Of a stretch of DNA of 64,000 nt, positions 1 to 64,000 are shown piece after piece. The notes beneath the pieces were generated by a model that worked only from the letters and a program-made list of their open reading frames with translations, made no database searches and was not told the origin of the DNA. Positions within the stretch are counted from its first letter, which is position 1, and every line of letters begins with the position of its first letter. The translations under genes and the position numbers were made by a program. This stretch comes from Candidatus Omnitrophota bacterium (lineage in GTDB: Bacteria > Omnitrophota > Gorgyraeia > Gygaellales > Profunditerraquicolaceae), in NCBI GenBank assembly GCA_043814315.1, contig JBDRKE010000010.1, positions 66,896 through 130,895 of the forward strand, in the 5' to 3' direction.

Positions 1-17
1 TACCAGGGAGGGATGTC

Positions 18-419
18 ATGCCAAACAAAAAAGGATATTCCTTGCTCGAGGTGATTATTGCCGTAGTCATCGTCAGTATCATAGCCGCTTTATCTTTGAC
101 CTATTATAATAACATAAAAGAAGCTACGTTGGACAAACAGGCCAAAGCGGATTTGAAGCTGTTGCGATCCGCTCAAATGAGCTATAAGATGGATAATAAT
201 AACGTTTATTATCCATCAGGCGGCAGCAGCTCAAATCTAGGTGATATTAATAATAATTTGAAAGTGAACCTTCCGACGGCTGCTACCCGGGCCTGGAATT
301 TTCGGGTTTGGTCAAGCGGATGCAACAGGGCCACCAGAAATGGAGACAATGGAAGGAGCTGGTATCTTACAATAAATGATGCTGACGGAGAACCCGATGC
401 GGGAGCAGGATGCCCATGA
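18..419 (+). CDS. type IV pilin / pseudopilin-like protein
   Basis: The N-terminus MPNKKG|YSLLEVIIAVVIVSIIAA has a short basic leader, a Gly, then a hydrophobic helix with Glu at +5. The C-terminal half resembles ORF 30418..30831 (NNNLKVNLP vs NDNLKVLLS; both end in CP). Its stop overlaps the argG start. Confidence 0.75.
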   Translation: MPNKKGYSLLEVIIAVVIVSIIAALSLTYYNNIKEATLDKQAKADLKLLRSAQMSYKMDNNNVYYPSGGSSSNLGDINNNLKVNLPTAATRAWNFRVWSSGCNRATRNGDNGRSWYLTINDADGEPDAGAGCP

Positions 420-1600
420 TGAAAAAAGTTATCTTAGCCTATTCGGGGGGTTTAGACACATCCTGTGCCATACGGTGGCTTAAGGAGCAAGGACTTGAGG
501 TTATTTGTTTTGTGGCTGATTTGGGTCAGGGGTTAAGCCAGGGAGAAGATTTTGAGGAGATCGAGGCGAGAGCCTTGGCTGCCGGTGCTTCAAAAGTCTA
601 TATTAAAGATCTTCAGGATGAATTCGTGGAAGATTTTATTCTGCCGGCCCTTAAGGCCCATGCGGTCTATGAAGGAAAATATTTATTGGCCACAGCCTTG
701 GGCAGGCCTTTGATTGCCAAATACCTGGTTCAGATAGCCCATAAGGAAAAAGCGGATGCCGTGGCCCACGGATGCACCGGAAAGGGGAATGATCAGGTGC
801 GGTTTGAGGTTACGGCAGGGATTCTGGATCCCAAACTGGAGGTCATCGCGCCTGTACGGGAGTGGGAGTTTAAATCCAGAGAAGAGGAGATAGAGTACGC
901 CCACATGTATAATATTCCCATAGATGTCACTAAGAAGAAACCCTATAGCATTGACAGAAATATCTGGGGTATCAGCATTGAAGCGGGTATCTTGGAGAAT
1001 TTAGAGCAGGAGCCTCCGGAGGATGCCTATCTTATCACGAAGAGCCCGACTTCCCAGTCGACTTACCCGAAATATATCGAGATTTATTTTGAAAAGGGTG
1101 TGCCCAAAAAGGTGGATGGCAAAACCTATAGATTAAAAAATTTGATCAACCATCTTAATGAGTTAGGAGGTTCCCACGGCGTGGGAAGAACCGACCTTGT
1201 GGAGAACAGGTTGGTGGGAATCAAATCCAGAGAGATTTATGAAGCGCCCGGGGCCACCATCCTTTATGCGGCGCATAAGGAATTAGAGAGCCTGGTCCTG
1301 GACAGAGAGCTCGCGCACTTCAAGGAGATAGTTTCGCTTAAATATGCGGAGTTGGTCTACTACGGGCTCTGGCATTCACCCCTTAAGGAAGCCCTGGATA
1401 AATTTGTGGATGCGACGCAAAAACACGTGACAGGTTCCATAAAACTAAAATTGTTTAAGGGAAATTGCGTGGCTGCGGCAAGAAAATCCAAACACTCCCT
1501 TTACAAAAAGGAATTAAGCACCTACGGGAAAGCGGATAAATTCGACCAGAAATTAGCAGAGGGATTTATTAAGTTGTGGGGGATGCCGTATAAAAGATAA
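410..1600 (+). CDS. argG: argininosuccinate synthase
   Basis: 396 aa with the AYSGGLDTS ATP-binding motif and the conserved blocks GCTGKGNDQVRFE and NRLVGIKSREIYE. The start could instead be the ATG at 416 or 419. Confidence 0.95.
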   Translation: MPMMKKVILAYSGGLDTSCAIRWLKEQGLEVICFVADLGQGLSQGEDFEEIEARALAAGASKVYIKDLQDEFVEDFILPALKAHAVYEGKYLLATALGRPLIAKYLVQIAHKEKADAVAHGCTGKGNDQVRFEVTAGILDPKLEVIAPVREWEFKSREEEIEYAHMYNIPIDVTKKKPYSIDRNIWGISIEAGILENLEQEPPEDAYLITKSPTSQSTYPKYIEIYFEKGVPKKVDGKTYRLKNLINHLNELGGSHGVGRTDLVENRLVGIKSREIYEAPGATILYAAHKELESLVLDRELAHFKEIVSLKYAELVYYGLWHSPLKEALDKFVDATQKHVTGSIKLKLFKGNCVAAARKSKHSLYKKELSTYGKADKFDQKLAEGFIKLWGMPYKR

Positions 1601-1637
1601 ATCCAAAATTCAAAATCCAAAACTAAAGAGGAGTAAA

Positions 1638-2927
1638 ATGGCGAAGAAATTATGGGGAGGTAGATTCAGTAAAAAGGCTCATCCCCTGACGGAAGAGTTT
1701 ACAAAATCCATTTCGTTTGATTACAAACTGTTACATTATGATATTGCAGGGTCTCTGGCGCACGTAGGTATCCTGAAAAGCGCGGGAATCATTTCAGCTG
1801 TGGAGGCTGCAAAGATTTCCCAGGGGCTTAAGTCCATCAAGTTCGACTCTAGGCTTGCGGATTATCAAGAGGATGTCCATACTTTCATTCAGAACCAATT
1901 GCATAGGAGAATCGGGAAACTGGCGTTGAAATTACACACAGCACGCTCAAGAAATGATCAGGTCGTCTTTTCCACGAAAATGTATTGCAAGGATAACCTT
2001 AAAAAGCTAATACAGGAGATCGATGGTTTTAGCAGCGCTTTAGGAACTCAGGTGAAGAAGCAAGCTCAGCTTATTCTCCCCGGGTTTACCCATTTGCAGC
2101 ATGCTCAGCCGGTTTACCTGAAGGACTATCTGAATGCTTACGCGTTGATGCTTAACCGGGACAAAAAAAGACTGGAGCTCATCCAAAAGAATGAGAAAGC
2201 GACATTAGGAGCCGGTGCCCTTGCCGGTACACCTATTGCCGCTTTAAAATACGCTAAGTTCGCTACGGCCAATTCATTGGATGCCGTAAGCAATAGAGAT
2301 TTTGTCTTGGAAATCATCAGCGCCTTGTCTATCCTAGCCATGCATTTATCAAGGTTGGCTGAAGATTTGATTATTTGGTCCACCAAGGAATTTGACTTCG
2401 TGGAGATTGACGAGGCTTTTTGCACAGGCAGTTCTCTGATGCCACAGAAGAAAAATCCTGATGTGCTGGAGTTGGTGAGAGGCTATGCAGGAAGGCTTTA
2501 TGGTAATCTGGTAAGTGTTCTAACGATGATGAAGGGGTTACCGCTGACTTATAACAGAGATATGCAATTGGATAAGGAACCTTTGTTTGATTCATTTGAA
2601 ATCGTTTCCAGGGAATTAAAAGTATTAACCGGGCTCATCGAGACGCTTAAATTCAATGAGAAGAAAATAAAAGAACACTTAAAGGATGAGTCTTTATATG
2701 CCACTGATTTAGTGTATTATCTTGTCGATAGAAAGATTCCCTTTAAAGAGGCGCATACGGCTATCGGCAAATTAGTGAAATATTCTCTGGATCATGGAAT
2801 CCAGATCAAAGACATGCCGGAAAGTTTATTGAACAAGTTTTCGAATAAAATTGTTAAAAAAGAAATAATAAAATTATTCGATCCGTTAGTTTCTGTCAGG
2901 TCGAAAAAGTCAATTAAGAGGAAATAA
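1638..2927 (+). CDS. argH: argininosuccinate lyase
   Basis: 429 aa. N-terminus LWGGRF, the lyase-family signature GSSLMPQKKNPD, and adjacency to argG. Confidence 0.93.
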   Translation: MAKKLWGGRFSKKAHPLTEEFTKSISFDYKLLHYDIAGSLAHVGILKSAGIISAVEAAKISQGLKSIKFDSRLADYQEDVHTFIQNQLHRRIGKLALKLHTARSRNDQVVFSTKMYCKDNLKKLIQEIDGFSSALGTQVKKQAQLILPGFTHLQHAQPVYLKDYLNAYALMLNRDKKRLELIQKNEKATLGAGALAGTPIAALKYAKFATANSLDAVSNRDFVLEIISALSILAMHLSRLAEDLIIWSTKEFDFVEIDEAFCTGSSLMPQKKNPDVLELVRGYAGRLYGNLVSVLTMMKGLPLTYNRDMQLDKEPLFDSFEIVSRELKVLTGLIETLKFNEKKIKEHLKDESLYATDLVYYLVDRKIPFKEAHTAIGKLVKYSLDHGIQIKDMPESLLNKFSNKIVKKEIIKLFDPLVSVRSKKSIKRK

Positions 2928-2959
2928 GTAGCGGGTGGCTTGGACTGATGAGTATAAAA

Positions 2960-3192
2960 ATGCACCTGGCGAGGTGCGAGCGAATGGAGCTTTTAGCAAG
3001 AGGAGCTTGAGCATTTGAGGGAATCTCGAGGTCAACGCGAAGCGTTGGCAATCTCGGGACGGCTGTGGGTGTCTGAGCGACGAGCGAGAGCGCGAGGAGC
3101 GAGTTCCGCAGACGCCGAAAATGCGAAAGAACTCTTGCGTCCTGAGCGAAGCGAAGGAAAAGCGACCTGAGCGAGCAGCTTGGCAGGTGCAT
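2960..3192. repeat. 233-bp GC/purine-rich intergenic element bounded by a short inverted repeat
   Basis: Left end atgcacctg (2960..2968) is the reverse complement of right end caggtgcat (3184..3192). The interior is full of gagcgaagcgaagg / gagcgacgagcgag motifs related to the cores at 15996..16024 and 18648..18690. Confidence 0.6.
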
Positions 3193-3221
3193 GTAACCGT
3201 CAAATAGTTTGGTAAGATTCC

Positions 3222-4499
3222 ATGCACGACTTTAAATATAAAAACAATCAGCTTTATTGCGAACAGGTTAAAGTCGAGGATTTAGCCAGGAAATTCGGCA
3301 CGCCTCTTTACGTCTACAGTTACCGTACTTTGATAGACCATTTCCTTAAACTGCAACATGCTTTTAAGAGCATAAATCCCCTGATCTGTTTCTCCGCAAA
3401 ATCCAATTCCAATCTGGCTATCCTGAAAGCCCTGGTGGATAAGGGGGCGGGCCTGGATATCGTTTCGGGGGGTGAGCTTTACAGGGCGCTTCGCGTGGGT
3501 TGCCCGCCCGAAAGAATCGTCTATGCTTCCGTCGGGAAAACCGAGCGCGAGATAGAAGAGGCTATCCGCCGAAGGATCCTTTTCTTTAATGTAGAAAGCA
3601 CAGCGGAATTGGAAAATATCAACCGTATAGCCAGAAGACTCAAACGGATTACGCGCCTGGCCATACGCATCAACCCGGATGTTGAGCCAAAAACCCACAG
3701 GTATATTACCACGGGAAAATTGACCAATAAATTCGGCATAGATTTCAGAAGCGCCTATCAGATTTTAATGGTGCGCCAAGCCCTCTCGCATGTGAAAATA
3801 TCCGGTTTGCATATCCACATCGGCTCTCAGATAACAGAAAGTGCTCCTTATGTTGCCGCTATGACCAAAATGGCAGCGTTTATTGAAAAACTGAGGAAGA
3901 AAGGAATAGGCCTTGAGTATCTTAATATCGGGGGCGGCCTGGGTATTGTCTATAATCACGAAACTCCGCAAACAGCCGTCCACTTTGCCGGTAAGGTCTT
4001 GCCTTTGCTTAAAAGGACAGGTTTAAAGATTATCTTAGAGCCAGGCAGATTCATTGTCGGCAATGCCGGTATCCTGGTTACAAAAGTGTTGTATCTTAAA
4101 TCGAGCCCTAGAAAGAAATTTGTCATTGTCGATGCGGGAATGAATGACTTGATCCGGCCTGCTTTGTATAACGCCTATCATCAGATTCTGCCCTTACGCA
4201 ATACGCAATACGCAATACGCAATACGCAGAAAGTCGATATAGTGGGCCCGATATGCGAAAGTGGCGATTTCTTTGCCAAAGAAAGGCCATTGCCTCAAGT
4301 CAAAGAAGGCCAGTATCTGGCAGTCATGAGTGCGGGCGCTTACGGTTTTAGCATGGCCTCTAATTATAATTCGCGAAAGAGGCCGCAGGAAATCATGGTC
4401 TTAAAGAATAAGTCCTTTGTCATAAGAAAAAGAGAGAACGAAAAAGATTTGGTTTGTAACGAAGTCATCCCGTCTTTTCTGTTTAAGGATACAGTATGA
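3222..4499 (+). CDS. lysA: diaminopimelate decarboxylase
   Basis: 425 aa. Conserved blocks GTPLYVY, FSAKSNSN and GPICESGD, within a lysine-operon context. Confidence 0.9.
   Translation: MHDFKYKNNQLYCEQVKVEDLARKFGTPLYVYSYRTLIDHFLKLQHAFKSINPLICFSAKSNSNLAILKALVDKGAGLDIVSGGELYRALRVGCPPERIVYASVGKTEREIEEAIRRRILFFNVESTAELENINRIARRLKRITRLAIRINPDVEPKTHRYITTGKLTNKFGIDFRSAYQILMVRQALSHVKISGLHIHIGSQITESAPYVAAMTKMAAFIEKLRKKGIGLEYLNIGGGLGIVYNHETPQTAVHFAGKVLPLLKRTGLKIILEPGRFIVGNAGILVTKVLYLKSSPRKKFVIVDAGMNDLIRPALYNAYHQILPLRNTQYAIRNTQKVDIVGPICESGDFFAKERPLPQVKEGQYLAVMSAGAYGFSMASNYNSRKRPQEIMVLKNKSFVIRKRENEKDLVCNEVIPSFLFKDTV
4196..4228 (+). repeat. heptanucleotide tandem repeat (acgcaat, about 4.7 copies) inside lysA
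   Basis: Read directly: acgcaat x4 followed by acgca. It is translated in frame as RNTQYAIRNTQ, just upstream of the conserved VDIVGPICESGD block. Confidence 0.9.
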
Positions 4500-5335
4500 A
4501 AAAAATAGAGTTTACCAAGATGGTCGCTTCCGGGAATGATTTCGTTGTTGCTGAGAAAAAACAACTATCCGCTATCCGCTATCCGCTATCCGCTATAGCT
4601 AATCAGATATGCAATAGGAAGTATGGTATAGGCGCTGACGGGTTGCTTATTCTTGAGAAAACAAAGGCAGCGGATATCAGGATGCGCGTGTTTAACGCCG
4701 ATGGTTCAGAAGCCGAGATGTGCGGGAATGGGGCAAGGTGCGTCGCCCTGTGGTTGAGTTCAAAGTTCCTGCCTGCCCGGCAGGCAGGCAAAGTTCATGG
4801 TTTAGAGTATAAAATCCAAACAAAAGCCGGCATCATTAAAGCCCAAGTCAATGGCGCATTAATAAGAATAAAGCTGACTGACCCCGCCGCTATAAAATTA
4901 AACGTACCCATCAGGATAAACAAGAAAATGCTGCACGTTAATTTTGTCAACACGGGGGTTCCTCATGCCGTGATATTTGTGGAGGGGTTGGATAAAATAG
5001 AAGTTGTAAGTTTGGGCAGGCAGGTGCGTTTCCATAAGGCGTTCTCGCCCGCAGGGGCCAATGTGGATTTTGTGGAAGCCTTAAATGATCATACTCTCGG
5101 ATTGAGAACATATGAGAGGGGTGTTGAGGATGAAACTCTGGCCTGCGGCACAGGAGCGGTTGCCTCGGCTTTAGCATACGTTATGCGCTACGCGCGAAAC
5201 GCCAAACAAATAAGAGTGCATACCCAGGGCAAGGAGATATTAAAAGTCTATTTTGAGAGAACAGGCCATAAATTAAAGAATGTTTGGTTAGAAGGAAAAA
5301 CGAAGGTTATTTGCAAAGGAGCGTATTATGTTTAA
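4496..5335 (+). CDS. dapF: diaminopimelate epimerase
   Basis: 279 aa. Contains SGNDFVV and the catalytic-Cys contexts MCGNGARC and ACGTGA. Confidence 0.9.
   Translation: MKKIEFTKMVASGNDFVVAEKKQLSAIRYPLSAIANQICNRKYGIGADGLLILEKTKAADIRMRVFNADGSEAEMCGNGARCVALWLSSKFLPARQAGKVHGLEYKIQTKAGIIKAQVNGALIRIKLTDPAAIKLNVPIRINKKMLHVNFVNTGVPHAVIFVEGLDKIEVVSLGRQVRFHKAFSPAGANVDFVEALNDHTLGLRTYERGVEDETLACGTGAVASALAYVMRYARNAKQIRVHTQGKEILKVYFERTGHKLKNVWLEGKTKVICKGAYYV
4565..4596 (+). repeat. heptanucleotide tandem repeat (ctatccg, about 4.5 copies) inside dapF
   Basis: Read directly: ctatccg x4 followed by ctat. It is translated in frame as LSAIRYPLSAI. Confidence 0.9.
4768..4788. repeat. 21-nt palindrome cctgcctgcc-c-ggcaggcagg inside dapF
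   Basis: The 10-bp arms are identical to the intergenic perfect palindrome at 10562..10581. It is flanked by the direct repeat caaagttc (4761..4768 and 4789..4796) and encodes part of FLPARQAGK. Confidence 0.85.
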
Positions 5336-6203
5336 AGGCTCGATGGTCGCCATCGTGACACCGTTTAAGAACGGGAAAGTAGACGAAAAGAAACTCAGGG
5401 ACCTAATTGACTTTCATATTAAGAGCGGCACAGCGGGGATTGTGCCTTGCGGCACAACCGGAGAATCCGCCACTTTGTCTTTTGAGGAACACGACCATGT
5501 TATTGAGGCTACCATTGATCAGGTAAGTCGCAGGGTCCCGGTCATTGCCGGCACAGGTTCCAATTCCACGGAAGAGGCGGTTATGCTGACGCGTCATGCC
5601 GCCAAAGCAGGCGCGGATGCGTCTTTGCAGGTGTCTCCTTATTACAACCGCCCCACACAGAAAGGCCTTTATGAACACTTTAAAGCTGTTGCGGATTCGG
5701 TTTCTATCCCGATCCTGCTTTATAATATCGCTTCAAGAACCGGGGTTAACATAGAGCCCGAGACAATAGCCAGGCTCACCCGTGATTGCAAAAATATTGT
5801 TGGCGTCAAAGAGGCTTCAGGAAGCCTGGATCAGATGTCGCGCATAAAATGGTTGTGTAAAGAGAATTTTGATCTTATCTCAGGAGATGACAGCCTGACT
5901 CTGCCCGTATTAAGCATTGCAGGCACAGGTGTTATTTCCGTCGTTGCCAATATTGTACCCAAAGATGTCGCTGGGCTGGTTCTTGAGTTTGAGAAAGGTA
6001 ATGTTAAAAGAGCCCAGGAGATCCATTTCAAATTATTACCCTTGATTAAAGCCATGTTTTTAGAAACAAATCCTATACCCGTTAAAACGGCTATGGGGCT
6101 ATTAGGGATGTGTGAACCGGATTTGAGGCTTCCCATGTGCCCCATGTCCGAGGAGAATCTGGAGAAACTGAAGGCAGCGCTGAAAGATTATGGATTACTG
6201 TGA
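5328..6203 (+). CDS. dapA: 4-hydroxy-tetrahydrodipicolinate synthase
   Basis: 291 aa. N-terminus GSMVAIVTPF, GTTGES, and the active-site Lys context GVKEASG. Confidence 0.93.
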   Translation: MFKGSMVAIVTPFKNGKVDEKKLRDLIDFHIKSGTAGIVPCGTTGESATLSFEEHDHVIEATIDQVSRRVPVIAGTGSNSTEEAVMLTRHAAKAGADASLQVSPYYNRPTQKGLYEHFKAVADSVSIPILLYNIASRTGVNIEPETIARLTRDCKNIVGVKEASGSLDQMSRIKWLCKENFDLISGDDSLTLPVLSIAGTGVISVVANIVPKDVAGLVLEFEKGNVKRAQEIHFKLLPLIKAMFLETNPIPVKTAMGLLGMCEPDLRLPMCPMSEENLEKLKAALKDYGLL

Positions 6204-6206
6204 GAA

Positions 6207-6364
6207 GCGTAAAACGCAAAGCGAAAAGCGTAAAACTAAAGCGGAAAACTTCCCGTTCGGCTATTAAATTTATTGCGGGATCCCGCTTTTCAGAAAATAG
6301 CTTAGCGGGAAAAACGTTTTGAGCTTACAACTTTAACTTTACGCTTTGCGCTTTGAGTTTTACG
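6207..6364. repeat. modular hairpin element (cgtaaaac/gcaaag arms, gcgggatcccgc core)
   Basis: The left arm gcgtaaaacgcaaagcgaaaagcgtaaaactaaagcg is roughly the reverse complement of the right arm ...ctttaactttacgctttgcgctttgagttttacg. The core holds the 12-nt palindrome gcgggatcccgc (6285..6296) and gcgggaaaaa. Confidence 0.8.
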
Positions 6365-6383
6365 TTAAAGCGAGGTGCTTGAT

Positions 6384-7094
6384 ATGATTAAGCTAGGTGT
6401 AGCCGGTGTTTGCGGAAGAATGGGGAGGCGTATATTTGAGTTGGCCTCTGTGGATAGGGATTTTGAGTTGACCCTTGCCCTTGAGAAAAAAGGTACGCCC
6501 ATGATTGGCCGGGATATGGGTAAGCTTAAGATATCCTCCAGTCCCGACGGCCTATTCCTTATTGATTGTTTTATAGATTTTACTACTCCCGAGGCAAGCG
6601 AGATTCATCTAGGGTATGTGGCAAAATACAAGAAACCCGTTGTCCTGGGCACAACCGGATTAAACGAAGCTCAATTAAAAGAAATAGAAGAGGTATCTAA
6701 AGTTGTCCCCGTGGTATTCTCACCGAATATGGCTGTCGGTGTAAACGTTTTGTTTGCCCTTTTGCCTGAAATAGCTAAGAGATTAGGTTTGGATTACAGC
6801 GTGGAGATCATAGAGGCCCACCATAAGGCGAAAAAAGACGCTCCTTCAGGAACGGCCAAGAAGCTGGGGCAGATTTTAGCGGATACCGCTAAAAAAGAAA
6901 TTCCTATCCATGCCATCCGGCTGGGGGATATTATCGGTGACCATACGGTCATATTCTGCGGTAACTCTGAGCGCATCGAAATAAAACATCAGGCGCACTC
7001 ACGCGATTTGTTCGCCCTGGGTGCTTTAAAGGCAGCGAAATGGATTGTTGGTAAACCTGCCGGTTTGTATTCGATGCAGGATGTGTTAAGATAG
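6384..7094 (+). CDS. dapB: 4-hydroxy-tetrahydrodipicolinate reductase
   Basis: N-terminus MIKLGVAGVCGRMG (Rossmann fold), EAHHKAKKDAPSGTA and HQAHSRDLFALGAL. The ATG at 6384 is preferred over the GTG at 6375 because of the upstream gcgagg Shine-Dalgarno (SD) sequence. Confidence 0.85.
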   Translation: MIKLGVAGVCGRMGRRIFELASVDRDFELTLALEKKGTPMIGRDMGKLKISSSPDGLFLIDCFIDFTTPEASEIHLGYVAKYKKPVVLGTTGLNEAQLKEIEEVSKVVPVVFSPNMAVGVNVLFALLPEIAKRLGLDYSVEIIEAHHKAKKDAPSGTAKKLGQILADTAKKEIPIHAIRLGDIIGDHTVIFCGNSERIEIKHQAHSRDLFALGALKAAKWIVGKPAGLYSMQDVLR

Positions 7095-7165
7095 CGTAAA
7101 GTGCAAAGTGAAAAACGCAAAACTAAAACGCTTTAAGTTCTAACTTTACGCTTTGAGCTTTACGT
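7095..7165. repeat. coreless hairpin element (cgtaaag/gcaaag-type arms)
   Basis: gcgtaaagtgcaaagtgaaaaacgcaaaactaaaacg is followed directly by the imperfect complement ctttaagttctaactttacgctttgagctttacgt. Confidence 0.75.
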
Positions 7166-7184
7166 ACAACTTATAGGATAGAAT

Positions 7185-8345
7185 ATGTTTGAACTGTCAC
7201 AGAAGATTCAAAGTCTGCCTCCGTATCTTTTCGCGGAAATCGATAAGGCGAAAAGAAAGGCCCGGGCCGAAGGCAGGGACATCATTGACTTAGGCGTGGG
7301 GGATCCTGATACGCCGACGCCAAAACACATTATTCAGGCTTTGTGTCAGGCCGCACAGGATCCTGTTTGTCACCGATATGCTTTGGACCAGGGGATGCCG
7401 GCTTTACGACAAGCTATTCAGCGTTGGTACAAAAAAAGATTCAACGTGGATCTTAATCCTGATACAGAAATCCTGCCATTGATTGGTTCCAAGGAGGGGC
7501 TGGCTCACTTTCCGTTGGCATTCCTGAATAAAGGGGATTATTCTTTGGTACCTGATCCCTGTTATCCTCCTTATAAAGGCGGAACGATTCTTGCCGGAGG
7601 CAGGCCCTTTTCTTTACCGCTTCTTGAGCAGAATTCGTTTTTACCGGACCTGAAAAATATACCCTCTTCTATCCGAAAAAAAGCCAAGCTCATATATATC
7701 AATTATCCTAATAACCCTACTTCTGCGACCGCAGAAAAGGATTTTTTTAGCGCAACTGTAGCATTTGCTCTCAAAAATAAAATAGGGATTTTATCAGACT
7801 TAGCCTATTCGGAGATGGCTTATGACGGCTATAGGCCCTCTAGCGCCCTGGAGGTCGAAGGGGCCAAGGAAGCCGTTGTAGAATTTCATTCCCTGTCCAA
7901 GACTTTTAACATGACCGGTTGGCGTATCGGCTGGGCGTGCGGTAATGAAAAAGCGATAGCTGCCCTGGCCAAGGTCAAATCCAACATGGATTCAGGGATA
8001 TTTTCTGCGATTCAATTAGCCGGCGTGGCTGCCCTGGAAGGGCCCCAGGCGCATATCAAGGATATGTGTCAGTTGTATCAGCAGCGCAGGGATATTCTCA
8101 TAAAAAGTTTACATTCCCTGGGTTGGCCGGCAGATTCTCCCAAGGCCACTTTTTACGTCTGGATGAAAGTTCCGCGTAAGACCGATTCCATAACATTTGC
8201 TCAAGTCCTGCTGAAAAAGGCCGATATTGTTGTCACCCCCGGTGTAGGATTCGGCAGATACGGAGGCGGTTTTATCCGCATGGCCCTGACCGTGCCTGAA
8301 GAGAGGATAGAAGAAGCCATACGGCGCTTAAAAAAAATTCTATGA
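7185..8345 (+). CDS. dapL: LL-diaminopimelate aminotransferase (class I aminotransferase)
   Basis: 386 aa. N-terminus LPPYLFAEID...DLGVGDPD, the PLP-Lys context SLSKTFNMTGWRIGW, and position directly after dapA/dapB/dapF/lysA. No dapD/dapC/dapE genes are in the window. Confidence 0.7.
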   Translation: MFELSQKIQSLPPYLFAEIDKAKRKARAEGRDIIDLGVGDPDTPTPKHIIQALCQAAQDPVCHRYALDQGMPALRQAIQRWYKKRFNVDLNPDTEILPLIGSKEGLAHFPLAFLNKGDYSLVPDPCYPPYKGGTILAGGRPFSLPLLEQNSFLPDLKNIPSSIRKKAKLIYINYPNNPTSATAEKDFFSATVAFALKNKIGILSDLAYSEMAYDGYRPSSALEVEGAKEAVVEFHSLSKTFNMTGWRIGWACGNEKAIAALAKVKSNMDSGIFSAIQLAGVAALEGPQAHIKDMCQLYQQRRDILIKSLHSLGWPADSPKATFYVWMKVPRKTDSITFAQVLLKKADIVVTPGVGFGRYGGGFIRMALTVPEERIEEAIRRLKKIL

Positions 8346-8746
8346 TGGCCATCTGTTATTTGGGAATAGGTTCGAACTTAGGCAATAGAAAAAAGAATAT
8401 TAGGATGGCCGTTAAAAAGATCAACGCCTTGGAAGAAACGAAGGTTATCAAATTATCCCGCCTCATGGAAACGGCGCCACTTAACGGCCCCACCAGCCAG
8501 AGAAAATTCCTGAATGCTTGCCTTAAGATCAAAACAGATATCAGCCCGTTTCATCTCCTTAAGAAACTTAAACAAATAGAAAAAGAGCTGGGTCGTAAGC
8601 GCACGTTGCGTTTCGGCTCCAGGACGATAGACTTAGATATATTGCTTTACCAGGATAAGGTTATAAACAGCAGGAATCTTAAAATTCCTCATCCGAGGAT
8701 GTTTGAGCGTAAATTTGTTTTAAAGCCCCTATCAGAAGTTGTATGA
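8342..8746 (+). CDS. folK: 2-amino-4-hydroxy-6-hydroxymethyldihydropteridine diphosphokinase
   Basis: 134 aa with the HPPK blocks YLGIGSNLGNR, RTIDLDILLY and PHPRMFERKFVLKPL. Confidence 0.85.
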   Translation: MMAICYLGIGSNLGNRKKNIRMAVKKINALEETKVIKLSRLMETAPLNGPTSQRKFLNACLKIKTDISPFHLLKKLKQIEKELGRKRTLRFGSRTIDLDILLYQDKVINSRNLKIPHPRMFERKFVLKPLSEVV

Positions 8747-9597
8747 GAATTGTCCGTAACATAAAAGAAATGGTCCGCTTCGCCCAAAAAGTGAGGCTTA
8801 AAGGGGATTCCATCGGATTTGTGCCGACTATGGGCGCCTTGCATCTTGGGCATCTGAGCTTAATCAGGCGTTGCCATAGAGAAAATGATTTTACGGTAGT
8901 CAGTATATTTGTTAATCCTATCCAGTTCTTGCCCCGCGAAGACTACAATAAATATCCGCGGGATCTCAAGCAGGATGCCGAGGTTTGCAGGAAGGAAGGA
9001 GTGGATATTTTATTTTATCCTGATGTCAAAGATATGTATCCGCAACCTTTGAGAACCACTGTTGATGTAAAGGGCCTAAGCGAGGTGTTATGCGGGCGCT
9101 TTCGGCCCGGTCATTTCAGAGGCGTTACGACGGTAGTCGCGAAACTTTTCCATATCGTTTATCCTGATAACGCTTATTTTGGCCAAAAGGACGCTCAACA
9201 GGCTGTCATTATCAAAAAGATGGTAGAGGATCTCAACTTCCCTGTTCAAATAAAAGTCATGCCTATCGTGCGGGAGCCAGACGGCCTGGCGATGAGTTCA
9301 AGGAATAAGTATCTTAATGAAGAGGAAAGAAGAGACGCGGCAGTTCTTTATCATGCCTTAAATCTGGCCAGGCGCTCTGTGGCCATGGGAGAAACGAGCG
9401 CATCCAAGATCATCAGTTTCATGCGGGAGCTTATTCAAAAGAAAAAAAGCGCGAAAATTGATTATATTTCCGTCATGGATTTACAAAATCATAAGCCTTT
9501 GAATAAAATAAAGGGGAAGGCCCTGATTGCCCTGGCGGTGCGGATAGGCAAGATCAGACTTATTGATAATATAATCGTGTCTGTCAAATATCGATGA
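8743..9597 (+). CDS. panC: pantoate--beta-alanine ligase
   Basis: 284 aa with PTMGALHLGHLSL, FVNPIQF, GQKDAQQ and MSSRN. Confidence 0.92.
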   Translation: MRIVRNIKEMVRFAQKVRLKGDSIGFVPTMGALHLGHLSLIRRCHRENDFTVVSIFVNPIQFLPREDYNKYPRDLKQDAEVCRKEGVDILFYPDVKDMYPQPLRTTVDVKGLSEVLCGRFRPGHFRGVTTVVAKLFHIVYPDNAYFGQKDAQQAVIIKKMVEDLNFPVQIKVMPIVREPDGLAMSSRNKYLNEEERRDAAVLYHALNLARRSVAMGETSASKIISFMRELIQKKKSAKIDYISVMDLQNHKPLNKIKGKALIALAVRIGKIRLIDNIIVSVKYR

Positions 9598-9620
9598 ATA
9601 TTAAGGTAAGTAATGACCTA

Positions 9621-9643
9621 TTTTGAATTTTGACATTTGAATT
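9621..9643. repeat. single G/T-rich repeat arm (ttttgaattttgacatttgaatt)
   Basis: Matches the reverse complement of 35101..35123 (aattcaaatgtcaaaatccaaaa) at 22 of 23 positions by eye. Confidence 0.7.
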
Positions 9644-9651
9644 GTAAAGGT

Positions 9652-10476
9652 ATGGCTAAGTTATTAAAAATTGGCATTGTCGGCTGCGGCGCTATCGGAA
9701 GCTCATTAGCCAAAACAGTCATTAAGGATTTTCAGAAGGAAGCGAAATTAACGTCGCTTTATGACATCGATAAAGAAAGGTCTGCAGTGCTTTCGAAGTC
9801 GGTCTTTGAGACGCGCAGGCTCCATGTGCATAGCCTTAAACAATTGATTTGTAAATCTGATTTGGTGATTGAGGCCAGCTCTGCCCGGGCTTCCTTCGGC
9901 ATAGCGCAGAAAGTATTGGCGCGAGGCAAGGGTGTCATGATCATGAGTGTTGGCGGAGTCGCCGGTCATATAAAGACGCTGGCCGCTTTAGCCAAGAGGC
10001 GGGGCGGCCGAGTCTACATTCCCAGCGGCGCTGTTTCGGGTATAGACGCTTTAAAAGCGGCAGGGTGTGCAAGGTTAAAAAAGGTTTGCCTGACGACGTA
10101 CAAGAATCCCGCATCTTTCAGGGGGGTAGATATCATCAACAGGAAGAAAATAGATCTGGATAAGATAAAAAAGGATACGGTCATATTCTGTGGTTCCGCA
10201 AGAGAGGCGATTCGGTTGTTTCCGCAGAATATCAATGTGGCAGGACTCCTGAGCATCGCCGGTGTCGGTCAAGACAGGACGACGGTCAAAATCATTGCAT
10301 CGCCTGCGACAAAGAAAAATATACACGAGATCCACATAGAGTCCTCGGCAGCCACAATTATGACGCGCACGCAGAATATTTTGCACCCTGATAATCCTAA
10401 GACGAGTTACCTGGCGGTGCTATCCGCGGTGGCCATGTTAAAACAGATATTAGAGCCAGTTAAAATTGGTACTTGA
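9652..10476 (+). CDS. nadX: aspartate dehydrogenase-like NAD(P)-binding protein
   Basis: N-terminus MAKLLKIGIVGCGAIG (Rossmann fold). About 275 aa, with length and layout typical of L-aspartate dehydrogenase. Assigned from family resemblance only. Confidence 0.55.
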   Translation: MAKLLKIGIVGCGAIGSSLAKTVIKDFQKEAKLTSLYDIDKERSAVLSKSVFETRRLHVHSLKQLICKSDLVIEASSARASFGIAQKVLARGKGVMIMSVGGVAGHIKTLAALAKRRGGRVYIPSGAVSGIDALKAAGCARLKKVCLTTYKNPASFRGVDIINRKKIDLDKIKKDTVIFCGSAREAIRLFPQNINVAGLLSIAGVGQDRTTVKIIASPATKKNIHEIHIESSAATIMTRTQNILHPDNPKTSYLAVLSAVAMLKQILEPVKIGT

Positions 10477-10486
10477 AATCAAAATA

Positions 10487-10610
10487 AGGTTTCATAAGGT
10501 TGCCTAAGGTTACATAATGTTCCATAAAGTTACGCCTTTGGTAACCTTACGTAACATTATGCCTGCCTGCCGGCAGGCAGGGAACCTCATGGTACCTTAT
10601 GTAACTTTAA
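10487..10610. repeat. modular hairpin element (cataaggtt-type arms, cctgcctgccggcaggcagg core)
   Basis: The left half is made of 9-10-nt units (tcataaggtt, cctaaggtt, acataatgtt, ccataaagtt). The right half holds their complements (aaccttacgt, aacattatg, aacctcatggt, accttatgt). A perfect 20-nt palindrome lies at 10562..10581. Confidence 0.8.
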
Positions 10611-10647
10611 TAATAAAATTAATAAATGAGAGGAGGTGAATTCGAAT

Positions 10648-10890
10648 ATGGCAGAAAAAGTAGTGAAGTTGGGCATCAAAAGGGAGAAAGGTTATCTCTA
10701 TTACATCGACAAAAAAGGAGATGTTTCTTGCGCCAAGATGGCTAGAGGCAAGAAAAAAGGCGGTAACCCGAAAAAAGTCGCAAAATGCGGCATCAAGAGA
10801 AAAGAGGGATACCTTTATTTTCTTGATAAAAAAGGGGATGTCTCCTGCGCCAAGATGAAAAGAGGCGGAAAAAAGAAGAAAAAAAGATAG
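10648..10890 (+). CDS. small, very basic protein made of two tandem ~38-aa repeats
   Basis: A strong SD (aggagg) lies upstream of the ATG at 10648. Repeat 1 is VKLGIKREKGYLYYIDKKGDVSCAKMARGKKKGG and repeat 2 is VAKCGIKRKEGYLYFLDKKGDVSCAKMKRGGKKKKKR. A clear terminator follows. Confidence 0.7.
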   Translation: MAEKVVKLGIKREKGYLYYIDKKGDVSCAKMARGKKKGGNPKKVAKCGIKRKEGYLYFLDKKGDVSCAKMKRGGKKKKKR

Positions 10891-10906
10891 TAAGAGAGAA
10901 AAAAGA

Positions 10907-10974
10907 GGGGGGGTCAGATCTATTCTTCTGACTCCGTTTCTAAAAAGAAAATAGATCTCACCCCCTTTTTTTTT
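10907..10974 (+). terminator. rho-independent terminator
   Basis: gggggtcagatctatt pairs with aatagatctcaccccc (one mismatch), followed by a run of nine T. Confidence 0.8.
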
Positions 10975-10992
10975 GCAAAAAGGACAAAAGCC

Positions 10993-11754
10993 ATGCTGGA
11001 AGGTAAGAAGGTTGTGGTGGTCATGCCTGCCTACAATGCGGAGAAGACTTTAGAGCAGACCTTTCGAGAAATCCCCAGGGATATCGTTGATGACATATTG
11101 GTGGTGGATGACAATAGCAAGGACAAGACCCTTGCAGTAACCAGGCGTTTAAATTTAGAGGTTTTTGTCCATGATAAAAATAAGGGTTACGGCGCCAATC
11201 AGAAGACTTGTTATACAGAGGCCCTTAAGAAAAAAGCGGATATCGTTATCATGCTCCATCCGGATTATCAATATCCGCCTAAACTGATCACGGCAATGGC
11301 AGGCTTGATCTGTTCCGGCATGTTTGATATCGTTTTGGGGTCAAGAATCCTTGGGGGAATGGCCCTTAAGGGTGGAATGCCTTTATATAAATATATAGCT
11401 AATAGGATTCTTACCCTTTTGGAGAATATCCTACTGGGGCAGAAGTTGTCAGAGTATCATACCGGCTACAGGGCTTTTTCAAAAGAGGTGCTTATGAATC
11501 TGGCGCTCCTTGAGAATTCAGATGATTTTGTTTTCGACAACCAGGTTATTGTTCAAGCGGTGTACGCCGGTTACAGGATAGGTGAAATCACCGCGCCTTC
11601 CCGGTACACCCAGGAGTCATCCTCCATTTCTTTCAAAAGAAGCGTTGTCTATGGCTTCGGGGTGCTCTGGACGGCCGTAAAATTCATCCTGCAAAAGATG
11701 AGTGTAGCGAAATTTTCAATTTTCGATAGAAATGGAAAAAAGATCGATCTCTAA
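10993..11754 (+). CDS. family 2 glycosyltransferase (polyprenol-phosphate sugar synthase-like)
   Basis: 253 aa. Contains VVMPAYNAE, VVDDNSKD and a C-terminal amphipathic region, which is the Dpm1/GtrB-like layout. Confidence 0.8.
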   Translation: MLEGKKVVVVMPAYNAEKTLEQTFREIPRDIVDDILVVDDNSKDKTLAVTRRLNLEVFVHDKNKGYGANQKTCYTEALKKKADIVIMLHPDYQYPPKLITAMAGLICSGMFDIVLGSRILGGMALKGGMPLYKYIANRILTLLENILLGQKLSEYHTGYRAFSKEVLMNLALLENSDDFVFDNQVIVQAVYAGYRIGEITAPSRYTQESSSISFKRSVVYGFGVLWTAVKFILQKMSVAKFSIFDRNGKKIDL

Positions 11755-12946
11755 CTTTTTTACGGACAAGCGTGTGTTCGTTTTTTTAGGCCTGTTTCTT
11801 GTTTCTTTCGCCCTCATCCAACTGAGTCTAAAGAACATAAACTTCGTCATCCTGGCCGATGAAGGATGTTACTTGAAATACGCTACGTTCATAGGGGATC
11901 ACGGCATAAGAGGATTCAAGAAATTATTTGAGCTTTATACGCAGGATCAAAGTAATTTCTTTCCGAACCCGCTGCGGGTAGGTTTTATCCTACTGTCGGT
12001 CTTTTGGTTGAAGGCCTTCGGGTACTCTTTTCTCGGGTTGGCCTACCTGTCTTTATTCTCATTTTTGGCCTTCTTATGCGTCAGTTATTATTTTTCCAGT
12101 AAGTATTTCGATAAAGACACAGGCTTATTCTATGTGGTCCTTCTTGCCTTTTCACCGCTTGCCTTAGGCTTTGCACGGCGCGCCATGTTGGAAAGTACGC
12201 TCCAGTTGTTTGTGGCCCTTTCCTTTTGGCTGTTCTGGAGCCTTATCCAGGAAAGAAGTTCCTTAAAGTCTGTTGTTTTCATCCTGGTTTTTAGCTTGGC
12301 CATCCTGATGAAGGAGACAGTCGTTTTGTTATCGCCAATCTTTGTTATTTTCCTTTTGCTGAACAAACTTTTATTTAAAAAAGAAGTTCGGCTCATGGAT
12401 TTTTTGACTGTTTCGGTTTTTCCTTTTTTGATCGTTGGGCTTATTTATATATCCGTGGGCGGGCTAACGAACACCCTCCAGACCATCAGGATTATCCTCC
12501 ATTCGCCGAAAACCAATCCCTACCCGATAGCCTTTGGCCAGGGGCCGTGGTTTCGTTATATCGTTGACTATATGCTGTTTTCTCCCTGGGTCCTGCTGTG
12601 TTCCGTCGGTTTTATATTTTCTTACTTTGTATCTGATAGGCGCCAAGACCTCCAGGCCTATTTCCTGGTTATGGCCATCATGAGTCTTGTGCTTTTTAAT
12701 TTTTTTACCAAGAATATACGATATGTGATGGTATTGGATATCCCCATGAGATTATTTACGGTCCTTATGTTAAAGGAGATTGTTTTTAAAAGAGTATCCA
12801 GGCACGCCACGGCGGTCCTTGCCTTGCTGGTTTTAGGGATAGCCTTGTCGGATTATCTCAATTTCTATGATTTATTCTTAAAGCAGGGAATTTATGACCC
12901 CGTCAGCTACGTACTTCTTAAATCCAAACGATTCATCCCGTTTTAA
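11732..12946 (+). CDS. polytopic membrane protein, GT-C (ArnT/PMT_2-like) glycosyltransferase candidate
   Basis: About 400 aa with 10 or more hydrophobic segments. It overlaps the upstream GT2 gene, a pairing typical of lipid-linked sugar donor plus GT-C transferase. Confidence 0.5.
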   Translation: MEKRSISNFFTDKRVFVFLGLFLVSFALIQLSLKNINFVILADEGCYLKYATFIGDHGIRGFKKLFELYTQDQSNFFPNPLRVGFILLSVFWLKAFGYSFLGLAYLSLFSFLAFLCVSYYFSSKYFDKDTGLFYVVLLAFSPLALGFARRAMLESTLQLFVALSFWLFWSLIQERSSLKSVVFILVFSLAILMKETVVLLSPIFVIFLLLNKLLFKKEVRLMDFLTVSVFPFLIVGLIYISVGGLTNTLQTIRIILHSPKTNPYPIAFGQGPWFRYIVDYMLFSPWVLLCSVGFIFSYFVSDRRQDLQAYFLVMAIMSLVLFNFFTKNIRYVMVLDIPMRLFTVLMLKEIVFKRVSRHATAVLALLVLGIALSDYLNFYDLFLKQGIYDPVSYVLLKSKRFIPF

Positions 12947-12980
12947 ACAAAAGACAACTTTTTTGAAAGCGAGCGTTCCT

Positions 12981-15854
12981 ATGCATAATCATGACGCTAT
13001 TGTTATCCATGGTGCTAAAGAGCACAACCTTAAAAATATAAATCTTATCCTACCGCGCCAGAGACTGATTGTTGTTACAGGGTTATCTGGTTCGGGTAAA
13101 TCAAGCCTCGCCTTTGATACCATCTACGCGGAAGGCCAGCGTCGATTCGTGGAGAGCCTTTCCAGCTACGCGCGTCAGTTTTTAGAACAATTACAGAAGC
13201 CCGATGTCGAATATATCGGCGGATTATCGCCGACCATTGCCATTGAACAGCGTACAGCAGGCGGCAATCCGCGTTCCACGGTAGCCACCCAAACCGAGAT
13301 CTACGATTATTTAAGATTGCTTTTTGCCCGCATCGGAAGGGTTTATTGTTATCGGTGTCAACGGCCGATCAACAGACAAAGTTCCCAAGAGATTGTTGAT
13401 AGAATCATGGCCATGCCGGCCCAGACAGAGATGCAAATACTAGCTCCTGTTATCTCAGGAAGAAAAGGGGAATATAAAGAGATCTTCAGTTGGATTCAAA
13501 AATCAGGGTTCCTGCGTTGTCGCGTTGACGGTAAGATTTACGAATTGCCGTTAGATTTAAAGTTAGCAAAATATAAAATGCATCATATCGAGGTGGTCGT
13601 AGATAGATTAGTCCTAAGCCCGCAAGTAAAGAAAAGACTTACGGATTCCATCGAGACGGCACTTAAAGTAGGCAAAGGCACGGTTATTATTAGCCAGCTA
13701 GCCAGTTACCCAATTACCCTATCGAACCGGCAAACCGGCCAATCGGCCAACCGGCCAACCGGCAAACCGGCAAATCGGCCAACCGACTTAGTCTTCAGCG
13801 AACAGTACGCCTGCACAAAATGCGGGATCAGCTATGCACAAGTCCAGCCGCGCAATTTTTCTTTTAATTCACCCTACGGCGCCTGCCCGGAGTGCCACGG
13901 CCTTGGCACAAAACTAGAGTTTGATCCTGACTTAGTTATTTCGGACAGAAGCAAATCCATCCAGGAAGGAGCGCTTGAGCCCTGGAAGAGGGGAGGCAGG
14001 GGCTACATCCTCTATTATCGCTGGCTCATCCGGGAGCTGTCTTACAAGATGCATTTTGATTTAGACACTCCGTTTAAGAACCTGAGAAAGGAAGTGCAGA
14101 AGGCCGTACTTTTTGGGACGGATGAAGAGGTCAACGGCAAGCCCTTCGAAGGCGTGATTCCCCATCTGGAAAGGTTATTCCGGGAAACGGATAGCGATTA
14201 TTTAAAAGAAGAGATATCCAAATTCATGTCGAGCCTGAGTTGTTCCTTGTGCCAGGGGGCCAGACTTAAAAAGGAAAGCTTGTCTGTGAAGATTCAAGGC
14301 AAGAATATTTGGCAGATCGCCCAGATGTCTATCAAAGAAGCCAGAGGCTTCTTTAAAGGTCTGGATTTAAGCGAAAAAGAAAAAACGATTGCGCATCAGG
14401 CCTTGAAAGAGATTGTCCAGAAATTACAGTTTTGCGTGGATGTGGGGTTGGAGTATTTAACGCTGGACAGAAGAAGCTCGACGCTTTCCGGCGGAGAGGC
14501 GCAGAGGATTCGCCTGGCCACTCAGGTTGGATCCGGCCTTGTCGGAGTGTTGTATGTATTGGATGAGCCCAGTATCGGCCTGCACCAAAGGGACAACAAT
14601 AAATTGCTTTCGACATTGGAGGCGTTACGGGATCTGGGCAACACGTTGATTGTTGTGGAGCACGACGAGAGTACAATTCTTTCCTCTGACTATATCGTGG
14701 ATTTGGGGCCGGGAGCTGGCCGGCACGGCGGGGAAGTCGTATTCTGTGGCACAAAGGAAGAATTATTAAGGCATCCGGAGTCGCTGACGGCGAAATATTT
14801 AAGGCGCGAATTAAAGATCGAGATCCCTAAGAAGAGAAGGCCCTGGCAAGACAGGAAATTCCTTGTGGTTACCGGAGCCAGAGAGCACAATCTTAAAAAC
14901 ATAGAAGTGAAATTTCCTCTGGGTCTTTTTATCTGCGTGACGGGAGTTTCTGGTTCGGGCAAGTCCACTCTGGTCGATGAGATCCTGTTCAGAAGCCTCG
15001 CGCAAAAACACTACAAATCCAAAGATAAACCGGGGCTTCACGATAAGATTACAGGTATAGAGCTTATCGATAAAGTGATTGTCGTGGATCAGTCTCCCAT
15101 AGGCAGGACTCCCCGCTCGAATCCCGCAACCTACACAGGAATGTTTGGCCCTATCAGGGATTTATTCAGCAAGCTTCCCGAAGCCAAGGTGCGCGGATTT
15201 AAACCCGGCAGATTTTCTTTTAACGTAAAAGGGGGCCGTTGCGAGGCGTGCTCCGGGGATGGCATCAAGAAAATCGAGATGCATTTTCTTCCGGATGTGT
15301 ATGTGAAGTGCGATATCTGCAAGGGGAACAGGTTCAACGAATCCACCCTGGAAGTCAAATTCAAAGGCCAATCCATAGCGGATGTCTTAAGGATGACCGT
15401 AGAGGAGGCCTTGGACTTATTTGGCAATGTGCCAAAGATAAAGAACACGCTGGGCTATCTTTATGACGTAGGCTTGGGGTATATGACGCTGGGGCAGGCC
15501 GCCACAACGCTTTCCGGCGGAGAGGCACAGCGCATTAAGTTATCTAGCGAGCTGAGCAAGCGCTCTACGGGAAAGACCCTGTACATTTTGGATGAGCCGA
15601 CAACGGGATTGCATTTTGCCGATGTAGACAAGCTGCTTTGCGTGCTCCAAAGGTTAGTCGACAAAGGCAACACCGTGGTCGTTATCGAACATAACTTAGA
15701 AGTCATTAAATGTGCTGATTATATTATCGATCTTGGGCCTGAGGGGGGAGATAGAGGCGGAGAATTGGTGGTAGCGGGGACTCCCGAAGCGTTGCTTCGC
15801 TGCAAGGCGTCGTTTACGGCCGATGCCCTGAGAAAGGTGTTGAAGAGGCGCTGA
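12981..15854 (+). CDS. uvrA: excinuclease ABC subunit A
   Basis: N-terminus MHNHDAIVIHGAKEHNLKNI, two Walker A motifs (GLSGSGKSS and GVSGSGKST), two LSGGE signatures and zinc-finger Cys pairs. The ATG at 12981 is preferred over the longer ORF from 12894. Confidence 0.95.
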   Translation: MHNHDAIVIHGAKEHNLKNINLILPRQRLIVVTGLSGSGKSSLAFDTIYAEGQRRFVESLSSYARQFLEQLQKPDVEYIGGLSPTIAIEQRTAGGNPRSTVATQTEIYDYLRLLFARIGRVYCYRCQRPINRQSSQEIVDRIMAMPAQTEMQILAPVISGRKGEYKEIFSWIQKSGFLRCRVDGKIYELPLDLKLAKYKMHHIEVVVDRLVLSPQVKKRLTDSIETALKVGKGTVIISQLASYPITLSNRQTGQSANRPTGKPANRPTDLVFSEQYACTKCGISYAQVQPRNFSFNSPYGACPECHGLGTKLEFDPDLVISDRSKSIQEGALEPWKRGGRGYILYYRWLIRELSYKMHFDLDTPFKNLRKEVQKAVLFGTDEEVNGKPFEGVIPHLERLFRETDSDYLKEEISKFMSSLSCSLCQGARLKKESLSVKIQGKNIWQIAQMSIKEARGFFKGLDLSEKEKTIAHQALKEIVQKLQFCVDVGLEYLTLDRRSSTLSGGEAQRIRLATQVGSGLVGVLYVLDEPSIGLHQRDNNKLLSTLEALRDLGNTLIVVEHDESTILSSDYIVDLGPGAGRHGGEVVFCGTKEELLRHPESLTAKYLRRELKIEIPKKRRPWQDRKFLVVTGAREHNLKNIEVKFPLGLFICVTGVSGSGKSTLVDEILFRSLAQKHYKSKDKPGLHDKITGIELIDKVIVVDQSPIGRTPRSNPATYTGMFGPIRDLFSKLPEAKVRGFKPGRFSFNVKGGRCEACSGDGIKKIEMHFLPDVYVKCDICKGNRFNESTLEVKFKGQSIADVLRMTVEEALDLFGNVPKIKNTLGYLYDVGLGYMTLGQAATTLSGGEAQRIKLSSELSKRSTGKTLYILDEPTTGLHFADVDKLLCVLQRLVDKGNTVVVIEHNLEVIKCADYIIDLGPEGGDRGGELVVAGTPEALLRCKASFTADALRKVLKRR
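13725..13786 (+). repeat. degenerate octanucleotide tandem repeat (cMaaYcgg, about 7.5 units) inside uvrA
   Basis: aaccgg caaaccgg ccaatcgg ccaaccgg ccaaccgg caaaccgg caaatcgg ccaaccga, translated as NRQTGQSANRPTGKPANRPT. The same unit occurs non-coding at 51302..51332 and flanks the mtaB insert. Confidence 0.9.
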
Positions 15855-15874
15855 AGAAATGATATAGTTTAAAC

Positions 15875-18520
15875 ATGGGTAAATCACAAATCCCAATTTC
15901 CAAATCCCAAACAAATCCAAAATTCAATGCTTCGACTGCGCTTGCCATTGACACCGAGGCGGCCCTTCGTTTCGTTTCACTCGCTGTGGGTCGTCCCGAG
16001 CGAAGTCGAGGGACGAAGCCGAGGTGCCAAATCCAAAAAATTCAAATTGGCAGATTACTTGTTGTTTTTTTTGTGCTTGTATTTGCTTCGAACTACGAAC
16101 TTCGAACTCCGTACTTTGCTTATGCCCAGGATCCCAAAGAGGAAGAGGCACTCTTCGTTGCAAAGAAAGCCTTTGATGATGGTTTCTATGATGTCAGTCA
16201 GAACTTATTAGAGCGATTCCTCATTCAATACCCGCGTTCTTCAAAGACAGCGGAAATTCATCTATTGATGGGGCGTTCTTTTTTTTACCAAAATAGATTC
16301 TTGGATGCGCTTTCCAAATTTGAAGAACTTTTGGGCCAGCCCCAGGCTAAAAACCTTAAAGATGCCCTTTTTTACTGGATAGCCGAAGTCCACTTCAAGG
16401 GCAATAGTTTCAATAAGGCGGCCAGTTTTTACAAAAAGATTATTGATGAATTCCCGTCTTCTTCCTATTTAGGCGCTTCCTATTATTCATTGGCGTGGTG
16501 TTACTTCCAGGAAAGAAAATTTGAAGAGGCCCTCGCTTATTTCAAGATCATCGAAGAAAGGTACCTTCAAGAATCCTCTTTTCAAGATGCACCTTTAAAG
16601 ATCATCGAGTGCCTTTACAATTTAAAAGATTATGAGGGACTCAAAAAAAAGGTGAGGTCTTACTTGAATCTTTATCCCAAGAGCGCAGAGCAATCGCCTT
16701 ACCCCTATTTTTATTTGGCTGAAGCTGATTATTACCTCGGTAATTTTCAAGAAGCGATCGAAGAATATTCTTCGATTCTTAAGAGCAGCCTTGATCCCAA
16801 GGCGCAGGCGCTCTCGAAGATGGGTATGGCATGGTCTTATCTTAAATTGAAAAAATACAAAGAGGCAGAAAGCGCATTTTTGGATATCAAAGAAGGACAC
16901 CTTGAGAAAAGAAGCCAGGAGATCTTGCGGCTGGGTGAGGCTATCCTCATGGTTGAGACGAACCGCGTCAACGAAGCCAAAGGCATTTATGAGCAACTGC
17001 TGAGCCGTTCGGACGATCCCCTTGTTTTAATTCAGGCCTATCTGGGGAAAGCAGACGCCCTTTATAACCTTGCAGAATATCATGAGGCGATCAGCGTATA
17101 TAAAGAGGCCTTGAGTAAGTTTAGCCCCGGGACCGTTCCTCAGGAGATCATGGATAAAATACACTATAGCCTTAGCTGGACCTATTTAAAGCAGGGGGAA
17201 TTCAAGGAGGCCATCAAAGAGTTTCAGAGAATCGTCAAAGAAACAGACGATAAAATCGTTAAAGTCAGCGCGCTTTGTCAAATAGGTGATGCGTATCAGG
17301 ATTCCGGAGATTATACCGAAGCCCAGGAAGCCTATTCCGTCATATTAAAGGATTACCCCGATAATTTCTATAGCGATTATGTGCAATACCAGTTAGGCCT
17401 GACGCTGCTTAAAGCCTCTAACTATGAAGGGGCTATTATGAGCTTTCAGGCCCTCAAAAGAAATTTTCCCCAATCCAAACTTTTAGACGACGCCACGTAC
17501 GCGCTTGGGTTAGCCTATTTCCAAAGACAGGATTATAATTCCAGCCGTGTCCTCTTTGAAAGTTTTGAGCAGGAATTCAAGGATAGTCCACTTAAGCCCC
17601 AGGCCCTTTATCTTCTTGGCACCTGTTTCTATAACCTGCGTGAATTTGCCAAGGCGATTGAGGTGTTTAAGAATGTCATCAGATTGTATAGCCAGGATAC
17701 CGATTTGGTCCAGAAGGCAGAATATGAAATAGCCGATTGTTATGACCAGATGGGAGACGAAAAAGAGGCGGTGAACCGATTCAATATCTTGCGTTCCAAA
17801 TATCCTGATTCGAGCCTGACCCCCGAAGTCATGTGGTGGCTGGGAGAATACTATTACAAACATAACGAATTGGAGTTGGCGCGCCGGTACTTTTCGACCC
17901 TCATCAGAGACTTTCCCAAAAGCCCGCTGGTCGCGGATTCCTATTATGCCGTAGGGACAAGTTTTGAAGAGGAATCCAGGCATGAGGAGGCAATAGAGAA
18001 TTTTCGGAAAGTCATGGATTTGGGCAAAACCGACCTTAATGGCCAGGCTGCTATCGCTATCGCAGACATATACGTCAAACAGGAAAACCTGGAATCAGCC
18101 ATCAAGGCTTATCAGGAGATTAGCAGAGAATATCCGAATCTGACCCATTTGATTTATCCCAAGATGGCCCAGCTTTACTACAAAACTGCAGATTTCAGTC
18201 AAGCTTTAAATTTTTATCGCAAGAGCCTTGATGTGGTATCGGTAAGAGAAATGGGGAATATCCATTTTAAAATAGCCGAAGTGTTGCAAGCACAGGGAAC
18301 TCTGGATGAGGCTATAGAGGAATACCTGAAAGTCGCCTACCTTTATCCAGAGAATGACTTGCTCGCCATTAAGGCCCTTTTAAGAGTAGCTCAGATCTAT
18401 GAAGATAAAGAGAATTTTAAAGAGGCCGCGCGTATCTATGAAAAAATAGTTTCAATAGACGCTGAAGAAGCCAAGTATGCACAAGAGAGGATAGACTGGA
18501 TAAAGGTACACGTAAAATAA
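15875..18520 (+). CDS. large TPR-repeat protein (probably exported); N-terminus uncertain
   Basis: About 800 aa of tandem TPR-like repeats (the YbgF/CpoB-style pattern A..Y..A....g.y.eA). The first ~70 codons of the ORF read through an intergenic repeat element. No canonical start lies just before the hydrophobic LLVVFFVLVFAS segment. Confidence 0.7.
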   Translation: MGKSQIPISKSQTNPKFNASTALAIDTEAALRFVSLAVGRPERSRGTKPRCQIQKIQIGRLLVVFFVLVFASNYELRTPYFAYAQDPKEEEALFVAKKAFDDGFYDVSQNLLERFLIQYPRSSKTAEIHLLMGRSFFYQNRFLDALSKFEELLGQPQAKNLKDALFYWIAEVHFKGNSFNKAASFYKKIIDEFPSSSYLGASYYSLAWCYFQERKFEEALAYFKIIEERYLQESSFQDAPLKIIECLYNLKDYEGLKKKVRSYLNLYPKSAEQSPYPYFYLAEADYYLGNFQEAIEEYSSILKSSLDPKAQALSKMGMAWSYLKLKKYKEAESAFLDIKEGHLEKRSQEILRLGEAILMVETNRVNEAKGIYEQLLSRSDDPLVLIQAYLGKADALYNLAEYHEAISVYKEALSKFSPGTVPQEIMDKIHYSLSWTYLKQGEFKEAIKEFQRIVKETDDKIVKVSALCQIGDAYQDSGDYTEAQEAYSVILKDYPDNFYSDYVQYQLGLTLLKASNYEGAIMSFQALKRNFPQSKLLDDATYALGLAYFQRQDYNSSRVLFESFEQEFKDSPLKPQALYLLGTCFYNLREFAKAIEVFKNVIRLYSQDTDLVQKAEYEIADCYDQMGDEKEAVNRFNILRSKYPDSSLTPEVMWWLGEYYYKHNELELARRYFSTLIRDFPKSPLVADSYYAVGTSFEEESRHEEAIENFRKVMDLGKTDLNGQAAIAIADIYVKQENLESAIKAYQEISREYPNLTHLIYPKMAQLYYKTADFSQALNFYRKSLDVVSVREMGNIHFKIAEVLQAQGTLDEAIEEYLKVAYLYPENDLLAIKALLRVAQIYEDKENFKEAARIYEKIVSIDAEEAKYAQERIDWIKVHVK
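15881..16050. repeat. modular repeat element (aaatcccaaa arm, gagcgaagtcgagggacgaag core)
   Basis: A/C-rich arm at 15881..15927, a GC-rich core with cgaag-periodic inverted segments at 15960..16024, and a second short A/C arm at 16027..16050. Confidence 0.75.
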
Positions 18521-18536
18521 CATATAAGACAACATG

Positions 18537-18731
18537 ATAAATCCCAGATCCAAAATAAATCCCTGCCTGTGGCAGACAGGCAAAATCCCAAATCCAAAAC
18601 TATTTGGGATTTTGAAATTGGCACTTCGGGTTCGCCTCAGTGCCAATGGTGAGCGAAGTCCTGAGCTTGTCGAAGGACGAAGTCGAACCGTGGGATTTGT
18701 TTGGTAGTATTGGTATTATTTGGATTTTGTC
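18537..18731. repeat. modular hairpin element (aaatcccaaa / tttgggattt arms with two GC-rich cores)
   Basis: Left arm ataaatcccagatccaaaataaatcc, a gcctgtggcagacaggc hairpin, aaaatcccaaatccaaaac/tatttgggattttg, the core ggtgagcgaagtcctgagcttgtcgaaggacgaagtcgaac, then gggatttgtttggtagtattggtatt. Confidence 0.8.
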
Positions 18732-18753
18732 TGATTAACAGAGGAGGATAAGG

Positions 18754-19386
18754 ATGGATCTTTACAGGATGAATTTTTTTCAGGTTTTTTTAGCAGGCGG
18801 CCCGGTGATGTGGCCGATACTCTTGTGTTCTATTTTTGCGCTGGCCATAGTGCTGGAGAAGATCTGGTACTTGTATAAAATAAAAATAGACACCCAGGAT
18901 TTCTTGAACAAGATTCTGGATAAGATGAAACGCCATGACACTAAAGAGGCTTTACGCATTTGCGACGGCACAAAGAGCCCCATAGCTAATATTTTGAAGG
19001 CGGGAATTCTTAAATACGACCGGCCGCGCCCTCAGATTATAGAGGGGATCGAAGATGCTTCTTTGTATGAGATACCCCGCATAGAAAAGAATCTTACGAC
19101 GCTGGCAACCATTGCGCATGTTTCTCCGCTCTTAGGACTCTTGGGAACGGTTACGGGAATGGTGAGGTCTTTCCAAATCATCCAGGCGAAAGCCAGCAGT
19201 TTTCATCCTGTTTCTCCGGGAGATTTGGCCGGCGGGATTTGGGAGGCGTTATTAACGACAGTAGCCGGTTTGATTGTGGCCATACCTACTTTTGTAGCCT
19301 ATAATTACCTGGTTAGCCGCATCAATCATTTTATTCTGGAGATGGAAAAAGCCTCAACCGAATTGGTAAATTTTCTTACTGAATAA
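18754..19386 (+). CDS. MotA/TolQ/ExbB family proton channel
   Basis: 210 aa with three TM segments. C-terminal region GDLAGGIWEALLTTVAGLIVAIPTFVAYNYL is typical of TolQ/ExbB. Confidence 0.85.
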   Translation: MDLYRMNFFQVFLAGGPVMWPILLCSIFALAIVLEKIWYLYKIKIDTQDFLNKILDKMKRHDTKEALRICDGTKSPIANILKAGILKYDRPRPQIIEGIEDASLYEIPRIEKNLTTLATIAHVSPLLGLLGTVTGMVRSFQIIQAKASSFHPVSPGDLAGGIWEALLTTVAGLIVAIPTFVAYNYLVSRINHFILEMEKASTELVNFLTE

Positions 19387-19411
19387 AAAAGTTACAGTGG
19401 AGAGCATCGTG

Positions 19412-19440
19412 CTGTTAACTGTTAACTGCAAACTGAGAAC
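19412..19440 (+). repeat. short heptamer-periodic tract (ctgttaa ctgttaa ctgcaaa ctgagaa)
   Basis: Read directly in the tolQ-tolR spacer. It is a single arm with no complementary partner nearby. Confidence 0.6.
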
Positions 19441-19464
19441 TCTTGCGGCTGAAAGGAGCAAGTG

Positions 19465-19866
19465 ATGCGCTTTAAAGGACGAATGGAATTAGAGCACGGG
19501 CTCAAACAAATTGATATCGCGCCTTTGATAGATATCATTTTTCAGCTGTTGATATTTTTTATGCTGACATCAAGCTTTATCATACAGCCGGGCATAAGAA
19601 TTAATTTACCCAAGGCTGTAACTAGTGAAGTCGTCAAAATTGAGAATGTCGAAATCATAATTACCGGCGAGAACATTATTTATTTAAACGGTAAGGTTAT
19701 CACGAGCGCTGAGCTCAAGGGGTTTCTTAAACAGGCCGCTAAAAGGGATCAGGCTATTTTGATTAAATCCGACAGGCGCGCCTCTTTAGGCAGAGTCGTG
19801 GAGATCTGGGATATGGCGCGGGATTTAGGGGTCAGCCAGATCAATATCGCCACAAACCAGGAGTAG
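19465..19866 (+). CDS. ExbD/TolR family protein
   Basis: The sequence IDIAPLIDIIFQLLIFFMLT sits in the single N-terminal TM segment. About 133 aa, located directly after the TolQ-like gene, with the SD aaaggag upstream. Confidence 0.8.
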   Translation: MRFKGRMELEHGLKQIDIAPLIDIIFQLLIFFMLTSSFIIQPGIRINLPKAVTSEVVKIENVEIIITGENIIYLNGKVITSAELKGFLKQAAKRDQAILIKSDRRASLGRVVEIWDMARDLGVSQINIATNQE

Positions 19867-19871
19867 ATTTT

Positions 19872-20516
19872 TTGATTTTTAAGGAATTCATATTCATATC
19901 TTTACTAAGTCATATCACCCTGTTTAGCCTTTTTAGCCTATCGTTTGGCAACAAAATCCCGGTGGCAGATTATACGGCTGTTTCTTTTTTAGGGCAGCTG
20001 CTGTTTTCTTCGCAGGTAGAGCCTGGCACCCTGACCTTAAATGGCGAAGAGCAGGATTCCGGTAGTTTAAAAACCATCTTCAAAAGAAATTCAGGCAAGA
20101 TATTATTGAAAGAAAACAGCAAGGGCATTCCTTATGGTTTCGATTATTATTTTAAACCCGCACTGGAGCCTGGCATGACAGCCCCGGGAAAGGCATCCAT
20201 GTTCTTAGAGACGGTTTTTACGCCCCCGCCTTTAGTCCGCAAAGATCAGACAGTCATATTCCATCCCATACTGCCTTACAGTTTTCCACTCTATTTCCGA
20301 GATAGGCAGGTGGCCCACGTTGAACTCATTTTCAAGATAGCGCCGGCCGGCCCGAGGGATTTAGTACTTATAAAAAGAAAGATTTCCTCGGGTAATCTGG
20401 AGGTTGATCTTTTGAGTATGCGTTATATCGGACGCTACCTTTTTATCCAGCAGAAAGGCTTTGTTCCCACCGACTGGCAGACCGTCAAGATTGACCTTTC
20501 GGCGAGGCAGGAGTGA
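19872..20516 (+). CDS. membrane-anchored protein with a TonB/TolA-like C-terminal region
   Basis: N-terminal TM segment. The C-terminal KRKISSGNLEVDLLSMRYI resembles the TonB_C SSG..LD motif. Its position after ExbB/ExbD-like genes supports the call. Confidence 0.4.
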   Translation: MIFKEFIFISLLSHITLFSLFSLSFGNKIPVADYTAVSFLGQLLFSSQVEPGTLTLNGEEQDSGSLKTIFKRNSGKILLKENSKGIPYGFDYYFKPALEPGMTAPGKASMFLETVFTPPPLVRKDQTVIFHPILPYSFPLYFRDRQVAHVELIFKIAPAGPRDLVLIKRKISSGNLEVDLLSMRYIGRYLFIQQKGFVPTDWQTVKIDLSARQE

Positions 20517-20517
20517 G

Positions 20518-20739
20518 ATGATCAGCATAGATTTTTCTCTGGCCATCGCTTTATTTAATTTTGTCTTTTTGGCTTTGCTGTTAGCGTTCTGGATATTTAG
20601 TAAAAAGCAAAAGGATAAAGATTTAAGCCTTAATCCCAAATTTATCTGGTTCTGCTCTATCTGCACCTACACCTATGTCAATACGAAAGAGGATGTTATT
20701 TCAACATGCCCACGATGCGGGAATTATAATAAGAGGTAA
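20518..20739 (+). CDS. small membrane-anchored zinc-ribbon protein
   Basis: MISIDFSLAIALFNFVFLALLLAFWIF (TM segment) followed by CSIC...CPRCG. The ATG at 20518 lies 1 nt after the upstream stop. Confidence 0.5.
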   Translation: MISIDFSLAIALFNFVFLALLLAFWIFSKKQKDKDLSLNPKFIWFCSICTYTYVNTKEDVISTCPRCGNYNKR

Positions 20740-20831
20740 GTGAGGGGTCGTAATACCGAGGATTTTATCTCAAGTGTATTTTCAAAAAGTGGAGGGGGAT
20801 TAATTCGCAGACGGCTTATTAAAAAAACTAA

Positions 20832-20859
20832 TTGACCCTTATCTTTTTGTTGCTATAAT
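20832..20859 (+). promoter_or_regulatory. sigma70-like promoter candidate
   Basis: TTGACC (20832..20837), a 16-nt spacer, then TATAAT (20854..20859), about 65 nt upstream of the 20926 start. Confidence 0.5.
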
Positions 20860-20925
20860 ATTTTCAACAAACAAAGGTAAAAAAGGGAAACGTCAGTATC
20901 TTACAATCGCATGGAGGGATAAAAG

Positions 20926-21132
20926 ATGATTACAGAAATCGGGATCGTAGCCGGCGATATATGGCATTTTTTGGATCAGCACGGAGAAGTCAGCATATCG
21001 TTTCTTGTGCAAGGGTTAGATAAGCCGCGCGATAATGTGCTTATGAGTTTAGGGTGGCTCGCCAGAGAAGGGCATGTGATTGTCCAGCAGGTTGAGGGAG
21101 AATACAAAATAAGTTTAAGAAAAGATGACTGA
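20926..21132 (+). CDS. small winged-helix protein (DUF2582-like)
   Basis: 68 aa. The pattern GDIWHFLDQHGEVSISFLVQGL...LMSLGWLAREGHV fits the ~70-aa winged-helix family. Confidence 0.55.
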   Translation: MITEIGIVAGDIWHFLDQHGEVSISFLVQGLDKPRDNVLMSLGWLAREGHVIVQQVEGEYKISLRKDD

Positions 21133-21541
21133 TAAGCCAATGCAAAAAAAGGGCGTATTGCTGCTTATCGTGATTACAACTATAGTGATAGCTGTTATTT
21201 TGAGTAATGTTATCTTAAATATAATGCTTAGTCAAGGCCGCCTGACCACCTATGAGCTCAACCGCATCCAGGCCAAATATGCGTGTATGGCAGGCATAAA
21301 CTGGGGTTACGAAAACCTAAGAAGCGGGAATTGGGCAAAGCCTGCAGCCGGGGCTTGCGATAGAAGGCCTCTTACGGATGCTGCTTTTCCTTCCTCTATC
21401 CGTAGTATTGATGTATATGTGGCATCTCCAGGTGCCGTTTGCCAAGATGCAGGTGGCACCCAGGTTACACAACCTTGCAGTCCTCCTGCCGGAGCCGAGG
21501 TTTGTATTAGTGTCATTTCAGACTATCTTTACACCCCCTAA
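21125..21541 (+). CDS. PilX/GspK-like minor pilin-like protein
   Basis: Basic N-terminus plus a long hydrophobic helix (KKGVLLLIVITTIVIAVILSNVILNIM), then AKYACMAGINWGYENL, comparable to the PilX_N A..LAEAG block of ORF 43606. It overlaps the winged-helix gene by 8 nt. Confidence 0.45.
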   Translation: MTDKPMQKKGVLLLIVITTIVIAVILSNVILNIMLSQGRLTTYELNRIQAKYACMAGINWGYENLRSGNWAKPAAGACDRRPLTDAAFPSSIRSIDVYVASPGAVCQDAGGTQVTQPCSPPAGAEVCISVISDYLYTP

Positions 21542-21565
21542 ATATTTCTTAAAATCCTCCCTTAA

Positions 21566-21598
21566 AAAACTATTATAATCTAAGTAAAACTATTATAA
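21566..21598 (+). promoter_or_regulatory. 13-nt direct repeat pair spaced 20 nt (candidate operator)
   Basis: aaaactattataa occurs at 21566..21578 and 21586..21598. The 8-bp inverted repeat atgtataa/ttatacat follows at 21615..21639. Confidence 0.3.
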
Positions 21599-21652
21599 AA
21601 TTATATCATGTAGTATGTATAATTTTATGGTTTATACATTCTCAGCCAGAAT

Positions 21653-21735
21653 CCTTCGGCAGGCTCAGGACACTTCGCCGAAGAATAACCATAGCAAACC
21701 TTAGGCTTTAGACCGAGGTACCCGTAGGTTGATTT
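21653..21735 (+). repeat. two dispersed-repeat modules in the cluster A leader region
   Basis: The hairpin core ccttcggcaggctcaggacacttcgccgaag (21653..21683) recurs at 36989..37020 inside mtaB. The segment ccttaggctttagaccgaggtacccgtaggttgattttt (21699..21735) recurs at 50899..50938 upstream of rplU. Confidence 0.8.
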
Positions 21736-21778
21736 TTCAAATATAAGTAAGTCTAAGTAAATTTATAGCAAAAAATAC

Positions 21779-21807
21779 TTGACAATACTAGAATCTTATG
21801 TTCTAAT
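21779..21807 (+). promoter_or_regulatory. sigma70-like promoter candidate for pilus cluster A
   Basis: TTGACA (21779..21784), a 17-nt spacer, then TCTAAT (21802..21807), about 70 nt upstream of the 21879 start. Confidence 0.5.
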
Positions 21808-21878
21808 TAAGTTCAATATAGTTTATCATGTTTTTTAATAATTTTGCTTTATCTAGTTAGAAACAGGAGTAAAGCCTG

Positions 21879-22079
21879 ATGACGAGATTGATCGATATTA
21901 ATGAATTAGCCGACTATTTACGATTAAAGAAACAGACCATTTATAATTGGCTGCATCAGTCAAAGATTTCTGGTATTAAGGTGGGTGGGGTGTGGAGGTT
22001 TGACCGTAAAGATGTGGATAGTTGGTTGAAAAGCAGAAGGCGATTGTCAAAAGACTTAAAATCCGGAGAAAAGCAATGA
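21879..22079 (+). CDS. excisionase/MerR-type helix-turn-helix DNA-binding protein
   Basis: 66 aa. LIDINELADYLRLKKQTIYNWLHQSKISGIKVGGVWRFDRKDVDSWL is the HTH_17 pattern. Its stop overlaps the next start (ATGA). Confidence 0.7.
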   Translation: MTRLIDINELADYLRLKKQTIYNWLHQSKISGIKVGGVWRFDRKDVDSWLKSRRRLSKDLKSGEKQ

Positions 22080-23644
22080 GTTCGTTAGGAATATATTTTG
22101 GCCCTAAGTTGATAAAGATTGTGGAATGCCAAGGCCACAATCTCAAAAATGTCACCCAGATTCATCAGTCGACAATCTCTGCGGGAGAATTGGAAGAAAA
22201 AGTCCCCGCTGAAGTTAAAACCATTGAATTCGTCGCTCTTTTTAAAGATGAGCTGCGAAGAAACAAAATTGAAGCCAAACAGGCCACGCTCTCTCTTTCC
22301 GGAAGGGATTTGATTATTCGGACCTTTGAGATACCCATGATTCCGCGCGAAGAAATAGAAAGCGCCGTAAATTTTGAAGCCAAAAAATACATCCCCTTTA
22401 AAGTCGAAGAACTGGTAACGGATTTTCAGCTAAAATTTGACAAGTCCAGCCGTACAAATCTGGTTCTTTTTATGGGGTTAAAAAAAGAGACTTTAGATAA
22501 ATATGTTTCTATTCTTAATCAGTTGAACATCAAGATTCATGCCATCGAATATTCGGCTTTTAGCATGATAAGATGTTTGAAGCTTAGCGGCTTAAGCGAT
22601 AGAGGAACTATAGGGATTTTGGGTGCTGACCTGACAGGGGAGGATGAGGTTAATTTTACGGTTTTGGAAGATGGTTTTCCGCTGTTTAGCCGGGATATTT
22701 CTTTGGCAGGAGGACCTGAAAGCTTAGGCAGGCTAAAAGAGACAGGGCCGTTGGAAGCTTTAGAAAAGCTTAAGACGGAGATCCATGTTTCTTTAGATTA
22801 CTACAACCGTAAATACCCCACCAAAAATATCAAGAAAATATTTCTTATTTCCGACCCTGATAATCGCCTGGAATTGGAAGCGTTTATTAAGGAAACGGGT
22901 TTATTGGTTCAATTTGTTAATACGTCTAAATACTCGAAGGAATCCCCGGCTTACTCTTTAAGTTTTTTAAAAGCCTACAGCAGTTCTTTATCTAAAACGA
23001 TAAGGCTGTTGCTGAAGGTCAATCTATTAGCAGCAAAAGAAAAGTTAAAATTAGCAAAAGAAAAAGCTGTTTTCAAGGAGAGGCTTTCCCTATTTGAGAA
23101 CTTAAGGCTGGATTATAGAGTCCTTTTTCTGGGCCTCTTGTTATGCGTGGGCGCTTACGGTTACGGCGTTTATCAAATGCAACCTTTACGTAAGGACCTT
23201 GTTGATATCCATTCCAGAAGATTGGCGGTTTCCAGCGTAAATGCAGGCGGCACTCAAGAAGAATTAACCGATGCCGCTGTCCAGGCTAAAAGGAGGCTTG
23301 GGTCCTTGGAAAACCTTATTAAGGGGCAAGTGTATCTTACGGAAATATTTAATATCCTGCCCCAGGATCTCCCCAGGGGCCTATGGTTCACTAATTTTTC
23401 TCTTGGCAAGAAAGAGGAAACGGGAACCGAGCTTATCCTGGGAGGCAGGGTGGATCTGGGGGATAGCGATGAAGAATTCAAGACCGTAAACGATTTTCTT
23501 TCGAACCTGGAAAGACGCACGGAATTCGTCAAATACTTTAAACAGGTCAGCCTCATCTCCTTAGAGAATGTACAATTAGCGAATGAGCTCTATCCGTATA
23601 CCCAGTTTGTCATTTCTTGTAAAAGTTATTCGACTGAGGAATAG
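22076..23644 (+). CDS. PilM-PilN fusion protein (type IV pilus assembly)
   Basis: The N-terminal ~330 aa are PilM-like (RTFEIPMIPREEIESAVNFEAKKYIPF). These are followed by VNLL, a TM segment (VLFLGLLLCVGAYGYGVY) and a PilN-like periplasmic domain. Confidence 0.75.
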   Translation: MSSLGIYFGPKLIKIVECQGHNLKNVTQIHQSTISAGELEEKVPAEVKTIEFVALFKDELRRNKIEAKQATLSLSGRDLIIRTFEIPMIPREEIESAVNFEAKKYIPFKVEELVTDFQLKFDKSSRTNLVLFMGLKKETLDKYVSILNQLNIKIHAIEYSAFSMIRCLKLSGLSDRGTIGILGADLTGEDEVNFTVLEDGFPLFSRDISLAGGPESLGRLKETGPLEALEKLKTEIHVSLDYYNRKYPTKNIKKIFLISDPDNRLELEAFIKETGLLVQFVNTSKYSKESPAYSLSFLKAYSSSLSKTIRLLLKVNLLAAKEKLKLAKEKAVFKERLSLFENLRLDYRVLFLGLLLCVGAYGYGVYQMQPLRKDLVDIHSRRLAVSSVNAGGTQEELTDAAVQAKRRLGSLENLIKGQVYLTEIFNILPQDLPRGLWFTNFSLGKKEETGTELILGGRVDLGDSDEEFKTVNDFLSNLERRTEFVKYFKQVSLISLENVQLANELYPYTQFVISCKSYSTEE

Positions 23645-23648
23645 CCCT

Positions 23649-24155
23649 ATGGATGCATTTGAATTCATGACCAAGCATAAAAATAGAATTTTCAATCTTT
23701 TATTTTTCGCCTTATCTCTTTTTATTGCCGGCAAGATTTATAATAAGCAACTCAGAGAGGTGGATCTATTAATCGAAAAGAAGAATTTGGAATCGAAAAG
23801 AAATGAAATATTGGAAAGCATCAGCAGCACCGAGAAAAAAATCGATGCCTATAAGAATCTCTTGGAGAGAAGAGACGTAAGCAATGTTATAAACACCATA
23901 AGCGATATTGCCAGCGCAACGGACGTTAGCATCACCTCCATGAGGCCTAACCATCAAGAAAAATATCCTGAATACGTTAAGATTCCTTATAAATTGGAAC
24001 TGGCGACTGAAAGTTATCATAACCTGGGCCGTTTTCTAAGCCGCCTGGAGAGCCATGAGGACGTTTTTATGGTGGATTCTATTGATATAAGGACACAGGA
24101 ACGCTCTGATGGATTAAAGGCCGCTTTAACCTTAAATTTAGTTGTATATAAATAA
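23649..24155 (+). CDS. PilO-like pilus assembly protein
   Basis: N-terminal TM segment, a coiled coil, then YVKIPYKLELATESYHNLGRFLSRLESHEDVFMVDSIDI, which is the PilO signature layout. Confidence 0.65.
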   Translation: MDAFEFMTKHKNRIFNLLFFALSLFIAGKIYNKQLREVDLLIEKKNLESKRNEILESISSTEKKIDAYKNLLERRDVSNVINTISDIASATDVSITSMRPNHQEKYPEYVKIPYKLELATESYHNLGRFLSRLESHEDVFMVDSIDIRTQERSDGLKAALTLNLVVYK

Positions 24156-24159
24156 CCTT

Positions 24160-24705
24160 ATGGTACAAAATCTCATACTTGGCCGCATAAAAGGCTTAAG
24201 ATTCAAAGGAGAGGGAATTTTTCTAATGATATTTGTCTTGACGGTAGGAGGCTTAATCGGGAGAGATTCATTGGCTGCCTCCGCAACTTATGAGGAGATT
24301 CAGGAATTAGAGAAAGATGAAAACATTTCTCCTCCTGCGCGTATCGAAAGGCCCGTTGTCGAATATCGGTCAGGACACTTAAAGGATCCTTTTCAGCGGT
24401 TCAGGAGCAGCAAAAGGACGCAAGGCCCGCAAGACGCCACAGAAGCTAAATCCGCTAAAAAGAAAAGACCCCTTCCGCCTTTGGAGATTCAAGGGGTAGT
24501 CTGGGGAGGGATTTTTCCTCAAGCCGTCGTTGATAATAAAGTTGTAAAAGTTGGAGATACCATAAAGCTTGAGCAGGCGCAAGAAGAGATAAGAATTATC
24601 AGTATCGATAAAGAAGGGATAACGGTATCTTTCGATGAGCAAAATTATAAATTGTCAGCTCCGGCAGGAGGCGACACTTCTTTCAAAATACCTTCAGGAG
24701 GATAA
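24160..24705 (+). CDS. PilP-like small periplasmic protein
   Basis: Signal/TM segment and a C-terminal beta-domain (LEIQGVVWGG..AVVDNKVVKVGD...IISIDKEGITVSF), positioned immediately before the secretin gene. It parallels ORF 46748..47137. Confidence 0.4.
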   Translation: MVQNLILGRIKGLRFKGEGIFLMIFVLTVGGLIGRDSLAASATYEEIQELEKDENISPPARIERPVVEYRSGHLKDPFQRFRSSKRTQGPQDATEAKSAKKKRPLPPLEIQGVVWGGIFPQAVVDNKVVKVGDTIKLEQAQEEIRIISIDKEGITVSFDEQNYKLSAPAGGDTSFKIPSGG

Positions 24706-24706
24706 A

Positions 24707-26284
24707 ATGAAAAAAATCTTTAGGCTGGGTGTATCTTTTTTTATGGTGATTTTTTACCTGTTCCTTCCTAAGCTGAATGCTTATCCAGAGGCCCCTTTGC
24801 TGGAGGCGGATAGTCCTGCGGAAATCTCCATGGATTTCAAGGACGCCAACCTCAAGGATGTCTTAAAAGTATTTTCTATCCAGTCCGGCATGAATTTTAT
24901 CTCTTCTGAAGCCGTGCAAGACAGGAAGATAACCCTCTATCTGGATAAGGTCCCTATCGAACAGGCTATGGATAAACTGTTTAAAGCCAACAATCTTTCC
25001 TATGAATATTACAGGGATTCCAATATATTTATCGTTAAGGAATGGGGAAAATTACAGATTGAAACCCAAACCCGCGTATTTTATCTTAAGCACGCGACGG
25101 TTTCCACCTCTTCTTTAAAACAGGAGATGCACGATATTCTGGTCAGTCAAGATAGCGGTGGAAATGCTGGTGCAGGAAAATGGAAGCAGGAAGAGGCTGC
25201 CGGCATTTCGACGGTCATCAAAAAGTTACTTTCTGACGCAGGCTCCATGATTGAAGATTATCGCACCAACAGTCTTATTATTACGGATACACCCCAACGG
25301 TTGCAGGTTATTGCCGGGGTCATTGCTTCCCTGGATGTGCCTGTTCCGCAGGTCCTCTTGGAAGTGGAGATGTTAGATGTCAGTAAGAATAGCGTGGATA
25401 AATTAGGATTGAAATGGCCTACGACATTAGCGCAGTTGACCGTACCCGGATCCCGTATGACTTCGTTTCCTTTCTCGGGAAATAAAGGAACCTCAGGAAA
25501 TAGCTATACTATTGATCCCAATGAGGGTGCTTTCGGAGGTCCGGGCGACGGATGGGATTTTCCAGCGTGGGGGGCGTCTCATTTCGGTCCGTCAATTCTC
25601 ACTATTATAGGCACAACCCTGACCCTGGATTTTTTAAGAACCCAAACCGACACCAAATTTTTGGCTCGGCCCCGGATCCTGACCTTGAATAATGAAACCG
25701 CGGAGATCCGCATTGCTACGAATGAATCCATCGGCGTAACCACTACCACTACTTCTGCCGGAGGGAACACCGGTTCATCCACAGCCGAGGCAGAAAGAGT
25801 AGAAACCGGGGTGATTTTAAGAGTAACGCCTCAGATCAATCTGGAGACCGGCGAAATCACCATGTTTATTTACCCTAAAGTTTCAGAGGCCGTGCAAGGA
25901 AGCACGATAACCAGCGGAGGTCAGACAAGCAGATTCAGGGATCCGGAAGTGCGCAGCACCAAGTCTTTGGTAAAGGTTAAGGATGGGGAAACGATTGTTA
26001 TCGGCGGGCTTCTGCGCGATGAATTCAGCCAGGTTACGGAAAAATTACCCATTTTAGGGGATCTCCCCTTTATAGGGGCCTTATTCAGGCATAAGGGAGG
26101 CGATAGCGATAAGAATAAACAACGCGAACTGCTTGTTTTTATTACGCCTCATATCATGAAAGATTCGGAAATAAAACTTGTTCAAAGGGAGCAAGTAAAG
26201 TTGTCTGGCAGGGAGCAGAGTACGATTTCAGCACTGAGTCGAGAGGTGGCTATCAATTCCAGCATGAACCGTTTTGATCAATAA
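24707..26284 (+). CDS. secretin (PilQ/GspD family)
   Basis: Signal peptide, an N0-like domain (ISMDFKDANLKDVLKVFS...) and a C-terminal secretin domain (RPRILTLNNETAEI..., VKDGETIVIGGL, LPILGDLPFIGALFR). Confidence 0.9.
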   Translation: MKKIFRLGVSFFMVIFYLFLPKLNAYPEAPLLEADSPAEISMDFKDANLKDVLKVFSIQSGMNFISSEAVQDRKITLYLDKVPIEQAMDKLFKANNLSYEYYRDSNIFIVKEWGKLQIETQTRVFYLKHATVSTSSLKQEMHDILVSQDSGGNAGAGKWKQEEAAGISTVIKKLLSDAGSMIEDYRTNSLIITDTPQRLQVIAGVIASLDVPVPQVLLEVEMLDVSKNSVDKLGLKWPTTLAQLTVPGSRMTSFPFSGNKGTSGNSYTIDPNEGAFGGPGDGWDFPAWGASHFGPSILTIIGTTLTLDFLRTQTDTKFLARPRILTLNNETAEIRIATNESIGVTTTTTSAGGNTGSSTAEAERVETGVILRVTPQINLETGEITMFIYPKVSEAVQGSTITSGGQTSRFRDPEVRSTKSLVKVKDGETIVIGGLLRDEFSQVTEKLPILGDLPFIGALFRHKGGDSDKNKQRELLVFITPHIMKDSEIKLVQREQVKLSGREQSTISALSREVAINSSMNRFDQ

Positions 26285-26286
26285 CC

Positions 26287-28008
26287 ATGCCGAAAGACAG
26301 ATATTTAAGATTAGGGGAACTCCTCATTAAAGAGGGGCTGATCAATACCGGTCAGTTAGAAAAAGCCATCAGCGCCCAAAGGCACGAGGGTGGCCGATTA
26401 GGAGAGGTTTTGGTCAGGTTGGGGTTTATCAGGGAGGACCAGGTCGTTGCTGTTCTGGGCAAGCAACTTAATATTCCTTATTTTTCTTTGGGCACGGGGA
26501 TGTTAAAACCCGCCATGGATCAGGGGCTGGAACGCCTCATCTCCGAGGATTTTGCCCTTAAGAATTCAGTCCTTCCCTTATCGCGCACCTTAAGGTCTAT
26601 TACCGTGGCGATGTCCGACCCCCTGGACCTTATCCTGGTTGATAATTTGAGAAAATTGACGGGGTGCGAAATCAATCCTGTCATTGCCACCAAATCCGAT
26701 ATCGCTAAAGCCGTCGAGGCCTTTTATGGGAAGTCCGCTATGCTGAAAGAGGCGGTGGAGGCCAGTTATGACCTTTCCAAAGTCGAAGCGCCATCGGGTG
26801 ACGCGGAAACCGCTGACCAGGAGCTCTCACTCGATAAATTAATTGCCCGCGCTGAAGAGGCTCCGGTGGTGAAATTGGTAGATTTGATCGTGCGTCAGGC
26901 GATTGATGAAAGGGCTTCGGATATCCATATCGAGCCGTTCAAAGACAGGATTTCGCTTCGGTATCGAGTCGACGGCAAGCTCTATGAGATTCCTCCTCCG
27001 GCCAAACACCTGCACATGCCGATTATATCGCGCGTCAAAATTTTGTCAAAATTAGATATTGCGGAGAAGCGGCTTCCGCAAGACGGTGCCTTCTTAGTCA
27101 GGATAAACGAAAAACCGATAGATATAAGAGTTTCCACCATACCCACCATCTATGGGGAGAAGGTCGTTATGAGAATACTGGATAGGAGCGCCGTAGTTTT
27201 GGATATTAATGTTTTAGGGTTCGGCCCCAAACAACTGGAAGACATGCGCCGCTCGATCAATGCTCCTTACGGACTGGTATTCTTAACCGGGCCTACGGGT
27301 AGCGGGAAAACCACGACCCTTTACGCCATATTAAACGAAATAAAAAATCCCACAAAAAACATAGTGACTGTCGAGGATCCGGTCGAATACAAATTAGAAG
27401 GCATTAATCAAGTCCAGGTCAAGCCTGAGATCGGGCTTACCTTTGCTGCGGCACTGCGCAGTTTCTTAAGGCAGGACCCGGATATCATGTTAGTCGGCGA
27501 GGTAAGGGATTTAGAAACGGCAGAGATTTGCATCCGTTCTGCTTTAACCGGACACCTCGTGCTAAGCACACTGCACACTAATGATGCGCCTTCAGCCGTG
27601 AACCGCCTCATGGATATCGGCATTGAGCCTTACATGCTGGCGCCATCTTTACTGTGCGTAGTGGGGCAGCGTCTCTTAAGGAAACTTTGCCCTGAATGCA
27701 AAGAGGCTTATGAGCCCGCCCAGGAAGAGCGTGACAGCGTAAAGTTAAAAGCAGATTTGATCTACCGGCCGAAAGGCTGTACGAAGTGCAACAATACGGG
27801 GTTTAACGGCCGGGTCTGTATCGCCGAGGTTATGATAGTCAACCAGGAGATTCAGGACTTGATTAACCAGAAGGCGCCTTTTCAGAAAACAAGGGCTGCC
27901 GCCAAGGCGCACGGGATGGAGACGCTTTATGAATCGGCCATAAAGAAGGTCGAACAGGGGGTTACCTCCCTTGAAGAGGCCCTTTCAGTTACGCTGGGTG
28001 CTGATTAA
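26287..28008 (+). CDS. GspE/PilB family type II/IV secretion ATPase
   Basis: 573 aa. T2SSE_N-like N-terminus, Walker A motif GPTGSGKTTT, Walker B/Asp box, His box, and a tetracysteine motif (CPECK...CTKCNNTG). Confidence 0.93.
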   Translation: MPKDRYLRLGELLIKEGLINTGQLEKAISAQRHEGGRLGEVLVRLGFIREDQVVAVLGKQLNIPYFSLGTGMLKPAMDQGLERLISEDFALKNSVLPLSRTLRSITVAMSDPLDLILVDNLRKLTGCEINPVIATKSDIAKAVEAFYGKSAMLKEAVEASYDLSKVEAPSGDAETADQELSLDKLIARAEEAPVVKLVDLIVRQAIDERASDIHIEPFKDRISLRYRVDGKLYEIPPPAKHLHMPIISRVKILSKLDIAEKRLPQDGAFLVRINEKPIDIRVSTIPTIYGEKVVMRILDRSAVVLDINVLGFGPKQLEDMRRSINAPYGLVFLTGPTGSGKTTTLYAILNEIKNPTKNIVTVEDPVEYKLEGINQVQVKPEIGLTFAAALRSFLRQDPDIMLVGEVRDLETAEICIRSALTGHLVLSTLHTNDAPSAVNRLMDIGIEPYMLAPSLLCVVGQRLLRKLCPECKEAYEPAQEERDSVKLKADLIYRPKGCTKCNNTGFNGRVCIAEVMIVNQEIQDLINQKAPFQKTRAAAKAHGMETLYESAIKKVEQGVTSLEEALSVTLGAD

Positions 28009-29237
28009 TGCCAAAATTTTTCTACATTGCCAGGAATAAGCTCGGCAAGAAAGATACCGGAGCCGAAGAGGCTGCCACACAGGAAGAAGCCATTCTTAGG
28101 TTGCAGTCTAGGGATCTGGTGGTCATCAGCATCCTACCTGCCTTTAAAGAATCCGGGGTCAACCAGGAAGTCATATCAAAGGCGAAGTTTAAACCAAAGC
28201 ACTTCCGTATTTCAGGGGAAGACCTGGTTCTTTTCTGCAGGCAGTTAGCCACGCTTTTAGGCGCAGGCGTAACGATCTTGAAGAGTCTGGATATTATTTC
28301 GCAACAGGTATCCAGCCGCAGGCTTTATGAGGTTATCAAAGAGTTACAGAAAAATATGGAAGCAGGATTAAGTTTTCATGAAGCTATATCAAAGCACCGT
28401 TTGATATTTTCTGAATTGTGGGTTAATCTTGTGGAAAGCGGGGAGGCCTCCGGAAATTTAGCCATGGTTTTGAGCCGCCTGGCCAGCTACTTAGAGAGAA
28501 ATGCGGCGTTTAAGAAAAAGATTGTTTCTGCTTTGATTTACCCTACCATCTTGATGCTGGTCGGGACAGGCGCACTTTTGTTCTTGACCGTTAAGATTAT
28601 ACCTACCTTTGCCGTCTTATTTCAGGGTTTCGATGTAAAGATGCCCTTTTTGACATCCGTGCTTATAGCCGTAAGCGGCTTTATGAGAAAATACCTGCTC
28701 ACTATTTTTGTCTTAGGGATTATCGGGTTCTTCATTTTTAAAAATTATATTTCTACAAAGCAGGGCCGAAGAGCCTTTGAGAAAATTTTGTTCAATCTTC
28801 CGGTCTTCGGAGAATTTTTTCGTGTGCTGATTGTGGAGCGCTTCACTTCTGAAATGGCCACTCTCGTTGAAAGTGGCGTGCCCATATTGTATTCTTTGGA
28901 AATCACGGAGCATAGCGTCGGAAATCTGACGCTGGGGGAGATCATCGGCAGAATCAAAGACGATGTGCGCGAAGGCAAACCTTTGTCCCAGCCGCTGGAC
29001 AGAAGCGGATTCTTCGAGCCTATGGCCGTACAAATGGTGACGATCGGAGAAGAAATCGGAGAATTATCCAGTATGTTTAAGAAATTGAATTCTTTTTATC
29101 AGGAATACGTGGATACGTTTTTGACCCGGTTTACGGTCATGTTTGAGCCGATAATGCTTATTTTTATGGGTGTCGTGATCGGCATGATGGTGGTGGGGAT
29201 GTTTTTACCTATATTCCAGCTTGTCCAGATACGCTAG
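28008..29237 (+). CDS. GspF/PilC family platform protein
   Basis: 409 aa with two T2SSF repeats and three TM segments. The start overlaps the ATPase stop. Confidence 0.92.
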   Translation: MPKFFYIARNKLGKKDTGAEEAATQEEAILRLQSRDLVVISILPAFKESGVNQEVISKAKFKPKHFRISGEDLVLFCRQLATLLGAGVTILKSLDIISQQVSSRRLYEVIKELQKNMEAGLSFHEAISKHRLIFSELWVNLVESGEASGNLAMVLSRLASYLERNAAFKKKIVSALIYPTILMLVGTGALLFLTVKIIPTFAVLFQGFDVKMPFLTSVLIAVSGFMRKYLLTIFVLGIIGFFIFKNYISTKQGRRAFEKILFNLPVFGEFFRVLIVERFTSEMATLVESGVPILYSLEITEHSVGNLTLGEIIGRIKDDVREGKPLSQPLDRSGFFEPMAVQMVTIGEEIGELSSMFKKLNSFYQEYVDTFLTRFTVMFEPIMLIFMGVVIGMMVVGMFLPIFQLVQIR

Positions 29238-29257
29238 GTTCCATACGCATAATTTAT

Positions 29258-29285
29258 TTGACTTGATTGTTTTTTGTGATATTCT
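29258..29285 (+). promoter_or_regulatory. sigma70-like promoter candidate (extended -10) for the pilin operon
   Basis: TTGACT (29258..29263), a 16-nt spacer ending in TGa, then TATTCT (29280..29285). This predicts a leader of roughly 275 nt before the pilin ATG. Confidence 0.45.
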
Positions 29286-29401
29286 AAATCAAGAGAGAGG
29301 AGGTGGTAGGTAGAGTAAATTTTTTGTTATTTCGAAAATGGTGTTATTGAAAAGTCGAAGGGCAGGTTTATCCCTCGCACCTGACAAGCCATAGATGGGT
29401 G

Positions 29402-29557
29402 CTCGGGATAATTTGCTGACCCGTAAGAGCGGGCAAATTAATTCGTTAACCCGTTATAGCTGGCGAATAATTTACTGAGCGGTTATAGCGGGGAAATTAA
29501 TCCGCTGACTAGTTATAGCAGACGGATAATTTGCTGACCCGTAATAGCGGGCAAATT
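29402..29557 (+). repeat. tandem array of five ~30-nt hairpin units directly upstream of a pilin SD
   Basis: Each unit has the form aatt-X5-...gtta/tagc...-X5'-aatt, and the outer stems differ between units (ttgc/gcaa, ttcg/cgaa, tccg/cgga). The first and last units (29406.. and 29524..) are identical except for one base. The array ends 1 nt before the aggagg SD. Confidence 0.85.
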
Positions 29558-29568
29558 AGGAGGAAAAG

Positions 29569-29964
29569 ATGAAAAGAGGTTTTACGTTACTAGAACTGAT
29601 CATTGTCATCATCGTCGTCGGTATATTAGCTACCCTTGGTTTTGTCCAGTATACAAGCATGATTGAAAAAGGCCGAAAAGCAGAGGCCAGAAGCATTTTG
29701 GGGACGTTACGTCAGTTAGAGGTTGTGCGGTATCAGGAAACAGGAGCTTATAGTAATTTGGCTGGCTTAAGTACGGGTGTACCTGACGGCGCATGTGCAG
29801 CCACACATTATTTTTTCTACGCCTGCGCCGCTGGAACAGGCACCTGCACAGCTACTAGATGTATAGGTGTTGTAGGTAAACAGCCAGGCGTTCCTGCCGC
29901 AGATGTCTATACCATTACGTTGAGTGTTGACGGAAATTTCAACGGAACAGGCAATTGGCAGTAA
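29569..29964 (+). CDS. type IV pilin-like protein (paralog 1)
   Basis: MKRG|FTLLELIIVIIVVGILA prepilin motif. The C-terminal domain has four Cys. Confidence 0.85.
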   Translation: MKRGFTLLELIIVIIVVGILATLGFVQYTSMIEKGRKAEARSILGTLRQLEVVRYQETGAYSNLAGLSTGVPDGACAATHYFFYACAAGTGTCTATRCIGVVGKQPGVPAADVYTITLSVDGNFNGTGNWQ

Positions 29965-29988
29965 GGATATAAAAAAGACAGCATTATC

Positions 29989-30399
29989 TTGGAGAGAAAG
30001 AAGAAGAAAAAAGGCTTTACAATGTTAGAGCTAGTTATAGTCATTGTGGTCGTGGCTATACTAGTGAGTTTAGGGCTTGTTCAGTTTACTTCCGTGATGG
30101 AAAAGGGCCGTAAAGCAGAAGCCAGAAGCATCCTGGGGACGCTGCGTCAGTTAGAGATTTCGCGATACGAAGAGATGCTCACGTATAGTAATTTAGCAGG
30201 ATTAGGCATAGCTGTACCTGACGGCGCATGTGCAGCCACGCATTATTTTTTCTACGCCTGCGCCGCTGGAACAGGCACCTGCACGGCTACTAGATGTATA
30301 GGTGCTGTAGGTAAACAGCCAGGCGTTCCTGCCGCAGATGTTTATACCATCACGCTGGATGTTAACGGAAATTTCTCGGGAACAGGCAATTGGCAGTAA
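29989..30399 (+). CDS. type IV pilin-like protein (paralog 2)
   Basis: TTG start with leader MERKKKKKG|FTMLELVIVIVVVAILV. The last ~186 nt are nearly identical to paralog 1. Confidence 0.85.
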   Translation: MERKKKKKGFTMLELVIVIVVVAILVSLGLVQFTSVMEKGRKAEARSILGTLRQLEISRYEEMLTYSNLAGLGIAVPDGACAATHYFFYACAAGTGTCTATRCIGAVGKQPGVPAADVYTITLDVNGNFSGTGNWQ

Positions 30400-30417
30400 G
30401 GACAGGAGAAAAAGCCG

Positions 30418-30831
30418 ATGAAGAAAACTGGCGTTACTTTGCTGGAAATGGTGATTACCGTTATGCTCATCGGTATTTTAGGTACACTGGGCTTTATCCA
30501 ATACGGGAATTACCGAGAAGAGGCTTTGGGCAAAGAGGCGCGCGCGAATTTGAGATTGATTATAGCTGCGCAAAGGATCTACAAGATAAAAACAAGCGCT
30601 TACTTCCCTGCTGCCGGAGGTACCGAGAGTAACACAGGCACCATTAATGATAATCTGAAAGTGCTTTTGTCCACTTTAGCGGGTTCTGGCCGGACATGGG
30701 ATTATCTGGTGACCTCTTCAGGCGGTTCAACCTGCGTTCAGGCAACGAGATTTAATGGGCCTGCAAAAACCTGGAGATTCCGCAATAATGAACCTGGCGG
30801 AGATCCTCTTGAAAATGCCACTTGTCCTTAA
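30418..30831 (+). CDS. type IV pilin / pseudopilin-like protein
   Basis: MKKTG|VTLLEMVITVMLIGILG. The C-terminus is similar to ORF 18..419. Confidence 0.8.
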   Translation: MKKTGVTLLEMVITVMLIGILGTLGFIQYGNYREEALGKEARANLRLIIAAQRIYKIKTSAYFPAAGGTESNTGTINDNLKVLLSTLAGSGRTWDYLVTSSGGSTCVQATRFNGPAKTWRFRNNEPGGDPLENATCP

Positions 30832-30836
30832 CCTTA

Positions 30837-31268
30837 ATGCCTATGTGTGAAAAAAGTATAATGGCCTTTACCCCGCACTTCATAAAGCCTCGTCTTAAAT
30901 CCTGCACCCCTCTTGTGCGGAATTTAGGACGATGTGCGGGGTTTACCTTGATTGAAATCTTAGTTTCTACGGTGCTCATTTCTTTGGTTTTAGTTGGGTT
31001 AGGGAATCTTTTTCTGGGCGGAAAAAAATGGATGCAGCACCGCCGCTACCAAATCACTGCCGGCCAAATAGCCAAGGTTTTTTTAGACCCTTTGCAGATG
31101 GATGTCCGTCAGGACCAATGGGGAAGTAACTGTTTAAGCAGCGGCATAGGTTGCCCAGGCACCCAAAATGTGGATGGCATTACCTACACTCCTGTTTATA
31201 ATATTTCGGCTGTTGGGAATTTGCGTCGCGTCCAGTTGACTATTAGCTGGAGCGAGCCCACCTCTTAG
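30837..31268 (+). CDS. minor pseudopilin-like protein with an unusually long leader
   Basis: Contains ..LGRCAG|FTLIEILVSTVLISLVLVGL. The start is uncertain (TTG 30822, ATG 30837 or ATG 30861), which gives a 27-40-aa leader. Confidence 0.6.
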   Translation: MPMCEKSIMAFTPHFIKPRLKSCTPLVRNLGRCAGFTLIEILVSTVLISLVLVGLGNLFLGGKKWMQHRRYQITAGQIAKVFLDPLQMDVRQDQWGSNCLSSGIGCPGTQNVDGITYTPVYNISAVGNLRRVQLTISWSEPTS

Positions 31269-31862
31269 ATGCCCGAAAATAAAAAAATTCCCGGAGTCAC
31301 TCTTATAGAATTAATTATCGCTATTGTCTTGATTTCATTCATTGTCTTAGGGATTGCGAATATTGATACCTTCTTCCATTTTCATGTCCTGAATGCGGAT
31401 CGCCGCATTAAGATTCAATATGAAACCTCCATTTCCTTAGAACACATGACGAAGGAGATGGTAAGGGCCATAGGAGATACCAATAAGCCTCCTGTGACCT
31501 TGCTTTTGCCTTCTGGTTCCATCTACCGCGGCATTAGGGTCTGGGTGGATGAAAACCAAAACGGAATTCAGGATACTTACCCCACGGACCGTGAAATCGG
31601 TTATCTCTACCAACAGGGCTCGAGTACGATTCAGTATTATAACCCCTGCCGAGGCCCGAGCTGCAACTGGGCAGGAAGCCTGCTGAATGAGACCCTATCT
31701 CGACAGATTGCCGAGTGTACCTTTACCTGGTCTGCGAGCACTGGAAACTTCGTTGATGTCAACATCACCTCGCGCCACAATACCTCCGTGGCCTCTTCTG
31801 TGGATAATCCCGAAATGAACATGATCGCCCGTATTCAAATGCCTGCCGTATCTACCCATTGA
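31269..31862 (+). CDS. minor pseudopilin-like protein (GspJ/PilW-like size)
   Basis: MPENKKIPG|VTLIELIIAIVLISFIVLGI. 197 aa. Confidence 0.7.
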   Translation: MPENKKIPGVTLIELIIAIVLISFIVLGIANIDTFFHFHVLNADRRIKIQYETSISLEHMTKEMVRAIGDTNKPPVTLLLPSGSIYRGIRVWVDENQNGIQDTYPTDREIGYLYQQGSSTIQYYNPCRGPSCNWAGSLLNETLSRQIAECTFTWSASTGNFVDVNITSRHNTSVASSVDNPEMNMIARIQMPAVSTH

Positions 31863-32111
31863 TTTTTTTACAAAGCCCCTCTTGGCATCCGCAAGAATTT
31901 ATTTGCCCGCCTGCAGAAACTATGGTAAATTAATATGACGAAAGGGAAATATTCTTGATGAGAAAGAATTTTTTAGTCCTGCGCCCTAGATAAAAGATTA
32001 GGGTGGGCTTAGGACAAAATTTTTCGAATAAAAAAATTTCAGTACTTCCCCCTTAAATAAAAGCTTAAGGTAGGGGAAGTACAAAAAATTCTTGCTCAGC
32101 AAGAATTTTTT

Positions 32112-32187
32112 GGGGCAGTAGCTCAGCTGGGAGAGCGTCGCGTTCGCATCGCGAAGGTCGGGAGTTCGATCCTCCTCTGCTCCACCA
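32112..32187 (+). tRNA. tRNA-Ala (anticodon CGC), CCA encoded
   Basis: The cloverleaf was folded by hand. Acceptor stem ggggcag/ctgctcc includes the G3:U70 Ala identity pair. The anticodon loop ttCGCat and T-loop ttcgatc are present, with discriminator A followed by CCA. Confidence 0.93.
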
Positions 32188-32420
32188 AAATTTTCCAGCC
32201 TCTCGCCCTTTGGGCTCGGGATAATTCGTCGACCGATAAGGTATAACGGGCGAATTAACAAGGAAAATTTTGGTGGCACTTGAACGAGCGCGGGCGAGGC
32301 AGCCCCTCGGCCGTTGGCCTCGGGATAATTCACCGATATGCAATAGCGGGTGAATTAACAAGCGAGGCAGCGAGTGAAAGTGCATACTTCCTTGATTTTT
32401 GATAAGGAAAAATTTGGTGG
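32188..32420 (+). repeat. two ~105-nt repeat units downstream of tRNA-Ala, each with a ctcgggataatt...aattaacaag hairpin
   Basis: The hairpins at 32213..32262 (aattcg/cgaatt stem) and 32318..32366 (aattcacc/ggtgaatt stem) share the ctcgggataatt lead-in seen at 29402. In addition, ggaaaa(a)tttggtgg at 32262 and 32406 is an inverted copy of the tRNA 3' end caccaaaattttcc. Confidence 0.8.
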
Positions 32421-32428
32421 CCTCCTCT

Positions 32429-33532
32429 ATGAAAAATATATTCAGATTGCCTTTGGCTGTTGTTTTATTTTCGGCAATCCTGACGGCCTGTTTCTATTGG
32501 CCGTTGATTTCAGCCGAGGCGCCCCTTAAAGAAGGCCTTTTTTATGAGAAGCTGAAAGGTAATACTGTTCAGTGTCATATCTGTCCCCGTCATTGTATTA
32601 TTCCCGCAGGCAGGCGGGGATTCTGCGGCGTCAGAGAGAATCGCGACGGCATTCTGTACGCCTTATCCTACGGAAAACTGGTTTCCGCCCATATTGACCC
32701 CATTGAAAAAAAGCCTTTGTTTCATTTCTATCCTGCCACTACCGCTTTTTCCATTGCCACGGCTGGCTGTAATTTAAGATGCAAATTCTGTCAAAACTGG
32801 GAGATCTCCCAGAGAAAACCCGAGGAGGTCAATTATAGTTATATTGAGCCCCGGGATTTAATAGAGAAGGTTATGGAATCCGGTTCTCTCACCATTGCCT
32901 ACACGTATACGGAGCCCACCATATTTTACGAATATATGCTGGAGACGGCAAAGCTGGCTAAAAAAGAAGGGATCAAAAATATTATGCACTCCTGCGGGTA
33001 TATCAACGAGCCGCCCTTGCGGGAGTTGATTCCGTATCTGGATGCCGCTAACATTGATTTAAAAGGCTTTAGCGACGATTATTATCAGAAACTTTCGGAA
33101 GCAAGCCTTGAGCCCGTACTTAACACGTTGAGGATATTAAAAGAAGAAGGGGTGCATCTGGAGATAACCAATTTGCTCTTGCCTGGATTTAACGATGATC
33201 CCGAAACGATAGCCAAGATGTGCCTCTGGATAAAAGAAAATCTGGGTGCGGATACGCCGCTGCATTTTTCCCGCTTTTTTCCGATGTATAAATTGTTAAG
33301 CTTAAACCCTACGCCTGTGCAGTCTTTAGAAAGGGCGCGCCAGATCGCGTTGGATAGCGGCCTGAAATACGTCTATATAGGGAATCTGGCAGGGCATCCG
33401 GCTGAGAATACCTATTGCCCCAAATGCAAACAGCTTTTGATTGAACGTAAGGGCTACTTTATCCTGAAAAACAATATTCAGGACGGAAAGTGCAAATACT
33501 GCGGAGAGAAGATTGAAGGAGTCTGGCAGTAA
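32429..33532 (+). CDS. AmmeMemoRadiSam system radical SAM enzyme
   Basis: Contains CHICPRHCIIPAGRRGFCGVRENRDG and the CNLRCKFCQNWE (CxxxCxxC) cluster, and is adjacent to a Memo/AMMECR1 gene. It carries an extra hydrophobic N-terminus (MKNIFRLPLAVVLFSAILTACFYWPLISA). Confidence 0.85.
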   Translation: MKNIFRLPLAVVLFSAILTACFYWPLISAEAPLKEGLFYEKLKGNTVQCHICPRHCIIPAGRRGFCGVRENRDGILYALSYGKLVSAHIDPIEKKPLFHFYPATTAFSIATAGCNLRCKFCQNWEISQRKPEEVNYSYIEPRDLIEKVMESGSLTIAYTYTEPTIFYEYMLETAKLAKKEGIKNIMHSCGYINEPPLRELIPYLDAANIDLKGFSDDYYQKLSEASLEPVLNTLRILKEEGVHLEITNLLLPGFNDDPETIAKMCLWIKENLGADTPLHFSRFFPMYKLLSLNPTPVQSLERARQIALDSGLKYVYIGNLAGHPAENTYCPKCKQLLIERKGYFILKNNIQDGKCKYCGEKIEGVWQ

Positions 33533-33547
33533 AATGAAAACACGGTT

Positions 33548-33686
33548 CAAATCCCAAATCCAAAATCCCAAATCCCAAACAAATCCCAAACACCAATTTC
33601 CAATATTTCAAACTTTAATGTTTCGGTCATTGGTCATTGGGGCATTGGTGCTTATTTGGAATTTGGTGCTTGGTACTTGGAATTTA
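33548..33686. repeat. modular hairpin element (aaatcccaaa.. / ..ttggaatttggtg arms)
   Basis: A/C-rich arm at 33548..33614 and complementary G/T-rich arm at 33626..33686. The right arm lies within the reading frame of the downstream gene. Confidence 0.8.
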
Positions 33687-35090
33687 CATGCGCAAGATAT
33701 TAAAGAACCAAACGTGGCTGGTGCTTTTTATCCGGCTAACGCCGAAGAGTTGTCCCGCATGATAGACGGTTTTCTAGTTGCGGCAACGCCTGAGTTGATC
33801 GAAGGGGACATATTCGTTTTGATTTCTCCTCATGCCGGATATGGTTATTCTGGCCAGACTGCCGCTTACGGTTATAAGTTGGTGAGGGGCAAGCCCTATA
33901 AAACCGTCATTGTTTTAGGCTCAAGCCACCATTATGGTTTTAGCGGTGCCTCTGTATATGCGCAAGGATCATTGCGCACGCCTCTGGGGGATGTGGCCGT
34001 AGATGAAGCATTCGCACAGAAACTCCTTAATAAGACTGAGGAGATATTTTTTGATCCCAGCGCCTTTGAGAAGGAACACTCCGTAGAAGTGCAATTGCCT
34101 TTTTTGCAAAAGGCGCTCTCTGATTTTAAAATCGTTCCCATTGTTATGGGCGATTGCACTCTTTCCACGTGCCAGAATCTGGCAAATCTGCTTAAAGAAG
34201 CCATCGGCGAGCGTCAGGATGTTCTTGTGGTGGCATCCACCGATATGTATCACGGCTACGATTACGATGAGGCAGATTCCGTGGATAATCTGACCCTATC
34301 TTTTTTAAAAAATATGGATGCCCAGGGTTTATATTATGGGTTACGCGAAGGCAAGCTTCAGCTTTGCGGGGGGTTTGGCGTGGTTTCTGCTATGATTTTG
34401 GCCAAAGAGTTAGGCCACCAAAAATTGAGCATTTTAAAACACACAAATTCCGCTATTGTTACCGGTGAAAAGGTTAAAGGACGCTGGACCGTCGGCTATG
34501 TCAGCTGTGTTATAGACCAGGAAAAAGGAGGAGAGGCCTTGCTAAACAAAGACCAGAGAAAACGATTGATTGAGATCGCCAGAAGCTCTATTGAAACATA
34601 CCTAAAAACCAATAAGAAATTGGAAGTCATGGTTCAGGACCCCGCGTTGTCGAAAAATATGGGAGCTTTTGTGACTCTTCATGACCGTGCAGGGTTACGG
34701 GGCTGCATCGGTAATCTTGTCGCAAGGCAGCCGCTTTATCTGACCGTCAGGGACATGGCTGTTCAGGCGGCTGTGGATGACCCGCGTTTTTCTCCTCTTA
34801 CGCTATCGGAACTTGGAGAGGTCGAGATTGAGATTTCAGTATTAACCCCCTTGGAAAGGATAGTTTCAGCAGAGGAAATACAATTAGGCACTCACGGCGT
34901 CCTGGTTATAAAAGGCCCCAACAGCGGCGTCTTCCTGCCGCAGGTCGCCGCAGAGACCGGTTGGTCCAAAGAAGAATTCCTGTCCAACCTTTGTAGTCAT
35001 AAGGCAGGCCTTTTGCCTGATGCCTGGAAGGATAAGTCAACTGAAATCTATACATTCACTGCCGAAGTATTTTCGGAAAGCAATTATTAG
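33618..35090 (+). CDS. fused AmmeMemoRadiSam protein B (Memo-like) and protein A (AMMECR1)
   Basis: The Memo part has AGAFYPANAEEL and ISPHAGYGYSG. The AMMECR1 part has GAFVTLHDRAGLRGCIGN. The start is uncertain: ATG 33618 gives a hydrophobic N-terminus encoded by the repeat arm, and downstream TTG/GTG codons are alternatives. Confidence 0.85.
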   Translation: MFRSLVIGALVLIWNLVLGTWNLHAQDIKEPNVAGAFYPANAEELSRMIDGFLVAATPELIEGDIFVLISPHAGYGYSGQTAAYGYKLVRGKPYKTVIVLGSSHHYGFSGASVYAQGSLRTPLGDVAVDEAFAQKLLNKTEEIFFDPSAFEKEHSVEVQLPFLQKALSDFKIVPIVMGDCTLSTCQNLANLLKEAIGERQDVLVVASTDMYHGYDYDEADSVDNLTLSFLKNMDAQGLYYGLREGKLQLCGGFGVVSAMILAKELGHQKLSILKHTNSAIVTGEKVKGRWTVGYVSCVIDQEKGGEALLNKDQRKRLIEIARSSIETYLKTNKKLEVMVQDPALSKNMGAFVTLHDRAGLRGCIGNLVARQPLYLTVRDMAVQAAVDDPRFSPLTLSELGEVEIEISVLTPLERIVSAEEIQLGTHGVLVIKGPNSGVFLPQVAAETGWSKEEFLSNLCSHKAGLLPDAWKDKSTEIYTFTAEVFSESNY

Positions 35091-35098
35091 AATACTTA

Positions 35099-35243
35099 TA
35101 AATTCAAATGTCAAAATCCAAAAAGAATCCCTGCCTTGCCGGCAGGCAGGCAAGGCAGGGAGGCAAATGTTAAAACAGAAGATTCATCGTTTTGAATTTT
35201 GTGCTTTGTGCTTATTTTGAATTTTGAGCTTTGTCATTTGAAT
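35099..35243. repeat. modular hairpin element (aattcaaatgtcaaaatccaaaa arm, ccctgccttgcc-ggcaggca-ggcaaggcaggg core)
   Basis: A 12-bp palindromic stem core lies at 35129..35160. The right arm ttttgaattttgtgctttgtgcttattttgaattttgagctttgtcatttgaat complements the left arm. Confidence 0.8.
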
Positions 35244-35253
35244 CTTAATTCTT

Positions 35254-35907
35254 ATGTTAAATATCACCTTCAGTCTTTTCCTGACGGGTCTGTTATTCGG
35301 TTCCGGACCGTGCCTGGCCACTTGCGGCCCCATCCTTGTGTCTTATGTCGTGGGTACCTGTAAAGATATCCCGAAGGGGCTTAAAGACTACCTTTTGTTT
35401 TCCTTAGCCAGGATTTTTGTTTACCTCGTGTTGGTCCAAGCAGTCTTTTTTTTAGGTAGCTTTACCCTCCAGAGGATTTTAGGAAGATATGCTCAATATC
35501 TATTAATCCTGGGAGGCATTTTTATTGCATGGATAGGCGTGCTCATGATGCTGGGGAAAAGACCGGAATTCAAGTTTTGGCAGCGCGTCCATAAAAACAT
35601 CGCAGGCCGCGATAAACAAAACCTGATAGGGATGGGTTTAGTCGTCGGGATCCTGCCTTGTGCACCTCTTTTAGCCGTACTTTCCTACATTGGGCTGACA
35701 TCCAAAACCTGGGCCCATAGCCTTCTCTACGGCGTCAGTTTTGGCTTGGGTACATTTTTATCTCCCCTGATAGCCCTCGTTATTCTTGCAGGATTTATTC
35801 CAAGGGTATTAATGTCCCGCAAGGCCGTTTATGAGCGCGTCTTTAGCTTAATCTGCGGTTTTATTATCTTTTTTTTCGGTTTACGATTGATCATCAGTGC
35901 CATTTGA
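35254..35907 (+). CDS. polytopic membrane protein with a CxxxC motif (DsbD_2/CcdA-like candidate)
   Basis: 217 aa with about six TM segments. GSGPCLATCGPIL lies in the first TM segment. Assigned from motif resemblance only. Confidence 0.45.
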   Translation: MLNITFSLFLTGLLFGSGPCLATCGPILVSYVVGTCKDIPKGLKDYLLFSLARIFVYLVLVQAVFFLGSFTLQRILGRYAQYLLILGGIFIAWIGVLMMLGKRPEFKFWQRVHKNIAGRDKQNLIGMGLVVGILPCAPLLAVLSYIGLTSKTWAHSLLYGVSFGLGTFLSPLIALVILAGFIPRVLMSRKAVYERVFSLICGFIIFFFGLRLIISAI

Positions 35908-35911
35908 ACTC

Positions 35912-36640
35912 ATGCGAAGATTTTTTTCTGAAATAGTGGAAGTTTCTCAGGGCCGCATAACGCTTTCTGATAAGGATACGGTGCACCATATAAGGGATGT
36001 TCTGCGCCTGCAAAAAAATGACGGCCTCATTGTCTTTGACAAAACAGGCCATGAATATATCGGCGAGATAGAGAAGTTGTCCGAAAGACACATCATTTTG
36101 AGAGTCAAGGAGAAAAAGGGGGGTAGGTTGCAAAAGACGTTTTCGCTGACCTTTGCCTGCGCTATCCCCAAAAACTCCAGGATGGATGATATCATTGATA
36201 AACTCACGCAGTTGGGCGTAGATAGGATGATACCTTGTAAAACAAAACACACGGTTGTAGCCTTCGACAGGCAAAAAGCCATTGCGCGGCATGAGCGCTG
36301 GAACAAGATTGGCCGCAGTGCAAGCGAGCAGTCCAAGAGAAATACCGTGCCCGTGATTGACCCCGTCAAGGACTTTAGAGAGCTTATTTGTGAAGCAAAG
36401 AATTTTGACCTGAAATTAATACCCACGTTAAGAGGCAGGCGTGTGCGGCTCAAAGATGCTTTGAGGGCCAAGCCGCCAAAAAATATGCTGGTGGTTATCG
36501 GGCCGGAGGGGGACTTTAGCGAGGAGGAAGTTCGGTTAGCCAGGGCCGCCGGTTTTATTCCTGTATCTCTGGGCGAACGGGTGTTACGGGTAGAGACCGC
36601 AGCTGTTGCTGTTGCAAGTTATATAAAATTATCGACATAA
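35912..36640 (+). CDS. rsmE: 16S rRNA (uracil1498-N3)-methyltransferase
   Basis: MRRFF start, a PUA-like N-terminus, and the C-terminal IGPEGDFSEEEV / LGERVLRVETA blocks. Confidence 0.85.
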   Translation: MRRFFSEIVEVSQGRITLSDKDTVHHIRDVLRLQKNDGLIVFDKTGHEYIGEIEKLSERHIILRVKEKKGGRLQKTFSLTFACAIPKNSRMDDIIDKLTQLGVDRMIPCKTKHTVVAFDRQKAIARHERWNKIGRSASEQSKRNTVPVIDPVKDFRELICEAKNFDLKLIPTLRGRRVRLKDALRAKPPKNMLVVIGPEGDFSEEEVRLARAAGFIPVSLGERVLRVETAAVAVASYIKLST

Positions 36641-36645
36641 AAAAG

Positions 36646-37968
36646 ATGCAAACCGTTAAATTTTATACTTTAGGCTGCAAGGTGAATCAGTATGATACGC
36701 AGAACTTGAGGGAGCGTTTTGAGGAGGCAGGATTTAAGGAATTAGAGGACACAGAGGCTGCGGATGTCTGTGTCGTGAATACCTGCACGGTCACGCACAA
36801 GGCGGATGCAGATTCCTTAAACATCATCCGCAAAACCAGAAGGCAGAACCCGAAGGCAAGGATTATCGTCACGGGGTGCCTTACCGAATTAGACGAAAAG
36901 AAGATCAAAGATGCCGGCGCGCGCCTGATTATCAAAAATAAAGATAAAACAAGGATAACGGAGATTTTAAACCGGCAAATGGGCAAATCCTTCGGCAGGC
37001 TCAGGACGCTTCGCCGAAGGGCGCTGAGCGAAAGAGAAGTGCCGGCAAACCGGCAAATGTACAAAGGCATTTCTTTTTTTAAGGGCCACACGCGCGCCTT
37101 CATAAAAATTCAGGATGGTTGCGATAACTTTTGCTCCTATTGCAAGGTTCCCCTGGTTAGAGGTGCTTCGCGGAGCAGGCCGCTTAAGGATGTTGTTGAA
37201 GAGGCTAACAGATTAAGTCAAAACGGTTTCAGAGAGATAGTCCTCACTGGCATATGTTTAGGCTCATACGGTAGGGATTTAAAGCAGAGGGTTTCTCTTG
37301 TCAATGTAATCGATAAGTTGGAAGACATCGACGAACAGTTACGCATCAGACTGAGCTCTATTGAGGCAGGCGATATTTCAGATGGATTAATACATAAGCT
37401 TGCGCATTCTAGAAAATTATGCCGACATCTGCACGTGCCTTTTCAGAGCGGCGATAACGAAATATTAAAAAAAATGAACCGCAGAGATACTTTTGAAGAT
37501 TATTTGAGACTTATCCGCAGGATAAAAGCCGCCATACCAGAAATCGCCATAACTACAGATATCATAGTTGGATTTCCATCAGAAACTGAAGAGAATTTTC
37601 AGAATACCCTTAGCCTGATTAAGCAGACTATGCCTTTAAGAGTGCATATCTTTACATACAGTTTAAGAGAGCCCACCGCCGCAAGTAATTTTAAGGAAAA
37701 TTGTAATCCGGTTATCGTAAAAAAAAGAGTCTCTAAACTTAAAGAAATCTCCCAGAATTGCAGCCTCATTTTTAAAAAGCGATTTCTCAACAGAAAAATG
37801 GAAGTCCTTATAGAAGGCCGGGCAAAAGAAAATAAGGATTACTGGCAGGGTTATACTGGGAATTATATGAAGGTGGAGGTTAAATCCGAACTCGATTTAA
37901 AGAATAAAATGGTTCCCTTACAATTGAAAAAAATATTTAACAGCCATATTCTGGCAGATTTTTATTGA
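36646..37968 (+). CDS. mtaB: MiaB-like tRNA methylthiotransferase (MtaB type)
   Basis: N-terminal MTTase domain (FYTLGCKVNQYD, VVNTCTVT), the radical SAM motif CDNFCSYCKVP and a C-terminal TRAM-like region. It carries a 78-nt repeat insertion in the interdomain linker. Confidence 0.8.
   Translation: MQTVKFYTLGCKVNQYDTQNLRERFEEAGFKELEDTEAADVCVVNTCTVTHKADADSLNIIRKTRRQNPKARIIVTGCLTELDEKKIKDAGARLIIKNKDKTRITEILNRQMGKSFGRLRTLRRRALSEREVPANRQMYKGISFFKGHTRAFIKIQDGCDNFCSYCKVPLVRGASRSRPLKDVVEEANRLSQNGFREIVLTGICLGSYGRDLKQRVSLVNVIDKLEDIDEQLRIRLSSIEAGDISDGLIHKLAHSRKLCRHLHVPFQSGDNEILKKMNRRDTFEDYLRLIRRIKAAIPEIAITTDIIVGFPSETEENFQNTLSLIKQTMPLRVHIFTYSLREPTAASNFKENCNPVIVKKRVSKLKEISQNCSLIFKKRFLNRKMEVLIEGRAKENKDYWQGYTGNYMKVEVKSELDLKNKMVPLQLKKIFNSHILADFY
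36971..37059 (+). repeat. in-frame repeat insertion in mtaB flanked by an 11-bp direct repeat
   Basis: accggcaaatg occurs at 36971..36981 and 37049..37059, exactly 78 nt (26 codons) apart. Between them lies the hairpin core ccttcggcaggctcaggacgcttcgccgaagg (36989..37020), also found intergenically at 21653..21683. Confidence 0.85.
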
Positions 37969-38054
37969 CGCCTAATTATAGGTATGATATAAAAATCACA
38001 AAGGTTCCAAAGGTTCTTTCGCAAAAGGAATGATCACTAAACAAGGAGGCTAAA

Positions 38055-39251
38055 ATGCAGAAAATGAAGCTTTTACTATTTTTCTTAATCTTCTTCGTGG
38101 TTTTTCCTGCTTTTCTTTTTGCTCAAGAAACCCTAACCATCACCACTTATTATCCTAGTCCCTATGGGAGCTATAACCAATTATACGTTGCAGATAGGGT
38201 CGGCATCGGGACGACGGCTCCGCCAGAAAAATTATCTGTTTACAGCAATAATTCCGCCTCCCTGTTAAAACTGCACGGCGCTGGCGACGCATGGAATTTC
38301 TCAGGTATTGCCCTAACTTCAGAGGAAGCGGCGGGTAATAAAAGCTGGGATATTTTACATCGGAAAGTCGCAGGTGAACTCAATAATTTTATCATTCAGG
38401 AATTTGACAACGTTTACACTACGAGATTGACTATCAAACCGGGTGGCAACGTCGGCATCGGCACGGAAAATCCTCAATGGAAATTAGAAGTAGATGGCTT
38501 TGCTGGAGTGGCTAATCAATTAAACATCACGGGCCCGGGGGGATGGGCACAGGTGCAATCAGCAGATGTCGATGTCGATTTGGAATTGAAAACTGTCTCT
38601 GGAACTGGGGCCATCAAGTTCAGTCCAAATGATAACGAAGTCATGACAATAACTTCGACGGGAAGGGTAGGTATCGGGACAGCAGTACCGAATACAAAAC
38701 TCGCAGTTAGCGGGCTTACGTCCAATAATCTATCTAGGAGAATTAGAATGAGTGCATCCGGTAACTTTTATTATTATAGTGCGGCGTTTACAGAATATCA
38801 TTCTTATTTGTCAGACAACCCAGATGTTTTAGGCATCGGGGATGCTGTTTGTCTTGTAAATGGTAAACTTGTCAAATCATCTTCTAAAAGACAGACGAAC
38901 TGTGTTGGAATTGTTGCTTTTAAAGGCATCGGAAGAGGCAATACTGATTCATTGAGCGGGGCCCCTGAAAGTAAAAATTTAATACAGGTGGCCTCTATTG
39001 GAGATAACAGGGAACAGAAGAACGATGTTTCTTTAAAGGGCCGTAAGGTATTGAGAGGATTTAAAGTTTGTAATGAGGGGGGCGCTATTAAAACAGGCGA
39101 CTTATTGTGCACTTCTTCTAAGTCGGGTTTTTTAATGAAACAGGACGATGATATAATGCATAGTTATACTGTTGGTAAAAGCTTGGTCGATGTGTCATTT
39201 GATAAAAATGGCGAAGCAAAGGATGTTTACGGGTATTTACTCTGTAATTAA
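38055..39251 (+). CDS. secreted protein with repeated GIGT..P..KL.V motifs (tail-fibre-like repeat)
   Basis: Signal peptide MQKMKLLLFFLIFFVVFPAFLFAQ. There are three motif copies: RVGIGTTAPPEKLSV, NVGIGTENPQWKLEV and RVGIGTAVPNTKLAV. A good SD (aaggagg) is present. Confidence 0.6.
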   Translation: MQKMKLLLFFLIFFVVFPAFLFAQETLTITTYYPSPYGSYNQLYVADRVGIGTTAPPEKLSVYSNNSASLLKLHGAGDAWNFSGIALTSEEAAGNKSWDILHRKVAGELNNFIIQEFDNVYTTRLTIKPGGNVGIGTENPQWKLEVDGFAGVANQLNITGPGGWAQVQSADVDVDLELKTVSGTGAIKFSPNDNEVMTITSTGRVGIGTAVPNTKLAVSGLTSNNLSRRIRMSASGNFYYYSAAFTEYHSYLSDNPDVLGIGDAVCLVNGKLVKSSSKRQTNCVGIVAFKGIGRGNTDSLSGAPESKNLIQVASIGDNREQKNDVSLKGRKVLRGFKVCNEGGAIKTGDLLCTSSKSGFLMKQDDDIMHSYTVGKSLVDVSFDKNGEAKDVYGYLLCN

Positions 39252-39384
39252 AGCGGCAACGTTGGCATTGGACTACGAGCCTTATCCCAAATCCAAAAAG
39301 TATTTGAATTATGCTTAAGATATGGTATACTTATAAGGTAAGGCTATTTGAAAGAATGGAAAGGGGTTAAAACAGTTTTTATGC

Positions 39385-39413
39385 TTGACAAATCGGAAAG
39401 GAGGTGTTATAAA
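39385..39413 (+). promoter_or_regulatory. sigma70-like promoter candidate for the major pilin gene
   Basis: TTGACA (39385..39390), a 17-nt spacer, then TATAAA (39408..39413). This predicts a leader of roughly 135 nt. Confidence 0.5.
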
Positions 39414-39553
39414 AAAAGAGTTACCCGAAGGGGACAGGCGCTGTTAAAATACCTCTTTAGGAAAATAGAGGTTATAATATATAAATAAGACGGAAAAGAG
39501 GTGGTTAAGAGCGCGACATGTCAATCTGACCTTAGGAAGGAGGCTTTATCAGT

Positions 39554-39976
39554 ATGAAAAATAGAGGTTTTACACTCGTAGAAATCATGATCGTTGTGGC
39601 CATTATCGCCTTGTTAGCTGCCATTGCTATACCGAACCTGTTGACAGCAAGAAGAACGGCTAACGAAGCAGCAGCCAAAGCCACAGTGCGCAGTCTCTCA
39701 ACTGCGGCAGAGACATATGCCACGTCTAATAGTGGCGTGTATCCGTCGGCTGTAGGGACAGCTGGTGCCTCATGTACTCAGTTGGCTTGCTTTATCAGTT
39801 CAGCTGCTAGCTACTGCGCAGATGCAGCAGGTACGCTTAGGGCTGTCCAGGGTTACAACTACAGATGCACCTTGACAACAGGCGGTTACAATTTTGTAGC
39901 TGAGCCTATGACCGTCGGCACAACGGGAAATTTCACTTATACAGCGTCTACAGGAGGCGTGATTACGCCTCTGTAA
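39554..39976 (+). CDS. type IV major pilin-like protein (PilA/GspG-like)
   Basis: MKNRG|FTLVEIMIVVAIIALLAAIAIPNLL is a canonical prepilin N-terminus. The gene has its own promoter candidate, a strong SD (ggaaggagg) and a terminator. Confidence 0.88.
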   Translation: MKNRGFTLVEIMIVVAIIALLAAIAIPNLLTARRTANEAAAKATVRSLSTAAETYATSNSGVYPSAVGTAGASCTQLACFISSAASYCADAAGTLRAVQGYNYRCTLTTGGYNFVAEPMTVGTTGNFTYTASTGGVITPL

Positions 39977-40000
39977 GGTGAGAGTTTTATAACGCTGATA

Positions 40001-40030
40001 AAAGGAGGAGAATCAAATCTCCTCCTTTTA
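40001..40030 (+). terminator. rho-independent terminator after the major pilin gene
   Basis: aaaggaggaga, loop atcaaa, then tctcctccttt, followed by a T/A-rich run. Confidence 0.7.
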
Positions 40031-40069
40031 TATATATACAGCCCTTCACAAAATTCGTTTCGGGCTGTT

Positions 40070-40103
40070 GATTACACAGATTTCTAAAAGATTACACAGA
40101 TTT
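40070..40103 (+). promoter_or_regulatory. 14-nt direct repeat pair spaced 20 nt (candidate operator)
   Basis: gattacacagattt occurs at 40070..40083 and 40090..40103, preceded by the hairpin cagccc...gggctg (40040..40068). Confidence 0.3.
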
Positions 40104-40122
40104 TTCCGTCGAGTCATAACTG

Positions 40123-42138
40123 GTGCAATCTATGATGACACAGACTAAATATAACAGAACAAAATTATTTATCAGTGGTTTTGTCTTAATCATATGTTGT
40201 GTCTTTTTAGTCTATTCAAATAGCCTCAACAGCCCCTTTATCTGGGATGACGAAGCTTTAGTCGTCGCAAACCCCTTAATTAAAGACGGGGGTTCTTTAG
40301 CAAAGATTTTTACCAGCGACCTTTACTACGGCTCGTCCACCGGTTCCAATTTTTATCGTCCCCTTCAGACCTTGACTTATCTGGTCAATTATCATTTCTG
40401 GCAATTAGAGCCTCGGGGTTACCATATCACAAACATTCTCTTACAAGGATTGGTTTCGTTTCTCGTTCTTTTATTGGCCTATTGGCTTTTGGGAGATTTT
40501 GCCGTTTCTTTGGCCGCTGCCTTACTTTTCGCTGTATGCCCTTTGCATACAGAAGCCGTTACCTATATTTCCGGAAGGGCCGAAATGCTCATGGGCCTAT
40601 TTTTAATTTCATCTTTTATTCTATTTCTTAAAAGCCTAGGCCCTAAGACTAAAAACAAAAACAACTTCTTCGGATTTTCCTTAATCTTATTTATTTGCGC
40701 GTTGCTTACTAAAGAATTATCCGTGCTTTTTCCTTTAGTCATTCTTTCCCATATTTTTTATTTTGCAAAAAACAGACTTAAGAAACCCGTGGTTCTTGCT
40801 AAAATCCTCCTGCCTTTCTTTGCGACGGCGGCATCGTACATTATTTTAAGGCTGTTTTTTCTAAACTTTATGACTCTTAGGCCTCCGGCATTAACGAAGT
40901 TTCCGTTCCTATTAAGAATCACGGTTTTTCCTAAAGTGCTTTTAACCTACCTGAAACTTTTGATTTTTCCCGTCGACCTGCACATGTCGAGAGAGTTCAT
41001 CAGGCCCACCACATTCGGGGGGTATTTTATTGCCTGGTTTGCCCTCGGTAGCATCATAGCGGGTGTCTTTTATGCCTTGCGCAATAATAGAGGCCGTAAA
41101 GTTGCCCCGTTTCTGTTATCATGGTTTTTGGTTTTCCTTCTGCCCCAATCCGGATTATTGGCCATAAACGCCTTCGTTGCGGAGCACTTTTTGTATCTAT
41201 CCTCTATAAGTTTTTTTATTGCCGTCGCCTATGTAATGAATAGATACCTGAGGCCTCGGTTATTTATTTTTGCCGTAGTGGGCCTATTGTTTTTTTACGG
41301 GACATTAACTTTTTCTCGTAATTATGAATGGTCGGACCCGGTTATTTTTTACGAGCGCATCTTAAAATTTTCACCCAGCAGTTTCCAGGCCCATAACAAC
41401 CTCGGGATACATTATCAGCGCCGAAGTCTTTATCAACAGGCCATACGGGAATACGAAAAAGCGCTAGAGATTATGCCTGACCTTTTGGAGGCCCGTTCTA
41501 ATTTAGCGGACATCTATTTTAAAATGGGCCGCTTGGACGATGCCAAGAGAGAGTATGCTTTCGTCGAAAAAACAGCGCCCGGAAGCAAGGCAGGCGAGAT
41601 CCAGAATAACATCGCCGCGATTTACGAATCACAAGGTTTATGGGATGAGGCGCTGGATAAATACAAGCTTGCCTTGCAACTGGATCCGGGTTTAGACTTC
41701 ACTCATTTTAATATGGCCAGGGTTTATTTTGTAAAAGGCGATTCTCCTTTGGCGGCACAGGAAATTCTTAATTCCCTTTCAAAATTAAACCTGCCCGAAA
41801 AGGAAGTGCCGATTCTTTTGAAATTGATTGAGGGGTATTTTGATTCAGGCAAGCGTCATACGCGCGCCCTGACCTTTTATAATGATCTGGGAGTGTTATT
41901 CGCGCAGAAAGAGTTTTTTGATGCCAGTATTGTGGCCTTTCAAAAAGTATTAGAACTGGATTTGCGATATAGTGATGCGCATTTTAATCTAGGTTTGGCT
42001 TATTGGAAGAAAGGCCTTAAGGCCAAAGCAGCGCTAGAATTCAAATACGCCCTTAAAATAAATCCCGGCCACGTGCAGGCTAAGGGTATGCTATCCGAGA
42101 TCAAAAAAGAAAATTTTTTTTATAGGATATCCTACTAA
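40123..42138 (+). CDS. polytopic membrane protein with a C-terminal TPR domain (GT-C / TMTC-like glycosyltransferase candidate)
   Basis: About 400 aa with 10 or more TM segments, followed by ~250 aa of TPR repeats (AHNNLGIHYQRRSLYQQAIREYEKALEI...). The start could be GTG 40123 or ATG 40132. Confidence 0.6.
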   Translation: MQSMMTQTKYNRTKLFISGFVLIICCVFLVYSNSLNSPFIWDDEALVVANPLIKDGGSLAKIFTSDLYYGSSTGSNFYRPLQTLTYLVNYHFWQLEPRGYHITNILLQGLVSFLVLLLAYWLLGDFAVSLAAALLFAVCPLHTEAVTYISGRAEMLMGLFLISSFILFLKSLGPKTKNKNNFFGFSLILFICALLTKELSVLFPLVILSHIFYFAKNRLKKPVVLAKILLPFFATAASYIILRLFFLNFMTLRPPALTKFPFLLRITVFPKVLLTYLKLLIFPVDLHMSREFIRPTTFGGYFIAWFALGSIIAGVFYALRNNRGRKVAPFLLSWFLVFLLPQSGLLAINAFVAEHFLYLSSISFFIAVAYVMNRYLRPRLFIFAVVGLLFFYGTLTFSRNYEWSDPVIFYERILKFSPSSFQAHNNLGIHYQRRSLYQQAIREYEKALEIMPDLLEARSNLADIYFKMGRLDDAKREYAFVEKTAPGSKAGEIQNNIAAIYESQGLWDEALDKYKLALQLDPGLDFTHFNMARVYFVKGDSPLAAQEILNSLSKLNLPEKEVPILLKLIEGYFDSGKRHTRALTFYNDLGVLFAQKEFFDASIVAFQKVLELDLRYSDAHFNLGLAYWKKGLKAKAALEFKYALKINPGHVQAKGMLSEIKKENFFYRISY

Positions 42139-42186
42139 CTTAATCTGTATCAAGCAGTTACCTAAAGACCCCACAAAAAAATTCCC

Positions 42187-42215
42187 TTGCGTAACTTGTT
42201 CTTTTGTGATAGAAT
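42187..42215 (+). promoter_or_regulatory. sigma70-like promoter candidate (extended -10)
   Basis: TTGCGT (42187..42192), a 17-nt spacer ending in TGa, then TAGAAT (42210..42215). It overlaps the nominal GTG start (42206) of the ORF track. Confidence 0.45.
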
Positions 42216-42235
42216 CATTCGAGTTAATTAAAAAA

Positions 42236-42655
42236 ATGATGAAAGGCCATGGCGCGAAGAGTTTTGTAACCATCATGATAGTGATTGCTATATCATCGCT
42301 TGTTGCTCGAACCGTGGTGGGCGTCTTCATAGACATGAACATGGGGCAGAATGAATCTAACGCAGAGGGAACCCTCAAACTCATAGCCGCTTCTTTGGAG
42401 AATTACGCCAACGATCATCGCGACAAATACCCGTCCAGTTTCTCTGCCTTGACACAATCCAAGATCGCCTATCTTGATAAAGATTACGTATCCGCTTCTC
42501 CTATAAAAGGTTACCTATACGGCTGTTTAAAGCTTGAGCCTTCTGGATACAATTGCTTTGCCGGGCCTACCCGATGCGGCTTGACTGGAAGAACCACTTA
42601 TAGCGTAACCACAGGAAGTCAGCTTGTTTCAGAGGGTTGCAAAAAGAGCGAATAA
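42236..42655 (+). CDS. atypical pilin-like protein (no Glu5 motif)
   Basis: MMKGHGAKSFVTIMIVIAISSLVARTVVGVF is followed by NAEGTLKLIAASLENYAND, a pilin-like alpha1-C pattern. It has four Cys and lies at the head of the minor-pilin operon. The start is placed at ATG 42236 because of the promoter candidate. Confidence 0.35.
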   Translation: MMKGHGAKSFVTIMIVIAISSLVARTVVGVFIDMNMGQNESNAEGTLKLIAASLENYANDHRDKYPSSFSALTQSKIAYLDKDYVSASPIKGYLYGCLKLEPSGYNCFAGPTRCGLTGRTTYSVTTGSQLVSEGCKKSE

Positions 42656-42667
42656 TAAGGAGAATTC

Positions 42668-43024
42668 ATGAGATTTTCTTATAACGCCTTTTCCTTAGTA
42701 GAATTAATGGTAGGTATAGTCATCTTGATGGTCGTTATCTCCGGATGCCTGCTTACGTATATTTACTGTGTCTTGCTCAACGATACGAGTCATAACATGG
42801 TAGTGGCGGTCAATGATGCCCAGTATGTTTTAGAACAGATTAAGTCCTTGGCGTATGGCGATATTGCCACATATACGGCTCCTGCGTTTAGCAATTTACC
42901 CAGTGAGGTCGTTACATTAAATAGTGCCATGGGGGCTTCGATGGGTACGATTACCGTAAATGTGAGCTGGCAGGAGAGAACGCGCTCAAGAACTCTTTCC
43001 TTGAAGACCTACGTGGCCAAATAA
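42668..43024 (+). CDS. minor pilin-like protein (PilV/GspI-like size)
   Basis: MRFSYNA|FSLVELMVGIVILMVVISG. 118 aa. Confidence 0.7.
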   Translation: MRFSYNAFSLVELMVGIVILMVVISGCLLTYIYCVLLNDTSHNMVVAVNDAQYVLEQIKSLAYGDIATYTAPAFSNLPSEVVTLNSAMGASMGTITVNVSWQERTRSRTLSLKTYVAK

Positions 43025-43025
43025 C

Positions 43026-43613
43026 ATGAAAAACTATTTATCCCAGGGCTGCGGATTCACGATTATTGAAGTTCTTTGCTCAGTTACCGTCGCGAGTTTC
43101 ATTGTTGGGGTTTTGTTTTACGCCTTAAGCAGCGCAGAGTATTCTCGGGCTGCCAGTGCCGCTAAGATCGAGGTGCAATCTGAGGTCAGGCGCAGCATCG
43201 ATTGGATTGTCAAGGACGTGCGTCAGGCCGTCAGTTGGGAAATCGCCGACGCTGACAACAGCCCGTCAAATACACACATTAAATTCCGGAAGGTCGAGGG
43301 TTGGAATACGACGGCAGAGACGTTTCTTTTAAGCGCCGATTACACCGAATACACGTACGATTCCGGTGATGATAGGATCACCCGCAGGCTCAGCGACTCA
43401 GATGATGAGACGAAACAGACATGGTCTTTAAACCATATTCAGCGAGCGCCCTTTTATACTTTGGATGGCTCGGGTAATGTTGTTGCTCTGAATGGCGGTG
43501 ATTTGCTCACCAGTAGAAAGCTGGTTATCGATATTAGGGGCAGTAAGCCCATTAAGGGCTCTTTAAATGCCACCGCAACGCTTATTGAAGAGGTGAAAAT
43601 AAGAAATGAATAA
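43026..43613 (+). CDS. minor pilin-like protein (PilW/GspJ-like size)
   Basis: MKNYLSQGCG|FTIIEVLCSVTVASFIVGV. 195 aa. Confidence 0.7.
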   Translation: MKNYLSQGCGFTIIEVLCSVTVASFIVGVLFYALSSAEYSRAASAAKIEVQSEVRRSIDWIVKDVRQAVSWEIADADNSPSNTHIKFRKVEGWNTTAETFLLSADYTEYTYDSGDDRITRRLSDSDDETKQTWSLNHIQRAPFYTLDGSGNVVALNGGDLLTSRKLVIDIRGSKPIKGSLNATATLIEEVKIRNE

Positions 43614-44478
43614 ACGCAGAGGAATCGTTTTAGTCTTTGCCCTTATGGTCATGCTCGTCCTGTCTATTTTATTGACTTCCTTTTATTTTCAGAGTGCCAA
43701 CGAAGGAAAGCTGGCGATGGTCTATGAAAATTCAACGCGCGCTTTTTGGTTAGCCGAGGCAGGTATGGCCCAGGCCTTGAGCACTTTTAGCGGGCCAACG
43801 TCATTCAGCGGCTTTATAGATGATGCCAATCATGCGTATAACGTGCAGGTGAGTTTTTTGTCAGGTATATACTATACTATTGTTTCTACCGGTACGGTCA
43901 CATCCCCGGCCACAGGAACGACGAATAGGGCTATAAGCGCCACGGTAAGAACAGGAGTGATTGACCCCACGAAATTTAAATATGGCATCGAAACAACCAC
44001 GGATTTGATTATCAAGGGGAGCGTGGATATCAATCCCAGCGGCAGCTGGAAAGAATACTCCACATTGGATTTTGCGGATCTGTTCGGAATAACGAAGGCG
44101 GAGATGAAGGATAATGCCACGCATGTTTATGCATCGGATACTTTCGATGGTCAGCCCGTTGACGGCATCACTTGGGTGGATGTTGATGACTCCATGAATA
44201 TCGCGGGAAATCTCGTCGGTAGTGGTATTTTAGTTATCAACGGAAATGTGCATTTCTCAGGGACCGTTCAATTTAACGGCATCATATATGTCATCGGAAA
44301 ATTGACGATGACGGGAACGGTGGATATATTTGGAAGCGTTCTGGCGGAGAGCAGTACCACCGTAGACACAGAACTCAAAGGAAACGTCGGGATCAATTAC
44401 AGCCTATCGGAGATAACGAATGCCCTAGGTTCCGTTCAATATATAACGAAAGAAATGGTTTCCTGGCAGGAAATATAA
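43606..44478 (+). CDS. PilX/GspK-like minor pilin-like protein
   Basis: MNKRRGIVLVFALMVMLVLSILLTSFY...STRAFWLAEAGMAQAL is the PilX_N pattern. 290 aa. Confidence 0.65.
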   Translation: MNKRRGIVLVFALMVMLVLSILLTSFYFQSANEGKLAMVYENSTRAFWLAEAGMAQALSTFSGPTSFSGFIDDANHAYNVQVSFLSGIYYTIVSTGTVTSPATGTTNRAISATVRTGVIDPTKFKYGIETTTDLIIKGSVDINPSGSWKEYSTLDFADLFGITKAEMKDNATHVYASDTFDGQPVDGITWVDVDDSMNIAGNLVGSGILVINGNVHFSGTVQFNGIIYVIGKLTMTGTVDIFGSVLAESSTTVDTELKGNVGINYSLSEITNALGSVQYITKEMVSWQEI

Positions 44479-44483
44479 TAGTC

Positions 44484-45512
44484 ATGAATATGAAATGGCT
44501 CAATGGGTTTAAGGAAAGAGTCGCCAAAGAAAGATTTACGTTCGGCCTGGATATCGGCAGCCGGCAGATCAAGATCGTCAAGTTGAAATTATTCAAAGAC
44601 GCTATTGAGCTGTGCGGTTTTGAGGTCGTGCCGGTGCAGCTGGATGTGGGAGCGGTTCTTAAAAAGTTCAAGCATTCTTTAGGTATCTCTTATGCCAACG
44701 TCGGCGTCTGCGGTTCCTCAACCGTGATAAGGTATGTGGATTTTCCCCTGATGAATCAGGCCGAGCTAAAACAGGCGTTGCGGTTTGAGGCACAAAAACT
44801 CATCCCTTTTGCCTTGAGTGAAGTCATTATAGACGGCTGCATTTTAAGGGAAAACGTAAAGGATAATAAAATGCTTGTTTTGATTGCAGCGGTCAAAAAA
44901 GACCTGATCCAGCAACGTCTGAAACTGCTGGAAGAGTCAGGATTAAAGGTTAAAATTATTGATATTGATTCGGTTGCGCTGGTTAATACCTTTAATCATA
45001 ATTACGCGCAGGATGAATTTATGAAGAATAAGACGATCGGCCTGCTTAACATCGGGTCTTCTTTAAGCAGCCTCAATATATTGGAAAATGGTGTTCCCCG
45101 TTTAAGCAGGGATATCCAGATAGCCGGTAATAATTTTACCCAGAAACTTGTCGATGCCTTCGGTATTGATTTTAAAGCCGCTGAAGAATTAAAGCTCAAT
45201 CCGGATAACGATAAAAAAGACAAAGTTGCCGTAGGCCTAGAGACGGTGCTGGCCAGCCTGGCAGGGGAAGTCAGGGTGTCTTTTGATTATTACGAAAGCC
45301 AAAACACCACTTCCGTCTCAAAGATTTTCTTAAGCGGGGGCGGCAGCCAGTTCATCGGTTTCAAGGATAGGCTCTCTGACCTTTTGGGGATAGACGTGCA
45401 GTACTGGGACTCTTTAAAACACATAACTATTTCAAATGAAATTGATTCTCAAAAAGTGAATAATCTGTCCGGCCAGTTAGCGGTGGCGGTAGGCCTGGCA
45501 TTGCGGGAGTGA
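44484..45512 (+). CDS. pilM: type IV pilus assembly ATPase-fold protein PilM
   Basis: 342 aa. Contains FGLDIGSRQIKIVKL, LRFEAQKLIPF and LSGGGSQ, the actin-like fold of the PilM family. Confidence 0.88.
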   Translation: MNMKWLNGFKERVAKERFTFGLDIGSRQIKIVKLKLFKDAIELCGFEVVPVQLDVGAVLKKFKHSLGISYANVGVCGSSTVIRYVDFPLMNQAELKQALRFEAQKLIPFALSEVIIDGCILRENVKDNKMLVLIAAVKKDLIQQRLKLLEESGLKVKIIDIDSVALVNTFNHNYAQDEFMKNKTIGLLNIGSSLSSLNILENGVPRLSRDIQIAGNNFTQKLVDAFGIDFKAAEELKLNPDNDKKDKVAVGLETVLASLAGEVRVSFDYYESQNTTSVSKIFLSGGGSQFIGFKDRLSDLLGIDVQYWDSLKHITISNEIDSQKVNNLSGQLAVAVGLALRE

Positions 45513-45554
45513 CGCCGAAAAAATTATTTCAGGGAATTTGGAATAGGTTAAAAG

Positions 45555-46130
45555 ATGATCAAGATTAATTTATTGCCGGAAGAATTCAACGCTAAGGCCG
45601 CAAGTCATAAAGTCAGGGTTGTTATCGAGGTCAAGTATTTAATTTATTTTATACCTCTTACTTTGGTTACCCTGCTTCTTTTTCACTCCTATCTGGGCGC
45701 GTTGCTGGTGGCCAGGTATAATCAGATAGCCGGGCTTAATAAAAAATGGCAAAGCCTCGAACCCGAGAGAAAAAAACTAGAAATTTTTAATAAAGAGAAT
45801 ACCTTGTACACACAGGATTCTTCTGCAGTTAAGACATTAGTTGAGCAGAGGGTAGTTTGGTTCGAAAAATTAAATGCCCTTAGCAATAGCCTTATGCCCG
45901 GTATTTGGTTTACCGAGCTTTCTATCGCTCCCAGAATTTTTACATTAAAGGCCTCGGTTGTTTCTTTGCAGAAAGAAGAGATGGGTATTATCAAGAAATT
46001 TATCGATAATCTAAAAACTGATGCCGCTTTCTTTAAGAACTTTAACAGCCTGGAGTTAAGTTCCGTACAGAGAAGAACTATGGGTAGTTTTGATGTGCTG
46101 GATTTCACTTTAGCCGGGACATTGAATTAA
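45555..46130 (+). CDS. pilN: type IV pilus assembly protein PilN
   Basis: MIKINLLPEE start, a single TM segment and ~190 aa, located directly after pilM. Confidence 0.8.
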   Translation: MIKINLLPEEFNAKAASHKVRVVIEVKYLIYFIPLTLVTLLLFHSYLGALLVARYNQIAGLNKKWQSLEPERKKLEIFNKENTLYTQDSSAVKTLVEQRVVWFEKLNALSNSLMPGIWFTELSIAPRIFTLKASVVSLQKEEMGIIKKFIDNLKTDAAFFKNFNSLELSSVQRRTMGSFDVLDFTLAGTLN

Positions 46131-46131
46131 G

Positions 46132-46746
46132 ATGAAAATAGAACAATTATTGAATGAACCGCGTTTCGTTGCCTTGCGGGATAGGTTACGCATCGATGAT
46201 AGAAAGCTGTCTTTGATCATCGTTATTTTTTTAACCCTGGTGATTTATCTGGATGTGCAATTCATCATGAAAAGACAGTTTGAAGGCCTAGGGAAGTTAG
46301 GGTCGGAAATAGCAAGGTTAAAAACAGATCTGGAGTTTGTAAATAAAAATTTGCCGATTATGCAGAGTTTAGAAGGTAAGCAGGCCCAGCCGCAAGATCT
46401 TACTGCGACGAAAGCCAAGAAGCTCATGCGGGAAGAAGAAATCAATGCTTTGTATCAGGATATTTCCGTGTTGGCCAAAAGAAATAATGTGAGGATTGTG
46501 TTGATGAAGCCGAAACGCGAATCCCCTGCTTCCAAAGTGGAAAAGGCTGCCATATCGGAAAATTACACACCGCTGTTGCTTTCTTTGGATCTGGTCTGTA
46601 ATTATCATCGCCTGGCCGGTTTTATAAATGATTTAGAGAATGGCGAGGCCCTGCTTATCGTGCAGAATATAAAAATCATGCCTCAGCAGGACGATCTCTC
46701 TGGCCAAAAAGTGGATCTGGTGTTAAAGACATATTTAGGGAGATAG
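46132..46746 (+). CDS. pilO: PilO-like pilus assembly protein
   Basis: TM segment, a coiled coil, then YTPLLLSLDLVCNYHRLAGFINDLENGEALLIVQNIKI. Confidence 0.65.
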   Translation: MKIEQLLNEPRFVALRDRLRIDDRKLSLIIVIFLTLVIYLDVQFIMKRQFEGLGKLGSEIARLKTDLEFVNKNLPIMQSLEGKQAQPQDLTATKAKKLMREEEINALYQDISVLAKRNNVRIVLMKPKRESPASKVEKAAISENYTPLLLSLDLVCNYHRLAGFINDLENGEALLIVQNIKIMPQQDDLSGQKVDLVLKTYLGR

Positions 46747-46747
46747 G

Positions 46748-47137
46748 ATGCGTATGTTTAAACCGAAAATAGGAATCAGTATAGCGATTATTTCGTTCTT
46801 CGTTCTTCGTTTTTCGTTCTTCGTTTACAGCCAGGAGAAGAACACCGATGAAACTAAAAGTGCGCGTAATCCCTTTATGCCTTTGGTCACAGCCGATGGC
46901 CGCCTGATCAACCTCGACAAAGATAAGACAAGGGCGGATTTGGTGGTGGAGGGTACGATGTTTGACAAGCATGGCCGTTCCTACGCGATCGTGAACGGTC
47001 TGGTCGTAGAAGTCGCAGATACAATAGACGGTTTCAGAGTCTTGAAGGTCGAACAGGGAAAGGTCACTTTTATGAAGGATGGGCAAACCAGGGTCGTAGA
47101 AGTAAAGAGTGAAGAGAAAAAGGAGGAGGAAAGGTGA
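46748..47137 (+). CDS. PilP-like small periplasmic protein
   Basis: Signal/TM segment and a beta-domain (LVVEGTMFDKHGRSYAIVNGLVVEVADTIDGFRVLKVEQGKVTF), directly upstream of and overlapping the secretin gene. Confidence 0.45.
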   Translation: MRMFKPKIGISIAIISFFVLRFSFFVYSQEKNTDETKSARNPFMPLVTADGRLINLDKDKTRADLVVEGTMFDKHGRSYAIVNGLVVEVADTIDGFRVLKVEQGKVTFMKDGQTRVVEVKSEEKKEEER

Positions 47138-48912
47138 AAAAAATTAAATTCTTATGCCTCGGTGTCTTACTTTGTCTCATCGTATTAGGTTTTTATTTCT
47201 ACGCTTTTGCGCAGCAAAAGGAAACTTCCGTTGATCCTGTCTCGCCCGAGAATCCGAAAGTGCAAGAAGAGGCTTCATCAAAGAGCCAGGATTCGTTTGA
47301 AGAGTCAGATCACTCCTTTGCAGGAGGCAGCTTATCTGCTTCCGAGAACGTGACTCTGGATTTCAAGGAAGCTGATATTCAGAATGTCCTAAAAATCATC
47401 TCTTATAAATCAGGGGTTAACATCGTCAGTACTCCCGACGTTATAGGGAATGTTACCATCAAACTCGTTGATGTCCCCTGGGAGATGGCCTTGGATGTGC
47501 TCTTGAAGACCTACGGCTTTGGTTACCAAAAACAGGGGAATATTATTCTGGTTACTAAATTGGAGAACATATCCAAGATACAGGCGGAGGAAACGTTACA
47601 GACAGAGATTTTTTCGCTCAAATTCCTTGACGCCCAGGACGCTCAGAAGATTCTTATTTCGTTGCTTTCTCCGCGGGGCAAAATCTCCGTCCTCTACACC
47701 CGAGGCATGAAAGGTTGGCAGTTCGGCACTTTCAAGATTGGAAAAGAAACGGCATCCACTACGGGCCTAGCCAGAGAGAGAGAAGAGCCGGTTAAGTCCG
47801 AAACAATTTCCATTGAAAGGACGGCTGAGGGGGATACGGTGTCGCGTAAAGCCGAATTTGAACCCTCCATCAAATCCAAGACATTAGTTATCACGGACAC
47901 AGCCGCTTCTTTGGACAGGATCCGAAATGTTATTCTTCCCATGATTGATAAAAAACCAAAGCAGGTCCTCATTGAAACGAAACTTATAGAGGTCAATAGG
48001 AATAAGTTAAGAGACTTAGGCGTGGATTTCGGCACAGGCGCGACGGGCGCAACATCCAGTTCGATTGAGTATACGCCTGCGGGGAAAAAGTCCGGCATTG
48101 ATACTTCCCAGATAGGCGGACAAGTTTTGGGTTCCCAGTTTAAGCCTTCCATTTTTAGCGCGCTGGAAGGTTCAACCCTGGCGCCGGGGACAGAGCCTTA
48201 CAATTTGGGCGCTGAGCTGGTATTTAGAAAATTGACCGGAACGAATTTTCAGGTTATATTGCATGCCCTTGAAGAGGATGCCAATACAAACACTTTATCC
48301 AGCCCAAAGATATTAACGTTGGATAATCAAGAGGCTTCCATCCTGGTAGGCTTTCATACGCCTATCCTTACTTCTACGGTAACGGCTGGTTCAACCACGG
48401 GAGGAACCGGAGCCACGGTCACGCAGAGCTTAGACTATTATCAGGAAATAGGCATCCGTCTCAATGTCGTGCCTCAGATCAGCGAAGAAGGCTACATCAA
48501 TATGATCATTCATCCCAGCATCACCTCGACGACTTCTAACGTCACGGCGACATCCACGGCCAGCGGTGTGACGACCAGCACAAGTTATCCTGTCATCGAT
48601 GTGCGCGAAGCCCAGACCCAGGTACTCCTGAAAGACGCAGAGACTATCGTCATCGGAGGCCTGCTCAAGGATGTTAAGAGCAAGCAAACCATAGGCGTTC
48701 CTTTCTTAAGCGCCATTCCTTTTCTGGGAGCCTTGTTCAGACGGGATACCTATGATACGGAAAAAGTAGACCTGTTGATATTCATCACCGCCCGCATTAT
48801 TAAAGACGGGGAGTTCTCTCAAGAGGATATTGCGAAATTGCAGAAGAACTTAAGCCCTATCGAGAGCGAAGCCAAAGAGAAAGCTGTTGTCAAGGACAAG
48901 AAGAAAAAGTAG
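47134..48912 (+). CDS. pilQ: secretin (PilQ/GspD family)
   Basis: Signal peptide, an N0-like domain (VTLDFKEADIQNVLKIISY...) and a secretin domain (SSPKILTLDNQEASI, LKDAETIVIGGL, VPFLSAIPFLGALFR). Confidence 0.9.
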   Translation: MKKIKFLCLGVLLCLIVLGFYFYAFAQQKETSVDPVSPENPKVQEEASSKSQDSFEESDHSFAGGSLSASENVTLDFKEADIQNVLKIISYKSGVNIVSTPDVIGNVTIKLVDVPWEMALDVLLKTYGFGYQKQGNIILVTKLENISKIQAEETLQTEIFSLKFLDAQDAQKILISLLSPRGKISVLYTRGMKGWQFGTFKIGKETASTTGLAREREEPVKSETISIERTAEGDTVSRKAEFEPSIKSKTLVITDTAASLDRIRNVILPMIDKKPKQVLIETKLIEVNRNKLRDLGVDFGTGATGATSSSIEYTPAGKKSGIDTSQIGGQVLGSQFKPSIFSALEGSTLAPGTEPYNLGAELVFRKLTGTNFQVILHALEEDANTNTLSSPKILTLDNQEASILVGFHTPILTSTVTAGSTTGGTGATVTQSLDYYQEIGIRLNVVPQISEEGYINMIIHPSITSTTSNVTATSTASGVTTSTSYPVIDVREAQTQVLLKDAETIVIGGLLKDVKSKQTIGVPFLSAIPFLGALFRRDTYDTEKVDLLIFITARIIKDGEFSQEDIAKLQKNLSPIESEAKEKAVVKDKKKK

Positions 48913-48987
48913 CCTGCAGGAAGAGTTTTAGTTTTTTCTTAGGACGCCTTTTTAAGGTGGACGGGAAAAAAGTGCCCATTATTTTTT

Positions 48988-49290
48988 ATGGTCAGAGTGA
49001 AATTCATTTTTACAAAAAAAGGACACATGAGGTTTATCTCGCATCTGGACCTGATGCGCCTATTGATGCGAGCGTTTCGACGCAGCGGTCTGCCTCTTAA
49101 AATGACAGAGGGTTTTAATCCGCATCCGAAGCTCAGTATGCGGCGTGCTTTAAAATTAGGGCTTGAAAGCGACCACGAAGAGGCCGCGATCGTTTTAAGG
49201 GAAGAGTTGGGACTGAAGGAATTTGGTGAGCGTCTGTCAAAACAATTACCCGAGGGAATTCATATAAAAGAGGTTGAAAAAGATGCCTAA
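48988..49290 (+). CDS. short DUF2344 (TIGR03936-like) protein, N-terminal part only
   Basis: The sequence RFISHLDLMRLLMRAFRRSGLPLKMTEGFNPHPKLSMRRALKLG matches the family N-terminus. It is only 100 aa and overlaps the rng start. Confidence 0.5.
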   Translation: MVRVKFIFTKKGHMRFISHLDLMRLLMRAFRRSGLPLKMTEGFNPHPKLSMRRALKLGLESDHEEAAIVLREELGLKEFGERLSKQLPEGIHIKEVEKDA

Positions 49291-50725
49291 AGAAATTTTT
49301 ATAAATGTTGAGCCTCAGGAAAAACGCGTCGCGATTATTTCCGACGCCAGGCTTGAGGAGTTTACCATTGAACGGCCCCAGGATAGGACTATTGTCGGCA
49401 ATATCTATAAAGGTAAAATAGAGGCGGTTATGCCTTCCATAGGCGCAGCGTTTGTGGATATTGGTTTAGCTAAGAAAGGCTTTCTTTATTTATCCGAGAT
49501 AGAATCTGCCTTTGAAGGGCTGGAGCAGCCTAAGGTAGCGGTGAAGCGGGAAATAAAAAAAGGCCAGGAGATACTGGTGCAGGTGGTCAAGGAGTCATTT
49601 GGGACAAAGGGGCCGAGGTTATCGACGCAGATTGGCTTGGCAGGCAGGTGTTTGGTCCTTCTGCCTCATGAGAACCAGATCGGCGTATCCAGACGGATAG
49701 AGGATGAGGAGGAGAGAAGGCGTTTGAAGCTAGTGCTACGCGAGATCAAGCTGCCTAAGAATGTCGGTTATATCGTGCGCACGGCAGCCAGCGGCAAATT
49801 AAAGAAAGACATAGCTCAGGACGCGCAATTCCTCTTTAAGTTATGGAAAAGGCTGGAGCGCATCATCGCACGCAAGAGCGCTCCCAGCCTTATCTACGAA
49901 GAGTACGATTTGACGTTGAGGGCCATAAGGGATTCTTTCACAGACGAGGTCGCCAGGCTGGTCGTTGATTCGAAGCCAGAGTATTATCGGATACAGAATT
50001 TTATGAGGCATTTCTTAAGCCACTTAACGAAAAGAATCGAGTTGTACAAAGGGGATAATTTATTCGAGGATAAGGGGATCGAGAAACAGATCAACAGGAT
50101 TTTTGAAAGCCATGTTTATTTAAAATCCAAGGCCTACCTGATTATAGAGCCTACCGAAGGCTTGGTGGTCATCGACGTCAATAGCGGAGGCTTTAAAAGG
50201 AAGTTCGGCCAGGAAGAAACCGCTTTTAAGGTGAATTGCGAGGCAGCGGAGGAAGCCGCCCGCCAACTGGTTTTACGCGATTTAGGCGGTATCATTGTCA
50301 TAGACTTTATTGACATGGAAAGAGAGCATCACCGGCGGGAGGTTTTGAATATTCTCAAGAACGCTTTGAGCCGCGATAAAGCCAAATACGATATCTTAGG
50401 TATCTCTAAGTTTGGGTTGGTAGAAATGACGCGGGAGCGCGTTCATAAGACCGCCCACATGCTTTCTTATCAGACGTGTTCTTACTGCCACGGCAGGGGC
50501 AAGGTCAAGTCGCCAACGACCACGGCCATCTATACGCTTAAGGAGCTCAAGAGGTTTTTAAAAGAGAAGAAAGTAGAACAGGTGAATCTGACTTTGAATC
50601 CTGCCGTTATAGACGAAATCTTAAATCACAAGGAAAATATTAGACTCATCGAGACAAGGTTTAAGACCAGGGTCAATCTGATTTCAAACCCTCAAGTTCA
50701 CACCGAAGAGATAAAAATCTCCTGA
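49274..50725 (+). CDS. rng: Rne/Rng family ribonuclease (RNase G-like)
   Basis: 483 aa. S1 domain (GNIYKGKIEAVMPSIGAAFVDIG), the catalytic region IIEPTEGLVVIDVNSG, and Zn-link Cys residues (CSYCHGRG). Confidence 0.88.
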   Translation: MKKMPKEIFINVEPQEKRVAIISDARLEEFTIERPQDRTIVGNIYKGKIEAVMPSIGAAFVDIGLAKKGFLYLSEIESAFEGLEQPKVAVKREIKKGQEILVQVVKESFGTKGPRLSTQIGLAGRCLVLLPHENQIGVSRRIEDEEERRRLKLVLREIKLPKNVGYIVRTAASGKLKKDIAQDAQFLFKLWKRLERIIARKSAPSLIYEEYDLTLRAIRDSFTDEVARLVVDSKPEYYRIQNFMRHFLSHLTKRIELYKGDNLFEDKGIEKQINRIFESHVYLKSKAYLIIEPTEGLVVIDVNSGGFKRKFGQEETAFKVNCEAAEEAARQLVLRDLGGIIVIDFIDMEREHHRREVLNILKNALSRDKAKYDILGISKFGLVEMTRERVHKTAHMLSYQTCSYCHGRGKVKSPTTTAIYTLKELKRFLKEKKVEQVNLTLNPAVIDEILNHKENIRLIETRFKTRVNLISNPQVHTEEIKIS

Positions 50726-50898
50726 CCTCCCGGTTATTTTCCTTGATTCCCTCAAGAATTGTGCTAATATATAAATTTAAAGCATTTTCAGCAGGTACGC
50801 GCAGATACTTTTAAAAGAGTTCTTTATACATTCGCGGGCAGAAACCTTGTCCTTCAGGGCAAGGATGAAAAATGGCCGCTTGAGTACCAACCATGACA

Positions 50899-50938
50899 GG
50901 CCTCGGCTTAAAGGCCGAGGTAATCGTAGGTTGATTTT
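50899..50938 (+). repeat. hairpin-containing leader motif shared with 21699..21735
   Basis: ggcctcggcttaaaggccgaggtaatcgtaggttgatttt here, compared with ccttaggctttagaccgaggtacccgtaggttgattttt at 21699..21735. It ends just before the rplU SD (aggagg). Confidence 0.7.
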
Positions 50939-50951
50939 AGGAGGAAAGCAA

Positions 50952-51266
50952 ATGTATGCAGTGATTGAAGTTGGAGCAAAACAGTTTAGCGTAAAAAAGG
51001 ATGATATTATTGAGGTGGAAAAGCAGACCGCCGAAGAAGGTCAAGAGATAAGCCTGGATAAGGTGTTGTTTTTATCCAAGGATAAGAAAATTGAGGTGGG
51101 CCGGCCTTATCTTATCAATGTGTCGCTACGAGCCCTGGTTTTAAAGCATGGAAAAGGTGCAAAGGTCATTAGTTTTAAATATCGCCGAAGAAAGTCTAAG
51201 CATTGGACAAAGGGGCACAGGCAGCAATTGACCCGCCTTAAAATAAAAGATATTATTATAAGTTAG
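50952..51266 (+). CDS. rplU: 50S ribosomal protein L21
   Basis: MYAVIEVGAKQFSVKKDDII start and HRQQLTRLKI C-terminus. 104 aa, with an SD upstream of ATG 50952. Confidence 0.92.
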   Translation: MYAVIEVGAKQFSVKKDDIIEVEKQTAEEGQEISLDKVLFLSKDKKIEVGRPYLINVSLRALVLKHGKGAKVISFKYRRRKSKHWTKGHRQQLTRLKIKDIIIS

Positions 51267-51335
51267 CCTGTTTTCCTGTTAGTCGGTTAGCCTGTGGAAT
51301 TGGCAAACCGGCGAACCGGCCAACCGGCAAACAGC
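51267..51335. repeat. hairpin-type spacer with ccggcaaa-family octamer units
   Basis: cctgttttcctgttagtcggttagcctgt is followed by ggcaaaccggcgaaccggccaaccggcaaac (51302..51332). It fills the whole rplU-obg spacer. Confidence 0.75.
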
Positions 51336-51336
51336 A

Positions 51337-52290
51337 ATGTTCATAGATCAGGCAAAGATATACGTTAAAGCGGGAAGTGGCGGCAAAGGCTGCAATAGTT
51401 TCTATCGCGATAAGTATAGCCGGGGCGGCATTCCGGACGGAGGCAGCGCAGGTGATGGAGCCGACATTGTTATAAGGGCCGATAGAAACCTGCACACGCT
51501 GCTCGATTTTAAATACAACAGGCATTTTACTGGTTCGCACGGAGGCCACGGTTCAGGAAATAACAAAAAAGGTAAAGATGCGCCTCGTATTATCATCCGT
51601 GTTCCCTGCGGCACCACGGTCAAAGATTTAAAGACAGATTGCCTCTTACGCGATTTAGAAAAGGATCAGGATGAGTTTGTCGTGGCTCGTGGGGGCTCAG
51701 GGGGCAGAGGTAATAAACACTGCCGAGAAGCAGAAACGGGTGAGCTCGGAGAAGAGAGGGAGATTTTTCTTGATTTAAAACTCATAGCCGAAGTGGGCAT
51801 TGTGGGTTTTCCCAATGTTGGCAAGTCTACGCTGATTTCCCGTATTTCCAATGCCAGGCCGCAAATAGCCTCTTACCCTTTTACCACGAAATTTCCCGTG
51901 CTGGGGGTGGTTCGTTCCTCGCAGAAGTCTTTCGTTATTGCGGATATTCCCGGCTTGATAGAAGGCTCCTCCCAGAGCAGGGGCCTTGGAGATAAATTCT
52001 TAAGGCACGTAGAGCGCACAAAAATCCTTATCCACGTCGTGGATATGTCAGGGGTTGAAGGGAGAGATCCCCTGCAGGATTACAAGATTATAAACAGGGA
52101 GCTCAAAAGTTATGCCAAAGGTATCGAAAAAAAACCGCAGGTCATTGCAGCCAATAAGATGGATTTAGAAGGAGCCAAAGAAAACCTAAAACGATTCAAT
52201 AAAGCCGTAAGGAAGAAAGTTTATTGTATATCTGCCCTAAAACACGAAGGGCTAAAGGAGCTCGTTGAAACAGTCGCAAGAAAGCTATAA
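51337..52290 (+). CDS. obg: GTPase Obg
   Basis: Glycine-rich Obg fold (GSGGKGCNSF..GGIPDGGSAGDG) and the G domain motifs GFPNVGKST, DIPGLIEG and NKMD. At 317 aa it lacks a C-terminal extension. Confidence 0.92.
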   Translation: MFIDQAKIYVKAGSGGKGCNSFYRDKYSRGGIPDGGSAGDGADIVIRADRNLHTLLDFKYNRHFTGSHGGHGSGNNKKGKDAPRIIIRVPCGTTVKDLKTDCLLRDLEKDQDEFVVARGGSGGRGNKHCREAETGELGEEREIFLDLKLIAEVGIVGFPNVGKSTLISRISNARPQIASYPFTTKFPVLGVVRSSQKSFVIADIPGLIEGSSQSRGLGDKFLRHVERTKILIHVVDMSGVEGRDPLQDYKIINRELKSYAKGIEKKPQVIAANKMDLEGAKENLKRFNKAVRKKVYCISALKHEGLKELVETVARKL

Positions 52291-53332
52291 AAGGATTGTG
52301 ATAAAGGTCGGCAGCAGCCTTTTTTATTCGAAAGGCCACGGCTTTGATTCTCGCGTTTTGCATCAGATCGTCCGGCAGGTGGTTGCCGTGAAGAAAAGCG
52401 GTAAAGAAGTCGTGATTGTTTCTTCGGGAGCCATTGCTTTAGGTATGCATATCCTAAAGTGGTCCCAGCGGCCGAAAGAATTGCACCGTTTACAGGCAGC
52501 GGCGGCCATAGGCCAGAATGAATTGATCGATAAGTATCGCGATTTTTTTAAAGGAAAAGGCATTCATATCGCGCAGGTCCTTTTAACCTGGGATGACTTT
52601 AATGATCGTAAACGTTATTTGAATGCCAAGAATACATTTTGTGAACTCCTGAGGCATTATAATGTGCCGATCGTCAATGAAAATGACAGCGTATCGACGG
52701 AGGAGATCCGGTTTGGCGATAATGATCGGCTTTCTGCTTTAGTGGCCAGTTTGATTTCCGCCGACATGCTGATCATTCTTTCTGACGTGGATGGGCTGCT
52801 AGAAAAAGACAAGAAAACCATCGTCAGGACCGTGGAAGAAATCACCCCTTCCGTAAGAGCCCTTGCGTTTCCTACATCTAAGCATACCTGTAGAGGCGGG
52901 ATGATTTCAAAATTGGAAGCCGCCAAGATGGCTACGGATTCAGGGATGCCTTGCGTGGTGGCTAACGGAAGGAAGAAAAATATTATTTTGTCTGTTTTAA
53001 AAGAACCGCAGGGATTCGGTACCTTATTTTTGCCCAAGAAAGGTCTGGCAGCCAGAAAGCGCTGGATTGCTTTTAGCTCTCAGCCTAAAGGTAAAATCAC
53101 AGTGGATGACGGCGCTCGCAAAGCCCTTATAAGCCAAAAAAGCCTTCTTTCCGTGGGAGTTGTGGCCTGTGCAGGCGATTTTTGCGCGGGAGACATCGTG
53201 AGCCTGGCGGATAAAGAGGGGAGTGAATTTGCAAGAGGCAGGGCCGGAATTTCTCGTAAGGATTTGGAAAAGGTGAAGGGCGCTCGTTACGAAAAAGAGA
53301 TTATCCATCGGGACAACATCGTGATACTTTAA
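52265..53332 (+). CDS. proB: glutamate 5-kinase
   Basis: Contains RIVIKVGSS and VSSGAIA, plus a C-terminal PUA domain. The TTG start overlaps the obg end. Confidence 0.9.
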   Translation: MKQSQESYKRIVIKVGSSLFYSKGHGFDSRVLHQIVRQVVAVKKSGKEVVIVSSGAIALGMHILKWSQRPKELHRLQAAAAIGQNELIDKYRDFFKGKGIHIAQVLLTWDDFNDRKRYLNAKNTFCELLRHYNVPIVNENDSVSTEEIRFGDNDRLSALVASLISADMLIILSDVDGLLEKDKKTIVRTVEEITPSVRALAFPTSKHTCRGGMISKLEAAKMATDSGMPCVVANGRKKNIILSVLKEPQGFGTLFLPKKGLAARKRWIAFSSQPKGKITVDDGARKALISQKSLLSVGVVACAGDFCAGDIVSLADKEGSEFARGRAGISRKDLEKVKGARYEKEIIHRDNIVIL

Positions 53333-53337
53333 TTGCT

Positions 53338-54594
53338 ATGAGCATGAAACAGGAAATCACAGATATAGCCAAGAAGGCGAAGGTCGCATCAAGATATCTG
53401 GCGCAGGTTTCTTCGGGGAAAAAAGACGTTGTTCTTAAAGAGATGGCCGCAGGGCTCCTCAGGCATAAAGATCTCGTGTTGAAAGCCAATAAAAAGGATA
53501 TCATTAAGGCACAGCGTTCTGGCAGGTCAGCAGCTTTTTTGGAGAGGCTCACCCTGAACGAAAAAAGAATTAAAGAGATGGCTGAGTCCTTGATTCAGAT
53601 ATCCAGGTTAAAGGACCCTGTGAACAGCTTGATTAAGGCGTGGGTGAGGCCTAACGGCCTTCGCATACATAAAGTGCGTGTTCCTATAGGAGTCGTGGCT
53701 ATTATCTACGAATCGCGGCCTAACGTAACCAGCGACTGTATCGGACTTTTGTTTAAGTCAGGCAACAGCGTTATCTTAAAGGGGGGTAGTGACGCCTTAA
53801 CTTCAAATCTTGCCATATTTAAGATACTCAGGGCTGTGGCGGTAAAACACCAAATTCCCGACGGGGCCGTTTCTTTGTTGACGGCCATAGACAGGAGATC
53901 GCTAGATTTATTGCTGAAGCAGGATGATTTCGTTGATTTGGTTATGCCCCGGGGAGGAGAAGGATTGATCAGGCGTGTCCTGAATGGTTCGCGTATACCC
54001 GTACTCAAGCATTATAAAGGGATATGCCATGTTTATGTTGATGAAGGAGCGGATTTGAATATGGCGCAAGATATCTGTTTTAACGCCAAGGTCCAAAGGC
54101 CAGGTGTCTGCAATGCCATGGAAAGCATGTTAGTGCATGAAAGGGTAGCCGGGAGGTTTTTACCGGGGATGTTAAGAAAATTCAAGCAGGCAGGCGTAGA
54201 AATCCGCGGAGATGCCTTGACGCAAAGGCTCGCAAAAGACATAAAAAGGGCTAAAGAGAAAGACTATCGCACAGAATACCTTGATCTGATTCTTTCTGTA
54301 AAGGTGGTTAAAGATTTAGAGGAGGCCATCTCCCGTATCAATCATTATGGCTCGCATCATTCCGATGCGATTGTTACGGATCATGAGGCCAGTGCTAAGC
54401 AATTTTTAAGCCGGGTGGATTCTGCCTGCGTTTACGTCAATGCCTCGACGCGTTTTACGGACGGTTATCAATTCGGCCTGGGTGCCGAAATCGGCATATC
54501 TACGGATAAACTGCATGCGCGCGGCCCCGTGGGGCTGGAAGAGTTGACGACGTATAAGTACGTTGTATATGGGAAGGGACAGATAAGGACATAA
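53338..54594 (+). CDS. proA: glutamate-5-semialdehyde dehydrogenase
   Basis: 418 aa. Contains IYESRPNVT, the catalytic-Cys context GVCNAMESMLVH, and NASTRFTDG. Confidence 0.93.
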   Translation: MSMKQEITDIAKKAKVASRYLAQVSSGKKDVVLKEMAAGLLRHKDLVLKANKKDIIKAQRSGRSAAFLERLTLNEKRIKEMAESLIQISRLKDPVNSLIKAWVRPNGLRIHKVRVPIGVVAIIYESRPNVTSDCIGLLFKSGNSVILKGGSDALTSNLAIFKILRAVAVKHQIPDGAVSLLTAIDRRSLDLLLKQDDFVDLVMPRGGEGLIRRVLNGSRIPVLKHYKGICHVYVDEGADLNMAQDICFNAKVQRPGVCNAMESMLVHERVAGRFLPGMLRKFKQAGVEIRGDALTQRLAKDIKRAKEKDYRTEYLDLILSVKVVKDLEEAISRINHYGSHHSDAIVTDHEASAKQFLSRVDSACVYVNASTRFTDGYQFGLGAEIGISTDKLHARGPVGLEELTTYKYVVYGKGQIRT

Positions 54595-54596
54595 AT

Positions 54597-54708
54597 GGTT
54601 AAATCCCTATTTAAAAATCCCAAACAAAACATTTGGATTTGGGATTTGTTTGGTAGTATTGGGATTTTGGATTTGTTTGGGATTTGGGATTTGGAAATTG
54701 GGATTTTC
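54597..54708. repeat. modular hairpin element (aaatccc.. / tttgggattt.. arms)
   Basis: Short A/C arm at 54601..54630 and a longer G/T arm at 54631..54708 that contains gggatttgtttggtagtattgggatt (54641..54666). Confidence 0.8.
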
Positions 54709-54713
54709 CAGGC

Positions 54714-55283
54714 ATGAAAATAGGCATATTAGGGGGGACTTTCAATCCTATCCACATCGGTCATCTGATCCTGGCCGAAGAGGCCAGAGAGAAATTGAGT
54801 CTGGATAAGATACTCTTTGTGCCTACATACCTGCCTCCTCACAAAGAAGATTGCGGGATTGCGCCTGCTAAGGCTCGATTAGCCATGGTGAAGCTGGCTA
54901 TAGCCGGAAATAGGTATTTTAGCGTTTCCGATAAAGAAACCGCAAGGAACGGCCGCTCTTATACTATTGATACGATCAGAGAGCTTAAGAAGGAGCATCC
55001 CGCAGACGAATTATATTTTATTATCGGATCAGACCTGCTTAAATATTTAGAGGACTGGAAAGATTGGGATGAGATCGCGGGAATGGTAAAATTTATTGTA
55101 GCGACACGGCCCGGATATCCGCTGGAGAAGATTCCTTCTTACATCCATACGGTAGCTATCCGCGCAGTGGATGTCTCGGGCTTTCAGATCCGCACCTGCA
55201 TAAAGGAAAACAGGTCCTTCCGGTATCTGGTATCTGACGCCGTATATAAATATATAACCGAAAATAAGCTTTATGAAAATTAA
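54714..55283 (+). CDS. nadD: nicotinate-nucleotide adenylyltransferase
   Basis: MKIGILGGTFNPIHIGH start and the ISS-type motif region (VDVSGFQIR). ATG 54714 is preferred because the longer ORF reads through the repeat arm. Confidence 0.9.
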   Translation: MKIGILGGTFNPIHIGHLILAEEAREKLSLDKILFVPTYLPPHKEDCGIAPAKARLAMVKLAIAGNRYFSVSDKETARNGRSYTIDTIRELKKEHPADELYFIIGSDLLKYLEDWKDWDEIAGMVKFIVATRPGYPLEKIPSYIHTVAIRAVDVSGFQIRTCIKENRSFRYLVSDAVYKYITENKLYEN

Positions 55284-55926
55284 GATTGCTCCTTCCATAT
55301 TATCGGCAGATTTTAGCCGTCTCGCGCAGGAATTAAAAAGGATCGAACGGGCCGGGGCGGATATGGTCCATATAGACGTTATGGACGGACACTTTGTGCC
55401 GAATATCACCATCGGGGCTGTGGTCGTAAAATATATACGGCTAGCGACAAGATTGCCTTTGGATGTGCACCTTATGGTTGCAAACCCCTTGGACTTTATT
55501 GATGCATTTATGGCCTGCGGGTGCGACATGATTACGGTGCATGTGGAAACGATATCCAGGACCGCGCTTATCGGCCTTAGGTCAAAGCTAAAAGCGAAAA
55601 GAGTAAAGCTGGGGATTTCTTTGAACCCGGACACGCCTTTGAAAAAGATTGAAGGCATGCTTAAGTATGTCGACTTTGTTCTAGTTATGTCCGTTTATCC
55701 GGGTTTTAGCGGCCAGCGATTCATCCCATCGGCATTGCCCAAAATAAAGAAACTGCGTTCTTTATTTAAAGGAGACATTGCGGTTGACGGAGGCGTGAAT
55801 GACTCAACTGCCAAACCTCTTGTTCTCGCCGGAGCGAATATTCTGGCCTCTGGCTCTTATATATTCGGCGCCAAGGATGCAAGGAGGGCCATAAAGAAAT
55901 TGAGGCAAGTGTATGATGGAACATAA
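55273..55926 (+). CDS. rpe: ribulose-phosphate 3-epimerase
   Basis: Contains IAPSILSADF, HIDVMDGHFVPN and PGFSGQ.F. 217 aa. Confidence 0.92.
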   Translation: MKIKIAPSILSADFSRLAQELKRIERAGADMVHIDVMDGHFVPNITIGAVVVKYIRLATRLPLDVHLMVANPLDFIDAFMACGCDMITVHVETISRTALIGLRSKLKAKRVKLGISLNPDTPLKKIEGMLKYVDFVLVMSVYPGFSGQRFIPSALPKIKKLRSLFKGDIAVDGGVNDSTAKPLVLAGANILASGSYIFGAKDARRAIKKLRQVYDGT

Positions 55927-57298
55927 GATTAAATTCGGAACAGACGGTTGGCGGGGCATCATTGGAGACACTTACACTTTTAAGAACGTAAGGATTGTTT
56001 CCCAGGCCATTGCGGATTATCTGGGCCCGGGTAAAAGGATAGCCGTGGGTTTTGATACGCGCTTCATGTCAGGTTCATTTGCCAGGGTGAGTGCCGAAGT
56101 CTTGAGCCACAATGGCATTGAAGCGGTGCTCTCCGAAAAGTTTGTTTCAACGCCCATCTTAAGCTTTGCCGTAAAATCAAGAAAGTTCGATTTAGGAGTG
56201 ATGATCACGGCGTCCCATAATCCTGCCGAATATAACGGTTTAAAGATTAAAGATCCCACGGGAGGGTCAGCCTCTCCGGAAATAACCGATAAAATCGAGA
56301 GCCTTTTAGGAAAAAACCCCGTAAAGGAAGCGAACTCTCTATCGGCCCGGATAAAGACAGAAGACCTTTTGGACGATTATGTCAGATTTATCCGTTCCTA
56401 CATTGATTTAAAAAGGATAAAGAACAAAAAGTTTAAAGTTCTGGTGGATGCTATGTACGGCGCAGGAGATAGTTTTATCGCCAAGATCTTAAGCGGCACG
56501 GGGATTCGTTTGGATTTTATGCGTCATGAGATCAATCCTTCTTTTGGAGGTATTCGTCCTGAACCCGTCGAAGAGCATTTGAAAGAACTAAAATCCAGGG
56601 TTAAAGATGAGAAGTTTGATTTGGGTATCGCCCTTGACGGTGATGCCGATAGGATTGCATGCGTAGCCCCCCAAGGAATTTTTATTCATCCGCAAAAGAT
56701 ATTAGGATTATTGGCGCTGCATCTTCATCAGGACCGGCGCCTTTCCGGCGGTATTGTCAAGACTATCGCCGGAACGACCATGATCGACCATATCGCCGAG
56801 TTTCTAAAGATAAAGCTTTACGAGACGCCCGTGGGCTTTAAATACATTTCTAACCTTATGGAAAAGGAGGATATCCTTACGGGAGGAGAAGAGGCCGGAG
56901 GCATTGGGGTCAAGGGGTACATCCCGGAGCGCGACGGCACGGTAGTGGGTCTTTTGCTTCTTGAGATGATGGCGTACCGCAATAAAAATATACTGAAGAT
57001 CTTAAACGAAACCGAGAAACAATTCGGCCGTTATTATTATCTTCGCGAGGAAAGTAAATTGGATAAGAGTATTCGGCTTAAAAGCGAAAAATTACCTCGT
57101 CGATTACTCGGGAATAAAGTTGTGCAGGTTGAGGATTACGATGGGGTCAAGTTGATCTGCGGGGATGAAAGTTGGCTGATGCTTCGGGCTTCCGGCACGG
57201 AGCCGATTGTGCGCATCTATGCCGAATCAAAAAATTTAAATCAGTCAAAGCGGCTTATTGAACTGGGAAAGAATCTCGTAAAAAATCAGACAGGATAG
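55913..57298 (+). CDS. phosphoglucomutase/phosphomannomutase family protein
   Basis: 461 aa. Contains FGTDGWRG, the phosphoserine loop TASHNPAEYNGLK, the metal loop DGDADR, and GEEAGG. Confidence 0.85.
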   Translation: MMEHKIKFGTDGWRGIIGDTYTFKNVRIVSQAIADYLGPGKRIAVGFDTRFMSGSFARVSAEVLSHNGIEAVLSEKFVSTPILSFAVKSRKFDLGVMITASHNPAEYNGLKIKDPTGGSASPEITDKIESLLGKNPVKEANSLSARIKTEDLLDDYVRFIRSYIDLKRIKNKKFKVLVDAMYGAGDSFIAKILSGTGIRLDFMRHEINPSFGGIRPEPVEEHLKELKSRVKDEKFDLGIALDGDADRIACVAPQGIFIHPQKILGLLALHLHQDRRLSGGIVKTIAGTTMIDHIAEFLKIKLYETPVGFKYISNLMEKEDILTGGEEAGGIGVKGYIPERDGTVVGLLLLEMMAYRNKNILKILNETEKQFGRYYYLREESKLDKSIRLKSEKLPRRLLGNKVVQVEDYDGVKLICGDESWLMLRASGTEPIVRIYAESKNLNQSKRLIELGKNLVKNQTG

Positions 57299-57310
57299 AG
57301 GTTTGATGCT

Positions 57311-57895
57311 GTGATATATTGGGTTTCGCGTTTTCTGTGTTTTTTCTTGTTAAAGATACTATGTCATTTGAAAGTGCGGGGAGAAGAGCATATCCCCAAA
57401 AAAGGGGGGTTTATCCTGGCCGCTAACCACGTGAGCTTTCTGGATCCCCTTGCTTTAGGGGCTGTATGCCCCAGAAAAATGAATTATATGGCGCGTCATG
57501 ATTTATTTTCTCGACCGGTACTGGGCTGGTGGTTGTTTCAGATAGGTGCTTTTCCGGTAAAAAGGAATTCCGCTGATTTGTCTGCTTTAAAGGAAGCGAT
57601 GAGATGCGTTAAAAAAGGCAGGGGCCTGCTTTTGTTCCCCGAAGGCAGCCGTCAATCCGAAAGCCTTACCGCTAATCCTCAAGCCGGCATCGGTTTTTTG
57701 GCGGCTAAACTCGGCTGTCCCGTGATTCCGGCCTTTGTCAAAGGCTCAGAAATGGCCTTGCCCAAAGGAGCCAGATTTTTGAAGTCCGCAAAGATAACTG
57801 TGCATTTCGGTCAGCAAATTCTTATAGAAAGGAGGATGCCTTATCAAGATATCGCGCAGCTTATCATGGCACGTATCAGGCATCTTTCATGTTAG
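57311..57895 (+). CDS. plsC: 1-acyl-sn-glycerol-3-phosphate acyltransferase
   Basis: Contains the ANHVSFLDP (HX4D) and FPEGSR motifs. 194 aa. Confidence 0.8.
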   Translation: MIYWVSRFLCFFLLKILCHLKVRGEEHIPKKGGFILAANHVSFLDPLALGAVCPRKMNYMARHDLFSRPVLGWWLFQIGAFPVKRNSADLSALKEAMRCVKKGRGLLLFPEGSRQSESLTANPQAGIGFLAAKLGCPVIPAFVKGSEMALPKGARFLKSAKITVHFGQQILIERRMPYQDIAQLIMARIRHLSC

Positions 57896-58022
57896 ATAGT
57901 CGCTTCTTTCCATCCGTTATCCTTTCGTTATCGTCTTTAGATTCAAAAATCTCAAAGTGAAGGGGGGTATATTTTAAAATTCAAAATTAAAAATCCAAAA
58001 TTCAAAAATAAAGGAGAAATAA

Positions 58023-59564
58023 ATGAATGAAACAAAATCAGAACTGGAAGAGCTGTATAATCAGAGTATCAGGCTTATCAAAGAAGGGCAGGTGATAACG
58101 GGCAAGATCGTTACGATAAAGACCAAAGAGGTACTGGTGGATGTAGGATTTAAATCAGAGGGGATCGTCCCGATTGCGGAATTCAGTTCACAGGATCTGG
58201 AAGCCGGCAAGGAACTTGAGTTTTTTGTCGAATCCATAGAGAATGATGCGGGTAACATCGAGCTGTCGCGCGAAAAAGCCATACGCATCCAGGGATGGGA
58301 CAGGATCGTCAAGTTTTCTCAGACCGGCGAGTTGGTGGAAGGCAGGCCTATTAAAAAGGTCAAAGGGGGATTTCTAGTTGATGTGATGGGTATCGAGGGG
58401 TTTCTCCCTTCCTCGCTTTCGGCTTTCAAGGGTGTGGCCGAAAGAGAAATCATGTACAAGCCTTTTAAGTTCAAGATCGTCAAGATAAACAACTTAAGAA
58501 GAAGCATCATTGTCAGCCGCAGGGAGGCGGTGCAGAAAGCAAAAGAGGAGGTCAAGGATAAGATTTGGCAGGACTTGAAGATCGGTAATATTTATCCCGG
58601 CACGGTCAAGGCCATAACGGATTTTGGTGCCTTTGTGGACTTGGGAGGAGTGGATGGCCTCTTGCATATCACGGATATGTCCTGGTCTAAGATCAGCCAT
58701 CCTTCGGAAATTGTGGCCTTGGGAGACAAGATCGAAGTCATGGTGTTGAATTTTGACAAGGAATCGGGAAAGATATCGCTCGGCTTAAAGCAGAGGCTCC
58801 CTGACCCCTGGCAGGATATAGAGAAGAAATTTATCGTCGGTTCCAAAATCAAAGGCAAGGTCGTCAATATCCTTCCTTAAGGAGTATTTGTGGAACTAGA
58901 GAAGGGTATCGAGGGGCTCATCCATGTTTCTGAAATCTCTTGGACAAAAAGGATCAATAATCCGAATGAGATGTTTGCTATCGCAGATATGGTGGAAACT
59001 CAGATCCTTAACGTAGATAAGGATTCCCGCAGGATATCCTTGAGCCTGAAACAGCTCGAGCAGAATCCGTGGCTGGAAGCCGAATCTAAATACCCTGCCG
59101 GAACCAAAATCACGGGAAAAGTGAGAGGATTCACAGATTACGGAGCCTTTGTTGAGTTGGATAGTAACCTGGAAGGGATGATCCATGTATCGGATATCTC
59201 CTGGACAAAAAGGATAGCGCATCCTCAGGATGTTCTTAAGAAAGGTCAGAAGATTGAGGCCATAGTACTCTCTGTGGACAGCCAGAATCGCCGTATCGTG
59301 TTAGGCTTAAAGCAGCTGCAGTCAAACCCCTGGCCCGAGATCGCTGCCAAATATCCTTTAGATACCGTCTTGGAAGCAGAGACTGTCAGTATCACAGAGT
59401 TCGGCGTATTTGTTAAGATAGAAGAGGAACTCGAAGGTTTGGTGTATGCCAGCGAGATAGACAGGGAGACCGTTTCACAATTGAAACCCGGGGATAAGTT
59501 TAAGGTAAAAATAATCAAGGTGGATGTGGAGCAGAACAAGATTGGACTGTCGGCAAAGATATAA
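58023..59564 (+). pseudogene. rpsA: 30S ribosomal protein S1, contiguous frame interrupted by one in-frame TAA (58878..58880)
   Basis: ORFs 58023..58880 and 58890..59564 are in the same frame. Across the junction the translation reads [29 protein letters not shown], where the other S1 repeats of this protein have F/Y-G-A/V-F-V. The label pseudogene is provisional; a sequencing error or a split gene is equally possible. Confidence 0.85.
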
Positions 59565-59567
59565 TGT

Positions 59568-59734
59568 TAAATCCAAAATCCAAATATTACCAAATCCAAA
59601 ATAAATCCCAATCTCTCCCGCATAAGCGGGATCCCGCTAGACGTTACAAGTTGCGCGGGAAAAATCCCAAATAGTTTTGGATTTTGGATTTGGGATTTGT
59701 TTGGTAGTATCGGTATTAGTGGGATTTGGGGTTT
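59568..59734. repeat. modular hairpin element (aaatccaaaa / ttttggattt arms, gcgggatcccgc core)
   Basis: Left arm aaatccaaaatccaaatattaccaaatccaaaataaatccc. The core is cccgcataagcgggatcccgc...gcgcgggaaaaa, with the palindrome at 59626..59637. The right arm is agttttggattttggatttgggatttgtttggtagtatcggtatt. Confidence 0.85.
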
Positions 59735-59762
59735 ATCGGGTCATTTAAGGAAGAGGTTAATT

Positions 59763-60935
59763 ATGGAGATCGATAAACAATTAGCCATTATCAAGCGCGG
59801 CTGCGTTGGCATCATCTCTGAAGACGAGCTAAGAAGAAAATTAGAAGAGAGCCTAAAGTCAAAAAAGCCCTTGGTGATCAAGGCCGGATTTGACCCGACA
59901 GCCCCCGATATTCATTTAGGTCACACCGTTCTCTTAAGGAAGATGAGGCAATTCCAGGATTTAGGCCACCAGGTCATTTTCCTGATCGGGGATTTTACGG
60001 CGCGTATCGGCGACCCTACGGGAAGGTCGGAAAAAAGAAAACCGCTGACCCAGGAAGAAGTTGCCCGATACGCCCCCACCTATAAAAAACAGATCTCTAA
60101 AATACTTGACCTAAAAAACTTGAAGATTGTTTTTAACAGCACCTGGTTCCAAAAGATGTCTGTTCTGGATTTTTTAGAGCTCACTCAACACGCTACCGTT
60201 TCCCAGATGCTGGCCAGGGAGGATTTCAAGAAAAGATTGTTCAAACAGGAGGATATTTCTCTATTGGAATTTATGTATCCGCTTTTGCAGGGTTATGATT
60301 CCGTGGTGTTAAAAGCGGATGTGGAGTTGGGTGGTACGGATCAGATTTTTAATCTCTTGGTGGGGCGGGATATCCAAAAGGATTTTTCATTATCCCCCCA
60401 GGTGGTCTTGACTATGCCGCTTCTGGAGGGGACAGACGGCCAGCAAAAGATGAGCAAGTCCTTTGCTAATTATATCGGTATCCATGAGACTCCTCAGGAG
60501 ATGTTCGGTAAGATCATGTCTGTAACTGATGAGCTTATGCTTAAGTATTATGAACTGTTGACGGATGAGGAGATGGAGGTTGTTAAGTCGCAGCACCCTC
60601 GGCAGGCCAAGATGAATCTGGCCAGGATCATCATTACTCAGTATCATGGCGAGAAAGAGGCGCGTTTGGCCGGGGAAGAATTTGAAAGGGTGTTCAGTCA
60701 GAAGCAGGTTCCACAAGAAATTCCGTCTTACCGATTGGGTTACGAGAAAAGAAATATCCTGGATATCCTCGTTGAGAGCGGTTGTGCGGTCAGTAAAAAC
60801 GAAGCCCGCCGCCTCATCGCGCAGGGTGGGGTGTATCTGGAGAGTGAAAGAATCGATACAGAGGACGCCCTGATAGAAAAAGAAGGGATTCTTAAGGTCG
60901 GCAAGAGGCGTTTTCTAAAATTGGTCAAAAGCTAA
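59763..60935 (+). CDS. tyrS: tyrosine--tRNA ligase
   Basis: Contains the HLGH and KMSKS motifs and a C-terminal S4-like domain. ATG 59763 is preferred because the longer ORF reads through the repeat arm. Confidence 0.93.
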   Translation: MEIDKQLAIIKRGCVGIISEDELRRKLEESLKSKKPLVIKAGFDPTAPDIHLGHTVLLRKMRQFQDLGHQVIFLIGDFTARIGDPTGRSEKRKPLTQEEVARYAPTYKKQISKILDLKNLKIVFNSTWFQKMSVLDFLELTQHATVSQMLAREDFKKRLFKQEDISLLEFMYPLLQGYDSVVLKADVELGGTDQIFNLLVGRDIQKDFSLSPQVVLTMPLLEGTDGQQKMSKSFANYIGIHETPQEMFGKIMSVTDELMLKYYELLTDEEMEVVKSQHPRQAKMNLARIIITQYHGEKEARLAGEEFERVFSQKQVPQEIPSYRLGYEKRNILDILVESGCAVSKNEARRLIAQGGVYLESERIDTEDALIEKEGILKVGKRRFLKLVKS

Positions 60936-60998
60936 GATTATCCTTTTGCGCTATTTTACCCATTTGTCAGCATATGATTTTTCTGGCGGAGTCAAATA

Positions 60999-62237
60999 GT
61001 GATAAAAGATTTAAGAGATAGAGACGGGTTCGCTAAAAACGTAGCTTTTGTTTTTCTAGGGACATCAGTCGTTAATTTCTTTAATCTTCTTTATCAACTT
61101 TACGTTGCCCACCGATTGACGCCCCAAGATTTCGCGGCATTCAATTCATTGATTTCGATATACATACTACTTTCCTCCCCCCTCATGACGCTTCAGACAG
61201 CCGTAGGTAAATACGGAGCCCAGTTTCGCGCCTGCGGTGGTATCTCTAAGGTAACTGTCCTGTTAAACGGTTTATTAAAGAGATCTTTGGGATTTGCCCT
61301 GGCGACATTCCTGTTGTTTTTCTTAATCTCCGGTTTAATCTTTCAAAGGCTTAAGATTCCTTCCTCCGCCTCTGGCCTGATTCTGGCTGCCATCATTGCC
61401 TCCAGCTGGCTAACGCCTATCCTGTGGGGTGGACTTCAAGGCCAGGAGCTTTTTTTATGGCTCACTCTTGTCTTGTTAGTCACAGCACTCTTGAAATTGA
61501 TTTTTTCAGTCGTTTTTATCCACTTAGGGATGAATTTTTCAGGTGCCCTGCTTGCCCTTCTCTTGGCATCTTGCGTAGGCATCGCGTTATCTCTATTAGG
61601 ACTCAGGCGTTTTCTTCGCAAGCCCCCTGGAAAAGAAGATGTTAACTTTCGGGAGATTTTTATCTATGGTTTACCTGTGGCCGTGGCCTTTTTCTTATTT
61701 ATGAATCTGGTCAACATGGATATGATATTGGTGAAATATTTTTTTACGCCCAAGGCAAGCGGTTTTTATTCGTTGGCGCAGATGATAGGAAAGGTCTTTC
61801 TGTATCTGCCTTTGGCTATCAGCATGGTATTGCTTCCCAGGGCAAGCGCCCTTCATGCGCAAAGATTAGATACAGCCGCTATATTGAAAAGATCGCTTTT
61901 GTATGCATCGCTTTTGTGCGTTTTGGCCCTCCTTTTATTCAATCTTTTCCCGACATTCACTCTAAAGGCGCTGACCGGAAAGGCGTTTGCCGAATCTGTT
62001 TTTTTAGGCAGGCTGTTTGGCCTCTCCATGACCTTTTTTACGCTCCTCTACTTGCTCATCACGTATTTCCTTGCCATCAAGGACCTGCGTTTCATTAAAT
62101 ATCTCGTCATAGGCTCGTTAGCGCAATTCTTTGGCATCGTTTTTTTCCATCAAAATCTTGTTCAGGTTCAGGCGGTCCTGTGCGTGAATGCCATGTTTTT
62201 ATTCGGTATTCATCTGGCACTCGTTTTTAAGAAATGA
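60999..62237 (+). CDS. polysaccharide flippase-like polytopic membrane protein (MOP/Wzx-like)
   Basis: 412 aa with about 12 TM segments, followed by two GT2 genes. Confidence 0.6.
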   Translation: MIKDLRDRDGFAKNVAFVFLGTSVVNFFNLLYQLYVAHRLTPQDFAAFNSLISIYILLSSPLMTLQTAVGKYGAQFRACGGISKVTVLLNGLLKRSLGFALATFLLFFLISGLIFQRLKIPSSASGLILAAIIASSWLTPILWGGLQGQELFLWLTLVLLVTALLKLIFSVVFIHLGMNFSGALLALLLASCVGIALSLLGLRRFLRKPPGKEDVNFREIFIYGLPVAVAFFLFMNLVNMDMILVKYFFTPKASGFYSLAQMIGKVFLYLPLAISMVLLPRASALHAQRLDTAAILKRSLLYASLLCVLALLLFNLFPTFTLKALTGKAFAESVFLGRLFGLSMTFFTLLYLLITYFLAIKDLRFIKYLVIGSLAQFFGIVFFHQNLVQVQAVLCVNAMFLFGIHLALVFKK

Positions 62238-63028
62238 AAGGTCTCAAAGAAAAAGTCAGCGTCATCATGCCCGCTTTTAATGAGGGCAACCGCATCCAGC
62301 AGAGCATAAGGGAGACGGCAGGAGTCTTTTCGTCCGCAGGCTGTACGTGGGAACTTATTGTGATGGATGACGGATCTAGCGACGATACATTTGAAAAAGC
62401 CAACGCGCTCCTCAAAGAGTATCCTGAGAACCTCATGGTTAAAAAGAATCCTATGAATCTCGGCAAGGGTCGGGCGCTTAAAAAGGCGATTCATTATGTC
62501 AAGGGAGAATATGTTGTGTTTCTTGACGCCGATATGGATTTGCATCCACTTCAGATCGAAACCCTTTTTGACATGATGCAGCTCAATAATTCCGACATCG
62601 TCATCGGATCCAAGCTGCATCCGAATTCCAAGGTGGATTATCCGCTCTGGCGTAAGCTCATGAGCTTCGTTTATTATTGTCTGGTCAAATTTTTATTCAA
62701 TCTGCCCTGTCATGATACCCAGACAGGACTCAAGGTCTTTCGAGCCGAAGTGCTGCACCGTGTTTTCCCCCGTCTTTTGGTCAAACAATTCGCCTTTGAT
62801 TTGGAGCTTCTTGTGAATGCGCATCACCTGGGGTACAAAATATCCGAGGCGCCCATCGTATTGAATTCTCAGAGATACCACGGCCGGATAGGCTTTCAGT
62901 CAGCCTATTCCACGTTTTTGGATACGCTGGCCATATTTTATCGCTTGCGCATTATAAGATACTATGACCGTATCGATTATTATCGTCACAAAAACATGGC
63001 AAAAGAATTTAGAAGAGTGCGTCGCTAG
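62234..63028 (+). CDS. family 2 glycosyltransferase
   Basis: Contains VIMPAFNEG, VMDDGSSD and LDADMD. Confidence 0.8.
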   Translation: MKGLKEKVSVIMPAFNEGNRIQQSIRETAGVFSSAGCTWELIVMDDGSSDDTFEKANALLKEYPENLMVKKNPMNLGKGRALKKAIHYVKGEYVVFLDADMDLHPLQIETLFDMMQLNNSDIVIGSKLHPNSKVDYPLWRKLMSFVYYCLVKFLFNLPCHDTQTGLKVFRAEVLHRVFPRLLVKQFAFDLELLVNAHHLGYKISEAPIVLNSQRYHGRIGFQSAYSTFLDTLAIFYRLRIIRYYDRIDYYRHKNMAKEFRRVRR

Positions 63029-63941
63029 GTGTCAGGAACTGAATTTTTCTGATTTTGAGATTCTCGTTTTTCCTGATAATGAGCTTACGCCAAGCGATTG
63101 TTCTCGGATGAGGTTAGAGTCTGTCCGTGTTTTTCCTACGGGGCCGGTGTGTCCTGCGGACAAGCGTGATATGGCCCTGAAATACGCCAAAGGAGGGATC
63201 ATCGCCTTTATTGATGATGATGCATATCCTAGTAGGGATTGGCTCAGGAATGCCGAGATCCATTTTAAAGATGAAAAAGTGGCGGCGGTCGCAGGGCCGG
63301 CTATGACAGCGCAGGAAGATAATCTTCGGCAAAAAGCAAGCGGTGCGGTTTATGCCTGTTTTTTAGTCAGTGGCCCGTACACCTACCGCTATGAGCCAAA
63401 GGAAAAGAGGGAAGTGGATGATTTTCCCAGTTGTAATTTTTTGGTGCGTAAATCCGTGTTGCAGAAATTAGACGGTTTTCATACCCGTTTCTGGCCGGGA
63501 GAAGATACCAGATTATGCGCGGATATCACTAAGAAGTTAGGTAAAAAAATTATTTATGATCCGCTAGTTTACGTCTGGCATCACCGCAGGCCCTTATTTA
63601 TTTCTCATCTTAGACAGGTTTCGCGTTATGCCCTTCACAGGGGGTATTTTGCAAAAAGATACCCAGAGACCTCCCGCAAGTTCGCTTACTTTATGCCTAC
63701 AGCTTTTGTAATAGCCATATTAACAGGAGGTATCCTGTCTATGTTTTTCCCTTTCTTAAGAGGGCTTTACTTCCTGGGTTTGTCGTTTTATGTTTTTTTA
63801 GTTTTTATCTTTAGCATTTCTAAAGAGTTGCGTTTGATTCCTTTGGTTTTTTCTGGTATAATACTTACTCATATTGCCTACGGGATTTATTTTTTAACAG
63901 GCATGTTTTCAAAAAGATTAAGGGAAGAGGTTAGGCCATAA
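62964..63941 (+). CDS. family 2 glycosyltransferase with C-terminal membrane segments
   Basis: Contains SIIIVTKTW, FIDDDAYP and WPGEDTRLC, followed by three hydrophobic C-terminal helices. Confidence 0.75.
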   Translation: MTVSIIIVTKTWQKNLEECVARCQELNFSDFEILVFPDNELTPSDCSRMRLESVRVFPTGPVCPADKRDMALKYAKGGIIAFIDDDAYPSRDWLRNAEIHFKDEKVAAVAGPAMTAQEDNLRQKASGAVYACFLVSGPYTYRYEPKEKREVDDFPSCNFLVRKSVLQKLDGFHTRFWPGEDTRLCADITKKLGKKIIYDPLVYVWHHRRPLFISHLRQVSRYALHRGYFAKRYPETSRKFAYFMPTAFVIAILTGGILSMFFPFLRGLYFLGLSFYVFLVFIFSISKELRLIPLVFSGIILTHIAYGIYFLTGMFSKRLREEVRP

Positions 63942-64000
63942 AAATAAGGATTTCTGATAGGTGAAAGTTTTAATTTCTTATCCTCCCATTTCAAGTATTA

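Follow-up and report, generated by a model that had tools for sequence, protein, structure and literature searches.

The dapA-dapB and rpsA-tyrS spacers of a Candidatus Omnitrophota MAG carry two long hairpins with unrelated arms and a common core, and we consider that this core probably is a non-autonomous palindromic insertion element resembling the Rickettsia palindromic elements (RPE) and the REP elements. Orthologs with exact empty sites show the core to be a discrete unit. Copies are scattered through many Omnitrophota as well as some further uncultivated phyla, and they occupy spacers, tRNA gene fragments and, in-frame, protein genes. The comparison of empty with filled sites suggests that the core is mobile. 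Below, the window means the whole stretch of DNA that was analysed (64,000 nt), and loci of other genomes are given as L numbers.

Two copies of the core in the window

We looked for the palindromic 12-mer GCGGGATCCCGC in the 64-kb window and found exactly two matches, at 6275-6286 and 59626-59637, against a chance expectation of 0.21 per window even with one mismatch permitted. Each match is preceded by CCCG (at 6252 and 59617) and followed by GCGGGAAAAA (at 6305-6314 and 59655-59664). The composite CCCG-N(2-25)-GCGGGATCCCGC-N(10-25)-GCGGGAAA was likewise matched twice in the window, versus 0.00 times in 100 dinucleotide-preserving shuffles. The motif search, the shuffles and the comparison of the arms confirm the preliminary description of two elements with unrelated arms and a common core, both with a cccg...gcggg pairing and a downstream gcgggaaaaa. 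Of the two positions given there for the 12-mer, 59626-59637 was correct and 6285-6296 was ten too high.

The core was found to consist of two hairpin units that abut and share one stem sequence, so that TCCCGC...GCGGGA is read twice and the 12-mer palindrome is the junction between the units (Table 1). The copy between dapA and dapB (E1) has two loops of about 18-19 nt and matches the 66-member symmetric class of the family alignment described below, and the copy between the S1 gene (rpsA) and tyrS (E2) has loops of 4 and 17 nt; the identities of these flanking genes were assigned by Pfam. When the core was folded alone, E1 was predicted to form one nested hairpin and E2 two side-by-side hairpins, indicating that the copies share sequence motifs and not one structure. 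For the surrounding hairpins, the RNA minimum free energy was -66.8 kcal/mol each, with z-scores of -6.1 (E1) and -5.9 (E2).

Table 1. Positions in the window of the two core copies, their units, the foldback arms around them and the core-less hairpins of the same arm families.
Feature	Position	Strand	Description
Left arm, dapA-dapB foldback hairpin	6208..6250	+	CGTAAAAC/GCAAAG tandem words; host element of E1, outside the core
Core copy E1	6251..6310	.	Symmetric class, 60 nt; nhmmer family profile E = 6e-13
E1 unit 1	6251-6280		TCCCGT-N18-TGCGGGA
E1 unit 2	6281-6310		TCCCGC-N18-GCGGGA
Right arm, dapA-dapB foldback hairpin	6322..6364	+	From fold and inverted repeat
Core-less foldback hairpin	7093..7152	+	Same arm family as the E1 host; resembles the E1 left arm
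Core-less foldback hairpin	54601..54706	+	Same arm family as the E2 host
Left arm, rpsA-tyrS foldback hairpin	59569..59615	+	AAATCCAAA...TA(C/T)TACCAAA family
Core copy E2	59616..59660	+	Asymmetric class, 45 nt; nhmmer E = 1e-8
E2 short unit	59616-59631		TCCCGC-ATAA-GCGGGA
E2 long unit	59632-59660		TCCCGC-N17-GCGGGA
Right arm, rpsA-tyrS foldback hairpin	59661..59735	+	From fold, inverted repeat and alignment

A search of the window with the family profile found no degenerate copies beyond E1 and E2, and the density is thus 2 per 64 kb. Since E1 and E2 have no loop sequence in common, nothing points to recent transposition in this genome. Upstream of E2, the S1 gene of the window is split into two ORFs, 58023-58880 and 58890-59564 (285 and 224 aa); it is a single gene of 513 aa in the relatives L207 and L208. 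The gene may be truly interrupted, or the split may be an artefact of assembly.

Arms and core of the intergenic hairpins

The arms of the two hairpins are unrelated in sequence, being of the CGTAAAAC/GCAAAG type around E1, where the inverted repeat (I1) has 43-nt arms that are 81% complementary, and of the AAATCCAAA type around E2. Homologues of the 59569-59615 arm were detected in the window itself at 54601-54706, at the same locus of a sister lineage (L207), and in the dapA-dapB spacers of two relatives (L121 and L146), which are filled by core-less arms of the AAATCCAAA family. In L207, whose TyrS is 86% identical, the rpsA-tyrS spacer contains AAATCCAAA...TACTAC(C/A)AAA arms and the core is absent. 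When the window was aligned with L207, L121 and L146, positions 59616-59660 appeared as a clean 45-nt gap between ...AAT(C/T)TC and AAAATCC.... No target-site duplication was seen in these rpsA-tyrS arms, AATTTC|AAAATCC becoming AATCTC[45 nt]AAAATCC. Because L207 keeps the arms with an exact empty site for the 45 nt, arms and core are independent modules. Other orthologous rpsA-tyrS spacers are empty in L208 (TyrS 85% identical, 30 nt) and L210 (77%, 17 nt), and contain unrelated arms in L209 (79%). Members of the AAATCCAAA arm family in L189 and L207 have a different GC palindrome instead of the core; in L207 a different palindrome, CCTGTCTGCCGACAGGCAGG, lies elsewhere in the arm. Conversely, copies of the core that lack arms altogether were found in protein genes and tRNA gene fragments. 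The modular origin put forward in the preliminary description is therefore supported by the empty site of L207, by arms of both families without core and by core without arms.

We then compared 71 orthologous dapA-dapB spacers (DapB 76-89% identical). About half were empty (21 nt or less), and the remaining ones contained foldback hairpins of many unrelated tandem-word arm families; this core was found in none of the 71. With about half of the spacers empty and the others occupied by many arm families, these spacers must have been repeatedly colonised by foldback elements. In two such foldback hairpins, the core is nested as an additional element. This means that the intergenic hairpins of the window are nested composites of a foldback and a mini-element, and not single evolved regulatory structures.

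The foldback arms themselves are made of tandem words of 6-9 nt, and fill whole spacers from the stop codon to the ribosome-binding site (7093-7152 and 54601-54706 in the window, and the dapA-dapB spacers of L121-L200). In one dapA-dapB spacer (L131, about 860-1322), an arm pair of CGTAA(C/T)T words surrounds a 124-aa ORF of PF05635 (E = 2.9e-35), which is the 23S rRNA intervening-sequence protein family. This ORF suggests that the foldback arms, as distinct from the core, are related to rRNA intervening sequences. Like the latter, the arms form long extended stems inserted at a precise point and show presence/absence polymorphism, some with a PF05635 ORF at the tip as in L131, but they lie in mRNA spacers between stop codon and ribosome-binding site and not in rRNA helices.

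Further repeats were noticed. A second short GC palindrome, CCTGCCTGCCGGCAGGCAGG, forms another module in or beside foldback arms. It is present in the window at 10562-10581 and 35128-35161, and also at L189, L191, L207, L031, L194, L114 and L177, with 16 copies in 1.23 Mb of sequence when up to 3 mismatches were allowed. Four of these 16 lie within 2.4 kb of one Giovannonibacteria contig, each after GCCGCCAAA or a close variant. The window also encodes a lysine-rich ORF of 84 aa (10636-10890), which has an internal duplication (KREKGYLY.DKKGDVSCAKM, twice) and no Pfam match, and which is flanked by a foldback hairpin and a terminator-like hairpin (10900-10974). A GC-richer 35-nt arm pair at 2960-3192 forms a long inverted repeat of a different style (spacer 2927-3222), and a 28-nt arm pair with 89% complementarity (31947-32110) is located immediately 5' of the tRNA at 32112-32184.

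Copies in spacers, tRNA fragments and protein genes

The family was defined by a scan of one genome per species with the pattern GCGGGATCCCGC-N(10-25)-GCGGGAAAA, which gave at least 120 loci. Taxon labels are those of the record titles. Among the matches listed, 68 loci belong to Omnitrophota/Omnitrophica, including two sites in the complete Velamenicoccus archaeovorus genome, 18 to 'Planctomycetales/-ia' MAGs, 11 to Patescibacteria (as variants), 7 to 'Gammaproteobacteria' MAGs, 3 to Margulisiibacteriota/Saganbacteria, 2 to Kryptoniota, and 11 to other taxa, several of these last being GC-rich chance matches. In at least one 'Planctomycetia' MAG (L097), the encoded XseA is Omnitrophota-like. 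The pattern demanded only one of the two outer arms of the core; among the matches listed, 120 of 131 12-mer sites carry both at the right distance. The 12-mer thus occurs far above chance and with conserved flanks, which is the opposite of what the preliminary description had named as its refutation.

Elements of the family measure 45-70 nt and fall into two classes among the matches listed. The symmetric class (66 copies, E1-like) reads TTTTCCCGCC-N~19-GGCGGGATCCCGCC-N~19-GGCGGGAAAA, and the asymmetric class (49 copies, E2-like) has a first loop of 3-6 nt. The Patescibacteria variant has TCACCGCC as first half-stem. A lineage variant of Moraniibacteriota (L064, 1697-1753 and 7359-7476) has GCGGGGTCCCGC or GCGGGACCCCGC in its centre instead of GCGGGATCCCGC, indicating that the central GATC is not strictly required. 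A scan of a viral contig collection gave 0 matches to the core. Rfam detected only a tRNA (32112-32184) over the whole window at the gathering threshold, and nothing credible over E1 and E2 at E <= 10. No description of the core element was found in the searchable literature, including a preprint on complete Omnitrophota genomes.

Several copies interrupt tRNA sequences, in the T-loop (TTC|AAAT), in the anticodon loop of tRNA-Glu (TTTT|CAA) or in the D-loop (T|A). The tRNA sequences interrupted at L102, L074, L033 and L071 are fragments or pseudogenes, and each has next to it an intact tRNA of the same identity that is not interrupted. Since intact tRNA genes adjoin in all cases examined, the element in these fragments is not an intron, and a tRNA intron or intervening sequence was rejected.

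About 20% of the copies, among the matches listed, are located in long ORFs. In-frame copies were identified in xseA, hppA (H+-pyrophosphatase), glyQS (glycyl-tRNA synthetase), glgC, a macro-domain gene and others, where the insert is usually translated as (F)SR...GGIP...AG(K) and appears to be read through. The frame is kept in 14 of the 19 cases with open frames abutting both sides. Frame-shifting insertions, which would have implied removal at the RNA level, were discarded, as the candidates inspected are gene junctions at which the upstream ORF ends inside the element.

At one codon position of XseA, 30 of 120 Omnitrophota orthologs have an insert of 17 codons (51 nt), F-SRQANxGEGGIPQNAG-K, and the other 90 read straight through as ...NEF|KKV.... 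The empty DNA site is GAG TTT|AAA AAA (L205), and the insertion converts TTT|AAA to TTT[51 nt]AAA with no target-site duplication. One insert-less ortholog is 88% identical to a carrier, and a quick neighbour-joining tree requires at least 14 gain or loss events. We compared codons in five XseA carriers, picked by protein similarity and not by DNA match, which are 67-83% identical to each other. Among amino-acid-invariant positions, 9 of 10 motif codons are also invariant in nucleotides versus 32 of 212 elsewhere in xseA (Fisher p = 1e-6), and the long loop of the xseA copies has diverged beyond recognition.

In the alignment of the family as well, four 6-7-mers are invariant and the loops are freely variable. 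The stems never covary but are simply invariant, and covariation beside them favours neither two hairpins nor one long hairpin. When the symmetric class was examined as a single long palindrome, the left and right loops proved only weakly complementary (mean score -1.7 versus -3.7 for mismatched controls). The orientation of the asymmetric class relative to transcription shows no bias (9 same and 10 opposite in spacers, 8 and 11 in genes), which speaks against an RNA signal specific to one strand. The element-bearing loci (886 kb) contained 6 degenerate copies versus 124 exact ones, and the rarity of the former is partly ascertainment bias because the search pattern required an exact core. The small number of decayed copies and the persistence of the motifs in XseA proteins that are 67-83% identical fit a host-maintained signal or continuing homogenisation better than decaying selfish DNA. 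Copies would then be either selected in place or repeatedly renewed and homogenised, and both imply a factor reading the 6-7-mers. A factor recognising the core by its sequence, the alternative to modularity in the preliminary description, may therefore exist beside it.

Nature of the element and rival explanations

On the interpretation that we favour, the mobile element consists of two hairpin units in direct contact, both with TCCCGC(C)/(G)GCGGGA as stem, the first having a loop of about 18 nt (symmetric class) or of 3-6 nt (asymmetric class). It would enter between a T-rich and an A-rich half-site without visible target duplication. The insertion sites seen are TTC|AAAT, TTT|AAA, TTTT|CAA and T|A, and such a target rule, drawn from about ten sites, may apply to the family. 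In the window, two foldback hairpins, unrelated to each other and already present in the dapA-dapB and rpsA-tyrS spacers, would have received it near their tips, and the cores would match and the arms not match because of these two insertions. A putative trans-acting protein (nuclease/transposase or binding protein) would recognise the invariant 6-7-mers and, depending on it, copies would be mobilised or kept homogeneous. Counted against mobility is the low copy density, and the patchy XseA pattern could be explained by repeated precise loss as well as by repeated gain. An autonomous IS with the same ends as the core was not seen in 1.2 Mb of sequence.

The best-known palindromic repeats that insert in-frame into housekeeping genes are those of Rickettsia, and the RPE were reportedly described by Ogata et al. 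in 2000. In a comparison of length, unit structure and context, the RPE and the core are alike in being short palindromic repeats without coding capacity or known transposase, dispersed in spacers and RNA genes, and in being inserted in-frame into conserved protein genes whose ORF stays open. The core differs in its length (45-70 nt versus about 100-150 nt), in its two abutting units with identical GC stems, in the conservation of its motifs across phyla and at synonymous sites, and in its hosts, which are free-living or episymbiotic uncultivated phyla and not an obligate intracellular alpha-proteobacterium. RPEs are mentioned in PMC1779305.

With REP, BIME and REPIN elements, which are mobilised by RAYT (TnpA-REP, Y1 HUH) transposases, the core shares short GC-rich imperfect palindromes, often in doublets able to form a larger hairpin, a location in operon spacers, and conservation by sequence rather than by covariation. 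REP-type elements have no target duplication. Unlike REP, the core has no GTAG-type 5' tetranucleotide; GT[AG]G beside the hairpin is absent from the alignments, where the flanks are 5' T-runs and 3' A-runs. Its units are abutting hairpins and not an inverted pair with complementary spacers. REP are repeated and essentially extragenic; the core is repeated and palindromic, but its density is far lower (2 copies per 64 kb) and some copies are located within ORFs. Among the loci analysed, each of 8 kb or less, a RAYT-like gene was not detected. Palindrome-associated MITEs derived from IS200/IS605 are also small and non-autonomous with terminal inverted 7-mers, and the ends of the core, TCCCGC(C) and (G)GCGGGA, are such inverted repeats. 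The single-strand mode of IS200/IS605 is similar too, with a hairpin at each end, no target duplication and insertion beside a short T-rich target. The target-site duplication of MITEs is not found with the core, and, in contrast to the IS200/IS605-derived ones, the core has almost no internal sequence between its hairpins, and no parent IS or TnpA was found. Elements of the Correia/NEMIS type are marked by duplication of a TA target and by promoter or IHF sites, and the core showed neither feature. Membership of the core in the RPE, REP/REPIN or IS200/IS605-derived families is not established.

A different reading, that the core is a host-maintained cis-acting signal in duplex DNA whose spread by insertion is secondary, seems rather unlikely to us. 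Here, the 14-bp perfect palindrome GGCGGGATCCCGCC, with flanking TCCCGCC/GGCGGGA half-sites, would be bound by a host protein in dimeric or tetrameric form, by analogy with dispersed parS, Noc-binding or matS sites. This would account for a conservation that is strictly palindromic, at the level of sequence and independent of orientation, for motifs invariant at synonymous sites within the housekeeping gene xseA and conserved across phyla, and for the few decayed copies; the density of about 1 per 30 kb is of the order of that of Noc or matS sites. However, the core arrives as an indel of 45-60 nt and not by point mutation, and copies lie within decaying tRNA fragments. It is moreover missing from most orthologous sites and from the 88%-identical ortholog, and so no given site is required. 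A functional RNA module was judged unlikely. In such a module, two GC-clamped hairpins capping AU-rich intercistronic hairpins would regulate dapA/dapB and rpsA/tyrS as a folding nucleus, as a barrier to RNase III or exonucleases, or as a small RNA set free when the arms are processed. Both window copies are located in co-directional operon spacers, in very stable hairpins that begin just past the stop codon and end just short of the ribosome-binding site, G-T wobbles fall on the sense strand in 5 of 6 informative variants, which is not significant, and the related arm pair of L131 encloses an ORF of the family of 23S rRNA intervening-sequence proteins; RNase III excises such intervening sequences in rRNA. 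On the other hand, there is no Rfam match even at E <= 10, no covariation in the stems and no orientation bias, many arm-less copies lie inside ORFs or tRNA fragments, and the sense strand of 33 foldback spacers does not consistently fold better (20 versus 13, p = 0.25). With half of the orthologous spacers empty, the module would be dispensable for the dapA-dapB and rpsA-tyrS operons.

Ordinary intrinsic terminators, similar by convergence or chance, are contradicted and hardly credible. It is true that the cores are GC-rich hairpins in intergenic spacers and that the central GCGGGATCCCGC of E1 is followed by TTTT, but the outer hairpins have T-runs before and A-runs after them on both strands, the reverse of terminator polarity, no hairpin of E2 is followed by a T-run, and copies are found inside ORFs. 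Chance is further opposed by a composite expected 0.00 times and yet present in at least 120 loci of other genomes. As for a recent segmental duplication of one element, it has the common 12-mer in its favour and is refuted, with a probability close to nil, by the unrelated arms, by unrelated loops in different architectures (symmetric and asymmetric), and by the core-less relatives of each arm family. The statement of the preliminary description that simple duplication does not explain the pair is thereby borne out.

If the mobile element is retained, Omnitrophota and candidate-phyla-radiation bacteria would have a second family, apparently unrelated to that of Rickettsia, and in-frame palindromic insertion would then not be peculiar to intracellular parasites. 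The element would also explain why 'FSR...GGIP...AGK' inserts of 15-23 residues recur in the annotated proteins of these phyla, and would give a marker for strain-level insertion polymorphism in metagenomes. The constancy of the motifs at synonymous sites and across phyla points to a putative protein partner.

We searched for such a partner by all-against-all clustering of the ORFs at 120 loci, in which no transposase or candidate enzyme recurred near the copies. The only recurrent gene association was a small GIY-YIG ORF (PF01541) at four loci sharing one context. All four small GIY-YIG ORFs present in 1.2 Mb of sequence are 50-60 nt from a core copy and, in these four Omnitrophota genomes, the core near the GIY-YIG start sits in the anticodon loop or the D-loop of a partial tRNA-Glu. 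At L071 and L102, core-bearing tRNA-Glu fragments are present on both sides of the GIY-YIG gene. With one genomic context for the four loci, these are few independent observations. Conceivably, a dedicated nuclease specific for structure or sequence could recognise the element and so drive its site-specific homing and the homogeneity of the copies, with GIY-YIG as sole lead, but we find this quite improbable. If true, it would be a GIY-YIG counterpart of the RAYT/REP partnership, acting across several uncultivated phyla and writing 15-23 codons into essential genes. At all four loci the GIY-YIG gene is directly upstream of tRNA-Glu and reads into it (L102, 2150-2900; L071, 2150-3050; L050, about 7110-7510; L020, about 7680-8000), and in L071 the GIY-YIG/tRNA-Glu junction is present as a tandem repeat of 115 nt.

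Follow-up and report, generated by a model that had tools for sequence, protein, structure and literature searches.

Why does a DNA-repair gene carry, within its reading frame, a tandem repeat whose unit of eight nucleotides is not divisible by three? We address this question for uvrA in a 64,000-nt stretch of a Candidatus Omnitrophota MAG, the whole of which is called the window here. The gene and the elements of its repeat are given below.

12981..15854, + strand: uvrA, 957 aa from M30 (mechanical ORF start 12894), identified by 100% identity to P0001 and by Pfam
13690..13788, + strand: whole in-frame cassette (arm A, 2-nt centre, arm B), ~99 nt, encoding about QLASYPITLSNRQTGQSANRPTGKPANRPT
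13690..13722, + strand: arm A, four 8-9-nt units TTAGCCAGC TAGCCAGT TACCCAAT TACCCTAT
13725..13788, + strand: arm B, (AACCGGCM / AATCGGCC) x7.6, the tract reported by the first-pass annotation
13693..13771, - strand: long imperfect hairpin, on the antisense strand only, in which arm A plus unit 1 pair with arm-B units 2-6

The ORF is 100% identical to the NCBI entry 'excinuclease ABC subunit UvrA [Candidatus Omnitrophota bacterium]' (957 aa, start M30 = 12981), which is the query's own entry P0001, and Pfam places UvrA_inter at residues 133-239 and UvrA_DNA-bind at residues 315-414 of the product. The protein cluster of the window UvrA has one member on one contig. The octamer tract was recovered by Tandem Repeats Finder at 13725..13785 with period 8, 7.6 degenerate copies, 86% matches and score 87, and the same span was also scored as period 32 x1.9 with 96% matches and score 115. 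From 13725 the units run AACCGGCA AACCGGCC AATCGGCC AACCGGCC AACCGGCA AACCGGCA AATCGGCC AACCGAC, the longest perfect run being only ~2.25 units. They are translated in frame in the ORF 12894..15854, giving the peptide ...SNRQTGQSANRPTGKPANRPTD..., as the first-pass annotation had described. The tract exceeds chance expectation: no score above 67 arose when the window was simulated 40 times under a first-order Markov model, and arrays scoring at least 50 numbered 0.275 on average versus 7 observed of period 7-8.

The tract is arm B of a two-armed cassette and not a stand-alone microsatellite. The arms of such cassettes are short tandem arrays of 7-9-nt units, each imperfectly complementary to the other; arm A of the window has the form (TAGCCAGY/TACCCWAT)x4 and is homologous to (GTTAGCCN)x4 of relatives. 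The cassette maps to the end of the UvrB-interaction domain, where it occupies the tip of the final beta-hairpin. It falls between residues 258 and 263 of PDB 9gxk, exactly where the PDB alignments break, and the loop has 4 residues in 9gxk versus 29 in the window UvrA. The end of the Pfam domain UvrA_inter coincides with the insert, and AlphaFold2 predicts residues 170-194 at pLDDT<50 and without secondary structure, between strands 161-166 and 196-200. The ORF, the alignment, PDB, AlphaFold2 and Pfam are all consistent with an insertion in frame at a site compatible with the fold. That the segment is an insertion, as had been proposed, is further indicated by its being ~25 aa longer than in the solved UvrA structures and by the lack of an insert in 51 of 121 aligned UvrA sequences (the 120 nearest plus the query). 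Our best reading is that the cassette is probably translated as a disordered surface loop which UvrA tolerates. The array units also begin inside the codons for conserved Val/Ile residues in the upstream strand (GTYATYGTYA...).

The first-pass annotation had further pointed to a non-coding relative of the octamers between rplU and obg and to octamer units beside an insert in mtaB, and both were found in the window.

51262..51333, + strand: non-coding paralogue in the rplU-obg spacer, (GTTAGCCT-type)x4 plus (GGCAAACC)x3.9
36646..37968, + strand: mtaB (UPF0004 + radical SAM; P0142 is named MtaB), with the cassette in the linker between the two domains
36970..36988, + strand: left half of the MtaB octamer array (AACCGGCAAATGGGCAAAT), in the inter-domain linker, translated
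36986..37041, + strand: nested palindromic element splitting the MtaB array
37042..37058, + strand: right half of the MtaB octamer array (CCGGCAAACCGGCAAAT), translated

The uvrA cassette belongs to a family with further copies in the genome, as our data show, and within the 64 kb these copies are both intragenic (uvrA, the MtaB linker) and intergenic (the rplU-obg spacer). The spacer array at 51302..51332, (GGCAAACC)x3.9, lies between L21 (rplU) and Obg. The whole spacer copy is collinear with the 4+4-unit uvrA cassettes of relatives and is identical to the uvrA cassette of the related locus L161 at 59 of 73 positions (z 12.2), which supports the earlier idea that the uvrA segment derives from a repeat whose unit also occurs in non-coding DNA. 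The core of the nested MtaB element (36986..37019) occurs again in the intergenic region 21650..21683 (97%), and the element is flanked by direct CCGGCAAA units of the arm-B type, so that either a duplication or a split array is possible. There are only two full and two partial copies of the octamer family in the 64 kb. The cassettes of the relatives had no second copy in their own loci when searched with blastn-short over +/-4-10 kb, and the term 'dispersed family' therefore rests on few copies. No consistent target-site duplication, as would mark a MITE, was found beside the uvrA cassettes.

Arrays of the same kind are found in MtaB, LysA and DapF and in intergenic hairpins. Among 120 homologues the MtaB linker ranges from 24 to 71 aa and shows the same periodic peptides, and in LysA and DapF the positions of the arrays are orthologous. 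Across the Omnitrophota loci and the window, arrays of period 5-12 with three or more copies numbered 112, 59 of them with period 7 and 28 with period 8; the window itself has 13. We considered whether the frequent copy number of ~4.6 reflects a seed of 1.6 units enlarged by 3 units, the smallest expansion that keeps the frame, an idea weakened by the intergenic arrays, which also cluster near 4.5 and 8.3 copies. The peptide NTQYAIR, shared by the window LysA and the MtaB proteins P0208 and P0258, was not used as evidence, as sharing of this heptamer class could be due to chance by a rough estimate.

The relatives show how the uvrA cassette changes. Arms A and B have 4 and 1 units in L165, 4 and 4 in L161, L163 and L164, and 4 and 7.6 in the window, whose arm B exceeds the (ACCGGCAA)x4 of L161 by three units. 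The arms vary independently, the combinations 4+1, 1+4 and 4+7 all being seen, and the loop lengths across the 121 UvrA sequences cluster at 25-28, 35-37, 42-44 and 52 aa. These data show that the copy number of an arm changes by three-unit steps, in agreement with the earlier expectation that only such changes keep the frame. The units of one arm also change together: all four units of L163 are ACAGGCAA versus ACCGGCAA in L161, and the array of L087 is (ACCGGCAC)x3.9. Unrelated two-arm cassettes of 7/8-mers occupy the same uvrA codon in L003, L083, L084, L086, L091 and L094, and one codon position in Omnitrophota uvrA hence hosts many cassettes of like architecture. The first-pass annotation took a homologous peptide in related UvrA proteins, together with a lack of length polymorphism in reads, as the mark of an ancient and fixed feature. 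Related UvrA proteins such as P0011 (...LNRQTGKPANRQTD) do have such a peptide; its sequence, however, turns over very fast and is neither ancient nor fixed.

The on/off switch that had been suggested, i.e. a contingency locus in which slippage by one octamer shifts the uvrA frame and toggles nucleotide-excision repair and mutability, appears very improbable. A unit of 8 nt inside an ORF does not divide by three, arm lengths vary among lineages, the perfect arrays of 4-4.6 units carried by relatives should slip readily, and the 32-nt periodicity (96%) hints at a possible past change that was not a multiple of three. However, none of the loci that could be anchored on both flanks had a frameshifted uvrA allele, and all of the 120 nearest UvrA proteins are full length. 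The observed variation consists of three-unit steps or whole-cassette replacement; no alleles differing by a single unit were seen, arm B having only 1, 4 or 7.6 units in the window and the relatives compared. The window tract, with 86% matches and at most ~2.25 perfect units, lies mid-gene in a housekeeping protein, and the same class of arrays is found in lysA and dapF, where off states would likely be costly. Moreover, loss of uvrA does not, to our knowledge, produce a classical general mutator.

Near-identical uvrA genes carry unrelated cassettes. Directly beside the cassettes most of the differences are synonymous, our codon count in the aligned pairs giving 32 synonymous and 11 conservative changes. 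L083 and L086 are ~96-98% identical over ~15 kb, and their uvrA genes ~99% identical outside a tract of ~130-150 nt. The same whole-cassette replacement was observed in the pairs L085/L166 and L167/L168, compared over uvrA. The replacement tracts are short and cassette-centred with co-converted flanks. The uvrA cassette of L086 is the reverse complement of an intergenic hairpin of L083 (z 15.7), and arm A of the L083 uvrA matches dapF arrays (z 13.7-17.5). A general rule of inverted orientation between coding and intergenic copies holds for the L086 uvrA and L083 spacer copies and fails for the window, where the uvrA and rplU-obg copies share one orientation. We do not claim a recombination hot spot, as the L167/L168 uvrA pair has ordinary mosaic tracts without cassettes away from the loop as well.

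Two further explanations were weighed. A plain microsatellite, begun as a chance repeat in a permissive loop and grown there by slippage with no relation to other loci, would account for units starting inside the conserved Val/Ile codons and for changes in three-unit steps. We consider it very unlikely, given that the rplU-obg spacer has both arms in the same order, the arms are mutually complementary, near-identical uvrA genes swap whole cassettes plus flanks, and a uvrA cassette matches the intergenic hairpin of a sister strain. Diversifying selection on the loop at the protein level, e.g. for escape from an inhibitor aimed at the domain binding UvrB or Mfd, would fit a hypervariable loop on an otherwise very conserved protein, its location at the edge of the UvrB-interaction domain, and the unrelated loops of UvrA pairs that are 2.5-5% apart outside the loop. 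It is extremely unlikely nonetheless: intergenic hairpins, MtaB, DapF and LysA behave identically, the peptides with their 7- or 8-aa periods are by-products of the DNA periodicity, short alleles without an insert are common, and the variation already largely tracks DNA repeat families rather than protein properties.

The palindromic, hairpin-forming character of the cassette is confirmed by its folding. The antisense strand of the uvrA cassette folds at -56.3 kcal/mol (z -5.9, 0/200 shuffles) and the sense strand at -25.4 kcal/mol (z -0.95), while arm-B units 7-8 (13772..13789) form a small hairpin of their own. Folding z was computed for the window, L083, L086, L091 and L094, and L161 and L163 were compared by energy only. 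On the antisense strand, the window, L086 and L083 score z -5.9 to -8.2, and L091 and L094 score about -3; on the sense strand most of these cassettes have values of about -0.2 to -2, with L083 as an exception at -5.3. The minimum free energy favours the antisense strand in 8 of the 11 cassettes folded (window, L003, L083, L086, L091, L094, L161 and L163), is about equal on both strands in L164 (-39.9 vs -35.3) and L165, and favours the sense strand in L084. The arms of L003 fold separately without pairing with each other. The asymmetry is confined to coding copies, and the rplU-obg spacer copy (z -3.1) folds on both strands. We rejected mutational bias as its origin: C-to-T deamination on an exposed, G-rich + strand would produce G.U pairs in the sense strand, whereas A.C is observed there, and selection would be the preferred cause.

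Such folding might indicate that the hairpin has a function on the antisense strand, as antisense RNA or as a single-stranded DNA site of recombination or nuclease action that drives a homing-like exchange of cassettes. The antisense stability itself, the pairing retained across lineages despite different sequences, and the short replacement tracts with co-converted flanks speak for this explanation. We regard it as unlikely, however. The promoter/terminator scan gave no promoter-like or terminator-like signal at the cassette, and a search of the whole window with Rfam at gathering thresholds matched a tRNA only, with no match at the cassette. The folding of L084 and L003 does not conform to it, the independent variation of the arms (4+1, 1+4, 4+7) breaks the hairpin, and the mosaic tracts in the L167/L168 uvrA genes arise without cassettes.

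Our analysis suggests that the uvrA tract is probably part of a tolerated palindromic repeat cassette with fast turnover, a passenger at the DNA level and not a device of regulation. An arm may lengthen or shorten when replication slips over three units, only the in-frame products surviving. Whole cassettes may pass between lineages through short-patch homologous recombination from diverged but functional uvrA alleles, and may occasionally change site within one genome. The sense strand would be purged of pairing, A.C mismatches there being read as G.U on the antisense strand, presumably because a stable hairpin would do harm in the mRNA or in the template of the lagging strand. Some observations count against the passenger reading. 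The perfect 4-5-unit arrays of relatives imply very recent slippage or homogenisation, which at some rate would yield frameshifts too, and the stability of the antisense hairpin (z -6 to -8) could reflect a function of that strand and not only purging of the sense strand. A bolder idea, which we think doubtful, is that intergenic spacers and permissive loops of housekeeping proteins such as UvrA, MtaB, LysA and DapF are fixed cassette sites throughout the phylum, each with a hairpin whose arms are tandem repeats, and that these hairpins are actively exchanged or rewritten by a dedicated structure-specific mechanism with the strand-asymmetric hairpin as its substrate. Hairpin cleavage with homing-like short-patch conversion, or a single-strand hairpin recombinase, could do this, and the uvrA tract would then exemplify a new class of elements that are mobile or self-renewing.

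Translated, selfish-looking hairpin repeats occur in UvrA, a universal protein of DNA repair, and in several other housekeeping proteins of a phylum of which little is known. Their sites are fixed and hypervariable, and the repeats differ wholly between uvrA genes with ~96-99% identity elsewhere. The finding is relevant to how repeats make and reshape protein loops and to whether Omnitrophota have a dedicated hairpin-directed exchange. The cassettes might serve as natural barcodes to tell metagenomic strains apart. They also advise caution, as an out-of-phase repeat in an ORF is not always a phase-variation switch.

The uvrA cassette is best read as resembling the Rickettsia palindromic elements (RPE) and the cyanobacterial STRRs but with a new architecture and new dynamics; no relevant literature was found on tandem or palindromic repeats in Omnitrophota/Omnitrophica. 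RPEs are 'protein-coding palindromes' (Ogata et al. 2000/2002, as summarised in PMC10969869). Like RPEs, the cassettes are small palindromic repeated DNA that occurs both between genes and in frame within unrelated housekeeping genes, where the extra peptide is translated and tolerated. The resemblance is functional and architectural only. Unlike RPEs, the cassettes have arms made of tandem arrays of 7-9-nt units, measure ~70-100 nt (versus ~150 for RPEs), change by three-unit steps, are unrelated at one site in near-identical strains, and reside in Omnitrophota. With the contingency loci of Haemophilus, Neisseria and Campylobacter they share a unit in an ORF that is not a multiple of three, so that one-unit slippage would shift the frame; they differ in the lack of off alleles among the anchored loci, in the degenerate mid-gene housekeeping tract and in variation that is in frame only. 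REP, BIME and REPIN are likewise short species-specific palindromes in operon spacers with presence or absence at the strain level. However, the Omnitrophota cassettes have many unrelated units per genome instead of one family tied to a RAYT transposase, their arms are tandem repeats, and the copies inside uvrA, mtaB, lysA and dapF depart from the extragenic-only location of REP/REPIN.

STRRs are reportedly genome-wide, strain-variable 7-nt tandem arrays with tiny palindromes inserted mid-array. The Omnitrophota arrays differ from them in host and units, in being paired as complementary hairpins, and in being often translated inside conserved proteins. They are similar in being dispersed tandem arrays, largely of heptanucleotides as counted above. 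The comparison also takes in the cyanobacterial small dispersed repeats (SDR), mentioned in PMC3116915. In Omnitrophota, too, a tiny palindrome, CCTGCCTGCCGGCAGGCAGG, is found mid-array and is present or absent between L083 and L086.

The octamer tract in uvrA was called by Tandem Repeats Finder at 13725..13785 as 7.6 degenerate copies of period 8 (86% matches, score 87), and a second time as 1.9 copies of period 32 with 96% matches. Its units are, in order, AACCGGCA AACCGGCC AATCGGCC AACCGGCC AACCGGCA AACCGGCA AATCGGCC AACCGAC. The score was never attained in 40 simulations, where the maximum was 67, and the simulated mean of arrays scoring at least 50 was 0.275 against 7 observed of period 7-8. 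As the first-pass annotation had it, the tract is translated in frame (...SNRQTGQSANRPTGKPANRPTD...). The ORF, 12894..15854, encodes the UvrA_inter and UvrA_DNA-bind domains of Pfam, and its product is identical to an NCBI excinuclease ABC subunit UvrA of 957 aa from a Candidatus Omnitrophota MAG, which starts at M30 (12981).

The octamer tract makes up just one half of the feature. A second array (arm A) lies directly upstream at 13690..13722 and is an imperfect complement of the octamer tract (arm B), and together they make a palindrome built of repeats, which is translated as a disordered loop. Two further genes of the window, lysA and dapF, hold translated arrays.

Repeat arrays in genes of the window and in uvrA of relatives (L-numbers are uvrA-bearing loci)
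Window uvrA, arm A, 13690..13722: x4, 8-9-nt units TTAGCCAGC TAGCCAGT TACCCAAT TACCCTAT; arm B x7.6
Window lysA, 4195..4228: (TACGCAA)x4.9, perfect heptamers, translated as LRNTQYAIRNTQ
Window dapF, 4565..4596: (CTATCCG)x4.6, perfect heptamers, translated as QLSAIRYPLSAIA
L165 uvrA: arm A (GTTAGCCN)x4; arm B (ACCGGCAA)x1
L161 uvrA: arm A x4; arm B (ACCGGCAA)x4, perfect
L163 uvrA: arm A x4; arm B (ACAGGCAA)x4, perfect
L164 uvrA: arm A x4; arm B x4
L003 uvrA: arm A (CAATACT)x4; arm B (CGTCGAC)x4
L086 uvrA: arm A (GTCACAG)x4; arm B (CATGCGA)x4
L084 uvrA: arm A (TYCAGGC)x6; arm B (GCCTGCR)x4
L094 uvrA: arm A (GTYCNCGG)x4; arm B (AACTCACG)x4
L091 uvrA: arm A (nnnGTTCT)x4; arm B (GAACnnnn)x4

The Pfam match to UvrA_inter, the UvrB-interaction domain, stops at residue 239 of 957 (profile position 107 of 109), and the extra sequence starts exactly there. 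Alignments to solved structures break at this point, with 4 residues in 9gxk (259-262) against 29 in the query, and 3fpn and 4dfc, constructs of the interaction domain alone, are alignable right up to it; the segment is an insertion, as had been supposed. In an AlphaFold2 model of window positions 13200-14300 (61 homologues, mean pLDDT 70.6, of moderate quality outside the core), segment residues 161-166 and 196-200 are strands, and residues 170-194 between them have pLDDT below 50 and no secondary structure. From this pattern and the alignment breaks, the insert is predicted to be disordered and to lengthen the tip of a beta-hairpin.

Folded as the antisense strand, the 103-nt region forms a single long hairpin (-56.3 kcal/mol, z -5.9, equalled by 0 of 200 shuffles); the sense strand has no notable fold (-25.4, z -0.95). 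The sense-strand mismatches are mostly A.C, that is, G.U on the antisense strand. Coding cassettes fold only on the antisense strand, while the two strands of intergenic hairpins fold similarly well (e.g. z -7.4/-6.5 and -7.9/-7.4); most uvrA cassettes of other Omnitrophota fold better on the antisense strand. We infer that the A.C bias is caused by selection against sense-strand pairing, in the mRNA or the lagging-strand template. Deamination bias was rejected as a cause, since on the G-rich + strand it would yield the opposite pattern.

The same genome holds paralogues of the uvrA cassette. The rplU-obg spacer (between genes with Pfam matches to L21 and Obg) carries, at 51262..51333, both arm types in unchanged order: GTTAGCCT GTTTTCCT GTTAGTCG GTTAGCCT ... 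GGCAAACC GGCGAACC GGCCAACC GGCAAAC. This copy runs collinear to relatives' uvrA cassettes, down to the shared end GGCAAACAG, and is identical to the L161 cassette at 59 of 73 positions (z 12.2 against shuffles). In mtaB, arm-B-type units (36970..36988 and 37042..37058) flank a nested palindrome on both sides, and its core is also found intergenically at 21650..21683 (97%). The collinear spacer and the arm-B-type units in mtaB therefore bear out the proposed relationship of the three loci. Among 120 homologues the MtaB inter-domain linker varies from 24 to 71 aa and has periodic peptides of the same families, e.g. NLRT..NLRT and NRQTGK. Insertions nested within NRQ-type arrays, parallel to that in the window MtaB, were also seen in the UvrA protein P0125 (...FNRQ[MPPSDGTPPKAVAGKQANAASGGTPPFGGG]RQTD) and the MtaB protein P0176 (FFNGQTGK[WFDKLTIPRTIPSEVEGRA]NG).

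Cassette length changes in in-frame steps of three units. Arm B has 1, 4 or 7.6 units in the series from L165 to the window, and at the protein level P0092 and P0114 (SQLNRQxD) look like 1+1 arms and P0055 like 1+4. An arm typically has about 4.5 units. In the alignment of 121 UvrA sequences (the query and its 120 nearest, among them P0001, the NCBI record of the query), the lengths of the loop segment fall into groups of 25-28 aa (51 sequences), 35-37 (15), 42-44 (30) and 52. This spacing matches the prediction of three-unit steps with 7- or 8-nt units and supports the earlier argument for frame retention. Units within one arm change in concert, CCGG to CAGG in 4/4 units of L163 and CAAA to CACA in 3/4 units of L087, so point differences build up more slowly than the arrays turn over.

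One-unit slippage would break the uvrA frame, and the first-pass annotation had raised the idea of a mutator toggle on this ground. Such an on/off switch appears very improbable: loci with both flanks anchored have no out-of-frame uvrA allele, the observed variation is entirely in frame, the window tract is degenerate, and lysA and dapF hold arrays of the same kind. The protein cluster of the window UvrA has a single member. We favor slippage combined with a reading-frame filter, which would leave the surviving arm lengths.

Other Omnitrophota have unrelated two-arm arrays at the same uvrA position, in frame in every case, and whole cassettes are replaced along with co-converted flanks. L083 and L086 share about 96-98% identity across ~15 kb, and their uvrA genes are about 99% identical outside a ~130-150-nt tract, which consists of the cassette with flanks of about 25 nt on its upstream and about 20 nt on its downstream side; over uvrA, L085/L166 and L167/L168 have the same pattern. 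The flank codon differences in the three pairs, counted by eye on printed alignments, are 32 synonymous and 11 conservative, which suggests import from a diverged functional uvrA allele by short-patch recombination rather than local mutagenesis. Unrelated loops also occur within protein clusters of at least 90% identity, and UvrA pairs 2.5-5% apart outside the loop have wholly different loops or an insert present in one and absent in the other; the NJ tree is a rough one. Wherever L083 and L086 drop to low identity, the island is a repeat or hairpin element: a DapF-internal cassette, whole intergenic hairpins, or a 21-nt palindrome, CCTGCCTGCCCGGCAGGCAGG, that is present or absent. Cassettes at different sites are related as well. 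In reverse complement, the uvrA cassette of L086 corresponds to an intergenic hairpin of L083 (z 15.7), and arm A plus loop of L083 uvrA matches the dapF arrays (z 13.7-17.5). Cassettes are probably exchanged between lineages by recombination, with occasional transfer from site to site. Separately, the L167/L168 uvrA genes, otherwise about 97-99% identical, have short high-divergence mosaic tracts unrelated to repeats (alignment columns 0-100, 1750-1790 and 2440-2470), indicating frequent short-patch recombination in these populations.

Cyanobacterial STRR are heptamer arrays with small dispersed palindromes, and in both respects they resemble the present elements. The closest analogues are the Rickettsia palindromic elements, with STRR also close; the former are likewise inserted in frame in housekeeping genes (PMC10969869), and small dispersed repeats (SDRs) are mentioned in PMC3116915. 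Unlike both, the uvrA-type cassettes have tandem-repeat arms and a strand-asymmetric hairpin, are unrelated at fixed orthologous sites and are replaced between near-identical strains. Our literature search found no description of such repeats in Omnitrophota.

Arrays of period 7-8 predominate in the Omnitrophota loci and the window (87/112). Arrays at the orthologous LysA/DapF positions are found in L103, L097, L083 and L086, and differ in other species; in L103 both genes use the unit TTACCAA, about 340 nt apart. A 7-nt array lies at or near the 5' end of the TPR-protein gene 3' of uvrA (15881..15911), and species-specific units occupy the orthologous 5' ends (signal-peptide region) in L003, L081, L083, L084 and L164. 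Another, (TTCGTTC)x4.9 at 46792..46825, lies in the hydrophobic N-terminal part of the small ORF 46748..47137, which has no Pfam match.

About half of the 13 arrays in the window fall in intergenic spacers, which occupy roughly 8% of it (a hand sum of the listed gaps). Most longer spacers are large hairpins (6204..6374, 10477..10625, 18521..18755, 35091..35253, 54595..54720, 59565..59700) with tandem 7-10-nt arm units, e.g. AAGCGTA, ATAAGGTTAC and AAATCCA, their reverse complements opposite, and folding z of -4 to -8 on both strands; AAATCC(A/C) is found again at many spacers. The GC-rich small palindrome CCTGCCTGCCGGCAGGCAGG and its variants form the centre of several such hairpins (window about 10563..10585, 18567..18590 and 35133..35165; L086 3250..3270 and 4255..4283), and in the manner of a tiny mobile insert its presence varies between the near-identical loci L083 and L086. 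At 29408..29558, just 5' of ORF 29569..29964, there is a run of five tandem ~29-nt units (ATAATTTGCTGACCCGTTATAGCGGGCGA), all of them small hairpins without an Rfam match, and two similar single units (about 32215..32260 and 32315..32360) are downstream of the tRNA at 32112..32184. The gap 10477..10992 contains an unlisted small basic ORF (10648..10890) with an internal duplication, KGYLYYIDKKGDVSCAKM / EGYLYFLDKKGDVSCAKM. Nearly all long ORFs in 1..64000 lie on the + strand. GC skew stays positive from end to end, with a cumulative curve that climbs monotonically, and the entire window is therefore co-oriented with replication.

What the first reader, a model, noticed from the sequence alone, without database searches (positions are those of the whole stretch)
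18692..18717. A conserved 26-nt motif sits at a fixed distance upstream of three unrelated genes
The motif gggatttgtttggtagtat(t/c)gg(t/g)att occurs at 18692..18717, 54641..54666 and 59692..59717. All three copies are on the + strand. Each ends 36-47 nt before a start codon (the tolQ-like gene at 18754, nadD at 54714 and tyrS at 59763).

It is far better conserved than the surrounding low-complexity arm sequence. It could be a promoter or operator module, a processing site, or the conserved end of the element family.
Basis: seen in the sequence. Interest (0 to 1): 0.6.

Follow-up and report, generated by a model that had tools for sequence, protein, structure and literature searches.

The report
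Conserved core of an intergenic repeat
The 26-base motif is not a control site for three particular genes but the best-conserved piece of a small hairpin-forming "junk DNA" repeat that has spread through intergenic gaps, and, unusually, almost the same piece occurs in both bacteria (Omnitrophota) and methane-cycling archaea.

Summary
The motif occurs exactly three times, all on the + strand, 36-47 nt before the tolQ-like, nadD and tyrS start codons; chance expects none.

It is not a gene-specific promoter or operator. It is the 3' strand of the basal stem of a palindromic, MITE-like repeat that fills the spacer from the upstream stop codon to the ribosome-binding site.

- **Relatives do without it.** In close Omnitrophota relatives with the same gene order, the same three genes lack the motif. 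Their spacers are 0-45 nt, or hold an element without it.
- **The family is widespread.** A 19-mer scan found about 47 family copies in species genomes and about 89 in metagenomes.
- **It crosses domains.** Hosts include ANME-1/Methanophagales-type archaea, where it is a 192-nt element with 14-nt terminal inverted repeats and 8-bp target duplications. A 36-nt stretch is identical across domains.
- **Position and orientation.** Copies are always intergenic. Orientation is biased about 3:1 to sense, but not fixed.

An outward extended -10-like box (TGGTAGTAT) cannot be excluded as a side effect. No Rfam family, phage, plasmid or paper matches. I file it as a new member of a known kind, with an unusual cross-domain spread.

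The parts
18692..18717 (+). Motif copy 1 (GGGATTTGTTTGGTAGTATTGGTATT), the 3' strand of the basal stem of element 1
   Evidence: The 36 nt at 18692-18727 are identical to copies in other Omnitrophota and in archaeal MAGs.
54641..54666 (+). Motif copy 2 (…TATTGGGATT), inside the degenerate element 2
   Evidence: The orthologous element in SM23_72 (L053) lacks 28 nt, including GGTAGTAT.
59692..59717 (+). Motif copy 3 (…TATCGGTATT), the 3' strand of the outer stem of element 3
18539..18729 (+). Element 1, a composite palindromic repeat that fills the TPR-gene to tolQ spacer. In order it contains: the left arm AAATCCCAGATCCAAAATAAATCCC (18539-18563); a GC hairpin TGCCTGTGGCAGACAGGCA (18564-18582); an inner AAATCCC/GGGATTT hairpin; two nested foreign hairpins (GGCACTTCGGG…, GTCCTGAGCTTGTCGAAGGAC); and the right arm with the motif.
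   Evidence: As RNA it folds at -75.9 kcal/mol, z = -4.5. The same module order occurs at a non-orthologous locus in another Omnitrophota MAG (L002), with 76% identity. Five relatives have only 3-45 nt at this position.
54600..54707 (+). Element 2, a short degenerate copy that fills the proA to nadD spacer. It starts 6 nt after the proA stop codon and ends 6 nt before the nadD ATG.
   Evidence: Its orthologue in L053 is 47/49 identical in the right-hand part but lacks the motif core. In L052 the proA and nadD genes overlap.
59569..59734 (+). Element 3, a palindromic repeat that fills the S1-gene to tyrS spacer. Its left arm is 59569-59612, two GC hairpins sit in the middle, and the right arm carries the motif.
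   Evidence: It folds at -66.8 kcal/mol, z = -4.6. L053 has an element at the same site with a different right arm (TTTGGTAATATTGG). L052 has a 30-nt spacer with no element.
59581..59594 (-). Left-arm counterpart of the motif core (TTTGGTAATATTTG on the - strand). It pairs with GGTAGTAT of copy 3 through one G·U pair.
   Evidence: In other genomes the left arms carry AATACTACCAAA, the reverse complement of the core.

Best explanation
The motif is the most conserved segment of the 3' arm of a family of non-coding, imperfectly palindromic intergenic repeats. These resemble MITEs, or the ERIC and Correia elements.

**Anatomy.** Each element has an A/C-rich 5' arm built of AAATCC(C) units plus AATACTACCAAA. 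It has a variable centre, often with nested GC hairpins, and a G/T-rich 3' arm: GGGATTTGTTTGGTAGTATTGGTAT…GGATTT.

**Shown:**
- Elements are present or absent at the same intergenic sites among close relatives.
- They occur many times per genome at unrelated loci.
- In archaeal hosts they have 14-nt terminal inverted repeats and 8-bp target-site duplications.

**Inferred:**
- They are, or were, moved in trans by a DDE-type transposase.
- They survive only in intergenic gaps.

**Why the motif sits near start codons.** In this window the elements fill the spacer from just after the upstream stop codon to the ribosome-binding site. The motif lies a fixed 20-35 nt from the element's right edge. 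It therefore ends 36-47 nt before the next start codon whatever that gene is.

**Likely behaviour (inferred).** All genes here are co-directional and tightly packed. The elements are therefore most likely transcribed within polycistronic mRNAs. They would fold into long hairpins in which the motif pairs with the left arm, partly through G·U pairs.

The roughly 3:1 sense-orientation bias, and the better folding of the motif-bearing strand, suggest that the RNA (or single-stranded) hairpin form matters. It could matter for tolerance of the element, or for a mild effect on mRNA stability or read-through.

The motif is not a dedicated regulatory site of tolQ, nadD or tyrS.
For: 1. **Hairpin anatomy.** The three spacers fold at -75.9, -33.9 and -66.8 kcal/mol (z = -4.5, -2.6, -4.6). 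The motif forms the 3' strand of the outer stem in elements 1 and 3.
2. **Presence/absence at orthologous sites.**
   - L052 (TyrS 85% identical) has overlapping proA/nadD and a 30-nt S1-tyrS spacer.
   - L053/L054 (86%) have elements at both sites but without the 26-mer.
   - The TPR-tolQ spacer is 3-45 nt in L151 and L153-L156. In L152 it holds a different repeat.
3. **Repeat family.** The 19-mer occurs in 51 genome loci (about 47 family members; 15 contigs of one Omnitrophota MAG, 11 of one archaeal MAG) and in 96 metagenome loci (about 89 family members).
4. **Transposition signatures in archaeal copies.**
   - The elements are 192-198 nt, with terminal inverted repeats GTATTTGTWTAGCT / AGCTAAACAARTAC.
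   - 8-bp target duplications are seen in L028, L035, L043, L076 (two elements) and L107.
   - One MAG holds three identical copies at different loci.
5. **Shared composite architecture.** The same module order as element 1 occurs at a non-orthologous locus in another genome (L002, 76% identity).
6. **Position and orientation.**
   - Copies are always intergenic.
   - In tandem gene pairs, 29 copies are sense and 9 antisense (p = 0.0017).
   - The upstream gene is co-oriented 59:18 and the downstream gene 50:30.
7. **Strand asymmetry in folding.** The motif strand folds on average 8 kcal/mol better than its complement, in 77 of 98 copies. Left-arm variants mostly keep pairing through G·U.
Against: - The window copies have no recognisable terminal inverted repeats or target duplications. 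The archaeal repeat terminus is absent from the window, so mobility in Omnitrophota rests on presence/absence and copy number only.
- No autonomous partner element was found.
- The internal motif, rather than the termini, is what is conserved across hosts. That is atypical for a passive MITE and hints at a function I have not identified.
- The 19-mer scans find exact matches only, so its apparent invariance is partly ascertainment.
- Gene calls for the orientation table are crude longest-ORF calls.
- No transcript data exist, so hairpin formation in mRNA is inferred.
Confidence: 0.82

Rival explanations
1. The motif is an outward-facing promoter carried by the repeat. TGGTAGTAT would act as an extended -10 box (TGn + TAGTAT). 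It would restart transcription of the downstream gene after the hairpin, as described for Correia elements in Neisseria.
For: - TGGTAGTAT fits TGnTAnnnT, with A2 and T6 of the -10 hexamer.
- Copy 1 is followed by a second, better box, TGGTATTAT.
- The implied 5' UTRs of about 30-45 nt are reasonable.
- The genome does use sigma-70-type promoters (TTGACA-N17-TATAAT is seen in other spacers).
- In SM23_72 the orthologous tyrS element has a terminator-like GC hairpin plus T-rich arm, directly followed by TGGTAATAT.
- Downstream genes are co-oriented in 50 of 80 scored copies.
Against: - No acceptable -35 exists. The consensus scan reports no promoter at any of the three sites.
- nadD in SM23_72 keeps the element but has lost GGTAGTAT. 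L052 and five tolQ relatives have no spacer for a promoter at all.
- The same sequence is conserved in archaea.
- Orientation follows the upstream gene more closely than the downstream gene. Divergent (promoter-side) spacers are the rarest setting, at 6 copies.
Confidence: 0.15
2. The motif is an operator. A transcription factor would bind it and co-regulate tolQ, nadD and tyrS as a regulon.
For: - There are three copies at similar distances from start codons.
- The motif contains a tandem 9-mer, TGGTAGTAT-TGGTATTAT.
Against: - The genes are functionally unrelated.
- The motif is absent upstream of the same genes in close relatives.
- In other genomes it lies next to arbitrary genes in both orientations, including between convergent gene ends.
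- It is always embedded in the repeat.
Confidence: 0.03
3. The element, with the motif as one strand of its stem, is a selected cis-acting RNA structure. It could be a 3'-end stabiliser, an RNase III or RNase E processing site, or an attenuator between cistrons, rather than a merely tolerated parasite.
For: - There is a sense-orientation bias in tandem pairs of 29:9, and association with gene 3' ends of 59:18.
- The motif strand folds 8 kcal/mol better than the opposite strand.
- G·U pairs sit in the consensus stem, and wobble is retained in variants.
- The elements begin 1-17 nt after stop codons.
Against: - Relatives lacking the elements show no compensating structure.
- No compensatory double substitutions could be scored, because the motif was fixed by the search design.
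- No Rfam family matches.
- No + strand terminator-like site is found in the three spacers.
- The bias could equally come from replication-linked insertion, or from selection against the antisense form.
Confidence: 0.3
4. The motif is conserved because it is the binding or recognition site of the protein that moves the element (a transposase, or a host factor such as a nucleoid protein). This would be analogous to subterminal transposase-binding repeats.
For: - It is the only part shared by bacterial and archaeal versions, while the termini and centres differ.
- It contains tandem 9-mers (TGGTAGTAT / TGGTAKTAT), duplicated further in some genomes.
- A reverse-complement copy sits in the other arm, as expected for symmetric binding sites.
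- A 36-nt stretch is identical across domains.
Against: - No candidate protein or autonomous element was found.
- In archaea, other repeat 'flavours' share the same terminal inverted repeats and target duplications but lack the motif. The termini, not the motif, therefore look like the transposase site there.
Confidence: 0.2

Closest known systems
MITEs (miniature inverted-repeat transposable elements) of bacteria and archaea
   Same: - Small (about 110-230 nt), non-coding and palindromic.
- Many copies per genome at unrelated intergenic sites.
- Presence/absence differences between relatives.
- Archaeal copies have 14-nt terminal inverted repeats and 8-bp target-site duplications.
   Different: - The window (Omnitrophota) copies show no clear terminal repeats or duplications.
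- The arms are low-complexity heptad-like units.
- The part conserved across hosts is internal, not terminal.
- No cognate insertion sequence has been identified.
ERIC/IRU elements of enterobacteria and Correia (CREE/NEMIS) elements of Neisseria (comparison from my own knowledge of the literature)
   Same: - Imperfect palindromes of 100-160 bp.
- They lie in transcribed intergenic regions and are co-transcribed into hairpins.
- Their effects on flanking mRNAs depend on orientation.
- Correia ends carry -10/-35-like boxes, comparable to TGGTAGTAT here.
   Different: - There is no sequence similarity.
- Those families are confined to one bacterial lineage each, whereas this one spans Omnitrophota, other bacterial MAGs and several archaeal orders.
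- Processing and promoter activity are untested here.
REP / REPIN elements mobilised by RAYT (TnpA-REP) transposases (comparison from my own knowledge)
   Same: - Short conserved intergenic sequences occurring as inverted pairs that form a long hairpin.
- The core contains GTAG, as REP heads do.
- They are enriched at gene 3' ends.
   Different: - Each arm here is G/T-only or A/C-only, so it is not itself palindromic.
- The archaeal copies make 8-bp target duplications, which Y1 (HUH) transposases do not.
- No RAYT gene was looked for or seen.
Intergenic TAACTGA heptamer repeats of Beggiatoaceae and cyanobacteria (PMC4679880, abstract, seen)
   Same: - Abundant intergenic arrays of a 7-nt unit.
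- They are shared between distantly related lineages.
- They have been proposed to act post-transcriptionally.
   Different: - Those are direct repeats of a single heptamer, without a palindrome or a unique conserved core.
- The unit sequence is different.

Membership tests
MITE | Terminal inverted repeats | tested here: inconclusive
   Archaeal copies have GTATTTGTWTAGCT / AGCTAAACAARTAC at sharp boundaries. The window has no such terminus. Its elements share only a loose ATGnTAAATCC…GGATTT symmetry.
MITE | Target-site duplication | tested here: inconclusive
   8-bp duplications are seen in L028 (AAAGAAAA), L035 (AAAGTATA), L043 (GATTTTCT), L076 (CTAACTTC, GAATCTTC) and L107 (CCGAAATA). None is discernible in the window copies. 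A TA duplication at the tyrS site is possible but unproven.
MITE | Multiple copies at non-orthologous loci, small size and no coding capacity | tested here: met
   There are 3 copies in the window, 15 contigs in Zod_Metabat.1076 and 11 in archaeon Yes46-13. Three copies in one MAG are identical. Contigs break inside the repeat.
MITE | Insertion polymorphism at orthologous sites | tested here: met
   All three window sites are empty or differently filled in syntenic relatives.
MITE | Cognate autonomous element with the same termini | tested here: not met
   No pair of terminal inverted repeats more than 400 nt apart occurs in about 1 Mb of fetched loci. The public collections could not be searched further.
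Sigma-70 promoter (extended -10 class) | -10 hexamer with A2/T6 preceded by TGn | tested here: met
   TGGTAGTAT is present in all three copies. It matches TATAAT at 4 of 6 positions.
Sigma-70 promoter (extended -10 class) | -35 hexamer at 16-18 nt, or an overall consensus score | tested here: not met
   The scan reports no promoter-like site overlapping the motif at any of the three loci.
Sigma-70 promoter (extended -10 class) | Conservation upstream of the same gene in relatives | tested here: not met
   The motif is absent upstream of tolQ, nadD and tyrS in relatives.
Sigma-70 promoter (extended -10 class) | A primary transcript 5' end downstream of the box | not testable with these tools
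   No transcript data are available.
Intrinsic terminator | GC-rich stem-loop followed by a T run on the transcribed strand | tested here: not met
   There are no + strand terminator-like sites in the three spacers. Two such sites lie on the - strand in element 1.
REP/REPIN-RAYT | Each repeat unit is itself a short palindrome, and a RAYT gene is flanked by units | tested here: not met
   The arms are strand-asymmetric (G/T versus A/C) and cannot self-pair. 8-bp target duplications occur in archaeal copies. The RAYT gene was not searched for.
Any curated RNA family (Rfam 15) | Covariance-model match | tested here: not met
   The only gathering-level hit in the window is a tRNA. Elements 1 and 3 give no hit at E ≤ 1.

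The most novel reading that the evidence does not exclude
The GGGATTT/TGGTAGTAT module may be a functional unit that is exchanged between Bacteria and Archaea sharing anoxic sediments, or selected in both.

**What supports this:**
- The same 36-55-nt core sits inside otherwise different carriers. In ANME-1-type archaea these are MITEs bounded by terminal inverted repeats and target duplications. In Omnitrophota they are elements without such termini.
- In both hosts the core lies alongside other shared low-complexity 'flavours', such as GATTACACAGATT.

**What it would imply:** the conserved core would be what matters, as an RNA or single-strand hairpin signal or as a protein-binding site. The family would then mark recent inter-domain transfer of non-coding DNA. 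One possible route is physical association of Omnitrophota with archaeal hosts.
Probability: 0.2. Interest if true: 0.75.

Novelty: new member of a known kind. Interest (0 to 1): 0.42.

Why it matters
**For annotation.** The motif should be masked as repeat sequence. It should not be used to infer a regulon or promoters in Omnitrophota genomes.

**For biology.** The family is a convenient marker of a process that fills operon spacers in some Omnitrophota lineages while close relatives stay compact.

Its near-identical core in ANME-1/Methanophagales, Syntrophoarchaeum and Methanosarcinales MAGs is an unusually clean case of non-coding sequence shared across domains. It could be used to trace gene flow, or physical association, between these uncultured groups.

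If the sense-orientation bias reflects an RNA-level role, these elements would also affect how polycistronic mRNAs are read in organisms with no genetics.

Tried and rejected
- **Sigma-70 and terminator scans** of the three spacers found no promoter at the motif and no + strand terminator.
- **Rfam**, at gathering level and at E ≤ 1, found nothing.
- **Viral contig scan** with the 19-mer gave 0 hits. Phage and plasmid BLAST of element 3 and of the archaeal element gave no match.
- **Literature searches** found nothing relevant. I searched for MITEs in ANME-1, for repeats in Omnitrophota and for the sequence strings themselves.
- **Exact look-up of the window's TyrS** was not on record. The source was identified through the homologue search instead.
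- **tblastn of window proteins** against the first 51 loci found no orthologous loci among them.
- **Search for an autonomous element** between distant terminal-repeat pairs in all loci found none. The archaeal repeat terminus gives only chance matches in coding sequence in the window.
- **Covariation test** on archaeal copies was uninformative for the motif itself, because the motif was fixed by the search design.
- **Ideas considered and dropped:**
  - CRISPR array: single dispersed copies with no spacers.
  - G-quadruplex signal: the motif itself lacks G runs.
  - Mis-binning as the cause of the archaeal hits: flanking genes are PolB, HdrA2, MptN and an S-layer protein.

Full report
**1. 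Observation**

The degenerate 26-mer GGGATTTGTTTGGTAGTATYGGKATT matches at 18692, 54641 and 59692, all on the + strand. Nothing else matches even with three mismatches allowed, and none of 100 dinucleotide-preserving shuffles gave a match.

All long ORFs of the window lie on the + strand. The three copies sit in the spacers 18521-18753, 54595-54713 and 59565-59762.

Orthologue N-termini confirm the start codons at 18754, 54714 and 59763. The motif therefore ends 36, 47 and 45 nt before them.

**2. Local anatomy**

Each spacer is a long imperfect inverted repeat.
- The 5' arm is A/C-rich, built of AAATCC(C) units.
- The 3' arm is G/T-rich, built of GGGATTT units.
- GC-rich hairpins are nested in the middle.

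As RNA the spacers fold at -75.9, -33.9 and -66.8 kcal/mol (z = -4.5, -2.6, -4.6). In elements 1 and 3 the motif is the 3' strand of the outer stem.

Element 3 carries a degenerate reverse-complement copy of the motif core in its left arm (59581-59594). The elements begin 1-17 nt after the upstream stop codon. They end just before the ribosome-binding site, or, for nadD, 6 nt before the ATG.

Other spacers of the window hold other 'flavours' of the same design, namely low-complexity inverted arms with different unit sequences.

**3. Promoter, terminator and RNA-family tests**

- The sigma-70 consensus scan reports no promoter-like site at the motif in any of the three spacers. It also reports no + strand terminator-like site.
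- By eye the motif contains TGGTAGTAT, an extended -10-like box (TGn + TAGTAT), but no usable -35.
- Canonical TTGACA-N17-TATAAT promoters do occur in other spacers, so the organism uses the standard type.
- Rfam gives only a tRNA in the window, and nothing for elements 1 and 3 at E ≤ 1.

**4. Who the host is, and what relatives look like**

TyrS and TolQ of the window are 100% identical to proteins that NCBI names as from a Candidatus Omnitrophota MAG, on a 133-kb contig. Syntenic loci were fetched from relatives.

| Site | Relative | What is there |
|---|---|---|
| proA-nadD | L052 (TyrS 85%) | genes overlap, no spacer |
| S1-tyrS | L052 | 30-nt spacer, no element |
| S1-tyrS | L053/L054 (Omnitrophica WOR_2 SM23_72, TyrS 86%) | element present; right arm reads GGGATTTATTTTGGATTTGGTAATATTGGGATTT |
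| proA-nadD | L053/L054 | element present; right-hand part 47/49 identical to the window, but 28 nt including GGTAGTAT missing between two GGATTTGTTTGG direct repeats |
| TPR-tolQ | L151, L153, L154-L156 (TolQ 89-93%) | spacers of 45, 14 and 3 nt |
| TPR-tolQ | L152 | 204-nt spacer filled by a different repeat flavour |

The 28-nt gap at the nadD site of SM23_72 is most simply a slippage deletion. All three genes therefore do without the motif in close relatives. In several relatives there is no room for any promoter or operator.

**5. The motif belongs to a large repeat family that crosses domains**

*Genome scan.* The invariant 19-mer was scanned against one genome per species. It hit 51 loci, of which about 47 are clearly the same element.
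- Bacterial hosts: four Omnitrophota MAGs (15 contigs of Zod_Metabat.1076), a 'Proteobacteria' MAG (3 contigs) and a Planctomycetia MAG.
- Archaeal hosts: several Methanophagales/ANME-1 MAGs, archaeon Yes46-13 (11 contigs), Methanosarcinales, Syntrophoarchaeum, Methanomicrobia, and MAGs labelled Thermoplasmata and Halobacteria.

*Are the archaeal contigs really archaeal?* Yes. Genes on them include family-B DNA polymerase, HdrA2, the tetrahydromethanopterin glutamate ligase MptN and a Methanomicrobia-type S-layer protein.

*Metagenome scan.* This gave 96 more loci, about 89 of them family members. They include a large subgroup with its own consensus, and tandem arrays with 74- and 81-nt periods.

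*How far conservation extends.* In 101 de-duplicated copies the ungapped conserved block runs from about -9 to +45 relative to the motif start. A 36-nt stretch, GGGATTTGTTTGGTAGTATTGGTATTATTTGGATTT, is identical in window element 1, other Omnitrophota copies and archaeal copies.

*Both arms carry the core.* The left arms carry AATACTACCAAA, the reverse complement of the motif core. The core GGTAGTAT therefore faces outward at both ends.

**6. Evidence for mobility**

- In archaeal MAGs the element is 192-198 nt long, with sharp boundaries.
- It has terminal inverted repeats GTATTTGTWTAGCT / AGCTAAACAARTAC.
- It has 8-bp target-site duplications: AAAGAAAA, AAAGTATA, GATTTTCT and CTAACTTC.
- One MAG has three identical copies at different loci.
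- Elements with the same termini and 8-bp duplications, but different low-complexity interiors, also exist: GATTACACGGATT-type in L076 and L036, and GATACATG-type in L107.
- In Omnitrophota, window element 1 and L002 share the same order of five modules at non-orthologous loci, with 76% identity.
- Three contigs of one MAG end inside the repeat.
- I found no terminal repeats or duplications in the window copies, and no autonomous element.

**7. Position and orientation**

This analysis used 110 de-duplicated copies and crude longest-ORF gene calls.
- No copy lies inside a gene. The apparent 'inside' cases are stop-to-stop ORFs that run upstream through the element.
- In tandem gene pairs, 29 copies are sense and 9 antisense (binomial p = 0.0017).
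- Convergent spacers hold 11 copies and divergent spacers 6.
- The upstream gene is co-oriented in 59 of 77 copies. The downstream gene is co-oriented in 50 of 80.
- In Zod_Metabat.1076 alone the split is about 8 sense to 5 antisense.
- When a same-strand gene follows, the distance to its start ranges from about 24 to several hundred nt, with about half between 30 and 80.

Orientation is therefore biased but not fixed. It tracks the gene upstream more than the gene downstream, which is the opposite of what a promoter predicts.

The motif-bearing strand folds on average 8 kcal/mol more stably as RNA than the complementary strand, in 77 of 98 copies (Wilcoxon p = 5e-10). The consensus stem contains G·U pairs, and left-arm variants often keep pairing by wobble.

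**8. Interpretation**

*Shown.* The motif is the conserved core of the 3' arm of a palindromic intergenic repeat family. The family is polymorphic among relatives, multi-copy, and in archaea bounded by terminal inverted repeats and target duplications.

*Inferred.*
- The elements are mobilised in trans by a DDE-type transposase.
- They persist only in spacers.
- They are co-transcribed with the surrounding operons and fold as hairpins.
- The near-constant distance to start codons follows from two facts. The motif sits a set distance from the right edge of the element, and the element fills the spacer up to the ribosome-binding site.

*Not excluded.*
- The outward TGGTAGTAT box may give some promoter activity.
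- The hairpin may be selected as an mRNA stabiliser or processing site.
- The core may be a protein-binding site.

**9. Comparison with known systems**

The archaeal form meets the operational definition of a MITE, except that no cognate autonomous element was found.

The bacterial form behaves like ERIC or Correia elements, which are co-transcribed intergenic palindromes. This comparison rests on my own knowledge of that literature.

It is not REP/REPIN-like in detail. The arms are not self-palindromic, and the archaeal copies make target duplications.

Heptamer-repeat networks in Beggiatoaceae (PMC4679880, abstract seen) are a loose parallel.

No Rfam family, phage, plasmid or viral contig holds the element, and no paper in the searchable library mentions it.

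**10. Verdict**

The promoter/operator reading is not supported. The 'conserved part of the element family' reading is supported with a correction: it is the core of the arm, not the end.

The family is a new member of a known kind, an intergenic MITE-like repeat. The unusual aspect is the near-identical core in Bacteria and Archaea. That keeps the score moderate rather than low.

Noticed in passing
window 6204-6374, 7095-7184, 10477-10635, 35091-35253, 57896-58022, 29238-29568, 32240-32398: At least five other 'flavours' of intergenic inverted repeat occupy other spacers. All have low-complexity arms with the same 5' A/C-rich, 3' G/T-rich polarity. Examples are cgtaaaacgcaaagc/gctttgcgttttacg, ataaggtt…, aattcaaaat/attttgaatt and gataatttgctgacccg…cgggcaaatta.
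   Followed up: partly
window 40080-40115; L036:3980-4260; L076:5262-5432; 11 of 156 loci: The 13-mer GATTACACAGATT occurs twice in a window spacer. It also occurs inside archaeal MITEs that share the GTATTTGTWTAGCT termini and 8-bp duplications with the GGGATTT-type element. It appears to be a second repeat flavour shared across domains.
   Followed up: partly
window 15880-15930 and 33541-33606: AAATCCC-type left-arm-like runs lie at the very 5' end of long ORFs (the 881-aa TPR/YfiO-like gene and ORF 33513-35090). Either half-elements have been absorbed into N-terminal coding sequence, or the true start codons lie downstream.
   Followed up: no
window 18640-18690 and 2928-3221: These regions hold fragments of a GTCCTGAGC(N)GTCGAAGGAC-type hairpin repeat, which translates as VLSLSKDE / FDKLRT. 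One fragment is nested in element 1 and several lie in the 294-nt spacer at 2928-3221. L002 and L039 carry the same module before the motif.
   Followed up: no
window 18561-18585, about 10570-10590, about 35130-35165; L053 4686-4708 and 9905-9925; L002: A GC-rich perfect palindrome, CCTGCCTGCCGGCAGGCAGG and variants, recurs inside repeats of different flavours. In element 1, read on the - strand, it forms a terminator-like hairpin plus T-rich tail.
   Followed up: no
L130:151-331, L067:19-118, L057:1495-1587: Tandem arrays of the motif-bearing right arm occur in metagenome contigs, with periods of 81 nt (three units in L130) and 74 nt.
   Followed up: no
L152:2797-3000: The TPR-tolQ spacer of one relative is filled by a different repeat flavour (…gggactaatttgtcgacccgcaagatgcgggcaaattaa). 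The window has the GGGATTT element at this position, so the same spacer has been colonised independently.
   Followed up: partly
window 54700-54716: nadD has no recognisable Shine-Dalgarno sequence. The element runs to 6 nt before its ATG (gggattttccaggcATG). In relative L052 nadD starts at a TTG inside the end of proA, behind GGTGAGG.
   Followed up: no
L050:4936-5224: This archaeal copy of the element is interrupted, within the motif region, by a nested GC-rich repeat (GCCCTTACAGGGCTTGCGGG…GGGGCAGAGCCCCAC). Repeats therefore insert into repeats.
   Followed up: no
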